Source of the DNA: Lachnospiraceae bacterium
Lineage (GTDB): Bacteria; Bacillota; Clostridia; Lachnospirales; Lachnospiraceae
Direction of reading: 5' to 3'
Length of the DNA: 46,709 nt
NCBI GenBank assembly: GCA_900770325.1
Contig: CAAGKE010000112.1
Coordinates: 1-46,709 of the forward strand
Shown piece by piece: positions 1 to 46,709 of this stretch. How positions within the stretch are numbered: the stretch's first letter is position 1; each line of letters begins with the position of its first letter. The notes under the pieces were generated by a model. That model did no database searches. It saw only the letters and a program-made list of their open reading frames with translations, and was not told where the DNA came from. The position numbers and the translations under genes were made by a program.

Positions 1-124
1 CTAATTATTCAATTCAGCTAGATGGTGCTACTACGTACCTCATCGAATGGTAAAAGCATGTGGAATAAAACAAATAAGCACTTAGAATTTGTAATTGCGT
101 TTTTGAGGAAAGAAGGGGAGAAGC

Positions 125-697
125 GTGGGACAGCCAAAAGGGAAGAAAAACCCGATTACGCCGCAGGAACTGGAGCTTTTCAAACGATCAGTACATATCG
201 GGGATAAGCTCAAATACCGGGAAAGAGTGTGTGATGAAATAGCCGGTGTATGCATGATTAAGTTTCGAAAAATGGAAGTTGTTGGGATATACCCACACAT
301 TGTTATTCTGCGCGGTAAGAATAAATATGGGATCACGATAGAGAGAAGCATGACCTGGCAGGAGGCTTGCATTATCAATTCGAACAGACCCCAGGAGCAT
401 TTGGATGAAGAGATCAGGAAAAGGGCAGAGTCAGATGCCAAAGGCTGTACAAAAGTAATTCTGGAATTATTTGATATGGGATTAACCAAAGTCGAAATCG
501 CAAAGCAGACAGGTTACAGCTACGATAAAGTCAAGGCCGTGACTGCCACGAGAGGAAAAAATTGTCTTAAAAAACTGGATTACGGAAAGATAATTAGCCT
601 CCGGAAGCAGGGATTTTCATACAGGGTAATTTCAGAAAAAACCGGAGCCAGTGAAAGCTCTGTCAGAAGAATATTGAAAAAGGAGAAAGTCAAATGA
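125..697 (+). CDS. DNA-binding protein with two C-terminal helix-turn-helix-like segments
   Basis: 190-aa ORF with a GTG start after GAAGGGGAG. The segments GLTKVEIAKQTGYSYDKVKAV and GFSYRVISEKTGASESSVRRILKK look like HTH motifs. The stop overlaps the next start (ATGA at 694). Confidence 0.55.
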   Translation: MGQPKGKKNPITPQELELFKRSVHIGDKLKYRERVCDEIAGVCMIKFRKMEVVGIYPHIVILRGKNKYGITIERSMTWQEACIINSNRPQEHLDEEIRKRAESDAKGCTKVILELFDMGLTKVEIAKQTGYSYDKVKAVTATRGKNCLKKLDYGKIISLRKQGFSYRVISEKTGASESSVRRILKKEKVK

Positions 698-1131
698 TTG
701 CAGATAGCGGAAATAGAACAAAGTTTTCAACAGGTGCGGTTCGTGATTGTAAGGATGGCGTTGGCAGGATGGACTTGCTTCCGATGACAGCTATTATTGA
801 GCTTTCTAAGCACTGCGAGGAAGGCGCAAAGAAATATGGGGAGCACAATGTTGATAAGGGAATCCCTCAGCATAGTCTCTGCGATTCCGGAATGAGGCAT
901 CTGGTCAAATACATGAGAGGCGATACAGACGAAGATCATCTTCGGGCGGCTTGCTGGAACCTGATGTGGGCGCTTGAACAGAGGGAAAGACGTCCTGATA
1001 TGATAGATCTGTACGGGCATGAGAGTAAAGAGAAACGACATTGCAGCAACTGTATGAATGAATACGTTTGTAACTGGGAACCGGCAAAATATAGGGGATA
1101 TTGTAAAAATTGGAAGCCAGACAAGAGGTGA
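694..1131 (+). CDS. MazG-like nucleotide pyrophosphohydrolase (dATP/dGTP diphosphohydrolase N-terminal-domain-like)
   Basis: FSTGAVRD..GRMDLLP, EEGAKKYGEHN..KGIP, RHL.KY..GDTDEDHL.A..WNL match the pattern I remember for this all-alpha NTP-PPase family. Confidence 0.65.
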   Translation: MIADSGNRTKFSTGAVRDCKDGVGRMDLLPMTAIIELSKHCEEGAKKYGEHNVDKGIPQHSLCDSGMRHLVKYMRGDTDEDHLRAACWNLMWALEQRERRPDMIDLYGHESKEKRHCSNCMNEYVCNWEPAKYRGYCKNWKPDKR

Positions 1132-1135
1132 CATA

Positions 1136-1294
1136 ATGAGCAAGAGAAGAAACGGAACCAATCGCGCCGGAGCATTAACCGGGGGAAGTCGGTGGACAGG
1201 ATTTGCAAGACCTGTCAAAAGAAATTTCAATTTAGAGGAATATAACAGAAAAGTGAAAGATAAGTGCCGAGTAGTTTGCTCAGAAAGAGGATGA
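1136..1294 (+). CDS. small basic hypothetical protein (52 aa)
   Basis: ATG 7 nt after AGAGGTGA. It fills the gap between two genes and is Arg/Lys-rich. Confidence 0.4.
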   Translation: MSKRRNGTNRAGALTGGSRWTGFARPVKRNFNLEEYNRKVKDKCRVVCSERG

Positions 1295-1301
1295 AATCCG
1301 T

Positions 1302-4300
1302 ATGGATTATTTAGATTTTTTGAAAACCAAAATAGAAATCGCGGTAGACAGCGGTTTTGTTGTAGATCAGGAAGAAATTAATCCAGCACTTAAACCACAC
1401 CAGAAAGATGCAGTAATTTGGGCGTTAAAGGGCGGACGCAGGGCCTTATTTGAAAACTTTGGAATGGGAAAAACCATACAGGAAATCGAATTTTGCTATC
1501 AGGCAGTGCGCCGGTTTAGTGGTAAAGCACTGATCGTATGCCCGTTAGGAGTTAAGCAGGAGTTCCAGAGGGATGCTGTGAAGCTTCTGGGATATAAAGA
1601 ACCGGTATATGTTCGGAATATGGATGAGGTCATGGAAGCGGAAGGAGATATCCTGATTACGAATTATGAGCGTGTCAGGGATGGAGATATCCAGCCGGAT
1701 TATTTTACTGCAACAAGTCTGGATGAAGCTTCCGTCTTACGGAGTTTTGGCAGCAAGACCTATCAGACGTTCCTGGATAAATTCAAGAGTGTGCCTTACA
1801 AACTGGTAGCCACGGCAACGCCATCTCCGAACAAATACAAGGAGCTGATCCATTATGCCGGATACCTGGAAATAATGGATACAGGACAGGCGTTGACACG
1901 GTTTTTTCAAAGGGATTCCACGAAAGCGAATAACCTGACGCTGTATCCAAATCAGGAGGACGAGTTTTGGCTGTGGGTAAGTAGCTGGGCGCTGTTTATC
2001 ACAAAACCTTCAGATGTCAATCCGAAGTATTCTGATGATGGGTATGTTCTTCCGCCACTGGATGTCAGATGGCATGAACTCCCTGTACATTATGGGGACG
2101 CAACAGATCGGGATGGGCAGTTTGAATTATTCAAAGAAGCTGCAGCAGGATTAAAAGAAGCAGCACAGGTGAAACGGGAGAGCATTGATTCCAGAGTGCA
2201 GAAGATGAAAGAGATTGTGGATTCTGATCCGGATGCACATTTTATCCTCTGGCATGATCTGGAAGATGAAAGAAAAGCCATTAAGGCTGCGATACCTGAA
2301 ACGGTGGATATTTACGGGTCTCAGGATTATGAAATCCGAGAAAAGCGAGTGATTGATTTCTCAGAAGGAAAAACGAGGCTGTTTGCTACCAAGAAGGAGC
2401 TTTCCGGATCCGGGTGCAACTTCCAGAGATGCTGCCACAGAGAAATTTTCCTTGGAATTGATTATGAGTTTAATGACTTCATCCAGGCAATTCACCGGTG
2501 CTATAGATTCCTCCAGACCGAACCTGTAATTATTGACATTATCTATATGGAAAATGAGCGGCAGATTAAAGATGCATTACTGGAAAAGTGGAAAAATCAC
2601 GATCATATGGTACAGAAGATGGTCGAGATTGTTAAGAAGTACGGCCTTTCAGGAGTCGGGAAAGAAAAACGCCTGGAGCGGAAGATGGGAGTTGAAACAG
2701 TGCGAGTAAAGGGAAAGAAATACACGGCCGTACATGATGACTGTGTGGAAGAAACCAAAAGAATGGAGACTGACAGTGTTGATCTGATTCATACGTCAAT
2801 CCCGTTTGGAAACCATTATGAGTACAGCGCAAATTACAATGATTTTGGACACAACCAGAATACAGAGAGATTCTTTGAACAGATGGATTTTCTTACACCA
2901 GAACTCCTGCGCGTGCTTAAGCCAGGCAGAGTAGCAGCCATACATGTGAAGGACAGAGTGCTTTTTGGGAATACAACGGGAACTGGAATGCCAACAATAG
3001 AACCGTTCCATGCGTTATGCATTGAGCATTATATGAAACATGGTTTTCAGTATTTTGGCATGATAACGGTTGTGACAGACGTTGTGAGGGAGAACAACCA
3101 GACATACCGGCTGGGATGGACAGAACAGTGCAAGGACGGCTCAAAGATGGGTGTTGGGTGTCCGGAATACATACTTCTGTTTCGAAAATTGCCGACAGAC
3201 CGGTCAACGGCTTATGCGGATGATCCGGTGAAAAAGAGCAAGGATGAATATACCCGCGCTCAGTGGCAGATTGATGCTCATGCATATTGGCGCAGCTCAG
3301 GAGATCGGCTTGTGAGGAAAGAAGAACTTGAACAATGCTCAGTTGATAATTTACAAGCGGTTTACCGTGCATACAGCAAGGATCATGTGTACAGCTATGA
3401 AGATCATGTATCTTTGGCAAAGCATCTGGATAAAAACGGAAAGCTCCCGGCCACGTTTATGGTGGTAGCACCCGGAAGCTGGACTTGGGAAGTGTGGGAC
3501 GATATAAACCGAATGAAAACGCTCAATACAACCCAGAGCAGAAGGAGGGCGCAGCTCCATGTATGCCTTGCAGAAGGAACGTTGGTCCTGACAAAGGAAG
3601 GTTATAAACCAATCGAAAAAGTACAGGTAGGAGATTTGGTTCTGACCCATAAAGGAAACTGGAAGCCGGTTATAGCAAAGTCATGCACCGGGACAAAGGA
3701 AACTATACAGACAAAAGCGCAGGGAGTGGCAAGGCTTATAACTACACCAGAACATAAATTATGGGCAAAGAAGACGGATTACGCCAGACCAAAATATGGG
3801 CTAAATAAAGCAACCGCAGAATGGGTTGAAGCTAAAAATCTCCCTGGAGGATACTGCAACCTTAAACTTCCGAATGTGGAAGAGAGCCTACTTAATGAGC
3901 AAGAATGGTGGATTATAGGGAGATATCTTGCAGATGGTCATAAGGGAACGCGAGGAGACTTCTTTATCAGCGTCGGAAAGAGTAAAGTAGCAGAATTTGA
4001 GCAAAAGGCTGCTGGAAAATATGGTGCATGCGGGGAACGTGACGCGCTCCAGTACAGGCTAATTAACCTTAGTGAACCGCTTAAAAATATGCTTCGAAAA
4101 TGCGGACGCGGAGCGGAAAACAAACAGGTTCCTGTTGAAGGATTATGTCTTAACCGGGAATTGTCAGAAGCGTTATTAAGTGGATATTTATCAGGTGACG
4201 GAAACATAACCGGTAATTGCACATCGGCCACATCTGTATCGAGGGCTTTACTTTTGGGAATGGCAATGGTGGCTCAAAGGGCAAAAAATGTTATAGCATC

Positions 4301-4784
4301 TGTATATGCTGGAAGAGAAGAACGGGACAGCGAAATTCTTGGAAGGAAGGTGCATTGCCAGCAGGAGTGGGTAATGTCATGGAGAGATTCAGTACATCAC
4401 CACGAGGGTGAAATTATGGAAGATGGCGCATGGAAAAAAGTTAAGCAGTATGAAAAAATGGGCGTTCGCGAAGTGTGGAGCATACAAGTAGCGGATGATG
4501 CCAGCTATACCGCGGAGGGATGTATTGTAAAGAATTGTCCTCTTCAGCTAGATATCGTACAGAGAATTATCAACAGATACAGCAACGGAGGAGATCTTGT
4601 CTATGATCCGTTTGGAGGTCTTATGACGGTGCCTTACATGGCTGTAAAGATGGGGCGCAGGGGGTATGGATGTGAACTAAACCCGGATTATTTCCGGGAT
4701 GGCGTGGGGTATCTGCAGGCGGCAGAAGATGAGATTGAAGCGCCTACATTATTCGATTACATGCCGGATGTGATTGGATTATAA
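1302..4784 (+). CDS. SNF2-family helicase fused to a beta-class N6-adenine/N4-cytosine DNA methyltransferase, interrupted by an intein
   Basis: Helicase motifs are GMGKT (I), LDEAS (II), ATATPSPN (III), SGSGCNFQ (V) and QAIHRCYRFLQ (VI). Methyltransferase motif IV is DLIHTSIPFG, followed later by motif I, VYDPFGGLMT. The extein junction AQLHV/CPLQLDIVQRII restores an HxxxxP..L..R.I methylase block. Confidence 0.9.
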   Translation: MDYLDFLKTKIEIAVDSGFVVDQEEINPALKPHQKDAVIWALKGGRRALFENFGMGKTIQEIEFCYQAVRRFSGKALIVCPLGVKQEFQRDAVKLLGYKEPVYVRNMDEVMEAEGDILITNYERVRDGDIQPDYFTATSLDEASVLRSFGSKTYQTFLDKFKSVPYKLVATATPSPNKYKELIHYAGYLEIMDTGQALTRFFQRDSTKANNLTLYPNQEDEFWLWVSSWALFITKPSDVNPKYSDDGYVLPPLDVRWHELPVHYGDATDRDGQFELFKEAAAGLKEAAQVKRESIDSRVQKMKEIVDSDPDAHFILWHDLEDERKAIKAAIPETVDIYGSQDYEIREKRVIDFSEGKTRLFATKKELSGSGCNFQRCCHREIFLGIDYEFNDFIQAIHRCYRFLQTEPVIIDIIYMENERQIKDALLEKWKNHDHMVQKMVEIVKKYGLSGVGKEKRLERKMGVETVRVKGKKYTAVHDDCVEETKRMETDSVDLIHTSIPFGNHYEYSANYNDFGHNQNTERFFEQMDFLTPELLRVLKPGRVAAIHVKDRVLFGNTTGTGMPTIEPFHALCIEHYMKHGFQYFGMITVVTDVVRENNQTYRLGWTEQCKDGSKMGVGCPEYILLFRKLPTDRSTAYADDPVKKSKDEYTRAQWQIDAHAYWRSSGDRLVRKEELEQCSVDNLQAVYRAYSKDHVYSYEDHVSLAKHLDKNGKLPATFMVVAPGSWTWEVWDDINRMKTLNTTQSRRRAQLHVCLAEGTLVLTKEGYKPIEKVQVGDLVLTHKGNWKPVIAKSCTGTKETIQTKAQGVARLITTPEHKLWAKKTDYARPKYGLNKATAEWVEAKNLPGGYCNLKLPNVEESLLNEQEWWIIGRYLADGHKGTRGDFFISVGKSKVAEFEQKAAGKYGACGERDALQYRLINLSEPLKNMLRKCGRGAENKQVPVEGLCLNRELSEALLSGYLSGDGNITGNCTSATSVSRALLLGMAMVAQRAKNVIASVYAGREERDSEILGRKVHCQQEWVMSWRDSVHHHEGEIMEDGAWKKVKQYEKMGVREVWSIQVADDASYTAEGCIVKNCPLQLDIVQRIINRYSNGGDLVYDPFGGLMTVPYMAVKMGRRGYGCELNPDYFRDGVGYLQAAEDEIEAPTLFDYMPDVIGL
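3564..4535 (+). mobile_element. Intein (324 aa) with LAGLIDADG homing-endonuclease domain, in-frame inside the methyltransferase domain
   Basis: The N-terminal splice block is CLAEGTLVLTKEGYKPIEKVQVGDLVL and block B is TTPEH. The two LAGLIDADG motifs are WWIIGRYLADGH and LLSGYLSGDGNI. Block F is VWSIQVADDASYTAEG and the C-terminus is CIVKN followed by the +1 Cys (TGT at 4536). Confidence 0.85.
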
Positions 4785-4863
4785 AGCAATATACATAAAA
4801 AACAGAAAGGAGACCGGAGCCGCTGGCCAGCGTAAAGGATATCCTGGCTCCTTTCGAAACATT

Positions 4864-6033
4864 ATGGAACAATTGAGTTTTATCGATGCCGAGGAGATGG
4901 AAGTATCGGAAATCACGGAACGGACAGAAGCGGAACAGAAAGAATTTGAGGAGTGGAGGCAGAAAAAGAAGGAAGCAAAAGCGAGATTTACAGCAATGCA
5001 GAATCTACCTTATGAGGTCAAAGTAAAACGAGCAGAACTCAGAGCGATTGAGTTTGTGGAGCAGATGGACGCACGGGGATGCAATGCTCATGTGAGCGTT
5101 GGAGGATTGGATAGCATTACACTGCTTTTCTTCCTACGGCATATTGGGATTGACGTACCTGCAATATCGGTATCCGGAGTAGAGGATAAGAGCATTCAGC
5201 GTATTCATAAATTAATTGGCGTTGAGACTTTGAAATCCTACAAAACCAAAGTGGAAGTGCTGAATGAGGTAGGATTCCCAGTGATCAGCAAGAAGATTGC
5301 AGGGCGGATTGACCTATTGCAACATCCGACTCCGGATAATCAGACTGTTAGGCATGCGATTATCACAGGAGAATGCGGAGCGCAGGGACACTTCGCGAAG
5401 AACAGCCGTATGCAACTTCCGAAACGGTGGCTGGAGCTGTTTGGTGGTCCAGAAAATGAAAATGAAGGCGTGAACTATCAGACGGCACCTTTTCTGGTAT
5501 CAAATAAGTGCTGCTATTACCTGAAGGAGAAACCGTGTGATGACTGGGCAAAGGAGCATAACAGCTGGCCGTTTCTCGGAATGATGGCATCGGAAGGCGG
5601 ACAGCGGGAAGAAGCGCTGGTAGACCATGGATGCAATTATTACGGAAAGACAGTTATGAGATCAGCGCCGTTTGCTCCGTTTCTCAGACAGGATATTTTG
5701 CAGTTGGCCCTTGATCTGGATGTTCCGGTTCCGGAAATATACGGAGAAATCAGGAGAAAGCCGGATGGAACACTGTATACAACAAAGGCTCAGCGAACCG
5801 GATGCAGCATGTGCGGATTTGGGATACATATGGAACCGCGGCCACATCGGTTTGATCGGTTGCGGGAAATGAACCCTAAAGAATGGGAATTTTGGATGTA
5901 CCGTTGTTGCACAGACAAGGCAACGGGTGAGAAGTTTGGATGGGGCCGTGTGTTGGATTATATCGGAGTAGCATGGGAGGATTATCCGGTAACACAAATG
6001 AGCCTGTTTGATCTGATGGAGGCGAAGCCATGA
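4864..6033 (+). CDS. PAPS-reductase-like (adenine-nucleotide alpha-hydrolase superfamily) protein with Cys-rich C-terminal half
   Basis: The PP-loop-like motif HVSVGGLDS is followed by Cys clusters CCYYLKEKPC and GCSMCGFG. The ORF is open from a TTG at 4774, but I chose the first ATG, so the start is uncertain. Confidence 0.75.
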   Translation: MEQLSFIDAEEMEVSEITERTEAEQKEFEEWRQKKKEAKARFTAMQNLPYEVKVKRAELRAIEFVEQMDARGCNAHVSVGGLDSITLLFFLRHIGIDVPAISVSGVEDKSIQRIHKLIGVETLKSYKTKVEVLNEVGFPVISKKIAGRIDLLQHPTPDNQTVRHAIITGECGAQGHFAKNSRMQLPKRWLELFGGPENENEGVNYQTAPFLVSNKCCYYLKEKPCDDWAKEHNSWPFLGMMASEGGQREEALVDHGCNYYGKTVMRSAPFAPFLRQDILQLALDLDVPVPEIYGEIRRKPDGTLYTTKAQRTGCSMCGFGIHMEPRPHRFDRLREMNPKEWEFWMYRCCTDKATGEKFGWGRVLDYIGVAWEDYPVTQMSLFDLMEAKP

Positions 6034-7529
6034 TTAACGGAGAACTGATAGTTGATAACTTTGCCGGTGGCGGGGGAGCAAGCACCGGTATAGAGATTGC
6101 CACAGGTAAGAGCGTGGATATCGCCATAAATCATGATCCCATGGCGATTGCCCAGCACAAGGCCAATCACCCAAGCACCAAGCATTACTGCGAGTCTGTG
6201 TGGGATGTAAAACCAAAAGAGGTGTGCAAAGGTCATCCGGTGGCGCTGGCGTGGTTCTCGCCGGACTGCAAGCATTTTTCTAAGGCTAAGGGAGGAAAAC
6301 CTAAGGACAAGAATATTCGCGGCCTCGCGTGGGTAGCGCTCCGCTGGGCGGCGATTGTCCGACCGAGGGTGATTATGCTGGAGAATGTAGAGGAATTCAA
6401 GGACTGGGGGCCGCTAAACCGCGGGCACCGTCCGATTAAGGCAAAGAAAGGTGTGACATTCCGGAAGTTTGTCAGTCAACTGGAAGATCTGGGATATGTT
6501 GTGGAGCACAGGGAACTGGTTGCAGCTGATTACGGAGCGCCAACTACCAGAAAGCGGTTCTTCCTGATTGCCAGATGCGACGGCAAGCCGATTGTCTGGC
6601 CAGAGCCGACACATGGCCCGCGTGAATCGGATAAGGTCAAATCAGGTATCCTGAAACCTTATGTCGGAGCATATACGCAGATTGATTTCAGCCTTCCGTG
6701 TCCCAGCATTTTTGACAGCAAAGAGGAGATCAAGCAGAAGTACGGAATTAAGGCACAGAGACCTCTTGCAGAAAAAACCATGCAGAGGATTGCCAGAGGG
6801 CTAAAAAAGTTCGTGATGTATAATCCGGAGCCGTTTATTGTGACAGTAAATCACGGAGGAGAGCGAGCACCAAGAGACGTCAAAGATCCGATGCCGACTA
6901 TCACTGGAAAGCATGGCTTTGGAATAATTGTTCCCACACTGATACAGTACCATTCAGAGACTGTTAGCGGTGAAGTTCGTGGGCAGAAACTGGACGAGCC
7001 TATAATGACGGTGGACGGAAGCAACCGATATGGACTAACAATCGCATATCTGGTGCAATTTAATAATCATTGTGACGGTCGTGATATGAGGGACCCCATA
7101 CCGACAATAACCGCAGGAGATGGGCATTTTGGAGAGGTCAGGGCTTTTTGTGTTAAATATTACGGACAGGGCACCGGGCAGGATATTAAAGACCCTCTGG
7201 ACACGATCACAGCCAATGACCGGTTCGGGCTTGTGACGGTTAATAGCATTGATTACGCCATCGTAGATATCGGTCTGCGGATGTTGGAGCCGAAAGAGTT
7301 GTATGGTTGTCAGGGATTCCCTGAAGATTACATAATTGACCGGGACTACACCGGGAAGCCTTATCCGAGGTCAGAGCAGGTGAAGCGCTGCGGTAATGCT
7401 GTCTGCCCACCGATACCGGCGGCACTGGTAAAAGCAAATCTACCAGAGATCTGTAAAGCTCACAGAATGCCCATATGCAGACCGGACAGAGTGATGCAAG
7501 AGGATTCTGGGCAAATAAGGTTTGCATAG
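6030..7529 (+). CDS. DNA (cytosine-5)-methyltransferase
   Basis: Motif I DNFAGGGGAS, motif IV FSPDCKHFS, motif VI IMLENV, LEPKELYGCQGFPEDY, motif X GNAVCPP. The ATGA start overlaps the upstream stop. Confidence 0.9.
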   Translation: MINGELIVDNFAGGGGASTGIEIATGKSVDIAINHDPMAIAQHKANHPSTKHYCESVWDVKPKEVCKGHPVALAWFSPDCKHFSKAKGGKPKDKNIRGLAWVALRWAAIVRPRVIMLENVEEFKDWGPLNRGHRPIKAKKGVTFRKFVSQLEDLGYVVEHRELVAADYGAPTTRKRFFLIARCDGKPIVWPEPTHGPRESDKVKSGILKPYVGAYTQIDFSLPCPSIFDSKEEIKQKYGIKAQRPLAEKTMQRIARGLKKFVMYNPEPFIVTVNHGGERAPRDVKDPMPTITGKHGFGIIVPTLIQYHSETVSGEVRGQKLDEPIMTVDGSNRYGLTIAYLVQFNNHCDGRDMRDPIPTITAGDGHFGEVRAFCVKYYGQGTGQDIKDPLDTITANDRFGLVTVNSIDYAIVDIGLRMLEPKELYGCQGFPEDYIIDRDYTGKPYPRSEQVKRCGNAVCPPIPAALVKANLPEICKAHRMPICRPDRVMQEDSGQIRFA

Positions 7530-7539
7530 GAGGATATAA

Positions 7540-8523
7540 ATGATTATTGGACTTCATGACGCAGAAAAGGAGCATTTTAAGAGCAAAAATTTCCCGAATT
7601 TGGCCCTTATGAAAATATCTGCTTGGCATAAAGCTCAGGGAGATACTGTTGAGTGGTGGAATCCGTTGTACCGTTATGATCGGGTGTACAGCAGCAAGGT
7701 ATTCGATTTTACGCCAGTTGACCCTTATCTGCCGGAAGATGCAATAAGGGGAGGCACAGGATACAGTGATCTGCCAATGAACCGAGAACTACCACCAGAG
7801 ATCGATGAAATGTACCCGGATTATTCTATTTATCCTGATTGCGATTATGCCATTGGATATCTGACACGTGGATGCCCAAATCATTGTAGATGGTGCGTAG
7901 TGCCGAAAAAAGAGGGCACGATAAGACCATATCGGAGCTGGAAGGATGTTGTAAGGCATGACACGGACAAGTTGGTGTTGATGGATAATAACATACTGGC
8001 TTGTGAATACGGAATTGAGCAGCTGGAGAGCTTGATCGGGAGCGGACATCGCATTGATCTCAATCAAGGGATGGATGCAAGGTTGGTAGATGACAGGATA
8101 GCATTTATTCTGTCGCAGCTCCAGTGGATCCGGTTTATCAGGTTCTCCTGCGATCAGAAATCTCAGATTGAGCCAATCAGACGCACGATAGAGTTTCTGG
8201 ATAAATATGGTGTTCGTCCGTATCGAATTTTTATATACCTTCTGGTGACGACTGATATCCAGGACGCTTCAGACCGTGTGGAATCGCTGAAAATGTATAG
8301 AGGGATAAATCTGTACGCGCAGGCAGAGCGAAATGAACGTATGGGAATTATGCCGAATGAAATGCAATTAGAGTTCCAGCAGCGTTATATGTACGGAGGA
8401 TGTTACCGGACAGAAACATGGAGGGAATATTGTCAGAGAAAAAGAATTGGGAGAACTAAGAATGAATGTTTGAAGGAGACGGAAGATTATGAAGGTAAAA
8501 ATCGAACCCAGAAACAAGACTGA
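7540..8523 (+). CDS. radical SAM protein
   Basis: CxxxCxxC cluster GCPNHCRWCVVP. The N-terminal FPNLALMKISAWHKAQGDTVEWW resembles the B12-binding-like lead domain of class-B-like radical SAM enzymes. RBS is AGGAGGA. Confidence 0.8.
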   Translation: MIIGLHDAEKEHFKSKNFPNLALMKISAWHKAQGDTVEWWNPLYRYDRVYSSKVFDFTPVDPYLPEDAIRGGTGYSDLPMNRELPPEIDEMYPDYSIYPDCDYAIGYLTRGCPNHCRWCVVPKKEGTIRPYRSWKDVVRHDTDKLVLMDNNILACEYGIEQLESLIGSGHRIDLNQGMDARLVDDRIAFILSQLQWIRFIRFSCDQKSQIEPIRRTIEFLDKYGVRPYRIFIYLLVTTDIQDASDRVESLKMYRGINLYAQAERNERMGIMPNEMQLEFQQRYMYGGCYRTETWREYCQRKRIGRTKNECLKETEDYEGKNRTQKQD

Positions 8524-8713
8524 TGTGGGAGGTATTCTCTGCATGCCGCTGAAGCAGAACATCCCGAATCCAAAGGATAAATCATGGAAGCTTACAACTT
8601 GCCGGGGGTGTGGAAGTGAATGCTGGGACAGGCCTATTCCAGATGGGTATTCCCGGAGTAGCTTCGGCGGGAAACTGTGTACAGAATGTGCGGTCAGGAA
8701 AATGTGTCAGTAA
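8489..8713 (+). CDS. small zinc-ribbon protein
   Basis: CRGCGSEC ... CTECA cysteine pairs. RBS is GAAGGAGA. Confidence 0.55.
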   Translation: MKVKIEPRNKTDVGGILCMPLKQNIPNPKDKSWKLTTCRGCGSECWDRPIPDGYSRSSFGGKLCTECAVRKMCQ

Positions 8714-8730
8714 AGATTAGAGGATCAGAT

Positions 8731-8919
8731 ATGGATATTGAAGGAATGAGTAAGTATAGCGGGAAGAAAATTGAAGATCTTGATGGAATATGCGGAGTAA
8801 CCGGGAGAAAGACAAGAGATCTTAATTGTTGCCCCTTTATAGCCATGGGAGCATATTATTGCTTCGGAAAAGACTGTGAGTATTTTGAATATGCGAACAA
8901 GAATAATATATCTGGTTAA
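8731..8919 (+). CDS. hypothetical protein
   Basis: ATG after AGAGGA. The ORF is open from 8677. Confidence 0.5.
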   Translation: MDIEGMSKYSGKKIEDLDGICGVTGRKTRDLNCCPFIAMGAYYCFGKDCEYFEYANKNNISG

Positions 8920-9031
8920 GGAAAATGTAATCATGGATATGATAACTTCTACTACCGCAAAGGTAAAAATAATGGGTGTGAAAAATGCAGTTAATTCCGG
9001 TGTGATTCATTTAATGAAAAATAGGTGACTT

Positions 9032-9199
9032 ATGATACAGTGTAATAAAAATTGTAATAAGTGCAAACAGTTAAATGTTAGAACTGACGATAAGGGATAT
9101 CCATATCGATATGATTGCATGAAGTATGGAGACTCTGTATTTGAAACTGATTTTGAGAGTACGAAAGAGTTTAAAACAGAAGAAGATTTCAATCAATAA
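9032..9199 (+). CDS. small Cys-rich hypothetical protein (55 aa)
   Basis: Found by hand, below the ORF-track cutoff: MIQCNKNCNKCKQ..., after AGGTGA. I prefer it over the antisense 61-aa ORF because all its neighbours are on the + strand. Confidence 0.4.
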   Translation: MIQCNKNCNKCKQLNVRTDDKGYPYRYDCMKYGDSVFETDFESTKEFKTEEDFNQ

Positions 9200-9261
9200 T
9201 TCAGTTTGTAGTGAGGTAACATATGATGATATGAATGATTGAGGTTTATCAGGGAGGGAGT

Positions 9262-9450
9262 ATGGATAGAATCAAGAAAATGATTTTAAGCGGGATTGAA
9301 AAAGGCGGCATTAAAGACGTGGCAGATTGTGTGGCGGCAATCACTGGATGGTACGGACAGTCGGAAGATAAAACTGTTCCGATCGAATTGCTCGAATGGG
9401 TTTTAGAGCTTGCCGCAAGTGGAAAAATTGAGATAACGAGAAGAAACTAA
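9262..9450 (+). CDS. hypothetical protein
   Basis: ATG directly after GGGAGGGAG. Confidence 0.55.
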   Translation: MDRIKKMILSGIEKGGIKDVADCVAAITGWYGQSEDKTVPIELLEWVLELAASGKIEITRRN

Positions 9451-9533
9451 AATACATCTAAAATGGAACTTAAATTGAGGTTTAGGCGATTTGGATAAAT
9501 TTTTAAACGCATGGACACAGGGAGGTAACGAAA

Positions 9534-9836
9534 GTGTTTATTAAGGGCTATGGAGGGTCACTATTTAATATGGCCCAAATTGCATCCATTTTTTATGGGA
9601 CGCAGACGGGAAGTATCAGAGCAGATATGGCAAACGGTAGAAATGCCACGATTTCTGAACGCATGACAGAAGAAGAAGGGAGAATCTGCCTGGAACTTAT
9701 CTCTGGTGATATCGAGAGAGGGAAAGAGCTTATCATCTGCCCTAGCCCAGAGAAGATCAGGGCGGCAATTGCTAACGGGGAAAACCGGTGGCACCACGCA
9801 ACAGGAAAGAAAACAAAAGGGCACGGAGGTTCGTGA
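9534..9836 (+). CDS. hypothetical protein
   Basis: GTG start after GGGAGGTAA. 100 aa. Confidence 0.6.
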   Translation: MFIKGYGGSLFNMAQIASIFYGTQTGSIRADMANGRNATISERMTEEEGRICLELISGDIERGKELIICPSPEKIRAAIANGENRWHHATGKKTKGHGGS

Positions 9837-10105
9837 TGGAAATTGGATATTGCATTGACTGCAAAGAATTGAACTATGCAAGTACGAGCCGAAATGGGGT
9901 ATTTGAACGGGCCAATATGAGCAACAACCATATCGGACACAGACAGATTGTATTCAGCAAACCAAATCATTACACGCCTCCGATCTGCAACGTACTCACA
10001 AAAATTCAGGCAGGAGCAAGGATTAGCAACAATGAAATAGTTCTGTTCAAACTGGCGATTGATATGGGCGATCTAGAAGAAGAATTTTCTGAGGTAATAG
10101 ATTGA
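9836..10105 (+). CDS. hypothetical protein
   Basis: The ATG overlaps the upstream TGA (GTGATGG). RBS is GGAGGT. Confidence 0.6.
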   Translation: MEIGYCIDCKELNYASTSRNGVFERANMSNNHIGHRQIVFSKPNHYTPPICNVLTKIQAGARISNNEIVLFKLAIDMGDLEEEFSEVID

Positions 10106-10202
10106 GATTTGAGTTGATGTTTAAGATTCAAATTGAGTTTTATCGCTTGAATTAAAGTTGAGTTAAAGTTGATGAGTTAAATTGAGATTGGAGAGTGACA
10201 AA

Positions 10203-10562
10203 ATGAGAGCAACGTGCGAAATTATTGCAGACCTTAAAGATGGGAAAGAGGTTCCGTATGAGGAACTTAAAATGGCCTGCCTGGTACAGTCAAGTATTAT
10301 TTTTTTCTACCAGAGGGACACAGCGAATCTGATAAAAGGCGGTATTGGAGCAGATCTTGTGAAGCAGATGAATTATAAAGATGATAAAACATCATCAAAA
10401 GAGTTAGGGTATCCGTCGTGGTATTGGAACGCGATTCACAAAGATCCGATAGAATATCTTGGCCCGAATTGGATTCCCGGAACGCCGGAATGGGAAAGAA
10501 TGCATTCGGCCAACATGAAGATACTTGATAATGTTATGAAAATTCATGATTCACAAAATTGA
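10203..10562 (+). CDS. hypothetical protein
   Basis: ATG after GGAGAG. 119 aa. Confidence 0.65.
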   Translation: MRATCEIIADLKDGKEVPYEELKMACLVQSSIIFFYQRDTANLIKGGIGADLVKQMNYKDDKTSSKELGYPSWYWNAIHKDPIEYLGPNWIPGTPEWERMHSANMKILDNVMKIHDSQN

Positions 10563-10580
10563 GGTTTAGTGGAGGACGAC

Positions 10581-10862
10581 ATGTGGCAAGAACTGGAAGA
10601 TGAATTTGGACTGTTTCTGGATGATATGAAACGGAATGAGACCCTTTGTAGATATATTGATGAGGATGAATATGAAGATGATTATTCTCACAATGAGATT
10701 GGAGAATGTCAGGATAGATTCATCCATAGAGTTAAAAAATGGCTTCATGAAAACAAACCAGGACAGTATATTGTGACAAGTGGCTGGTGTGTTTTTGTTA
10801 TGACCATTGATGAAGCTCGTAAAAGGAATTTGATTAATTGGGAAAGCATAGTTGTGAGCTAA
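10581..10862 (+). CDS. hypothetical acidic protein
   Basis: ATG after GTGGAGGA. Confidence 0.6.
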   Translation: MWQELEDEFGLFLDDMKRNETLCRYIDEDEYEDDYSHNEIGECQDRFIHRVKKWLHENKPGQYIVTSGWCVFVMTIDEARKRNLINWESIVVS

Positions 10863-10900
10863 ACTGAAATTTTAAAGGTGTTCCTTGAAAGGAGTATAAC

Positions 10901-11053
10901 ATGGCAATTAGTAAAAGAGATATTGCAATATTAGATTTTATGGCTAAACAAGATAGAGGACTTCTTACCGAGGAAGATTGGAAAGAAATGGAAGAATTAC
11001 AGAAAGATAATGAGAATTGGCAAACATTTAAAGAAGTAATGAAAGATGCGTAA
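10901..11053 (+). CDS. small hypothetical protein (50 aa)
   Basis: Hand-found: MAISKRDIAILDFMAKQDRG..., after AAAGGAG. Confidence 0.5.
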   Translation: MAISKRDIAILDFMAKQDRGLLTEEDWKEMEELQKDNENWQTFKEVMKDA

Positions 11054-11213
11054 GAGAAACATTCTATTTAAAAACAAAAGGAAAAATTGAGATTTGAGGT
11101 TAATCAACAAAACTGAAATTTAGGAGAGTAGAGGAGCCTAAGCCCCTCTACTCCCTACCAGGACCGTCGCGGCGCTCTTTGGATGGTTCCGGCAGCGAAT
11201 GAGGATGTGCGAT

Positions 11214-11378
11214 ATGAGAAAATCAGTATTTAAGGTTGGACAAAGATATACTTATCCATCGAAAGAACTTTGCATTAAAGTGTCTAAAAAAGCAAAAGAA
11301 GAGGGTTTTCAAGTCAGATACGGGATAAGCGATTTCGGTTCATATTATTTTGAAATTATAGACCCGTTTGAAGAGTAA
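11214..11378 (+). CDS. small hypothetical protein (54 aa)
   Basis: Hand-found: MRKSVFKVGQRYTYPSKELC..., after GAGGA. Confidence 0.5.
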   Translation: MRKSVFKVGQRYTYPSKELCIKVSKKAKEEGFQVRYGISDFGSYYFEIIDPFEE

Positions 11379-11486
11379 AGGACGGAGCAATATGGAAATG
11401 CCGTTAATGGTAGCGGTCGGTATCAGGATTACGGTCAAACATGGTGATCACCTCCGGTTGTAGTATGGCCGGAGGTGCGTAAAAGT

Positions 11487-11597
11487 ATGAGGAGGCATTT
11501 AAGTGGCACAGGCGGGTGTTATTGTAGCTGCCAGCGTAGGGCTGGTGGCGGTATTGATCAGATGGATGCTAAAGTGAGGAGGAAAGCAGAGATATGA
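11487..11597 (+). CDS. tiny hypothetical protein (36 aa); an alternative 24-aa hydrophobic peptide lies at 11503..11577 in another frame
   Basis: The ATG is 9 nt after GGAGGTG and the stop overlaps the next ATG (ATGA). The competing GTG ORF, MAQAGVIVAASVGLVAVLIRWMLK, follows GAGGAGG. I cannot choose between them. Confidence 0.3.
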   Translation: MRRHLSGTGGCYCSCQRRAGGGIDQMDAKVRRKAEI

Positions 11598-12304
11598 GTT
11601 ATGATGATTTTTATGAACCGAGTGAGTTTGATGAAAAGGTTGAAGAATTTAAGGATTATCTCCGTAAATCGGTAAAGGAAGAAACCCAAGAACTGATTGA
11701 AAAATTGCAAAAGGAGAATAATGAGCTTCGCGGGGTTAGAGATAACTGGAATAAAGTAAAGCGAGGATATGAAGAAAAACAACGGGAGTTGCAAAGAGAA
11801 ATAGAAGCCTGCAAAGCCAATGCTGCACGTATGAGACTGGATGAGCTGTTTGAGGCAACTGGAATGAATGTAATTCTTTGGATGCCGAGAATTAAAGCTG
11901 TTTGTAAACCCAAATGCGGCAAGTGCGATAAGGCCAGGCTTATTCATTTTAAATCTCCGTCAGGGAAAGACTGTACAGAAAACTGCCAATGCGCAAAAAT
12001 ATTTTATAAATATAGTCCTAAACCGTATTATCTCAGCGAATTTAGAATTAATCATCAAACTGGAAAGGGTGAACTTCCGCTTTTGATGTGGTTCAAAAAA
12101 TACAGTGATTATAGCAGTGATTATGACGGATATACATACGATAGTAGCAATTTGTGCAAATTTGTTTATGGCGGTGAAAATTTTGAAGCATTATCTGAAA
12201 AAAAAGGTGATATCTATTTCCGGGAAGAAGAGAAGTGCCGAGAATATTGCGAGTATTTGAATAAAATGAATGGTATCACGGATGATATGACGGAAAAAGA
12301 TTGA
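11594..12304 (+). CDS. hypothetical protein, N-terminal coiled coil and Cys-rich centre
   Basis: 236 aa. EELIEKLQKENNELRGV... is followed by CKPKCGKCDKA...CTENCQC. Confidence 0.75.
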   Translation: MSYDDFYEPSEFDEKVEEFKDYLRKSVKEETQELIEKLQKENNELRGVRDNWNKVKRGYEEKQRELQREIEACKANAARMRLDELFEATGMNVILWMPRIKAVCKPKCGKCDKARLIHFKSPSGKDCTENCQCAKIFYKYSPKPYYLSEFRINHQTGKGELPLLMWFKKYSDYSSDYDGYTYDSSNLCKFVYGGENFEALSEKKGDIYFREEEKCREYCEYLNKMNGITDDMTEKD

Positions 12305-12452
12305 TAAAAATCCGGTTGACGAATATCTGCCGAAGGCTTTATACGGCTGCATGCTGGTGTGACCGATATTCAGTAACACTGATCTGAATCCGGGCAAACC
12401 GTGAGGAAAATGTCATCAGAAACTAGATCGGATGATTTTGAGGAGGGATTAG

Positions 12453-12761
12453 ATGAAAGAGAAAATCGAGGCTCTGGTCAATCAGTCGTTGGAAAATGAC
12501 AAGGTAAGACCACCGAGAAGTAATTTTGAATCATGCGCCTTTGCATTTTGTGAATTTGAAAAAGTCGAGGGAAAGCATGAGGAAGTGCGATCGGCCATAA
12601 AGAACGCATGGAAGTCAACGACATCCGGAGCCAAAAAGGATACAATCGAAATCAGATTCAGAACCATTTACAAGGTATCCTTGGAATTGGCAGTGAAGGC
12701 AGTGGAGCTGGCAATCATGGCGCAGCGCATTCTACAGACTGTGAAGGAGGAACGGAAGTGA
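12453..12761 (+). CDS. hypothetical protein
   Basis: ATG after GAGGAGGG. 102 aa. Confidence 0.65.
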   Translation: MKEKIEALVNQSLENDKVRPPRSNFESCAFAFCEFEKVEGKHEEVRSAIKNAWKSTTSGAKKDTIEIRFRTIYKVSLELAVKAVELAIMAQRILQTVKEERK

Positions 12762-13399
12762 GAGATACCATGAAAGAATATCTCATACAGGGCGCGGAAT
12801 TTGTGGGAGAATTTGGGATGCCCCAGTTAATCCCGGTACATATCGTAGAGGAACCGAAAAACCCGATTCCGTATGGCAGCGGTAAGTCGTGCAAGAATCC
12901 CAGGGAATCAATTCTTCATTTCTTTGTTGATGATGAAAAATTTACCGGGATATGGAGCGACCCTGATAAATACTTAGGCCTTCTTCAGATGTTCCAATAT
13001 GTCTGCACGCCGGATTTTTCCATGTATGCGGATATGCCAAGAGCTATGCAGATCTGGAATTGTTACCGGAATCGGGCGCTGGCCTATTATCTCCAGAAGA
13101 ATGGGGTAAACATCATACCTACTGCCGGCTGGAGTGATAGAGGAAGCTTTAAATGGTGTTTTGATGGGCTGCCCAGTGAGAGCGCCATAGCGGTAAGCAA
13201 TAACGGGTGTTTATCCGAAAAAGGGAGGCTTTATTTTGAATTGGGTATGCGCTTCCTAATTGCCACATTGAAGCCTGAGCGAATTATTCTGATCGGAAAG
13301 CCCATTGAGCAAGGAACTTTTGGGGACATTCCGATAGTTTGTCTGGACGGATTCAGCCAGCAGATGCGAAAAAGAATGGAGGCCCAAAATGGGAGGTAG
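12758..13399 (+). CDS. DUF4417-like protein
   Basis: GTG start 7 nt after AAGGAGG, with a GTGA overlap. LHFFVDDEKF..W..P, TPDFSMYADMP...QIWN.YRNRA..YYLQKNG.N.IPT..W resembles what I remember of DUF4417. Confidence 0.7.
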   Translation: MRDTMKEYLIQGAEFVGEFGMPQLIPVHIVEEPKNPIPYGSGKSCKNPRESILHFFVDDEKFTGIWSDPDKYLGLLQMFQYVCTPDFSMYADMPRAMQIWNCYRNRALAYYLQKNGVNIIPTAGWSDRGSFKWCFDGLPSESAIAVSNNGCLSEKGRLYFELGMRFLIATLKPERIILIGKPIEQGTFGDIPIVCLDGFSQQMRKRMEAQNGR

Positions 13400-13544
13400 A
13401 AATGCATACGGAACCCGGAGAAAGAACCAAGGAGATAACCGGGAACGCAAGAGAATCAAGAACAAGAAAGTCCTGAATACCCGGAAGAAATTTGATGAAA
13501 CAAACGTTTTGAAAACTTCCACAAAACGAAAAGTTCAGCAATAG
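13389..13544 (+). CDS. small very basic hypothetical protein (51 aa)
   Basis: Hand-found: MGGRNAYGTRRKNQGDNRERKRIKNKK... It overlaps the upstream stop. Confidence 0.4.
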   Translation: MGGRNAYGTRRKNQGDNRERKRIKNKKVLNTRKKFDETNVLKTSTKRKVQQ

Positions 13545-13572
13545 AAACCTATTGTGAATTTATGACTATTAA

Positions 13573-13636
13573 AATCCGCGAGAGCTCTTTTTCCATTTCC
13601 GGAAAATTTTTTTGAGAGTTCTGGCGGATTTTTTGC
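13573..13636 (+). terminator. intrinsic terminator closing the early + strand operon
   Basis: Arms 13573-13589 and 13614-13630 pair as 7+9 bp around one mismatch. TTTTTT follows. Confidence 0.6.
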
Positions 13637-13947
13637 CATTTTTATAATTAACTGAAAATACACTTAATTATCATACAATTATGAATAGATCACCAAAAGC
13701 CAGGATGACCCCAGAGGCTGATGGATGGTCATATGGCAAGGGCGGGGCAGGGATGCACAGAACACCCTGCGGAACGCACCAGAAGCCATACAAAGTCGCT
13801 TTAATGCCTCCGGTAGAAAATCCCTAGTATATCCAAAATATACGCCTTTATGGGGGTTTTGTCAATGCAAAAACTCTGTGCCTGCAATGCGGTTACGCAT
13901 CAGCAGACACAAAGATTTTTTAATACCATACATATTATCAAAACAAG

Positions 13948-13984
13948 AAAAGGCCGGCGATGTTATTCCCGGTCGGCCTTTTTG
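13948..13984. terminator. A/T-flanked GC hairpin, likely terminator for the minus-strand gene 14008..14304
   Basis: AAAAGGCCGgcgatgttattcccggtCGGCCTTTTT. Confidence 0.5.
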
Positions 13985-14007
13985 ATTAGATTACTGCTCA
14001 AGCGATT

Positions 14008-14304
14008 TTATTGCCAGAAGTCAGGGATGTATACTTTGACTGACTCTGATCCCGATACGCTTTTTACAATACCTTCGTATACTTCGATGTTTTCCACTTC
14101 TGGGTCAACGCCTTCGGCTCCGCCATCAATAATCGCATCGTATACATGTTCTGCCTCGTCCTTGATGTCTCTGAGGCTCTGCATACCCATGTAGTGCAAA
14201 TCATAACTATCAAGATCACGGGTCGCATCAATTACGGTGGTGCCGTAATCGGCACCCACAACAACATACTCTCTATCGGTTAATTCTGATAACAACTTAA
14301 ACAT
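14008..14304 (-). CDS. small strongly acidic hypothetical protein (98 aa)
   Basis: Strong RBS (AAAGGAGAAAATATG on the minus strand). About 22 Asp/Glu versus about 7 Lys/Arg by my count. Confidence 0.75.
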   Translation of the reverse strand: MFKLLSELTDREYVVVGADYGTTVIDATRDLDSYDLHYMGMQSLRDIKDEAEHVYDAIIDGGAEGVDPEVENIEVYEGIVKSVSGSESVKVYIPDFWQ

Positions 14305-14376
14305 ATTTTCTCCTTTCTCTGGCGATAAGATTGCGATCTAACACTGGCTAAACAGATCGCCAAGTTATTTGCGAAT

Positions 14377-14405
14377 ATTATACTATTTATCCCGGAAAAC
14401 AACAA
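14377..14405 (-). promoter_or_regulatory. sigma-70-like promoter for 14008..14304
   Basis: On the minus strand, TTGTTG (14405-14400), a 17-nt spacer, then TATAAT (14382-14377). Confidence 0.45.
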
Positions 14406-14976
14406 GACATTTTCCGGAGGCCCGCGTGTGTGTTGCCTCATGGGGCCTTACCTCCTCTATACATGATTTTTTGCATAACACAAGCCGCCACCCGTCTGCG
14501 CCCCGTCTCGCAGCTTATAGGACAGTGCTTGTATTATGCAGGATGCTATCGCGCAACCATTAAGCGCCGGATCACGTCACCGGGGCGGGGATGGGTTAAT
14601 GAGTTGCCGGCTTGCATTGGGGCGTAGACGGGTACAGATACCCTTTGCAAGTGCTTTGTTTTGCCGTTTTAACCGGTTGGCTTCCGGTGCACTGTCATTG
14701 TTTTGTGTCCGCGCTTGACACGATGCTAGGACGGTTTTATACGCCGCTTTCCTGGTCTCGTGCGGCTGTCTGGATGGTTACAGCACCAGATTAGCCTGGG
14801 AATCTATAGCCGGCTTCCCGGCGTCCTTTCCCTCACCGCGATTATTTACCGCGTGCGGCGCTCGGAGCGTCGATAATGACGCTTGACTAGCTCATATCAT
14901 CCCTGTAAGACAGGGGAATTCCGCTTTGCCTTCTGACGGTCGCCGGACTGGATACCGGAAAGCGGTATTTTGTTTT
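14391..14976 (+). ncRNA. Candidate large structured ncRNA (about 0.58 kb, class unknown; size and context recall ROOL/GOLLD-type phage RNAs)
   Basis: ORF-free, GC-rich block. A 14-bp long-range helix pairs 14491-14504 with 14619-14632. At least 11 more local helices are listed in the finding. G-U wobbles and a terminal hairpin plus U-tract (14921-14976) favour the + sense. Boundaries are good to about +/-30 nt. Confidence 0.5.
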
Positions 14977-15021
14977 AATATTCGAAAAAAAGCTGCTCTT
15001 TTACTGTTTATTTCTGTTTTT

Positions 15022-15051
15022 AATAAAAGCAATCCGGGGAAATGCGCCCGG
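15022..15051 (-). terminator. possible terminator after 15071..15661
   Basis: On the minus strand, CCGGGcgcatttcCCCGG followed by ATTGCTTTTATT. Confidence 0.4.
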
Positions 15052-15070
15052 TTCGTTCCATACCAAATAT

Positions 15071-15661
15071 TTAGTAGTACCAACTTTCGTACAATGTTTC
15101 ACCGCCGTACTTGTAAGCGTTGCAAAAACTAGATACCTCAAATTGTGGGTTGTTCCTGCTATCTTGGTGATAGCTCTTTAACCGCTTTAAGTCTCCGTTT
15201 TCTTGGTCTTTAATAAAAACAGAATATTCTTTTGACGGTAGTATTTCATTTGATAATTTATAGGTTCTATCTGCCGACATTCCGCAAGTCGCATCTTCAT
15301 TTATTATTTGGGGGTAAACTTCGCGGACTCTTACGGATTTTTTGCCAACCAAGGCAATAACCTGGAAAAATGTTGTATTTGTCTGCTCGTATCCCCATGA
15401 AGAACAAAACAGATCTCCAACTTTTACATTAAAATCAAATTCCTGTGCTTTCTTGGGCTTTGATTTCGGTTCTGCCATTTCTCCATTCAATGCCTTTTCG
15501 ATTTCCTCACGTTCTGCGAACCCGTACCAAACAGATTTTTTAGGGTTCCATCTGAACTTGAAACCTTTCAAAATATTTCTAATTTCTTCACTTGGTTTGT
15601 CTGTGAAACTGATTTCTAACGAGTTGAATCTCTCATTGATTGTGATTAGATAACCACCCAT
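15071..15661 (-). CDS. hypothetical protein
   Basis: I chose the ATG at MGGYLITINERF..., and the ORF is open to a TTG at 15769. The N-terminal ISFTDKPSEEIRNILKGFKFRWNPKKSVWYG resembles a small domain seen on mobile-element proteins, but I cannot name the family. Confidence 0.7.
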   Translation of the reverse strand: MGGYLITINERFNSLEISFTDKPSEEIRNILKGFKFRWNPKKSVWYGFAEREEIEKALNGEMAEPKSKPKKAQEFDFNVKVGDLFCSSWGYEQTNTTFFQVIALVGKKSVRVREVYPQIINEDATCGMSADRTYKLSNEILPSKEYSVFIKDQENGDLKRLKSYHQDSRNNPQFEVSSFCNAYKYGGETLYESWYY

Positions 15662-15752
15662 ACAATCACCTTTAACCTTTCTTTTGTCTTTCCTTCTGGG
15701 AAATTCCGGCGGTTGCTTTGACGCTACGGCTGTACCGCCGCCGGCAGGGGAA

Positions 15753-15950
15753 TTAAAACTCAATTCCAAACTCTTCTTTTAACAGGACCTCAAAATCCGG
15801 GGCCAGTTCGGAGTATCTTCTGAGGAACTCCTCGTTTGTGCAAGGAGCCAGCTCCATGTGAACCTGTTCTCTGACCTCATCATCCATGCAACATACGATT
15901 GCATCCATTAAATTGTTACTAATTGCTGTTCCTTCTCCAAATCTCGTCAT
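15753..15950 (-). CDS. small hypothetical protein (65 aa)
   Basis: Strong RBS (AAAAGGAGGAAAACACAATG on the minus strand). Confidence 0.7.
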   Translation of the reverse strand: MTRFGEGTAISNNLMDAIVCCMDDEVREQVHMELAPCTNEEFLRRYSELAPDFEVLLKEEFGIEF

Positions 15951-15995
15951 TGTGTTTTCCTCCTTTTAATTTTGGTTGATTGTGTATCTCTTATC

Positions 15996-16093
15996 TATGT
16001 ACCCATTATATAATATATGTACCCATTAGACAAGAGGCATAATTAACAAATATGTACCCAATATATTAGTAATTATGCACTATGTACCCAATA
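15996..16093 (+). promoter_or_regulatory. Four direct 13-bp operator-like repeats TATGTACCCA(T/A)TA in the divergent control region
   Basis: Copies lie at 15996-16008, 16016-16028, 16051-16063 and 16081-16093, with spacings of 20, 35 and 30 bp. They sit between divergent genes 15753..15950 (-) and 16133..16330 (+). Confidence 0.65.
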
Positions 16094-16132
16094 TAAAAAA
16101 TGTGGTATCCTTAAAAGATAGAAAGGAGTGAT

Positions 16133-16330
16133 ATGATGCCGGTATCGGAAGCACAGCAGAAAGCGGTAAATAAATACCTTAAGAATAATTTTGACGACAT
16201 CAAAACCAGGGTCCCGAAGGGTAAGAGGGAAGAATATAAGGATAGGGCACGCGAACTGGGCTACGAGAGTTTTAATAATTTTGTTGTCCAAGCAATCGAG
16301 GAAAAGCTGGAAAGAGAGGGCAATGTGTGA
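16133..16330 (+). CDS. ribbon-helix-helix (Arc/CopG-like) DNA-binding protein
   Basis: 65 aa. A beta-strand-like IKTRVPKG is followed by two helices, REEYKDRARELGY and SFNNFVVQAIEEKLERE. RBS is AAAGGAG. Confidence 0.7.
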   Translation: MMPVSEAQQKAVNKYLKNNFDDIKTRVPKGKREEYKDRARELGYESFNNFVVQAIEEKLEREGNV

Positions 16331-16953
16331 GCAACAGGGCAATAAGAGTTTGCAAGACCTGCGGCAAGCCTTTTCGCGGGTCTGGGGACCGGTTTTACTG
16401 CCCAGAGTGCGCGACGCTGCGGAAAATCGACGCCGTTGTTAAAATCCGTATTTGTCAGGATTGCGGAGTCGAATTTAGCGGAGGGCCCACGGCGAGGCGT
16501 TGCCCAGATTGTGCATATAAAGCGCGGCTCGAGGATGGCAGGAAGCACAAAAAGCAAGGGACGGCGCGCCCGATCGGCAGCACTGATACTTGCAAGGTTT
16601 GCGGATCACAGTACACCGTTATGTCTGGCAGGCAAAAATATTGCTCTAATGGTTGCATGCGTAAAGCGTTGCTGGATAAACAGAGAGAGTATAAGGCATC
16701 CTATAACAAGATGTCCGGACAGGATGCCAAAAAGCGAGATAATCGCGCATCCGTAAAAAAGGTGTGCAGCTATTGCCAGAGGACATTTACAAGCCATACT
16801 CCAGCGCGCTTTTGCTCAGAGTATTGCAGATCAGAGCAAAATAAGCTCTTGCAATGTATAAGAGACATTAACAGGGGCAAAAAAAGAGACCTGCAAAAAT
16901 ATGAGGATAAGCGGAGGGAGTACCGCGAGGAGGTCAAAGCGGGCAAAGCATAA
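16327..16953 (+). CDS. multi-zinc-ribbon protein
   Basis: Five CxxC...CxxC-type units (CKTCGK..CPEC, CQDCG..CPDC, CKVCG..CSNGC, CSYCQ..CSEYC). GTGA overlap with the upstream gene. Confidence 0.7.
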   Translation: MSNRAIRVCKTCGKPFRGSGDRFYCPECATLRKIDAVVKIRICQDCGVEFSGGPTARRCPDCAYKARLEDGRKHKKQGTARPIGSTDTCKVCGSQYTVMSGRQKYCSNGCMRKALLDKQREYKASYNKMSGQDAKKRDNRASVKKVCSYCQRTFTSHTPARFCSEYCRSEQNKLLQCIRDINRGKKRDLQKYEDKRREYREEVKAGKA

Positions 16954-17040
16954 CCAGAGAGGCCAGCGCGTTCTGATCCTTTGCTTTTGCCAAAAATGGC
17001 ACAATCTGAAACCGTATATTTTATTTTTTAATCGTTTTGG

Positions 17041-17075
17041 TTGTAAAAAAGTACATTTTGGTATATCCTTATAAT
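17041..17075 (+). promoter_or_regulatory. possible promoter of the XRE-type gene
   Basis: TTGTAA at 17041 with TGgTATATC and TATAAT (17070) downstream. The spacing is ambiguous. Confidence 0.35.
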
Positions 17076-17110
17076 CACAAAGCCGCTTGAGGCGTCAGGA
17101 GGGCGGAAAA

Positions 17111-17341
17111 ATGTTTATAGATGGTATCCGCTGCCTGATGGCTAAGCGGGACAATATGAGGGCGTCAGAGCTTGCAAGACGACTGGGCGAGAGCCCCCAG
17201 AACTTTAACAAGAGATTGCAGCGAGGGAGCATAAAAGACAAGGACTTGCTCCAGATCGCCAAGGTAACAGATTGCAAATTTAGATATAGTTTTGTCGATG
17301 CCAAGACAGGCAAGGCAATCTATACAGAGACGCTGGAGTAA
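17111..17341 (+). CDS. XRE/Cro-like helix-turn-helix regulator
   Basis: MRASELARRLGESPQNFNKRLQRGS is a typical HTH. The ATG follows AGGAGGG. Confidence 0.7.
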   Translation: MFIDGIRCLMAKRDNMRASELARRLGESPQNFNKRLQRGSIKDKDLLQIAKVTDCKFRYSFVDAKTGKAIYTETLE

Positions 17342-17388
17342 TACAGATCCCGGGCGTAGCCCCGGGTAAAACAGAATATATTTGTGTA

Positions 17389-17429
17389 GCGCTTATTCGG
17401 GCAAAAACTGGATAGGCGCTTTTTATTTT
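17389..17429 (+). terminator. intrinsic terminator
   Basis: GCGCTTAT (17389-96) pairs with ATAGGCGC (17412-19), with one U-G pair. TTTTTATTTT follows. Confidence 0.6.
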
Positions 17430-17446
17430 GGGGAGGAGGCCGGGAG

Positions 17447-24650: not shown

Positions 24651-24995
24651 TTGCCAAGTAAACGATATGTCAACCTATCACAATATGGAATATCGGACGA
24701 GCGCCGGAGGGAGCTGGTGGCATTTGCTTTGCAATATAAGGAGTGGATTGACGGTCTAAGCCGGCAGGAGAACCCGAAGCTGCGCAAAAAAGTAAATTTG
24801 GTTGAATATGCGGCAAATCAGAGTTCAGAAGAAATTCGCGGGGATTATGGTCTGGCAGAGTACATAATCAAGAACGTGACGGAAGACCGTCCGTACTGGT
24901 ATCTCAAACAAGTTATGAGGATGCCGTACCGAGATAAGGAATTTTACGCTGCCAGGAAGCGATTTTTTGTGATTTTAAATCAGGAAAAAGATTAA
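24651..24995 (+). CDS. hypothetical protein (possibly sigma-r4/ArpU-like regulator)
   Basis: TTG start after GGGAGGTAAGG. The C-terminal PYWYLKQVMRMPYRDKEFYAARKRFFVILN is reminiscent of small phage late regulators, but the match is weak. Confidence 0.6.
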   Translation: MPSKRYVNLSQYGISDERRRELVAFALQYKEWIDGLSRQENPKLRKKVNLVEYAANQSSEEIRGDYGLAEYIIKNVTEDRPYWYLKQVMRMPYRDKEFYAARKRFFVILNQEKD

Positions 24996-25076
24996 TTGCC
25001 AGAATACGGGACATACGTTTGTGTTATTGTGTATGTGGATGGTCATGTAATCACCATTTGCCTTTTCCCCCTACAC

Positions 25077-25104
25077 GGCGGCCTACAATGGGCCGCCATT
25101 TATT
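25077..25104 (+). terminator. intrinsic terminator-like hairpin
   Basis: GGCGGCC-tacaatg-GGCCGCC followed by ATTTATT. Confidence 0.55.
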
Positions 25105-25137
25105 GAAATGTACCAGATTGATTGTTGAGGTGAGAAC

Positions 25138-26574
25138 GTGGGAACCCCAATAAGAACAAGAAACTATCATAAACGGGAAAATTTGTTCGGTCGCAGGGTT
25201 TATTTTACAGATGAGGAAAGCATTACAAGAAAAAATGTGGTGGAAGTCTTAAATAAAGCTCTTGTGCACCACAATATAAACCGGTCTGAAATTGAATATT
25301 TGGATAATTACTATCGCGGAGACCAGCCTATTCTTTATCGCGTGAAAAAGGTTCGGCCAGAGATCAATAATAAGATTGTTGAAAATTTCGCCCTTGATGC
25401 GGTCAATTTCCATACTGCGCAGAATTATGGAGAGCCAATTCAGTATGTCAACGCTTCGCCGGACAAAGATATCTCCAAAGAAATCAATATGTTAAATTCC
25501 CTGATGCGGCTGGAAAATAAAGCATATTGGGACATTGAGCTTGGAACCTGGCAAAACATCGCCGGCACAGCATACCGTTTTGTTCTTCCGGACAGATCGG
25601 CAAACATCAAAGATAGCGAGTGTCCGTTTACCCTGGACGTGCTTGACCCGAGATTTGCCTTTGTGGTCTATTCTAAACGGATAGGTAAAAAAGCAGCTAT
25701 GGGCGTCCGAATCATTGAAAACGAGAAAGACGGAGACATCTATGAGTGCTACACCAGGCAGTATAGATGGAGGATACAGGGCGGGAAAATCATTCAGGAA
25801 AAAATCAATCCTCTTAATGCAATCCCCATTATTGAGTATCCAAAGAACAGCCGGCGGATGGGCGTCATAGAAATGACGATCACCATTACGGACGCCATGA
25901 ACACAGCAACTTCCAATCGTCTTGATGGAATTGAACAGTTCGTACAGGCGTTTATGAAGTTTGTAAACTGTAAAATTGACAAGGACAAGTTCCTTGAAAT
26001 GGTACAGCTTGGTGCGGTCACTGTAAAAGGAGAACCGGGGCTTCCTGCGGATGTGGATGTCGTATCTTCTCAGCTTGACCAGAGCCAGACCCAGGTAACA
26101 AAAGATGATCTGTATAAATCCTACCTGATTGTGCAGGGAATGCCGTCCAGGGAACAGAATACCGGCGGTGATACGGGTTCTGCGGTTTATTTGAGAAATG
26201 GATGGGATTTCGCTGAAAAAAGGGAAGAGATAGGAGAACCGATTGATAAGAAATCCGAAATGGAATTTCTTAAGGTGGTTACGAAAATTCTTCGGAATTA
26301 CGATATTCTTGATATACAACTGAAAGATATTGATGTCAATATCACCAGAAACAAAACGGACAATATGCTGGTGAAATCGCAGGCGCTTCAGATTCTTTTG
26401 GACTGCGGCGTGGATGACGAAACAGCATTGGCAATCGTACAGCTTTTCTCTGATCCGCAGAAGGTATATGCAAAATCTAAGGATCGGATGCAGAATCGGT
26501 ATGATTCAAAATTTAATAAAGATATAGGAGGCGGCAATATTGCAATCCAAGAAAAAGGAACTGCCTCTGGTTGA
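25138..26574 (+). CDS. portal protein (SPP1 gp6-like)
   Basis: IEYLDNYYRGDQPILYR.K..RPEINNKIVENFA and its size and position after terL. GTG start after GAGGTGAG. Confidence 0.9.
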   Translation: MGTPIRTRNYHKRENLFGRRVYFTDEESITRKNVVEVLNKALVHHNINRSEIEYLDNYYRGDQPILYRVKKVRPEINNKIVENFALDAVNFHTAQNYGEPIQYVNASPDKDISKEINMLNSLMRLENKAYWDIELGTWQNIAGTAYRFVLPDRSANIKDSECPFTLDVLDPRFAFVVYSKRIGKKAAMGVRIIENEKDGDIYECYTRQYRWRIQGGKIIQEKINPLNAIPIIEYPKNSRRMGVIEMTITITDAMNTATSNRLDGIEQFVQAFMKFVNCKIDKDKFLEMVQLGAVTVKGEPGLPADVDVVSSQLDQSQTQVTKDDLYKSYLIVQGMPSREQNTGGDTGSAVYLRNGWDFAEKREEIGEPIDKKSEMEFLKVVTKILRNYDILDIQLKDIDVNITRNKTDNMLVKSQALQILLDCGVDDETALAIVQLFSDPQKVYAKSKDRMQNRYDSKFNKDIGGGNIAIQEKGTASG

Positions 26575-26722
26575 AGTGAGATGCGCAAATCCGGAGTGCA
26601 ATAGGCTCCTGGTAAAGGCCAGGGGTGATGTAGTGGCGGATTGCCGCAGATGCAAAGGCAGGACGATTTTCTACTACGGCAGTGGTAAAAGTCGTTTTAT
26701 TGACAGAACAGAGAAACTTTAG
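26540..26722 (+). CDS. Mu Com-like zinc-finger protein
   Basis: VEVRCANPECNRLLVKARGDVVADCRRCKGRTIF follows the Com pattern (RC..C.KLL.KA......RCPRCK). TTG start 10 nt after AGGAGG. Confidence 0.6.
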   Translation: MQSKKKELPLVEVRCANPECNRLLVKARGDVVADCRRCKGRTIFYYGSGKSRFIDRTEKL

Positions 26723-26738
26723 TGTACCGAGAGTACCA
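26722..26738 (+). promoter_or_regulatory. late-region motif copy 2 (GTGTACCGAGAGTACCA)
   Basis: It starts at the last base of the Com-like gene's TAG stop and precedes the head-gene block. Confidence 0.55.
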
Positions 26739-26761
26739 TTCAAGACCAGCAATGGTTTTTG
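26735..26761 (+). terminator. weak terminator-like hairpin sharing its 5' arm with motif copy 2
   Basis: ACCATT-caagaccagc-AATGGT followed by TTTTT. Confidence 0.4.
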
Positions 26762-26861
26762 ATATGGCGCTCTTTTATTTTTGCCAGCTGTGGCGTCAAA
26801 ACAGCAGTGAGCCAGCGGAGCGACCCGCGATAACAAAGCGTAGGCGACGGAAGGAGATTAT

Positions 26862-27443
26862 ATGGCATTAACACGTGAGGACATCAAGAAACAGTTCCCG
26901 GATGCAACGGATGAACAGATCACAGCACTTCTCAATTCATATCAGGCAGACATTCAGGAAGAGAGAAGGAAAGCTGCTGCGGATGCCGCAGAGGTTAAGC
27001 GGTTGAAGGGTGTTGAGAAGGAGCTGGAAACCATGAAAAATGAAAAGCTGACCGACCAGGAAAAACTGGACAAAGCTTTGAAGGATGCGGAAGCCGAAAA
27101 GTCAAAGTATATCAAAGCCCAGAACAAAGTTAAGGTAGCAGAGGAGTTGGTCAAGGCTGGACTGACAGAGGAAGACTATTCCGGATTCATTGACAGTTTT
27201 GTGAGCGAAGATTTAAATACCTCTCTGGCTAGCGTGCAGGCATTTACAAAGACGTTTGCTGCTAAGAACGCCGCAGCAGCCAAGGCAAAGGAAAAGGAAT
27301 TAACCGACGGCCTGGGAGACGATGGCGGCAGCGACGGAGAAAAGGGGAAAGGTGAAAAGACTCCTGACGTGGAATTTGCTGAGAAACTTGCTGGATCCAT
27401 GCCAAAAGCTCCGGAAACCAGCGCATTTGATTATTACAAATAA
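26862..27443 (+). CDS. scaffolding protein (GP20-like)
   Basis: Coiled-coil, Ala/Lys/Glu-rich, and placed between the portal and capsid genes. Confidence 0.8.
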   Translation: MALTREDIKKQFPDATDEQITALLNSYQADIQEERRKAAADAAEVKRLKGVEKELETMKNEKLTDQEKLDKALKDAEAEKSKYIKAQNKVKVAEELVKAGLTEEDYSGFIDSFVSEDLNTSLASVQAFTKTFAAKNAAAAKAKEKELTDGLGDDGGSDGEKGKGEKTPDVEFAEKLAGSMPKAPETSAFDYYK

Positions 27444-27457
27444 GGAGGCACGACACT

Positions 27458-27784
27458 ATGAAGGTGATTGGGAAAAGCTTTGGGCAGCCAATTGAAATTT
27501 TGAAGTTTAATGATTTTAAGGGCGCAGCTTGCATGGTAAGTGAATCTACTGGAACCTGCCAGGAGGTAGGAGGTCGCAAGATCTTGAAGGCTGGTACGCC
27601 TTATCCGTCTAATGATGCAAGCTGTCTGGGTTTCCTGCTCCATGATGTAGATGTTACGGATGGAGAAAGACCGGCAACCTATATTTATGAAGGGGCTATT
27701 AAAAATTCGGCTCTCACAGCAAACGGTGTGACGGTAGCGGAGTTGGCCAAGTCCGCAGTTCCGAGAGTGACGTTTTTTGACTAA
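27458..27784 (+). CDS. head decoration protein (lambda gpD-like)
   Basis: CLGFLLHDVDVTDGERPATYIYEGAIKNSAL parallels lambda gpD's AVGILAVAAD...TFYKSGTFRYEDV. It lies immediately upstream of a gpE-like capsid gene. Confidence 0.6.
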   Translation: MKVIGKSFGQPIEILKFNDFKGAACMVSESTGTCQEVGGRKILKAGTPYPSNDASCLGFLLHDVDVTDGERPATYIYEGAIKNSALTANGVTVAELAKSAVPRVTFFD

Positions 27785-27803
27785 GTAGAAGGAGGTACAT
27801 ATT

Positions 27804-28886
27804 ATGCCAGCATTACCGTTAAATGAAGCATTTACGGCCAGAGCTATTGGTTTGTTCTGGAATTCCTACCAGCAGACCCTTGGCTTACCGCCATATCTGG
27901 GAAGCACATTATTCCCGAAAAATAAAACTCCGCTGATGGATCTTAAGTGGTTCTATGGAGCGAGTGGGCTTCCTGTTTCCCTTACTCCATCCAATTACGA
28001 TGCTCAGGCAACCTTAAGAGACCGTATCGGATTCAACCAGATCGAGACGGAAATGCCGTTTTTCCGTGAGTCTTATCTGGTAAAAGAGAAGGATGCAGCC
28101 GAGTACGAGAAGCTGATGAATTCCGATGAAGCATATGTTGCTGAACTGATGCGGCGAATCATGATCGGGCCGACTGATCTGATTCAGGGTGCAAATGTGG
28201 TGCCGGAGAGAATGATCTGGCAGCTGCTTGCTCCGGAAGACGGATCTCCAAAGATTGCGATCTCTGCCAACGGAGTGAACTACGACTACAATTATGACCC
28301 AAACGGCGAGTATAAGACCAACAACTTCATGGAGCTGACGTCTTCTACCGATAAATGGACAGATACCGAAAATTCTGACCCTTACGAGGATTTAAGGGCT
28401 GCCCAGAAGGCTCACAAGAAGAAGTACGGAACCGTTCCTTCGGTTGCAGTAATGAACGATAATACGTTCCAGCTGATCGTGAAGAACAAGAAAATTCATA
28501 ATTACCTTCTGGCTCAGAACATGAGCGCAAACATCATGGTGACAGATGCGATTGTGAAGCAGTTTTTCAGAGAGCAGTTAAAGCTTACCATTTACGTATA
28601 TGATCTGATGTACATGAATGAATCCAAAGTATCCAAGACGTTTGTTCCGGACAATGTAGTTACACTTCTTCCGGGAACCAGCGCACTGGGAAATACCTGC
28701 TATGGCCGTACTCCTGAGGAGCGTTCCGGAAATCAGTCTACAGGAGAGCTGAGCATCGTGGATACTGGTGTAGCGCTGTATACCTATACGGAGCCTCATC
28801 CGCTTAAGACCCACTGCATCTGTTCCGAGATCGTTCTCCCAACCTATGAGAGAATCATGGATACCTACGTGATGAAGGTAGCTTAA
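27804..28886 (+). CDS. major capsid protein (lambda gpE family)
   Basis: KTFVPDNVVTLLPGTSALGNTCYG parallels lambda gpE's KNFLPDNTMVLGNTQARGLRTYG. 360 aa. Confidence 0.85.
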   Translation: MPALPLNEAFTARAIGLFWNSYQQTLGLPPYLGSTLFPKNKTPLMDLKWFYGASGLPVSLTPSNYDAQATLRDRIGFNQIETEMPFFRESYLVKEKDAAEYEKLMNSDEAYVAELMRRIMIGPTDLIQGANVVPERMIWQLLAPEDGSPKIAISANGVNYDYNYDPNGEYKTNNFMELTSSTDKWTDTENSDPYEDLRAAQKAHKKKYGTVPSVAVMNDNTFQLIVKNKKIHNYLLAQNMSANIMVTDAIVKQFFREQLKLTIYVYDLMYMNESKVSKTFVPDNVVTLLPGTSALGNTCYGRTPEERSGNQSTGELSIVDTGVALYTYTEPHPLKTHCICSEIVLPTYERIMDTYVMKVA

Positions 28887-28899
28887 GGAGGGCATGAAG

Positions 28900-29202
28900 A
28901 TGAAATATGACCATCTGGTGAAAGCAAACGGAAAATTCTACTGGCCCGGTGAAGATGTGCCGGAGCCTGTAGAATCCGTGGCAGATATCCCGGGAGATGA
29001 TTTTACAGATGAAATCCCCGAAGATGACCCTCTGGATGATGACCCGGTTCATGACAGCGATGCATCTGAGAAATACAAGGAATGGCAGCTTAAGGCCATG
29101 AACAGGGACAAGCTTGTGGAAATCTGCCATGAAAAAGGCATTGAGTACACAGAGGATGCAACGAAGGGAATCCTTATCAATCTGATCTTAGAAAAGCAGT
29201 AA
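28900..29202 (+). CDS. acidic protein with C-terminal HeH/Rho-N-like motif
   Basis: LKAMNRDKLVEICHEKGIEY..TKGILINLIL. An alternative ATG at 28894 lies too close to the AAGGAGG. Confidence 0.65.
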   Translation: MKYDHLVKANGKFYWPGEDVPEPVESVADIPGDDFTDEIPEDDPLDDDPVHDSDASEKYKEWQLKAMNRDKLVEICHEKGIEYTEDATKGILINLILEKQ

Positions 29203-29215
29203 GGAGGGGAACAGT

Positions 29216-29578
29216 ATGGCAGACGCAGTTGAAATCAAAAAAGATGAGCTGTTTCAGCGCTTTTGCCGCCGGGTGAAAAAGAATGTTGAAAGCCTGGATG
29301 AAGATGCTGTGCTGTCCCTGAATGATTTTCTGGAAGATGCCAAAAAGACTGTGGTAAAGAGGGCATTTCCTTTTGGCTATACAGAGGAAAAAGCAGCTCA
29401 GGCAGTTGAAGAATATTCCAACGTGGTAATAAACGTTGCGGATTATCTTTACAGCAAGGATGGGGCAGCCGGTGAGACCCAACATACTGCCGCAGGTGTT
29501 ACGAGACAGTATGGTTCTGCCGGAATCCCTTCAGAGTTCTTTTATGAGATCACACCGGAAGTTGGTGTTCTGTCATGA
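29216..29578 (+). CDS. head-tail connector (gp6-like) protein
   Basis: Assigned from size, position and a helical N-terminal half. Confidence 0.65.
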   Translation: MADAVEIKKDELFQRFCRRVKKNVESLDEDAVLSLNDFLEDAKKTVVKRAFPFGYTEEKAAQAVEEYSNVVINVADYLYSKDGAAGETQHTAAGVTRQYGSAGIPSEFFYEITPEVGVLS

Positions 29579-30054
29579 GAGACCTTCAGGTCAACTTGCA
29601 GCCGATATATTATGCGATGTACGTGGGATTTATGGAAGGCACTGTGAATGGTTTTCCTTCCGGTCAGCCTGCGCCACAATATACCAATCCACGTCCGGCC
29701 ATGGTATGCATTTCCACACCGACCGGTGAAAACGAAAGTACGCCTTTTGGTTCTTTTACGGATTATGACAAGGTTATGACCACGGCAAACGATGATTTTA
29801 AGGCAGATGAGCATTCGGTTCTTTGGGTGGATGATATGCCGCTGATTAAGGCAGATGGCTCCACCGATACTCCCCCGGATTATGAAATCAAAAAATATGC
29901 GCCGTGGGGAGGACAAAAGACCTATGCCATCAAGAAAAAGGCCGCAAATATGGATGATATGGAATATCTTAAAAAGCTTCTTTCAAACGGTTCCATTTCG
30001 CAGGCAGAGTATGACAAATACAGCGCCATGATGGAGGGCCAGAATGAAGATTAA
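29575..30054 (+). CDS. head-tail joining / head closure protein
   Basis: Assigned from position. ATGA overlap with the upstream gene. Confidence 0.6.
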   Translation: MRDLQVNLQPIYYAMYVGFMEGTVNGFPSGQPAPQYTNPRPAMVCISTPTGENESTPFGSFTDYDKVMTTANDDFKADEHSVLWVDDMPLIKADGSTDTPPDYEIKKYAPWGGQKTYAIKKKAANMDDMEYLKKLLSNGSISQAEYDKYSAMMEGQNED

Positions 30055-30553
30055 GATTTCTCTTGACAAATCCAGTGTAGATGATGCCATTCGACAGGTG
30101 CAGAGATTCAAAGATGATCTTCACCGCAAGAATGAAATATTTGTTCAGCGTTTGGCTGAAATGGGAGCCAAAGACATCAATGTAAGCCTGCAATCTATCG
30201 GCGCAGTAGTTCCGCACGATGAGCCTATAGGCACAGCTTATATTGATAATATGGCATTGTACAGTGCGGTGAGGATGCGTATTGTGGTGGCGTCCAGCAT
30301 GATTCTGTTTGTGGAGTTTGGTACCGGTATTCGATATTCTGGCACCCAGAATCCAAAAGCTACGGAATTGGGCATGGGCCCCGGCACATATCCGGGGAAA
30401 GGCCACTGGGATGATCCAAACGGATGGAGTTATCAAGATGCCTCCGGTGTATGGCACCATACATATGGTATTCGGGCACAGATGCCAATGTATAATGCGT
30501 CCCAGAAAATGATACAGGAAACGGTACGAATAGCAAAGGAGGTGTTTGGGTGA
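30044..30553 (+). CDS. HK97 gp10-like tail-completion family protein
   Basis: Assigned from position and the N-terminal pattern VDDAIRQVQRFKDDL... Confidence 0.6.
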   Translation: MKIKISLDKSSVDDAIRQVQRFKDDLHRKNEIFVQRLAEMGAKDINVSLQSIGAVVPHDEPIGTAYIDNMALYSAVRMRIVVASSMILFVEFGTGIRYSGTQNPKATELGMGPGTYPGKGHWDDPNGWSYQDASGVWHHTYGIRAQMPMYNASQKMIQETVRIAKEVFG

Positions 30554-30948
30554 TAAACATATCCATTGAGCAGTATGCGAGGGTTAAAACGGCCATTAAG
30601 GCCAAATGCAAAAACTCAGGTCGTGTTGAGCCCAGAACCCTCCCGAAACTGCCGTATGTAGTTTTTGAGCAGTTGAATAATCCGATTGCAAAAGACCGGA
30701 TTGACAGTGATTGCGTGGAAAATGCAGTTACCCCTACGGTTCAGATCAGCGTGTACACGCAGGGCGATACCTCGTTGACAGACAATGAGGAGATTATGGC
30801 TCTGGCAGATGCTCAGATGATTTCTGACGGCTGGCTGAGAACCTTCGGGCCGCAGGAAGTGAAAAATATTCTTGATGATTCCGTGCTTCGCTATGTTGCC
30901 AAATATGAAGCAAAAGTGGACAGCGAAGGCGTTATATGGAACCGATAA
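30550..30948 (+). CDS. tail terminator / completion protein
   Basis: Assigned from position. GTG start 7 nt after AAGGAGG. Confidence 0.6.
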   Translation: MINISIEQYARVKTAIKAKCKNSGRVEPRTLPKLPYVVFEQLNNPIAKDRIDSDCVENAVTPTVQISVYTQGDTSLTDNEEIMALADAQMISDGWLRTFGPQEVKNILDDSVLRYVAKYEAKVDSEGVIWNR

Positions 30949-30961
30949 CTTAATAAAGCCA

Positions 30962-30979
30962 GTGTACCGCAGTGTACCA
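30962..30979 (+). promoter_or_regulatory. late-region motif copy 3 (GTGTACCGCAGTGTACCA)
   Basis: 27 nt upstream of the major tail gene ATG. ATTTTTT follows. Confidence 0.6.
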
Positions 30980-31006
30980 ATTTTTTAATGCAAGGAGGAA
31001 GCAACT

Positions 31007-31429
31007 ATGGCTGAAGTAAAAGCATTAAGCACAATTGGTACATTTTTATTTCAGGGTACCAGCAAGGAAACATTAACCAAACTTTGCAAAATTAAGAAGT
31101 ATCCGGATCTGGGTGGAGCGCCGGATATGATCGATGTTACTGATTTGGAAGATACCGATGAATCCAAAATCAGGGGAGTGAGAAAGGCTTCTGATATGGC
31201 CTTTACTGCCAACTACACTCCGGAAGCCTACAAGGATGTGGAAGATAAGGCAGATGTTGAAGGATTCTATGAGGTTCGATTCGGTGACGAAACCGGCAAG
31301 GACGGTATCTTTGCTTTTCAGGGAAGCCATACCGTATATGCTGTGGGTGGAGATGTGAATGCAGCCCGTGATATGACTATCACGATTGCCAGAACTTCCA
31401 AAGTAACGTTTTCCACTCCGTCGACCTGA
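31007..31429 (+). CDS. major tail protein
   Basis: 140 aa. KKYPDLGGAPDMIDVTDLEDT..K..G matches the TP901-1/phi13-type tail tube pattern. It lies upstream of the G/GT genes and the tape measure. Confidence 0.8.
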   Translation: MAEVKALSTIGTFLFQGTSKETLTKLCKIKKYPDLGGAPDMIDVTDLEDTDESKIRGVRKASDMAFTANYTPEAYKDVEDKADVEGFYEVRFGDETGKDGIFAFQGSHTVYAVGGDVNAARDMTITIARTSKVTFSTPST

Positions 31430-31457
31430 TAATCTGAGAAAAAGGAGCGAATCATAA

Positions 31458-31895
31458 ATGAAAAAGTTCATTGTAGGAAATGGGAAAGAGCAGAAAACGT
31501 ATCAGCTGGAGCTGTCTTTCAATACGGTAGTTGATACCGATCTGATGGAAAAGATGGAGGACTGCCAGAAGATCATCAAAGACCTTCAGGATGCCACAAA
31601 GAAGAAAAATGCAGAAGCAAGGAAAGAAATTCTTCAGATTACCACAAAACTGTTTGGGCTTGTTCGATACATGATGTTTATCTGCCTTCAGGAAAATCAC
31701 GAAGACGAGTTTCAGACAGAAAAGCAGGCAGGAAAGCTCATTCAGCGCGCTATCTCTGAGAATGGCGTAAATATTATTGATATTTTCAATATTATTGATG
31801 AATGTGCATCAGAAGCGGATTTTTTATCAAAGATGATGGGAGGGCAGGAGCCTCCGGTTCAGCCTCAGGACCATCAGCCGAAGGTAGTGAAATAA
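31458..31895 (+). CDS. tail assembly chaperone (G)
   Basis: Assigned from position and its acidic C-terminus. Confidence 0.8.
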   Translation: MKKFIVGNGKEQKTYQLELSFNTVVDTDLMEKMEDCQKIIKDLQDATKKKNAEARKEILQITTKLFGLVRYMMFICLQENHEDEFQTEKQAGKLIQRAISENGVNIIDIFNIIDECASEADFLSKMMGGQEPPVQPQDHQPKVVK

Positions 31896-32251
31896 GAAGC
31901 TTCAAGGATGCAATTTATCAAATATGGCTGCCTCAGGCAATCTTTCTGGGAATCCCGGAAGAACGCTTTTGGCAGCTGAATCCTCGCAAAATGAAGCCTT
32001 GGAAACGGGCGCATGAACTTCGCTTAGACTATGATGATTTTAAGGCATGGATTTCCGGACAGTATATCATGATGGCCGTAAATGCGGCGTGGAATGGGAA
32101 AGCTGATGTTTACCCGAAACAGCCGTTCGGTCAGATGAAAGATGCTCAGGAGAATCCAGAAAACCATGACTATCAGTTGGATGCATTGAAGTTCTTGCAG
32201 TATTGCAAGGCTATGGACGATGAATTTGATGATTTAACAAAGAAAAAATAG
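31458..32251 (+). CDS. tail assembly chaperone GT, made by -1 programmed frameshift at 31820-31826
   Basis: The downstream ORF is in the -1 frame relative to G and overlaps it. The join is 31458..31826 plus 31826..32251. Confidence 0.7.
31820..31826 (+). promoter_or_regulatory. slippery heptamer T TTT TTA for the G/GT -1 frameshift
   Basis: In the zero frame, GAT TTT TTA reads X XXY YYZ. The -1 reading gives FFIKDDGRAG..., which matches the second ORF. Confidence 0.7.
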
Positions 32252-32268
32252 TGTACCGCAGTGTACCA
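32251..32268 (+). promoter_or_regulatory. late-region motif copy 4 (GTGTACCGCAGTGTACCA)
   Basis: Identical to copy 3. It starts at the last base of the GT stop codon. Confidence 0.6.
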
Positions 32269-32288
32269 CCGGAAGGCTGGTGGTATAC
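32261..32288 (+). promoter_or_regulatory. 10-bp hairpin built on motif copy 4, SD-like loop, ending 1 nt before the tape-measure GTG
   Basis: GTGTACCACC (32261-70) pairs with GGTGGTATAC (32279-88), with one G-U pair. The loop is GGAAGGCT. Confidence 0.6.
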
Positions 32289-32289
32289 C

Positions 32290-35200
32290 GTGGGAGCTAC
32301 TATTGAAGAGTTAAGTATTGATATCGTTTCGAATCTTGGGGATGCTGACAAGGCGCTCGATCGTCTTTCAAACAGCCTTTCCAGAATGTCAAATACGCTT
32401 GGCGGTTTTGATACCGGCAAGCTTTTTGGCATTTCCAATGGAATTTCCAGCTTAAGTGGTGCAATGCGTGGAATCCAGTCTGTTAAGACCACGGATTTTA
32501 CGAGGATAGCCAATGGTATTTCCAAATTAAGCGCCGCAGATGGTTCGAAGCTTTCTGCAATTGGGCAGGGAATGCAGAGAATGGCAGCCGGCATGCAGAA
32601 CATAAGCGGCGTAGCTTCAGCAGCATCCAATATTGCAACTGCGGCATCTGGAATAGCAAAGTTCGGCGGCGTAAAGGTTAATGCTGCTGTTGGGAACATT
32701 AATGCGCTTGCTCCAGCGCTGACTGCGCTCAATAGCTCTGTAGCGAATTTGGGGCAGTTCCCGGACATTTCCCAGTTTGTCACAACAATTTCGAAACTGG
32801 GTAATAAATCCGTAGGAAATGCAATCAGCAATCTTCCGAATCTGGCAAATGCCCTTAATCAAGCTATGCAGACGCTTTCCACGGCTCCTAAGGTAAGCCA
32901 GAACGTCATTTCTCTGACAAATGCACTGGCGAATCTTGCGGCGCAGGGCGGCAGGGCCAGAACGGCGGCAGCGGGTCTTTCCACAGCATTGAACGGAATA
33001 TCAACGTCCAGTAGGCGGGGAGTTTCCGGGGTAAATTCCTTTACGTCGAGTATCCGGAACTTACTGGGGGCTGCGGGTATTTATCTTGGAATCCGTCAGC
33101 TGATGCAATTTGGAAAGCAGTGCCTTGAATTTGGTTCCAGTCTCACTGAGGTGCAGAATGTTGTTGATGTTGCTTTTGGCAACATGGCAAACGCCGCAAA
33201 TAATTTTGCCGCGAATAATGCGCAAAAGTTTGGACTGTCTGAACTGGCTGCGAAACAGTACAGCGGCGTTTTAAAGGCCATGTACAATTCTCTGGGTGTT
33301 AACAATGCGCAGGGAACAGAAATGGCCCTTGGGCTGACCAGTCGCGCCGGTGATCTGGCTTCTTTCTACAATATCGATTCAAAAGACGCTTTCGCAAAAA
33401 TCCGGTCTGCGGTATCTGGTGAGACAGAGCCAATGAAGCAGCTGGGCGTCAATATGAATGTGGCGAACCTGAATGCCTATGCTCTGTCAAATGGTTTCGG
33501 GAAACTGTACGACAAAATGAGCTTGGCAGAACAGGCCATGCTCCGGTATCAGTACATTATGTCCACGACAAACCAGGTATCTGGCGATTTTGAACGTACG
33601 TCCGGCTCTTTTGCAAACCAGTTGAGGATTTTGCAGCTGAATTTCCAGTCATTCTCAGCAACGATGGGACAGGGCTTTATTAATGTGATCGTCCATGTTA
33701 TCAGCGCCCTTAATTCCCTCCTCGCACATCTTCAGACGGTTGCCAATGCTTTCCGCGCCTTTACTGCGCTCATTTTTGGCGATAACTCTGCGCAGGCTGG
33801 GGGCGGTGGAATCGCAGATGAAATTACGGGCGCTGCCGGTGCTGCGGATAATCTGGCAAATAATCTGGGTGGAGCTTCAAAGGCTGCAAAAGAACTGAAG
33901 AATGCCACAATGGGCATTGATGAATTGAATATTGTTTCTCAGGATGATACCAGCGGATCAGGCAGCGGCGGAGCTGGAGGCGTCGGCGGCGCGGCAGTAG
34001 ATTATGGAACGTTGAGTGAGGGCACAAGTTTTATTGATGATCTCAACTCAAAGCTTTCAGAGATGCTGGATCTTCTGGAACCTACCACCAATGCGCTGAA
34101 AAAATTGTGGGATGAAGGTCTGTCAAAATTAAAGGACTTCACATTTGGCACACTTCAGGATTTCTATGACAAGTTCCTTAAACCTGTGGGACTGTGGACA
34201 TTAAGTGAGGAAGGCTTGCCCCGGTTTATCAATATCACCAATGATATGTTAAACCGGATTAATTGGACACGGTTACAGGATAGCTTACGGAGGTTTTACG
34301 AACAGCTGGCAAGGCTCACAAAACTGGTATTTACAAGTTTACTTGATTTTTACGAAGAGTTTTTAGTCCCGATTGCCGCATGGACTTTAGGTGACGCTTT
34401 ACCACGTTTAATTGATGTTATTACAAATCTTTCAGAAAATATAAACTGGGAAGGGCTTGTATCCTCTCTTAAGAATTTGTATGAAGCCCTGTCTTATTTT
34501 GCCATAGGCATAGGAGAGGGGCTGGTATCCTTTGTTGAGGGTTTGGCTAGGGTACTTACTCCTGCAATCAGCGGAGCGGTAGATTTGCTGTCAAAGGCCC
34601 TGAATGGTATTGCTGATGCTATAAAGTTAATTCCGGAAGGAACGTTGGCTGCTGTTGGCGGAGCTATCGGAGGGCTGGCAACAGCAATTCTGGCTTTCAA
34701 TGGAATTTCTGCAGCTATTACAGCGATTGAAAATGCAGGAAAAGCCTTCAGCGGGCTTTTGGCAGCTGCGGCGGCAAATCCTGTGCTTGCGTTGGCAGGG
34801 GCGTTAGGTGCGCTTGCAGGTGCCTTTATTGCCATGGAACAGAATTGGTCAAACCAGGTGGCAGAACAGTTCTTGCAGTTCCAGCAGAGCATAGGCTCAA
34901 ACACTTCGGATGTGCAGGCGGCTGCGGATTCGCTCTATGAGCTGGCAGACAGCAGTTCCAGAATTGTAGCATCAGCAGAAGCAGATGCAAAGCAGTTAGA
35001 TACGCTGAAAGAAGCATATTTCAGGTTGGCTGACCAAACCTATTTAACAGCTCAGGATCAGATTGAATTAAAAGAATATGCACAGCAGCTGATTGATAAA
35101 TGCCCTGAATTAAAGAGCATGATCGATCAGACTACGGGACGATATTCAGCGCAACGAGAAGAGCTTGAGAAAGTTATCAAAAAACACGAAGATTACATGA

Positions 35201-37092
35201 TGGCGATGGCTTACAGTCAAGTCGTTAGCGAATATTCTACGGCGCTTGCAAATGCGAATGTCGAGCTGGAAATTTCCAGTCAGAAATGCGAAAGAAATAG
35301 AAAGGCACTAGAAGACCTTAGAGAAAATCACGAAAAAATGATTGATTCAAACCGGCTTGAAGCTGATTTGATGGTAGAGTACCAAGATCTACTTGATGAA
35401 TATAATATTACAGTAGATGAATCTGGAAGGGTTACTGCGGCGGTAGCCGAGCAGATTGTATTTTACGAGAATGAACTGAGGCAAAGTGAAGAAGCTCAAA
35501 GAAATTGCAAGGTGGCTGTGGAAGAAGCAACTGCTGCACAAAAAGTAGCCCAAGATCAACTTAAGCAGTACGAGGGCGCTTATCAGGAGTTTTTCGATAC
35601 AACTCAAAATGCAGACTGGGGTAAGATGGTCACTGATGCAACCAAAGCTATAGATGATCTTGGCGGTGTATTTGTAAACGGGAAACAGGTAGTGGGGCCT
35701 GAGGCTGTAGCTCTGTATCAGGAAATTATTGATACATTTGGAACACTTGACAAGGATATGCACGAACTCGGCAATCGTGGAATGGTGCAGTTTGGCGCTG
35801 GAGGAAAAGCCGGGGTAGCCGAAGCTGTACCAACTATGACAGAAGAGCTGTGGTCTCAAATTGAAGCGGCTTATGCTTCTGATGGATACACAGTCGCTTA
35901 TGATGGTGGACGCCTCATTGTTACAGGAACAACAGACGGAATGGTAGAAGAAAGCGCTGTTTCTACTCCGGAAGCAACCAATGCTATTATCGAAAATGTT
36001 GAGCAGGGATTGTCTGGTATGGGCGAGATCGGAAGCAATGCCGGAAAAGCTGCCATAGAGGGTGTAAACCAGTCTATCAATGATAATGCCCAGACTACTC
36101 AGGAACCGGTTAAGAAATGGGCAGATCTGACCAGAGAGTATTATACGAACAAGCAGTATGGCGGTGTTAATGCTGAGACATTCGGAAAGGCTGCTACTGA
36201 TTCCGCCAGCGGTTTCAATAAGGAAATCAAGGCAAGAACCAAGGACTCTCAGGAACCTATGGAAACATGGGCAAAGAGTTCGAGAGATTGGTTTACCGGG
36301 CAGGACGAGAACCAAGGCATCAATGCTGTATCATGGACAAAGTTTGCTGAAAATATCATAAAAGCCTTTGACAATAAGATTCTTGAAAGTTATATCGAGA
36401 CGCAAGGCCCGATGGAAACCTGGGCAAAGAATATCCGTGAATGGTTCTGGGGAGATTCAAATCCGGAAGGAACCGGAGGGATGTACGATGCCTTCTACAA
36501 CATGGCAAGACGAATCAACGAGGGCTTTGCGCAGGGCATTTCCGATTTTGCTTATATGGCAAAAGACGCAATCCGTAAGTGGGCGCGGGAAGCCATGGAA
36601 GAGGCAGAAGAAGAATTTGACATCAATTCTCCTTCAAAGCGCTTCTGGCAGATGGGTGCTTATGATATTCAGGGCTTTAACAACGCGTTTGCAGATCTGG
36701 GCGGAACAACACAGGCGGCAATTGACAAATGGGCTGGTGGGCTGAGTGTGCCTGCGCTGGGTCTTGATCTGGCAAATGATTACGGTAAGTATGTACCGAA
36801 TTATGGGCAGGACTTTATCAACAGCTATGGATCCATGAAAGGCGTGATAGAGGGACGGGCAAGGGTATCTATGGAATCTTCCGATAGCGCTCTTATATCC
36901 ACGTTGTTGCCCTATCTGGAAAAGCTGGATAAACTGGATAGCCTTGAGAATTTGGAATCTATGCCAGAGCAAAAAGAATTATTGCAGCAGATTGCGGATA
37001 AGGATACCGAAGTTACGATGAACGGCCGAAGGATGAATGAGGAAATGGTGCGGACGAACCGCAGGAAGGGATTTTCCTTTACCCCGACATAA
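32290..37092 (+). CDS. tape measure protein
   Basis: About 1600 aa, Ala/Gly-rich and helical, placed after G/GT. The ORF is open from a GTG at 32251. I prefer the GTG at 32290, which sits just after the hairpin and SD-like loop. Confidence 0.9.
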   Translation: MGATIEELSIDIVSNLGDADKALDRLSNSLSRMSNTLGGFDTGKLFGISNGISSLSGAMRGIQSVKTTDFTRIANGISKLSAADGSKLSAIGQGMQRMAAGMQNISGVASAASNIATAASGIAKFGGVKVNAAVGNINALAPALTALNSSVANLGQFPDISQFVTTISKLGNKSVGNAISNLPNLANALNQAMQTLSTAPKVSQNVISLTNALANLAAQGGRARTAAAGLSTALNGISTSSRRGVSGVNSFTSSIRNLLGAAGIYLGIRQLMQFGKQCLEFGSSLTEVQNVVDVAFGNMANAANNFAANNAQKFGLSELAAKQYSGVLKAMYNSLGVNNAQGTEMALGLTSRAGDLASFYNIDSKDAFAKIRSAVSGETEPMKQLGVNMNVANLNAYALSNGFGKLYDKMSLAEQAMLRYQYIMSTTNQVSGDFERTSGSFANQLRILQLNFQSFSATMGQGFINVIVHVISALNSLLAHLQTVANAFRAFTALIFGDNSAQAGGGGIADEITGAAGAADNLANNLGGASKAAKELKNATMGIDELNIVSQDDTSGSGSGGAGGVGGAAVDYGTLSEGTSFIDDLNSKLSEMLDLLEPTTNALKKLWDEGLSKLKDFTFGTLQDFYDKFLKPVGLWTLSEEGLPRFINITNDMLNRINWTRLQDSLRRFYEQLARLTKLVFTSLLDFYEEFLVPIAAWTLGDALPRLIDVITNLSENINWEGLVSSLKNLYEALSYFAIGIGEGLVSFVEGLARVLTPAISGAVDLLSKALNGIADAIKLIPEGTLAAVGGAIGGLATAILAFNGISAAITAIENAGKAFSGLLAAAAANPVLALAGALGALAGAFIAMEQNWSNQVAEQFLQFQQSIGSNTSDVQAAADSLYELADSSSRIVASAEADAKQLDTLKEAYFRLADQTYLTAQDQIELKEYAQQLIDKCPELKSMIDQTTGRYSAQREELEKVIKKHEDYMMAMAYSQVVSEYSTALANANVELEISSQKCERNRKALEDLRENHEKMIDSNRLEADLMVEYQDLLDEYNITVDESGRVTAAVAEQIVFYENELRQSEEAQRNCKVAVEEATAAQKVAQDQLKQYEGAYQEFFDTTQNADWGKMVTDATKAIDDLGGVFVNGKQVVGPEAVALYQEIIDTFGTLDKDMHELGNRGMVQFGAGGKAGVAEAVPTMTEELWSQIEAAYASDGYTVAYDGGRLIVTGTTDGMVEESAVSTPEATNAIIENVEQGLSGMGEIGSNAGKAAIEGVNQSINDNAQTTQEPVKKWADLTREYYTNKQYGGVNAETFGKAATDSASGFNKEIKARTKDSQEPMETWAKSSRDWFTGQDENQGINAVSWTKFAENIIKAFDNKILESYIETQGPMETWAKNIREWFWGDSNPEGTGGMYDAFYNMARRINEGFAQGISDFAYMAKDAIRKWAREAMEEAEEEFDINSPSKRFWQMGAYDIQGFNNAFADLGGTTQAAIDKWAGGLSVPALGLDLANDYGKYVPNYGQDFINSYGSMKGVIEGRARVSMESSDSALISTLLPYLEKLDKLDSLENLESMPEQKELLQQIADKDTEVTMNGRRMNEEMVRTNRRKGFSFTPT

Positions 37093-37095
37093 TTA

Positions 37096-37124
37096 TTTAC
37101 AATCCCTCTTTTCAATGGTATCAT
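37096..37124 (+). promoter_or_regulatory. moron promoter 1
   Basis: TTTACA, 17 nt, then TATCAT. The upstream ACATAATTATTTACAA is shared with promoter 3. Confidence 0.6.
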
Positions 37125-37153
37125 ATAAGATATATTGGGAAGGGGGAGTTTTT

Positions 37154-38113
37154 ATGAAGAAAATTTTTATAATTGTTGGACTTTCTATGGTATTGCTGTG
37201 CGGGTGCGGAAAAGAAAATGATTCAAATGCTGGTAAAGTTGAATCAGAAATAAGCGTAGAAGCAGCACAGAGCGAGGAAAAAGAAAGTTATGCAGAGATC
37301 AAATCGGATAAATCGTTAACACCAGATGAATCCTATGAGATTTATATTTCTGACGTAATGGATACCGTTAAAAAAATGGACGCCAGTGATGAATTGACAG
37401 AAATGATGGTTCAGAAACTGGGAGCGTCTTATTTTGAAGTTCTTGATCTAAAAAAGGATAACTGTATGGATAGTCAATACTATATTGATTTTTTGCTGGG
37501 GTCAGGATATTGCTCTGTGAATTTCGGGGAAAATACTATTGGACACGAGATGGGGGAAGCTGGTTTAAAAGCTATGAAGAGTTTGGTTTTAGGAGACGGG
37601 GATTTCCTAAAACATATGGGAGAATTTAAATCCTTGTACGAACAAGGAGGATCAACTATTTTGTCAAAGAACATGGTTGGGCCAGGTCAGTATAAGGTAG
37701 GAACTGATATAAAACAGGGTGAATATGTTTTACTTAGTGAGAACGGAATGGGATATTTTGCTTTAACAACTGACGGAAATGGTAATGATATTATAACAAA
37801 TGATAATTTTGAGTATAATTCCATGATAATTGTTGACGAAGGTGAATATTTGGAATTATCACGTTGCAAAGCCATTCCGCTTGACGAAGCGAAAAATCTT
37901 CCAATAGATAAGGCAAATATGTTTAAAGTAGGAGTTCATCTTCCAGCAGGAGAATATAAACTTCAGTCTGATACAGGAATGGGTTATTATTGCGTCTATA
38001 ATGATGGCAGACACGATGACATTGAAGCCAACAATAATTTTGAGGGTCAGTCATACGTGAGCGTAAAAGAAGGTCAATACTTACTGCTTTCCAGATGCCA
38101 TATTGTTGAATAA
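37154..38113 (+). CDS. lipoprotein with two internal ~70-aa repeats (moron)
   Basis: Signal peptide and lipobox MKKIFIIVGLSMVLLCGC. The repeats are ...YKVGTDIKQGEYVLLSENGMGYF...LELSRC and ...FKVGVHLPAGEYKLQSDTGMGYY...LLLSRC. Low GC. Confidence 0.8.
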   Translation: MKKIFIIVGLSMVLLCGCGKENDSNAGKVESEISVEAAQSEEKESYAEIKSDKSLTPDESYEIYISDVMDTVKKMDASDELTEMMVQKLGASYFEVLDLKKDNCMDSQYYIDFLLGSGYCSVNFGENTIGHEMGEAGLKAMKSLVLGDGDFLKHMGEFKSLYEQGGSTILSKNMVGPGQYKVGTDIKQGEYVLLSENGMGYFALTTDGNGNDIITNDNFEYNSMIIVDEGEYLELSRCKAIPLDEAKNLPIDKANMFKVGVHLPAGEYKLQSDTGMGYYCVYNDGRHDDIEANNNFEGQSYVSVKEGQYLLLSRCHIVE

Positions 38114-38159
38114 TTATCTGCAATTATCAATCGAAAAGGTTATAGTTTCACTTAATCAG

Positions 38160-38188
38160 TTTACATCCCCTTCGTAATGAGATATAAT
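38160..38188 (+). promoter_or_regulatory. moron promoter 2
   Basis: TTTACA, 17 nt, then TATAAT. Confidence 0.65.
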
Positions 38189-38218
38189 TTCTATATTAAA
38201 TGCGAGGGGGATGATTTT

Positions 38219-38767
38219 ATGGCATTAATTAAATGCCCTGAGTGCGGGAAGGAAATAAGCGATAAGGCCGAAAAATGCCCTAATTGCGGTTATCCAATCT
38301 CTAACCAATCAAAGGCGAAAGATGAATACGATAATTTATATTCAGCGGCAAGAGCTTTTTCTAAACCAAAAAATTCTAACAAGTCAGAAGAGAAGAAAGA
38401 GATATCGTCAACAGGACGCATGGTTGTTGGAATTATATTCATAGTTTTATCTGTTTTTACGCTTTTTCAATCCTGCGCAGCAGGAATTTCAAATGTATTA
38501 GGTGACGGAACCGGATTTGATGGAACACTTGGAGCTTTCTCGGCAATACTTATGTTAATTATTGGAATTGTTAGTATCGTTACGAGAAAAACTTCAAATT
38601 CTATTGTTCCGTTAATAATGGGTATCATTCTTGTGGTTTATGGGTATTCCATAGCGTATGTATACAATGGAACATTTAAAGACTTGAAAATATATGGCAT
38701 GTTGATGATGATCTGTTCTTTAGTTTACTTTTTTGGTTTTAAGAAGCTTAGGAAGAATAGGGGATAA
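38219..38767 (+). CDS. zinc-ribbon membrane protein (moron)
   Basis: MALIKCPECGKEISDKAEKCPNCGYPIS is followed by about four hydrophobic segments. Confidence 0.75.
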   Translation: MALIKCPECGKEISDKAEKCPNCGYPISNQSKAKDEYDNLYSAARAFSKPKNSNKSEEKKEISSTGRMVVGIIFIVLSVFTLFQSCAAGISNVLGDGTGFDGTLGAFSAILMLIIGIVSIVTRKTSNSIVPLIMGIILVVYGYSIAYVYNGTFKDLKIYGMLMMICSLVYFFGFKKLRKNRG

Positions 38768-38834
38768 ATTGGAGCCTTATCTTTTGTCAGCAATAAAGCC
38801 GCAGCAAGGTTTTTCTTTCACATAGACATAATTA

Positions 38835-38863
38835 TTTACAACCCCCCTCCTGTGTGATATACT
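38835..38863 (+). promoter_or_regulatory. moron promoter 3
   Basis: TTTACA, 17 nt, then TATACT. Confidence 0.6.
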
Positions 38864-38899
38864 TTTTACAATAAATAACATAATGGAGGGGGATTTATA

Positions 38900-39493
38900 A
38901 TGAAACTAAAATTTGCGATTGTAATTGCGGCAACAGTATCACTTTCAATGAGTATACCTGTCTATGCTGAAGAGTGGAAACAAGATTCGGTTGGATGGTG
39001 GTACCAGATGGATGATGGAAGTTATCCTTCAAATCAGTGGAAAGAAATTGCAGGAAAACAGTATTATTTTGGAAGCGATGGATATTTGCTGGTAAGCACC
39101 ACAACACCAGATGGAAAATCAGTAGGAGCGGATGGAGCATTGATTGAAGATAGCAAATCAGAAGCTCCTGTTCTGAATGTAAATTCTTACCAGTCGATTC
39201 TTGATTATTATACATGGAAGATCGAAAATGCTGTTCCTGGATTAATTGCTGAATATAATGCAGAGGCTGCCAACAATACAGGAGGGCTACAAGGTTTAGC
39301 TGAAATAAGCAACAATAAGGTTGTGAAATTGGCTGAAATAGAAAGTGATGGCGTTACGGAGATGGCAAAACTATATTATAGATCAGGGTCAGGTAAATAT
39401 AGCGAGTATGAAGAATGGGCAATGAAACTGTATGATGTATATTCTGACGGAGCAATGAAAATATATGATGCATATATGGATTCTGCCATGTAG
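38900..39493 (+). CDS. secreted protein with choline-binding-type cell-wall repeats (moron)
   Basis: Signal peptide MKLKFAIVIAATVSLSMSIPVYA, then GWWYQMDDGSYPSNQWKEIAGKQYYFGSDGYLL. Confidence 0.8.
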   Translation: MKLKFAIVIAATVSLSMSIPVYAEEWKQDSVGWWYQMDDGSYPSNQWKEIAGKQYYFGSDGYLLVSTTTPDGKSVGADGALIEDSKSEAPVLNVNSYQSILDYYTWKIENAVPGLIAEYNAEAANNTGGLQGLAEISNNKVVKLAEIESDGVTEMAKLYYRSGSGKYSEYEEWAMKLYDVYSDGAMKIYDAYMDSAM

Positions 39494-39510
39494 AAAATAG
39501 TGGTATAAGT

Positions 39511-39540
39511 AAAAGCCGCCAGTCGGGCGGCTTTTACTTA
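39511..39540 (+). terminator. intrinsic terminator after the moron block
   Basis: AAAAGCCGCC-agtcg-GGCGGCTTTT. Confidence 0.8.
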
Positions 39541-39712
39541 TTATATAGTGAATTATTGATTTTACATAAGTGCAATAATGCATATAGTTTTATTTATTGA
39601 AATTATCCCCAAATTAGTGTATATTATATCCATAAGGTCGCTCATTCGGGGCTTGTAATTGCCCGGATTGGGCGGCTTTTTCTGCCTGTTTTAACAGGCA
39701 AATCGACTTTTA

Positions 39713-39730
39713 GTGTACCTCAGAGTACCA
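39713..39730 (+). promoter_or_regulatory. late-region motif copy 5 (GTGTACCTCAGAGTACCA)
   Basis: 61 nt upstream of the first tail-tip gene. Confidence 0.55.
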
Positions 39731-39765
39731 GTTAATCGTAACAGGTTAATTGGTGCTCTTTTTTT
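39722..39765 (+). terminator. strong terminator-type hairpin whose 5' arm is the distal half of motif copy 5
   Basis: AGAGTACCAGTTAA (39722-35) pairs with TTAATTGGTGCTCT (39746-59): 14 bp with two G-U pairs. TTTTTT follows. Confidence 0.65.
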
Positions 39766-39791
39766 GATTGGTGGTGATTATTTTGGCAGCA

Positions 39792-40166
39792 ATGATTTAT
39801 ATAAACGGAAAAGCGTTCCCATATCCGGCCCGTGGGTTAGAGATGATCGTGTCTACGATGGTTGATTCTGGCCGTAATGCCAACGGTGAAGTGGTAGGGC
39901 AAAAAGTGGGCCGAGATAATTACAAGCTGAACAATTTGGTTTGGCCGTATTTGGATGCAAAAACCTGGTCTGAGATGCTGAAGGAATTTACGAACTTTTT
40001 TGTCATAGCAAAGATTCCGGATATGGTCAACAATGATTGGATTACCATCAAAATGTATCCGGGAGACCGAAGCGCAAAGCCGCAGTGGATTGATAAGAAA
40101 ACCGGACTTCCGACTCATTATGTGAATTGTAAAGTAAATATAATCGACTGCGGGGTGATTGAGTAA
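39792..40166 (+). CDS. distal tail protein-like
   Basis: Assigned from position after the tape measure. The start is uncertain because the ORF is open from 39768. Confidence 0.6.
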   Translation: MIYINGKAFPYPARGLEMIVSTMVDSGRNANGEVVGQKVGRDNYKLNNLVWPYLDAKTWSEMLKEFTNFFVIAKIPDMVNNDWITIKMYPGDRSAKPQWIDKKTGLPTHYVNCKVNIIDCGVIE

Positions 40167-42397
40167 TGCTGTCAATGCCAACGGAATACAAGCAGTCGAT
40201 GGACAATGATAGGCGTAATCAGTCCTACATGGTAGTGACCATAGGCATTATCAATCAGGTAGCGCAGAAAAATGCCGTCGTTGTGGAAGATCACGGTGCG
40301 AAATACTGTTACCTCTCGAACCTCACCCGACTGCTGGATAACTACGATGTGGAGCTGGAATACGCCACATGGGAGCAGGACTGGTTTAAGGCGGACGGCT
40401 CCATGGTATTTCCTCCGCGTCCGGAAGAAGCAGCTTATCTGTATAACAACGGTGCCATATCCGATGATCTTCTGGGGCCGATCTGCTTTAAATTTGGAGA
40501 TACCTATGACATCCGCGGCCTGACCATCAACTTCGGCAGGAATTACCCGGTGGATTTTACGATCACCAACGGCACCACAACAAAGACCTATACCGGCAAC
40601 ACCTTAAGCTACTGGACTACGGACGATATCTTTGACGGGACGGATTATCTGCTTATCACGCCTACGAAAATGGTAAACGGTCAAGGGAGGCTCCGAATCC
40701 AGAAGATCTTTATGGGCATCGGCGTCAGTTTTGAAAATAAAAAAATCCAGAAATCCACCAAGACGGAATATATCAGTCCGATCACAGAGGAGCTGCCGAC
40801 GCTGGACTTTACGCTTCAGATCGAAAACTATGGCCGTATGTGGGATGTGGAGAATGAGACCAGCGCCATCAACTATCTGGAGGTGGGGCAAGAAGTAACA
40901 GTCCGTTATGGCTATGAGGTTGTGGACGGCGGCCCCATTACCTGGATGGACGGGTGTGTCTGCAACCTGGCCGACTGGGAAGCGGATGACGCTGCTATGA
41001 GCTTTTCGGCCAAGGACAAGATTGATGATCTGGACGAGATCTATTACCGGGGCCTTTATCGATCCGAGGGAATCTCCCTGTATGATCTTGCGGCGGACGT
41101 GCTGACAGATGCGGGGCTGGACAGCCGGAAGTATGAGCTGGACGAGTATCTTAAGACGGTAACGGTGTACAATCCGCTGCCCTGCGAGACGCACAAAGCC
41201 TGCCTGCAGATCATCGCCAACGCCGGGCGGTGCAAGCTCTATACGGACCGGGAAGGGAAAATCTGCGTTAAGGCAGCCTTTGTTACGGTCATCAGCCCGG
41301 AGCGTATGCAGGTGCAGTCCGATGATGCCGCGCCATGGAGCAACCTTCCGTCCGTGGTAAACGGCTCCACAAAATACGAGTACGCCACATGGAGCCAGGA
41401 TCATTTCCGGGCGGATGGTACCATGTATTTTCTGCCGCGGGAGGGAAACTATCTGCCGGCAGGATTTATATCACAGGCGGTAGCGGATGCAGACGGGAAC
41501 TTTGAGAGTAACCCGAAGTTTACCATCGTTCTGGAGGCTGCCATGGTCTACTACAGCCTGAAGCTAAATTTTTCCAGCCTTCCGGCACAGGGAGTGACCA
41601 TACACACCTATTTTGAGGGCGAACTGAAGGAAAGCTATGTGGTTCCGGGGCCGTTTGAGAAAGAGAACCTGATAGAGCATGAGTTTCCGCAGTTTGACAC
41701 GATCGCCTTTGAGTTTACGAAAGCGCAGCCCAACAGCCGCATTTTTGTGGAATCCGTGGTATTCGGTGACGTGACGGACTATTACATGGACTACAGGGTA
41801 ATGACCAAATATCCGAAGGGCATCCAACAGGAGAAGGTTGCGCGGGTGGACGTTATCCAGAACATTTACGGCCTGACAGATGAGGTGAAGAACATCTTTC
41901 AGGAGACCGTGGATGTCACGAACTGCGACAGCTACACATTTTACTTTACTGAAGCGTCCTATGATGTGGTGGCTTATGTGGATGGCGTGGAGCTGACGAT
42001 CACAGCCGGCAGCAGTTACTTTGTGACCGTGGACGTGTCGGGGCTGACCGGGGAGCATGAACTTACGGTGGACGGAAAGGCTTATATCGTGACCAATAAG
42101 ATATTTTCCAAAGCCATTAATTCCACCGGCACAATTAAAGAGTGGAATAACCCGCTAATCAGCGAAGATAGCCTTGCATCATTGCAGGCGGACTGGCTGG
42201 GGAATTATTACGGCAACAACGTGGAGTACGACATCGGATACCGCGGAGAGCCGAGGCTGGATGCAAACGATATCGTATTTCTGGAGAACAAATACAAGGA
42301 CGGATTGCAGGTGCAGATTTATGAGCACAAGCTGAATTTTAACGGTGCACTGTCCGGCACGGTAAAAGCCAGAAGGGCAGTAAGTCAGGAGGGATAA
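40166..42397 (+). CDS. tail tip / tail-associated large structural protein
   Basis: 743 aa. Assigned from position. TAATG overlap with the upstream gene. Confidence 0.8.
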   Translation: MLSMPTEYKQSMDNDRRNQSYMVVTIGIINQVAQKNAVVVEDHGAKYCYLSNLTRLLDNYDVELEYATWEQDWFKADGSMVFPPRPEEAAYLYNNGAISDDLLGPICFKFGDTYDIRGLTINFGRNYPVDFTITNGTTTKTYTGNTLSYWTTDDIFDGTDYLLITPTKMVNGQGRLRIQKIFMGIGVSFENKKIQKSTKTEYISPITEELPTLDFTLQIENYGRMWDVENETSAINYLEVGQEVTVRYGYEVVDGGPITWMDGCVCNLADWEADDAAMSFSAKDKIDDLDEIYYRGLYRSEGISLYDLAADVLTDAGLDSRKYELDEYLKTVTVYNPLPCETHKACLQIIANAGRCKLYTDREGKICVKAAFVTVISPERMQVQSDDAAPWSNLPSVVNGSTKYEYATWSQDHFRADGTMYFLPREGNYLPAGFISQAVADADGNFESNPKFTIVLEAAMVYYSLKLNFSSLPAQGVTIHTYFEGELKESYVVPGPFEKENLIEHEFPQFDTIAFEFTKAQPNSRIFVESVVFGDVTDYYMDYRVMTKYPKGIQQEKVARVDVIQNIYGLTDEVKNIFQETVDVTNCDSYTFYFTEASYDVVAYVDGVELTITAGSSYFVTVDVSGLTGEHELTVDGKAYIVTNKIFSKAINSTGTIKEWNNPLISEDSLASLQADWLGNYYGNNVEYDIGYRGEPRLDANDIVFLENKYKDGLQVQIYEHKLNFNGALSGTVKARRAVSQEG

Positions 42398-42398
42398 C

Positions 42399-42830
42399 AT
42401 GGCAAGAGACCCAAACGCAAGCTATGAAGGAAAGAACCAGAGGACGCCGATCAGCATAAAGCAGATGCAGGAGCAGATTAAGGAGCTGCAAACGCAGCTG
42501 AATGCGGCGCAGGAAACCATCACTCAATTAAATAGTGATCTTACTCAAAGACCAAAATATATTAAGATTTCATCAATGGACAGCATTCAAAATCTGCACA
42601 ATTTATGTGATCTTCAAGTGACACATCCGGTATGGATATACTCATCAGTAATGTCAGAAGTTTTTGGCTCAGTTGCCTATGGTTTTGGCATTGCGTGTAA
42701 GTTAACAGACTCCGTTGTTGATGTATTTGTCGAAGGGGGTGTAGGAAACATATACATTATCAGAGTAACCAGTGGAACACTTGGAAAACCCAAAAAACTC
42801 AATGCAACAGAATATACGATTTCCTCCTGA
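42399..42830 (+). CDS. tail-fibre-associated protein, coiled-coil N-terminus joined to a low-GC C-terminal part
   Basis: IKQMQEQIKELQTQLNAAQETITQLNSDL. Base composition drops sharply at about 42525. Confidence 0.7.
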   Translation: MARDPNASYEGKNQRTPISIKQMQEQIKELQTQLNAAQETITQLNSDLTQRPKYIKISSMDSIQNLHNLCDLQVTHPVWIYSSVMSEVFGSVAYGFGIACKLTDSVVDVFVEGGVGNIYIIRVTSGTLGKPKKLNATEYTISS

Positions 42831-42841
42831 TACAGAAAAAA

Positions 42842-43267
42842 TTACTCATACGAGATTTCAAAGGTTTCTACGGTCAGGAAGAAGCCGTATGACCAAGTAT
42901 TAGCCGTGATCGTATACTCCGGCTCAGAGTAAGTACATTTCCAACCTTTGTAATTTATAAGCTCGCTCATCCCTCTATACGGTGTAAGTATGGCGGCAAA
43001 GGGATTGCCGTTTTGCTCCATAAACAAAAAACCCCAGATATGCGCTCCTGTAGTAGTGCTGGTGCACTTTAACTTGATCGTGGTTTTTGAGTCTGTCCCG
43101 ACGTAGTATATGTTCATTTTGTTATAGGACTTATTTATTAAAGCCTGTGCTCCTGCTATGGTCGCATAATTTTTCAAATCACTATAAAACTGAGCGGCTG
43201 AAAGAGAGGTAGTCACTATGATAACCATAAAAAAGGGTAACTTTAATAAGCCCTCCGGCAGAGGCAA
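42842..43267 (-). CDS. opposite-strand hypothetical protein with possible signal peptide
   Basis: This is the only ORF covering a 460-bp gap in the + strand gene train. It is low GC with a hydrophobic N-terminus, ...FFMVIIVTTSLSAAQ. It has no convincing RBS and a TTG start. Confidence 0.5.
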   Translation of the reverse strand: MPLPEGLLKLPFFMVIIVTTSLSAAQFYSDLKNYATIAGAQALINKSYNKMNIYYVGTDSKTTIKLKCTSTTTGAHIWGFLFMEQNGNPFAAILTPYRGMSELINYKGWKCTYSEPEYTITANTWSYGFFLTVETFEISYE

Positions 43268-43290
43268 TCATAAAAGGAGAGTGATACATA

Positions 43291-46709: not shown

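Follow-up and report, generated by a model that had tools for sequence, protein, structure and literature searches.

What is the 324-residue segment that lies in frame within the helicase/methyltransferase gene discussed here, and what does its presence mean for the enzyme that carries it? The window, which is the whole stretch of 46,709 nucleotides analyzed from a Lachnospiraceae bacterium, contains terminase, portal, major head and tape-measure genes, indicating a phage origin. An initial annotation had read positions 3564-4535 as a LAGLIDADG intein embedded in a fusion of a phage SNF2 helicase and a DNA methyltransferase. The gene and its parts are listed below in window coordinates; the limits of the three intein subdomains are approximate where they abut.

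1302..4784, +: precursor gene, an SNF2-like helicase / N6-N4 DNA methyltransferase fusion plus intein, 1160 aa (ORF list; Pfam)
1302..3563, +: N-extein, aa 1-754 (Pfam; phrog_16 'DNA helicase' profile positions 257-849)
1398-1853, +: SNF2-like ATPase within the N-extein, aa 33-184 (Pfam)
1458-1481, +: GMGKT of the SNF2-like ATPase
1716-1739, +: DEAS of the SNF2-like ATPase
2796..2807, +: methyltransferase motif IV, S-I-P-F, aa 499-502 (aligned with SPPY of TTHA0409, 2zie, and DPPY of CcrM)
3564..4535, +: intein, 324 aa (aa 755-1078), class 1, with a LAGLIDADG endonuclease domain (gap in intein-less homologues; Pfam Hint_2; AF2; Foldseek)
3564..3875, +: N-terminal Hint (splicing) half of the intein (gp41-1 intein alignment; limit approximate, from the secondary structure of the model)
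3564-3566, +: Cys1 of the intein, invariant
3564-3602, +: CLAEGTLVLT segment with Cys1
3630-3650, +: GDLVLTH of the intein
3735-3764, +: block B, LITTPEHKLW, with T61-x-x-H64 (T61 and H64 invariant)
3876..4319, +: LAGLIDADG homing-endonuclease domain (Foldseek; weak Pfam LAGLIDADG_3; limits approximate)
3906-3947, +: LAGLIDADG motif 1, WWIIGRYLADGHKG, with Asp124, intein aa 115-128
4170-4208, +: LAGLIDADG motif 2, ALLSGYLSGDGNI, with Asp212, intein aa 203-215
4320..4535, +: C-terminal Hint half of the intein (DnaX mini-intein alignment; residue tabulation)
4467-4520, +: block F, REVWSIQVADDASYTAEG
4521-4535, +: block G, CIVKN, with penultimate Lys323 and terminal Asn324, followed by Cys at 4536
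4536..4784, +: C-extein, aa 1079-1160 plus stop (phrog_16 positions 850-925; TTHA0409 and MboIIA alignments)
4536-4538, +: Cys+1, invariant
4536-4580, +: motif X-like helix of the C-extein, CPLQLDIVQRIINRY (TTHA0409 and MboIIA alignments)
4596-4628, +: motif I of the C-extein, LVYDPFGGLMT (TTHA0409 and MboIIA alignments)

The 1160-residue ORF contains matches to the Pfam families SNF2-rel_dom, N6_N4_Mtase and Hint_2, each above its own cut-off. The SNF2-rel_dom match scores 33 bits (cut-off 24.9), with both GMGKT and DEAS present. A Helicase_C match at aa 334-403 of the N-extein is weak, at 14-15 bits, below the cut-off of 23.5. The methyltransferase begins in the N-extein, which encodes its first three quarters and with them motif IV, where S-I-P-F is a variant equivalent of (D/S)PP(Y/F). 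The order of elements is motif IV, target-recognition region, motif X and motif I, the last reading DPFGGLMT, as in the beta-class N6/N4 DNA methyltransferases, and in the spliced protein the PF01555 match covers positions 1-217 of 221 in the profile (E 8e-19). The Pfam matches, phrog_16 and the surrounding phage genes thus bear out the host proposed initially, a phage SNF2-like ATPase joined to a beta-class N6/N4 methyltransferase. The precursor has a calculated mass of 132.6 kDa, the spliced product one of 96.7 kDa and the intein one of 36.0 kDa; the first two agree with the earlier estimates of about 133 and about 96 kDa. A PADLOC scan returned generic methyltransferase matches and a faint DpdE match for the N-extein and nothing for the two neighboring genes scanned, and therefore does not tie the gene to a known defense system. 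A literature search found no characterized helicase-methyltransferase fusion of this type.

The boundaries of the segment are defined by comparison with homologues. The 99%-identical P0001 and about 120 homologues of the ORF were found, in a sample ranked by total bit score and biased accordingly. Some 70 homologues without the intein (extein identity 83-89%) show a gap that corresponds exactly to aa 755-1078; these proteins read ...QMHV^CPLQLDIV..., where the caret marks the junction. PHROG profile 16 (phrog_16) is contiguous over this point, with the N-extein ending at profile position 849 and the C-extein starting at 850. Deleting aa 755-1078 converts two N6_N4_Mtase pieces into one match (57.6 to 68.8 bits) over profile positions 1-217 of 221, so the flanks form a single methylase profile. 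Most close homologues lack these residues altogether, which rules out an ordinary domain conserved throughout the family. The two sequence-level outcomes that the initial annotation had named as refuting it, a segment shared by all family members and flanks that fail to join, were thus both checked and did not occur. The in-frame insert, the Hint fold, and the Cys1 and Asn-Cys termini likewise rule out a group I intron harboring a free-standing endonuclease gene.

The insertion site lies in the cofactor-binding (AdoMet) region of the methyltransferase, about 20 residues before motif I (DPFGG). In alignments, the counterpart of HV^CPLQLDIVxRII is HPAPFPLELAERLV in TTHA0409 and HITPKPRDLIERII in M.MboIIA. 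Two details of the initial annotation change. It had described the catalytic region as being split, and the catalytic motif IV, SIPF, is located 252 residues upstream of the site; it had also expected the junction to regenerate a literal H-x-x-x-x-P, and the joined sequence reads H-V-C-P-L-Q.

The segment itself contains every intein hallmark quoted in that annotation: Cys1, block B, two LAGLIDADG motifs, block F, and CIVKN followed by Cys. The Hint_2 match scores 35.2 bits (cut-off 28.4, E 1.9e-8). Cys1, Thr61, His64, Asp212, Asn324 and Cys+1 are invariant in all 38 diverse homologues, which extend down to 28% identity, and Asp124 is present in 37 of the 38. Among 49 family sequences, every one keeps Cys1, Thr61 and His64, as well as both Asp124 and Asp212. 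Other models respond less strongly: Pfam Intein_splicing, Pfam LAGLIDADG_3 and NCBIfam intein_Nterm all score below cut-off on this intein, and a PDB sequence search with it gave marginal matches only (gp41-1 at E 0.009).

The AlphaFold (AF2) model of the intein, calculated from a 38-sequence alignment, has a pLDDT of 95.7 and a pTM of 0.93; a single-sequence run gave a pLDDT of 31 and was unusable. Among PDB matches to the model, Foldseek ranks full-length inteins with an endonuclease domain highest: TliVMA (E 4e-16, TM 0.69), PI-SceI, PhoVMA, PI-PfuI and PI-PkoII. I-DmoI-type endonucleases (I-DmoI, I-Tsp061I) and mini-inteins follow at lower rank, and hedgehog Hint domains are matched as well. 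Helices 112-124 and 198-212 of the model fall at the two LAGLIDADG motifs, and the intein is accordingly predicted to combine a Hint fold with a monomeric two-motif LAGLIDADG fold. The segment at 3564-4535 is a genuine intein with exactly these boundaries: the Hint_2 E-value, the precise gap in the homologues and the Foldseek match to LAGLIDADG inteins place the assignment far beyond chance.

The five solved inteins, TliVMA (7qsu), PI-SceI (1vde), PhoVMA (7qst), PI-PfuI (1dq3) and PI-PkoII (2cw7), share with the window intein a bipartite Hint domain with a two-motif LAGLIDADG insertion (Foldseek E 4e-16 to 3e-9, TM at most 0.69), as well as Cys1, TxxH, terminal Asn and Cys+1. The window intein is only 9-17% identical to them and smaller (the targets have 366-537 residues), and it contains neither the extra DNA-recognition region of PI-SceI nor the stirrup domain of PI-PfuI. 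It also differs from all five in having a penultimate Lys and in missing the block-F Asp and His.

A much closer relative is already in the literature. In cluster F mycobacteriophages, Kelley et al. 2016 (mBio; PMC5050341) catalogued an intein named DNMT-1, carried by Job42 gp69, Pacc40 gp60, Brocalys gp61 and BuzzLyseyear gp72; the inteins assayed in that work were those of TerL and RDF. Our tblastn match in Job42 spans 47357-48349, the same coordinates as given for DNMT-1 in Table S2 of that paper. Job42 gp69 is the same helicase/N6_N4 methylase fusion (N-extein 54% and C-extein 61% identical to those of the window) and is interrupted at the identical point, QMHV^CLA...VVKN^CPLQ, with a penultimate Lys in both. 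The two LAGLIDADG inteins are 45% identical (331 aa in DNMT-1, 324 aa here). The hosts differ, being Mycobacterium for DNMT-1 and Lachnospiraceae/Clostridia for the window phage. An intein at the HV^C...KN^CPLQ site has therefore been published before, and the window contributes a Lachnospiraceae-phage member of a known allele. These relatives surfaced at the protein level only; a megablast search of the phage collection with the gene as query gave no match. A near-identical phage is present in a Bariatricus MAG, and homologues bear Lachnospiraceae and Lacrimispora names.

We consider it very probable that the element is a class 1 intein with a LAGLIDADG endonuclease, positioned in the AdoMet-binding region of a phage helicase/methyltransferase and orthologous to DNMT-1; it is predicted to splice and to cleave DNA. 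Following established intein chemistry, translation would yield the 132.6-kDa precursor, in which an N-S acyl shift at Cys755 (C1), helped by Thr815 and His818 of block B, would precede transfer of the N-extein to Cys1079 (+1). Cyclization of Asn1078 would then free the 36-kDa intein, and an S-N shift would produce the 96.7-kDa helicase-methyltransferase with ...QLHV-CPLQLDIV... restored. The unspliced methyltransferase is probably inactive, because its cofactor-binding fold is predicted to be broken 20 residues before motif I. Methylation would on this basis depend on splicing, as originally suggested, and it is a reasonable inference that a putative phage self-protection would as well. The freed intein, or the precursor, may act as a site-specific LAGLIDADG endonuclease against intein-less alleles in co-resident phages or prophages, with recombinational repair copying the intein into the cleaved gene (homing).

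Several features of the distribution bear on homing. The intein occurs sporadically among the homologues; the window extein is 89% identical to empty alleles and 61-81% identical to other occupied alleles; and the divergence of the intein hardly tracks that of the extein (rho 0.22). This pattern fits homing. The nearest empty alleles read CAGATGCATGTT^TGCCCTTTGCAG, and candidate empty sites are found at L001 ~8286 and L002 ~8262. Rather less likely is that the intein splices but is a vertically inherited passenger, its endonuclease inactive or lacking targets. In favor of this, we saw no co-conversion tract between the window and its nearest empty alleles (73% identity over 30 nt around the junction, 77% gene-wide). 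Near-identical copies also occur within one phage type; one 12% cluster, for instance, contains 19 proteins. Against a passenger, both LAGLIDADG aspartates are kept throughout the family, and conservation of the endonuclease domain matches that of the splicing halves and the extein (mean pairwise identity 65% compared with 65% and 62%, the extein being at 67%). No mini-intein derivative was found among about 75 full-length relatives, which span 324-331 aa, and the window extein nests among empty alleles rather than occupied ones.

The splicing center departs from the usual class 1 arrangement at three assisting positions, with Ser306 in place of the block-F Asp, Ala313 in place of the block-F His and Lys323 in place of the penultimate His. 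These three residues are usual in class 1 inteins and are not obligatory. Because all three differ, splicing could be slow or condition-dependent. The initial annotation was correct that Lys replaces the penultimate His and might make splicing atypical; the residue is not peculiar to the present copy, Lys being the majority state across the whole clade, with His, Gln and Ala also found. The block-F Asp position is N, S, D or C within the clade, and the block-F His position E, A or H. Assignment to class 3 is ruled out by the absence of a WCT motif, the invariant Cys1, and a block-F position that is S, N or D (C in only 3 of 38). Lys at the penultimate position was already noted in phage inteins by Kelley et al. 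2016 (PMC5050341), and functional inteins lacking a penultimate His are documented in that paper and in Chen, Benner and Perler 2000, cited there.

These substitutions invite the idea that the intein splices slowly or only under certain conditions and so delays or gates the methyltransferase after translation, for example by redox state. Cys320, conserved in the clade and located near Cys1 and Cys+1, would suit such a role, as would an insertion site within one of the host enzyme's functional motifs. In another phage intein, Kelley et al. (PMC5050341) showed with the RDF G316H variant that the accumulation of precursor is tuned by the penultimate residue. We regard this as doubtful. Lys, His, Gln and Ala all occur at the penultimate position, at the same site and in close relatives, and this free variation argues against a specialized role; intein-less alleles are also common and evidently functional.

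A broader form of the idea takes in inteins in phage C5-cytosine methyltransferases (such as Propionibacterium phage B22 gp50, Lactobacillus phage Nyseid, Pseudomonas phage Lana, and metagenomic P0146-P0173). These belong to the same lineage (28-37% full-length identity), share the block-F signature V-Y/W-x-I/L-x-V-E/A-E/D-D-x-S-Y/F, and are likewise hosted by phage DNA methyltransferases. They differ in host family (PF00145), in having the canonical penultimate His, and in their site, motif IV, GFP^C...HN^CQD, from which it follows that the +1 Cys is the PCQ cysteine. The present intein might be one branch of a lineage specialized on phage DNA methyltransferases, which occupies the N6/N4 HV^CPLQ site in hosts that include actinobacteria, clostridia and cyanobacteria, and the PCQ cysteine of C5 enzymes, with Lys, the missing block-F Asp and His, and Cys320 making splicing conditional. 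This is a speculative proposal to which we give little weight; if true, the methyltransferase would be switched on post-translationally at a particular stage of infection or redox state.

A decayed, non-splicing insertion or a cleave-only Hint/BIL-type domain, leaving the methyltransferase part dead, would account for the sub-threshold scores of the curated intein models and the three substituted auxiliary residues but is highly improbable, given that relatives 28-99% identical all keep Cys1, TxxH, the terminal Asn and Cys+1, motif I of the C-extein is intact and conserved, and the frame is kept across actinobacterial, clostridial and other hosts.

A further methylase intein, from the actinophage Dorothy (Dorothy_75), is described by Gosselin et al. 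2023 (PMC9957025). About 327 residues long and equipped with a LAGLIDADG domain, it interrupts a phage N6_N4 methylase, is patchily distributed and shows evidence of horizontal transfer. It is probably the DNMT-2 of Kelley et al. Its site differs (IAWLYG^C...TGN^SGF), its methylase family is unrelated at the BLASTP level, and membership in the present family is ruled out by the lack of any BLASTP match to the window protein, intein or extein.

The locus opens no new category and will be unsurprising to a specialist. The limits of the intein and the domains of its host protein are now correctly and precisely annotated, and an intein-less allele is available as reference. The DNMT-1 allele extends from cluster F mycobacteriophages to phages of gut Clostridia and of other phyla at one conserved site, providing a clean example of inter-phylum intein spread via phage methyltransferases. 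The natural K, H, Q and A series on a conserved scaffold could help in studying how the penultimate residue tunes Asn cyclization.

The methyltransferase gene contains an in-frame intein that starts with CLAEGTLVLT and ends with CIVKN followed by Cys. It includes LITTPEHKLW, two LAGLIDADG-type motifs (WWIIGRYLADGHKG and ALLSGYLSGDGNI) and REVWSIQVADDASYTAEG. By calculation, the precursor weighs 132.6 kDa, the spliced product 96.7 kDa and the intein 36.0 kDa. Neither GC content nor skews set the intein segment apart from its flanks.

Features of the intein-bearing gene
1302..4784, + strand, precursor ORF, 1160 aa
3564-4535, + strand, intein in frame with ORF 1302..4784 (aa 755-1078, 324 aa)
aa 499-502, methyltransferase motif IV, S-I-P-F
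aa 1102-1109, methyltransferase motif I, DPFGGLMT

Five independent tests (family models, profile repair, contiguous flanks, empty alleles and structure) agree that the segment is an intein, and its assignment as a class-1 LAGLIDADG intein is very probably correct. Pfam Hint_2 matches it at 35.2 bits (gathering score 28.4), with weak matches to Intein_splicing, LAGLIDADG_3 and Hom_end_hint and a sub-threshold match to NCBIfam intein_Nterm. Pfam N6_N4_Mtase matches the full protein in two pieces (57.6 bits); without aa 755-1078, it gives a single match spanning profile positions 1-217 of 221 (68.8 bits). The N-extein follows the PHROG profile phrog_16 up to position 849 and the C-extein resumes at 850. 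A search of 5.8 billion proteins with the window protein, whose list was ordered by total score and is therefore biased, returned about 50 intein-bearing homologues of 1155-1194 aa, three longer ones and about 70 intein-less homologues of 829-881 aa. At the junction (marked here and below by a slash) the short proteins read ...RRRAQMHV/CPLQLDIVE..., and the alignment gap corresponds exactly to aa 755-1078. An AlphaFold model of the intein, built on a 38-sequence intein alignment, has a mean pLDDT of 95.7 and a pTM of 0.93. Its closest PDB match is TliVMA (7qsu, E 4e-16, TM 0.69), followed by PI-SceI, PhoVMA, PI-PfuI and PI-PkoII, all full-length endonuclease-containing inteins; free-standing LAGLIDADG enzymes (I-Tsp061I, I-DmoI), mini-inteins and the hedgehog Hint domain rank lower. 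The exact gap, Hint_2, the repaired profile and the predicted fold thus bear out the intein proposed in the initial annotation, and its overall interpretation needs only the minor corrections to insertion site and penultimate residue described below.

The N-terminal part of the host protein matches SNF2-rel_dom above the cut-off and contains GMGKT and DEAS; Helicase_C is weakly matched. The methyltransferase is of the beta class, with motif IV first and motif I last. The junction QLHV/CPLQLDIVQRII aligns with KDHPAPFPLELAERLV of TTHA0409 (2zie) and THITPKPRDLIERII of M.MboIIA (1g60), so the intein lies in a conserved segment about 20 residues upstream of motif I. In beta-class enzymes this segment is part of the AdoMet-binding half (motif X). 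The insertion is outside catalytic motif IV and not, as initially annotated, in the catalytic region. The unspliced precursor would probably lack methyltransferase activity.

Residues C1, T61, H64, D212, G213, N324 and Cys+1 are invariant in the 38-sequence alignment, where identity falls to 28%, and D124 is kept in 37 of the 38. All 49 inteins of the helicase-methylase family have C1, T61, H64, D124, D212 and N324. The invariant Cys1 and the absence of a WCT triplet rule out class 3, which leaves class 1. Block F is collinear with the canonical VYDLTVEGNHNFVANG, with Ser306 in place of the usual Asp and Ala313 in place of the usual His; D312 and S314 are nearly invariant across the clade, in which position 306 is N, S, D or C and position 313 is E, A or H. 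The unusual penultimate Lys (Lys323, for His) remarked on earlier is present, but this position is K, H, Q or A across the clade and Lys is therefore a variable clade-level feature rather than a peculiarity of one copy. Gly, Lys or Ser often replace the penultimate His in phage class-1 inteins, and in another intein this residue tunes precursor accumulation (Kelley et al. 2016, PMC5050341). The window intein is likely to splice.

A tblastn search of 50,697 phage records shows that this helicase/methylase fusion is also found in cluster F mycobacteriophages, for example Job42, Pacc40, Dante, Squirty, Brocalys and BuzzLyseyear. The Job42 match to the N-extein stops at 47356, and that to the intein begins at 47357. 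Job42 gp69 (1170 aa) is 54% identical to the window protein in the N-extein, 45% in the intein (331 aa) and 61% in the C-extein, and its junctions, QMHV/CLA... and ...VVKN/CPLQ, are identical to those of the window, penultimate Lys included. This intein (47357-48349) is listed as ‘DNMT-1’, with seven inteins in clusters F1 and F3 (Kelley et al. 2016, Table S2); the splicing assays in that study covered the TerL and RDF inteins only. Because site and host protein are the same, the window intein is a newly found member of this published allele, in a different host phylum. The Dorothy_75 methylase intein (Gosselin et al. 2023, PMC9957025) is not of this family: its methylase is unrelated and its site different. 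RefSeq names the mycobacteriophage proteins ‘anaerobic ribonucleoside reductase large subunit’ (NC_021538.1, Job42 gp69; NC_011287.1, Pacc40 gp60; NC_028946.1; others); the GenBank originals read DNA methylase or helicase. The reductase name was probably transferred via intein similarity: the intein is matched by phrog_26446 and shares 31% identity with NrdD inteins of Lactococcus 949-like phages.

With the intein alone as query, inteins 44-63% identical were found at the same H[ILV]/C...N/CPLQ site in shorter N6_N4 methyltransferases, including one Micromonospora and one cyanobacterial protein. Others, 28-37% identical, interrupt motif IV of C5-cytosine methyltransferases (P0146-P0173) at GFP/C...HN/CQD, where the PCQ cysteine is thus the +1 residue; cultured carriers include Propionibacterium phage B22 (NC_041891.1, gp50), Lactobacillus phage Nyseid (NC_047925.1) and Pseudomonas phage Lana (NC_048166.1). 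A TraG/VirD4-like protein and a terminase are single cases. Together, the two sites suggest a lineage of inteins tied to phage DNA methyltransferases. P0137 (300 aa, encoded on a 16.6-kb contig) is a free-standing relative, 40% identical to the intein along almost all of its length. It begins MF-GIAHDSLVLT and ends CAVKG, with neither Cys1 nor terminal Asn, and may be an intein-derived endonuclease that is decaying or has been domesticated.

If the near-identical P0001 is set aside, intein-less alleles are the nearest to the window extein (83-89% identity); the exteins of alleles that also carry the intein reach only 61-81%. The inteins are 54-71% identical to that of the window, and these values do not follow extein identity: homologue P0049 scores 64.7% in the extein and 71.3% in the intein, P0002 80.7% and 61.9%, and the correlation is weak (Spearman 0.22, 28 non-redundant members). 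The endonuclease domain is as conserved (mean pairwise identity 65%) as the two splicing halves (65% and 62%) and the extein (67%), and no mini-intein derivatives were seen among intein-bearing relatives. These comparisons agree with a homing element in which selection still acts on the endonuclease, and it is plausible that the endonuclease is active. Two points temper this reading: the homologue list is biased by its ranking, and the DNA around the window junction shows no co-conversion tract. The two closest empty alleles belong to other phage genomes, where the neighbours differ, and both read ...CAGATGCATGTT/TGCCCTTTGCAGCTG... at the site. Inteins 58% and 65% identical fill the site in MAGs labelled Prevotella sp. 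(JAFSRY010000004.1) and Clostridiaceae, whose assigned phyla are very far apart; the Prevotella label could reflect either wide spread or a binning error.

Some homologues carry other inserts. The 1510-aa P0042 has a second in-frame insert (347 aa, aa 504-850) directly after motif IV (window 2796-2810), TSIPF/CYDEETEVLT...TPNH...WYLAEGH...MKGDGS...CISGN/SNHYEY, with intein-like hallmarks and Ser+1. Pfam gives no match to this insert; phrog_85 covers its first 91 residues (4e-12), and the AceL NrdHF intein (E 0.009) and PI-PkoII (E 0.07) match weakly. The intein-bearing P0031 (1313 aa) has a 154-aa insert, EYHHWQEYKDG...KPMRAL, in the helicase part after the equivalent of window aa 334, which does not look intein-like.

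The window is phage DNA, and around the intein-bearing gene it groups several genes with possible roles in DNA or nucleotide modification.

Phage genes and possible modification genes in the window
694-1131, PF18909 dATP/dGTP-diphosphohydrolase-like gene
4774-6033, PAPS-reductase-like gene (phrog_424), overlapping the methylase stop by 11 nt
6030-7529, C5 methyltransferase, 499 aa
7540-8523, radical SAM gene (CPNHCRWC, phrog_9298)
12608-13399, DUF4417 protein gene
22747-24366, large terminase
25138-26574, portal
27804-28886, major head protein
32251-37092, tape measure

The region recurs at 97% identity in a Bariatricus sp. (Lachnospiraceae) MAG, and the named homologues of the window protein are from Lachnospiraceae and Lacrimispora. 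The phage probably infects a gut Clostridia bacterium. The Bariatricus copy (JBJENH010000187.1; about 97% nucleotide identity) is the same phage with two stretches absent, and is either a natural deletion variant without the modification genes or an assembly artefact. The second absent stretch (window 7529-8481) corresponds to the radical SAM gene. The first (3724-7097) starts inside the intein, of which it removes most, and runs through the C-extein and the PAPS-reductase-like gene into the C5 methyltransferase, three quarters of which is missing; its junction shows an imperfect 19-nt microhomology.

Follow-up and report, generated by a model that had tools for sequence, protein, structure and literature searches.

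A GC-rich intergenic block of a gut Lachnospiraceae phage is a mosaic that contains an uncatalogued orphan structured-RNA motif

Genes, features and modules of the locus

The block lies within phage sequence in a 46,709-nt stretch of Lachnospiraceae DNA (hereafter the window, to which all positions refer), in a gap (14305-15070) flanked by two minus-strand genes that encode proteins of 98 and 196 aa (Table 1). As the first-pass annotation had stated, the gap holds no credible open reading frame; only overlapping ORFs of 53-68 aa are present, and none within the block itself (14391-14976) is credible. The family of the 196-aa protein comprises more than 700 proteins and is found in phage accessory operons, and the first gene of the minus-strand accessory operon in the window is an AcrIC5-like gene. 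Such accessory operons include the AcrIC5-like gene, LPD29/J-domain proteins and hammerhead ribozymes. For the 98-aa neighbour one homologue was found, in a context without the element, and locus L001 of IMG/VR, with a 44%-identical relative of the 196-aa gene, has neither of the modules D1 and D2 described below.

The GC-richness of the block, first noted by eye, was confirmed by measurement: 14391-14976 has a GC content of 0.543, where the genome averages 0.447 (sd 0.044); this value is the genome maximum, and only one of 158 stretches of 586 nt reaches it. The plus strand of the block has a minimum free energy (MFE) of -228 kcal/mol, with z = -3.6 relative to dinucleotide shuffles (z = -2.6 for the minus strand), so that it folds better than shuffled sequence; relative to the genome's own regression of MFE on GC, z was -2.7 for the plus and -1.7 for the minus strand. 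The hairpins read directly at 14705-09/14717-21, 14809-13/14818-22, 14866-71/14878-83 and 14901-05/14911-15 exist in this sequence, as does the terminal hairpin with its U-tract.

Table 1. Positions of genes, signals and structural elements in and around the block
Feature	Position	Strand	Remarks
98-aa gene	14008-14304	-	downstream of the mini-ORF on the minus strand
Mini-ORF (uORF)	14280-14441	-	start MRQHTRGPPE; conserved codons 1-9 at 14441-14415; Shine-Dalgarno GAGGAGG at 14451-14457
Promoter-like TTGTTG-17 nt-TATAAT	14377-14405	-	upstream of the 98-aa gene; weak -35; not flagged by scan
Promoter-like TTGCCT-19 nt-TATACA	14433-14463	+	read from sequence and alignments; weak; not flagged by scan
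D1 core	14466-14656	plus (tentative); minus (less probable)	profile match, alignment, alifold and pair counts
P1	14473-85/14527-39		D1 helix
P1b	14486-93/14520-27		D1 helix, weak
P2	14496-500/14509-13		D1 helix, loop CCCCGUCU
CCCGTC, P2 loop	14502-14507		5' partner of 6-bp loop-loop (kissing or pseudoknot) pairing with 14627-14632
Near-invariant D1 centre, GGATGCTATCGCGCAACCATTAAGCGCCGGATCACGTCACCGGGGCG	14541-14588		P3, GUUAA, P4
P3	14541-46/14553-58		D1 helix
P4	14564-70/14580-86		D1 helix
P5	14611-26/14633-51		D1 helix, loop GACGGG
GACGGG, loop of hairpin P5c	14627-14632		3' partner of loop-loop pairing
D2	14652-14976	+	lineage-restricted structured extension
Helix Pa	14721-31/14750-60		in D2
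Terminal hairpin	14921-14976	+	14921-27/14959-65, inner stem 14950-70, then TATTTTGTTTT; terminator scan
196-aa gene (230 aa per gene callers)	15071-15661	-	minus-strand terminator at 15051-15034
AcrIC5-like (anti-CRISPR family) gene, 65 aa	15753-15950	-	Pfam PF22147, E = 2.3e-9, 37.7 bits against a cut-off of 27

The block had been taken for one large RNA of 0.58 kb. Three relatives (L004, L007 and L010) retain 14376-14636 alone, which indicates that the block is not one unit, and three modules differing in phylogenetic distribution replace the single RNA. The block is a mosaic of the D1 core, the lineage-specific extension D2 and a left part that encodes a minus-strand mini-ORF. In L004-type phages the left edge of the homology lies just past the -10 element of the minus-strand promoter-like site. 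The long MFE helix 14681-97/14934-50 was rejected, one of its sides being deleted in L006. What survived of the first reading is a conserved structured non-coding element, supported by covariation in relatives, although several of the helices named in it did not. The lesson is that a GC-rich block resembling one big RNA can be a recombination mosaic of separate modules.

Conservation and predicted fold of D1

Homologous regions were collected and tested for covariation. The nhmmer profile of 25 relatives matched the window at 14468-14656 (E = 1.7e-52), and the near-invariant centre of D1, used as a search pattern, recovered 31 loci. The family comprises 29 distinct variants among 48 loci, plus loci L066-L069 (at least 30 sequence variants overall), found in phage or prophage contigs of Lachnospiraceae; two cultured strains of Faecalicatena contorta, 2789STDY5834876 and JCM 6483 (loci L034 and L036), carry the element. 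An exact 22-mer of D1 had no match in IMG/VR, and the gap gave no blastn match in GenBank phages or PLSDB plasmids. In D1, 88.5% of cells were paired as against 32-46% in slid controls, 29 pairs were altered on both sides, and the covariation score was reached by none of 500 shuffles. Comparative sequence evidence of this strength shows D1 to be one copy of a conserved, presumptively folded motif of about 190 nt.

The predicted architecture consists of a long irregular P1/P1b/P2 hairpin, the near-invariant P3 and P4 joined by GUUAA, and the P5 hairpin. P1 is fully rewritten between lineages with its complementarity kept (TGCATAACACAAGC/GCTTGTATTATGCA, GCGCGTGGGGAATC/GATCTCCCCATATGC and GCAGGAAATAC/GTATAACCTGT), and its 3' strand (14527-39) takes up part of the segment that had been assigned to a helix 14536-42/14611-17, which was discarded. 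The centre is almost identical between phages whose neighbouring DUF4417 proteins share only 67% identity; within P3 the pair 227/234 changes from C-G to U-A in four sequences and to G-C in one. No conserved pairing could be assigned to the variable region between P4 and P5 (14589-14610).

A 14-bp long-range helix, 14491-504/14619-32, had also been proposed. It was not sustained, the GACGGG of its 3' half being the loop of a conserved hairpin, whereas the alternative pairing of the second CCCGTC with this loop, mentioned in the same annotation, was corroborated by covariation in the relatives. The CCCGUC loop capping P1/P1b/P2 is thus predicted to pair with the GACGGG loop of P5: 94% of cells at these positions were paired, and in L052 the two sides read CCTGCC and GGCAGG, a pair altered on both sides at two positions, with L031 as an intermediate.

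Deletions of 1 nt in L004, L010 and L033 and of 13 nt in L046 fall in P4 or its surroundings, and a further 1-nt indel lies downstream of them; these indels rule out coding. A plus-strand peptide across D1 (MQDAIAQPLSAGSRHRG...) was considered and discarded on the same 1-nt and 13-nt indels and the lack of a ribosome-binding site. Two synonymous-looking changes had first lent it plausibility.

Known RNA families were searched with cmscan on both strands of 14250-15120 at E <= 10, and only noise was returned (snR39, preQ1-II and CRISPR-DR54, all with E > 2). No match to the block was obtained among the 4227 models of Rfam 15, including OLE, raiA, group I/II introns and HEARO, and nothing from ROOL (RF03087) or GOLLD (RF01998) reached the gathering score in the whole window. 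In six relatives neither D1 nor D2 matched Rfam at E <= 0.5, GOLLD included, and neither matched the hammerhead, twister, twister-sister, pistol, hatchet or HDV-like ribozyme models. The sole tRNA-like match in the window, at 21662-21729, lies 6.7 kb from the block, and ARAGORN found no tRNA. A tmRNA-like match in L025 proved to be a T-arm-like terminator hairpin and not a tRNA-type attachment site.

The kinship with ROOL or GOLLD that the first-pass annotation had entertained was therefore not upheld, while its other suggestion, a new class, gained support from a conserved structured element without a match in Rfam 15. The whole block does resemble ROOL and GOLLD in its size (about 0.5-0.6 kb), its Firmicutes phage or prophage setting, and its GC-rich, ORF-free, highly structured sequence. 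It differs from them in being modular, most relatives having D1 (about 190 nt on its own) without D2, and from ROOL, often found beside tRNA genes in prophages, in not being tRNA-adjacent. A divergent member of a known family (ROOL, GOLLD, OLE, raiA or an intron), which this likeness and the tRNA-like gene 6.7 kb away would favour, or a GC-rich remnant or pseudogene with chance helices, is on these grounds extremely improbable. D1 is conserved across phages whose flanking proteins are 40-67% identical, and this conservation together with the covariation excludes chance or a remnant for D1. D1 is a previously uncatalogued orphan structured-RNA motif common to many gut Lachnospiraceae phages.

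The mini-ORF and the D2 extension

The first reading had placed the 5' end of the RNA at 14391 and had drawn helices at 14392-99/14410-17 and 14418-23/14443-48. Both helices are broken in the close relatives L033 and L010, and they lie inside the minus-strand mini-ORF. The possible counter-signal of 3-periodic conservation was seen in 14391-14470, whereas D1 shows compensatory changes instead; the segment 14391-14470 is best explained by a putative minus-strand mini-ORF and not by conserved structure.

Five lineages have the pattern M-X4-R-[G/S]-P-P at constant spacing from D1, as 11 peptide variants. Its variation falls at third codon positions, the complete ORFs are 10 to 51 aa long, the stop comes one codon after PP in five of the 11 variants, and the Shine-Dalgarno sequences are of the GGAGG type. 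The mini-ORF thus has what defines the RAPP-like core, namely R-[G/S]-P-P near the C-terminus of a small ORF with its own ribosome-binding site, and may be considered a candidate ribosome-stalling peptide carrying a RAPP-like arrest motif. It shares this core with ApdA, ApdP, ApcA and the RGPP uORFs of Streptomyces. RGPP is the strongest arrest core reported and RSPP is partly permissive, although the RAPP-like core alone is insufficient for arrest (PMC12992588). The published peptides need an adjacent N-terminal region, whereas only five residues precede the motif in the mini-ORF; the latter is, moreover, phage-borne in Bacillota, where such uORFs have been reported absent, and it adjoins a large structured RNA. 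In window-type phages a co-oriented gene lies directly behind it, one of three different genes (98-aa, 62-aa or 86-aa) whose start either follows the end of the mini-ORF by 16-25 nt or falls within it; in integrase-type phages no gene is encoded downstream of it.

D2 is an accessory structured extension, present in this phage lineage and two related ones only. Its MFE z-scores were -4.6 (plus strand) and -2.9 (minus strand), and its homologues were limited to L006 and L009, at 92-99% identity, and to diverged copies in L066/67 and L068/69. Helix Pa shows two double compensations, and one G.U pair in it is kept in all four lineages; across D2 the ratio of G.U to A.C is 13:2. The segment 14921-14976 looks like a plus-strand intrinsic terminator, opposed to the minus-strand one that belongs to the 196-aa gene. 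With terminators facing each other in this way, D2 and D1 would be insulated from read-through of the operon.

Strand of D1 and possible roles

A plus-strand RNA, convergent with the flanking genes, had been proposed from wobble pairs and the 3' hairpin. This was upheld in part: the wobble statistics, the terminator and a promoter-like site favour it, but the wobble lean in D1 itself is slight, with G.U:A.C of 91:69 by cell and 24:19 by lineage (about 57:43). For an RNA working on one strand a G.U skew far beyond 57:43 is expected. The plus strand has the lower MFE in 21 of 25 D1 members, an advantage arising mostly from base composition, and the shuffle z-scores of D1 are similar on both strands; at position 185/312 of the loop-loop pairing two lineages have C.A, which is G.U on the minus strand. 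The plus-strand promoter-like site would start an RNA near 14470; in L010 its spacer measures 18 nt and the hexamer that follows is a perfect TATAAT. Beyond the window-type lineage the site is not conserved. Scans of the relatives for sigma-70 promoters and terminators gave no consistent strand signal. Taken together, the plus strand is the preferred assignment for D1 at a confidence that does not exceed even, and the minus strand is a substantial, though lesser, possibility.

Evidence against the plus strand also comes from the context of D1: the minus strand is the operon strand in every relative. D1 lies at the far end of the accessory operon in the relatives, and its orientation to the accessory genes, co-oriented with and downstream of them, is the same in all lineages examined (more than 30 sequence variants). 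Reading on from D1 on the minus strand, one meets at constant spacing an A-rich tract, a Shine-Dalgarno sequence and an ATG, which opens either the mini-ORF, translated-looking, or a serine recombinase gene; the start lies 25-30 nt beyond P1. Type II hammerheads at or above the gathering score were found on the same strand, 0.27-2.4 kb upstream of D1, in eight loci (L031, L035, L037, L038, L039, L050, L066 and L068), the distance being only 0.27-0.4 kb in L037 and L035; the window's own operon has none. One twister-P5-like site, below threshold, was also found in the accessory operons of relatives. A twister-like reading of the recurring motif ACCGCCGCCGG...GCGGCGG was dropped, as the motif was not recognised by Rfam at E <= 0.5.

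An operon-sense element, in which transcription of the accessory operon takes in D2 and D1 or is directly followed by theirs, is the strongest alternative, though somewhat less probable than the plus-strand reading. The RNA would be released or trimmed in the relatives by the upstream hammerheads and would serve either as a structured 5' leader, a cis-regulator of the mini-ORF, the recombinase or the cargo gene (perhaps ligand- or factor-sensing, or self-cleaving), or as a stable 3'-terminal RNA of the operon; the mini-ORF would stall ribosomes and set the expression of the next gene, consistent with its position before three different genes in window-type phages. The strong 15-bp minus-sense terminator directly after D1 in L037 fits such an element. 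So does the arrangement in integrase-type phages, where no terminator separates the last operon gene from D1 and the 3' domain of D1 lies 8 nt from the stop codon of the converging gene, with no plus-strand terminator. Against it, the wobble statistics lean the opposite way, clearly so in D2, and the four lineages would all retain A.C mismatches within helix Pa. A terminator stands between the last operon gene and D2 with D1 both in the window and in L066, no minus promoter is evident in 14977-15033, and nothing is encoded beyond the mini-ORF in integrase-type phages.

The RAGATH-type motifs (RF02686 RAGATH-6 and RF03064 RAGATH-18) are orphan structured RNAs near twister- or hammerhead-associated genes, and D1 shares the hammerhead neighbourhood. 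Like them it is a conserved multi-helix motif with covariation, found by sequence comparison. Unlike them it matches no catalogued RAGATH, hatchet, pistol or twister-sister model, has a compensated loop-loop pairing, adjoins the RGPP mini-ORF and, in the window, belongs to an operon without a hammerhead.

Function on both strands was weighed by analogy with plasmid copy control. IncFII, IncB and IncI plasmids (CopA/CopT-tap of R1; Inc RNA-repY) have control regions with antisense RNAs, leader peptides and pseudoknots. A complementary plus-strand RNA and minus-strand leader would both fold and meet through loop-loop contacts, which would govern how the leader peptide and the following gene are translated. 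Selection for folding on both strands would produce the near parity of G.U and A.C seen in D1. The locus would also resemble these systems in a structured leader, a short leader ORF that has its own Shine-Dalgarno sequence, a loop complementary to a distant 6-nt tract, and plausible transcription signals both ways. D1 is, on the other hand, far larger than the known antisense control RNAs and more conserved in sequence, its centre being near-invariant, and L037 and L066 have D1 without a leader ORF. A sense/antisense pair is accordingly quite unlikely.

A role at the DNA level, as an attachment or recombination site for the integrase or serine recombinase, or as a single-strand origin or packaging signal folding in ssDNA, appears more improbable still. 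Covariation cannot distinguish ssDNA from RNA motifs (PMC5737381), and a DNA element would be compatible with the almost balanced counts of G.U and A.C. In most relatives a tyrosine integrase stands 450-580 nt upstream of D1, and in four (L034, L035, L040 and L061) D1 immediately precedes a serine recombinase gene; tandem 9-nt repeats were observed close to it in some loci. However, no recombinase stands beside D1 in the window phage, the L004-type phages, L066 or L068. D1 is intact beside the integrase inside contigs of about 190 kb, though contig ends are nearby, and thus does not show the splitting expected of attP in a prophage. Recombinase binding sites, in addition, do not feature compensated loop-loop pairing or multi-helix covariation.

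The working model that we favour, with a confidence somewhat short of even, is a plus-strand non-coding RNA of D1 and D2 at the far end of a phage accessory operon of the anti-defence type. The roles given here to D1 and D2 are entirely inferred. The two would be co-transcribed as a self-contained RNA of about 0.5 kb, from near 14470 to the terminator at 14921-76, convergent with and antisense to the accessory operon. The RNA would fold compactly, with the loop-loop pairing as its lock, and would act as a stable non-coding RNA through the invariant P3-P4 centre, which may offer a conserved partner, from the host or the phage, a binding or catalytic surface. The minus-strand mini-ORF would gate the variable cargo gene behind it, of 98 aa here and of 62 or 86 aa in sister phages. 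ROOL and GOLLD RNAs multimerise through inter-molecular kissing loops, and multimerisation is one possible role for the complementary loops of D1. A bolder proposal, which we consider unlikely, is that D1 represents a new class of functional RNA, which either cleaves itself as a ribozyme or senses a ligand or factor, and that, physically coupled to the nine-codon RGPP arrest mini-ORF, it forms a phage sensor that switches on variable anti-defence cargo genes or a recombinase, or else that D1 is a loop-driven RNA-only multimer like ROOL and GOLLD.

Gut Lachnospiraceae phages are poorly understood, and their accessory operons are where counter-defence functions concentrate. D1 is well conserved over its roughly 190 nt, with 46 near-invariant nt at its centre and a tertiary contact kept by compensatory changes, and makes a concrete new candidate there for a functional RNA, whether as ribozyme, sensor, decoy or scaffold; the RGPP/RSPP mini-ORF would be the shortest RAPP-like arrest peptide and the first in Bacillota phages. 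The cultured carriers in Faecalicatena contorta make the element directly testable.

Modular composition of the block

The window is a phage, encoding an SPP1-type portal, a capsid protein, a small terminase and a DUF4417 nuclease. The gap at 14305-15070 lies within a short minus-strand accessory operon whose first gene is AcrIC5-like, and its two neighbours, both on the minus strand, are 14008-14304 (98 aa) and 15071-15661 (196 aa; 230 aa in the gene callers' version). As the first-pass annotation had pointed out, it is poor in ORFs, containing only overlapping ones of 53-68 aa. The GC content of the block inside it (14391-14976) was 0.543 vs a genome mean of 0.447 (sd 0.044, 586-nt windows), a value reached by only 1 of 158 windows, in agreement with its description as GC-rich. 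The plus-strand MFE of the block was -228 kcal/mol and, as in the control that had been proposed, it folded better than dinucleotide shuffles (z = -3.6 plus, -2.6 minus); regression of MFE on GC from the same genome gave z = -2.7 and -1.7, respectively. These values indicate that the region is unusual, yet not dramatically so by energy alone. A 16-nt inverted repeat (14365-14380, TTATTTGCGAATATTA; 14976-14991, TAATATTCGAAAAAAA; 88% complementary) brackets the whole block, and a related ATTCGCAAAT motif is located upstream of D1 in L046-type loci (L numbers denote relatives' contigs or loci); the repeat may be due to chance in AT-rich DNA or may mark a recombination or insertion boundary.

The block had been read as one RNA of 0.58 kb. 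Comparison of the gap across contigs encoding an identical 98-aa protein revealed three contig types. In the first, the gap was identical or 99.5% identical to that of the window; in the second (L006) it was 92% identical, with the differences and a 30-nt deletion concentrated in 14589-14741; in the third (L004, L007 and L010) only 14376-14636 was kept (90-95% identity), the right-hand 340 nt being replaced by other genes and an additional 62-aa gene being inserted at 14368/14369. The block is a mosaic with modular inheritance of its parts, which were named D1 (14376-14656; conserved core 14466-14656, nhmmer E = 1.7e-52) and D2 (14652-14976).

The conserved fold of D1

A phage with a DUF4417 protein only 67% identical (L025) carries a 46-nt stretch of D1 almost unchanged, and a degenerate 22-mer from this stretch, TCGCNCAACCNTTAAGCGCCGG, was used as search query. 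Two IMG/VR contigs, 26 metagenome contigs and five GTDB genome contigs (Bariatricus, two Faecalicatena contorta strains, Ca. Mediterraneibacter and a Eubacteriales MAG) were recovered, giving, together with loci found earlier, 29 distinct D1 variants; lineages L066/67 and L068/69 were added by a later profile search. The helices were derived from a 25-sequence alignment using RNAalifold and inspection.

Features of the block, the accessory operons and the D1 fold
Feature	Position	Strand	Remarks
AcrIC5-like gene, 65 aa	15753-15950	-	Pfam anti-CRISPR family AcrIC5, PF22147, E = 2.3e-9, above cut-off
P1	14473-85/14527-39		
P1b	14486-93/14520-27		weak in this phage, strong in others
P2	14496-500/14509-13		loop CCCCGUCU
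P3	14541-46/14553-58		
P4	14564-70/14580-86		
P5	14611-26/14633-51		loop GACGGG
Loop-loop pairing	14502-07/14627-32		CCCGUC with GACGGG
D2 terminal hairpin	14921-76	+	followed by UAUUUUGUUUU; terminator scan
Mini-ORF	14441 to 14280	-	begins MRQHTRGPPE in the window
Hammerheads between operon genes	L031 6994-7062, L035 4622-4690, L037 3437-3505, L038 4650-4719, L039 9205-9274, L050 8846-8915, L066 2903-2968, L068 1729-1796	operon strand	

Across the 57 D1 pairs counted on this alignment, 88.5% of the cells were standard pairs (32-46% when the 3' partners were slid by 1-3 columns), and 29 pairs had changed on both sides. The covariation score was 0.268 vs 0.138 in shuffles, none of 500 shuffles reaching it. 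The sequence of P1 is wholly rewritten across lineages with complementarity kept, at P3 pair 227/234, 20 sequences have C-G, 4 have U-A and 1 has G-C, and the loop-loop pairing is CCUGCC/GGCAGG in L052 (two positions altered on both sides), with an intermediate in L031. The centre of D1, GGAUGCUAUCGCGCAACCGUUAAGCGCCGGAUNACGUCACCGGGGCG, is nearly invariant. This shows that D1 is a conserved multi-helix fold with a loop-loop tertiary contact and an invariant centre; covariation among homologues, which the first-pass annotation had proposed to examine, was seen in these pair counts. A coding reading is excluded by 1-nt and 13-nt indels in or around P4.

The anatomy originally drawn is substantially revised, although the finding itself is real and its interpretation partly supported. 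The 14-bp helix 14491-504/14619-32 is not a conserved pairing: GACGGG pairs with the second CCCGTC, which had been listed as an alternative. The helix 14536-42/14611-17 is displaced by P1, and neither of the 5' hairpins (14392-99/14410-17 and 14418-23/14443-48) is intact in L033 or L010, both close relatives. Several of the hairpins drawn in D2 do exist, comparison with relatives being possible for some only.

D2 alone folded well, with MFE z-scores of -4.6 (plus) and -2.9 (minus). In two phage lineages, L066/67 and L068/69, whose 196-aa gene copy is 75-76% identical, D1 is likewise accompanied by D2, in diverged form and with the order unchanged. The part in common includes hairpin 14705-09/14717-21 and helix Pa (14721-31/14750-60; 10 bp), the latter with two double compensations and one G.U pair kept in all four lineages. 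Most other D1 loci have a shorter 3' domain consisting of a closing helix and one or two hairpins.

Rfam 15 was scanned with the whole 46.7-kb window at gathering thresholds, and with 14250-15120, both strands, at E <= 10. The former gave a single match, tRNA-like, at 21662-21729; the latter gave three noise matches, all with E > 2, none of them to ROOL, GOLLD, OLE, raiA, introns or ribozyme families, and relatives' copies likewise matched no Rfam family. The proposed kinship with ROOL or GOLLD is therefore dismissed. D1 is a new orphan motif among structured RNAs whose general kind is known (phage/RAGATH-type orphan RNAs), and it may well be the new class that had been offered as the other option. 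The tRNA match (+; 51.4 bits, gathering score 29) could be a phage tRNA that is atypical or degenerate; ARAGORN found none anywhere in the window. The 15-nt inverted repeat 14325-39/14354-68, in the 5' UTR of the 98-aa gene (14302-14387, -), is probably just a leader hairpin, the preQ1-II match there being at chance level (E = 3.5).

Accessory operons and the strand of D1

Oriented as in the window, D1 converges in every locus on recurring accessory genes, among them those for an LPD29/J-domain-like protein (336-354 aa) and for small proteins (81-125 aa). Its opposite flank usually carries a co-oriented tyrosine integrase at a distance of 450-580 nt. The same operons contain, in eight loci, type II hammerhead ribozymes at or above the Rfam gathering score (45-52 bits against 37), without exception on the operon strand and 0.27-2.4 kb from D1. 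D1 thus has the genomic context ("genes associated with twister and hammerhead") that yielded the RAGATH motifs, but it matches no catalogued one, and the Rfam scan found no hammerhead in the window's own operon.

A sub-threshold twister-P5-like site was found in L025 (3326-3370, -; 30.6 bits vs a gathering score of 37.6), with similar sequence in the L050, L045 and L063 operons. Sequence of this type takes the place of D1's 3' half (P5 and beyond) in L045, L062 and L063, so these copies are recombinants without the GACGGG loop. Homologues of the 196-aa protein are numerous (708 at E <= 1e-5); this large family, of unknown function, recurs in hammerhead-bearing accessory operons, and the first ~55 residues of the window's protein are similar to the C-terminus of phage primase-type PHROG families. 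In L038, L039 and L050 the AT-rich stretch that separates the integrase gene from D1 contains 6-9 tandem copies of a 9-nt repeat, GGAAGCCCT, located ~350-440 nt upstream of the D1 core; these repeats could be iteron-like or arm-type binding sites. Elsewhere in the window, a 1160-aa ORF (1302-4784, +) combines SNF2-type helicase, Hint (intein-like) and N6/N4 DNA methylase domains, and is followed by a C-5 cytosine methylase (6030-7529).

The plus-strand RNA of the first-pass annotation keeps a nearly even chance. G.U exceeded A.C in plus sense in every count: 13:2 in D2, and 91:69 by cell or 24:19 by lineage in D1, where ~57:43 is weak for a single-strand-acting RNA. Of the 25 D1 members, 21 had the lower MFE in plus sense, an asymmetry that shuffle controls attributed mostly to base composition. 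A promoter-like site is present in the window (TTGCCT-19 nt-TATACA), the L010 version having an 18-nt spacer and a -10 TATAAT, and the plus-strand terminator of the window lies opposite that of the 196-aa gene on the minus strand; in L066 a terminator likewise stands between the operon and D2 + D1.

These wobble counts and the two terminators argue against an RNA made from the minus, operon-sense strand, a possibility of appreciable but lower weight. Consistent with it are the constant orientation of D1 relative to the operon, the hammerheads on that strand, a 15-bp minus-sense terminator directly after D1 in L037, and, in integrase-type phages, the lack of a terminator separating D1 from the last gene. 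A mini-ORF or recombinase also starts directly after D1, so transcription in minus sense has to run through D1 at least in part. Function of both strands is improbable, and a DNA-level element is more improbable still, even though covariation does not separate RNA from ssDNA (PMC5737381).

An RGPP mini-ORF and the predicted role of D1

The left 80 nt (14391-14470), previously drawn as the structured 5' part of the block, hold a minus-strand mini-ORF. Every lineage keeping this segment has, beyond P1, an A-rich tract, a GGAGG-type Shine-Dalgarno, ATG, four variable codons and Arg-(Gly/Ser)-Pro-Pro. Among 11 peptide variants from 5 lineages, nucleotide variation was at third codon positions, showing a coding signature. 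The ORF ends 1 to 42 codons past the motif, in window-type phages just before, or overlapping, three different downstream genes (98, 62 and 86 aa). In L034, L035, L040 and L061 a 282-aa serine recombinase starts at its position instead.

Among RAPP-like translation-arrest cores, RGPP is the strongest, whereas RSPP allows arrest in part, and RxPP is strongly avoided in Bacillota proteomes; RAPP-like uORFs are reportedly missing in many Gram-positive groups, Bacillota among them, and the core by itself is insufficient without its N-terminal neighbouring region (PMC12992588), so that arrest at the mini-ORF is put forward as a hypothesis only.

In this phage, D1 and D2 would be made as a plus-strand RNA of ~0.5 kb, stabilised by the loop-loop contact, in which the invariant P3-P4 centre may act on a conserved partner. 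Candidate roles are regulator or antisense of the accessory operon, decoy, ribozyme and scaffold. Two relatives are natural deletion variants, L046 lacking the whole P4 hairpin (13 nt) and L006 lacking 30 nt at the D1/D2 junction (window-equivalent 14678-14707), including one arm of hairpin 14705-09/14717-21; both can be used as natural mutants for the dispensability of parts. The RGPP mini-ORF adjoining D1 is an unexpected extra, which would separately gate the cargo gene behind it.
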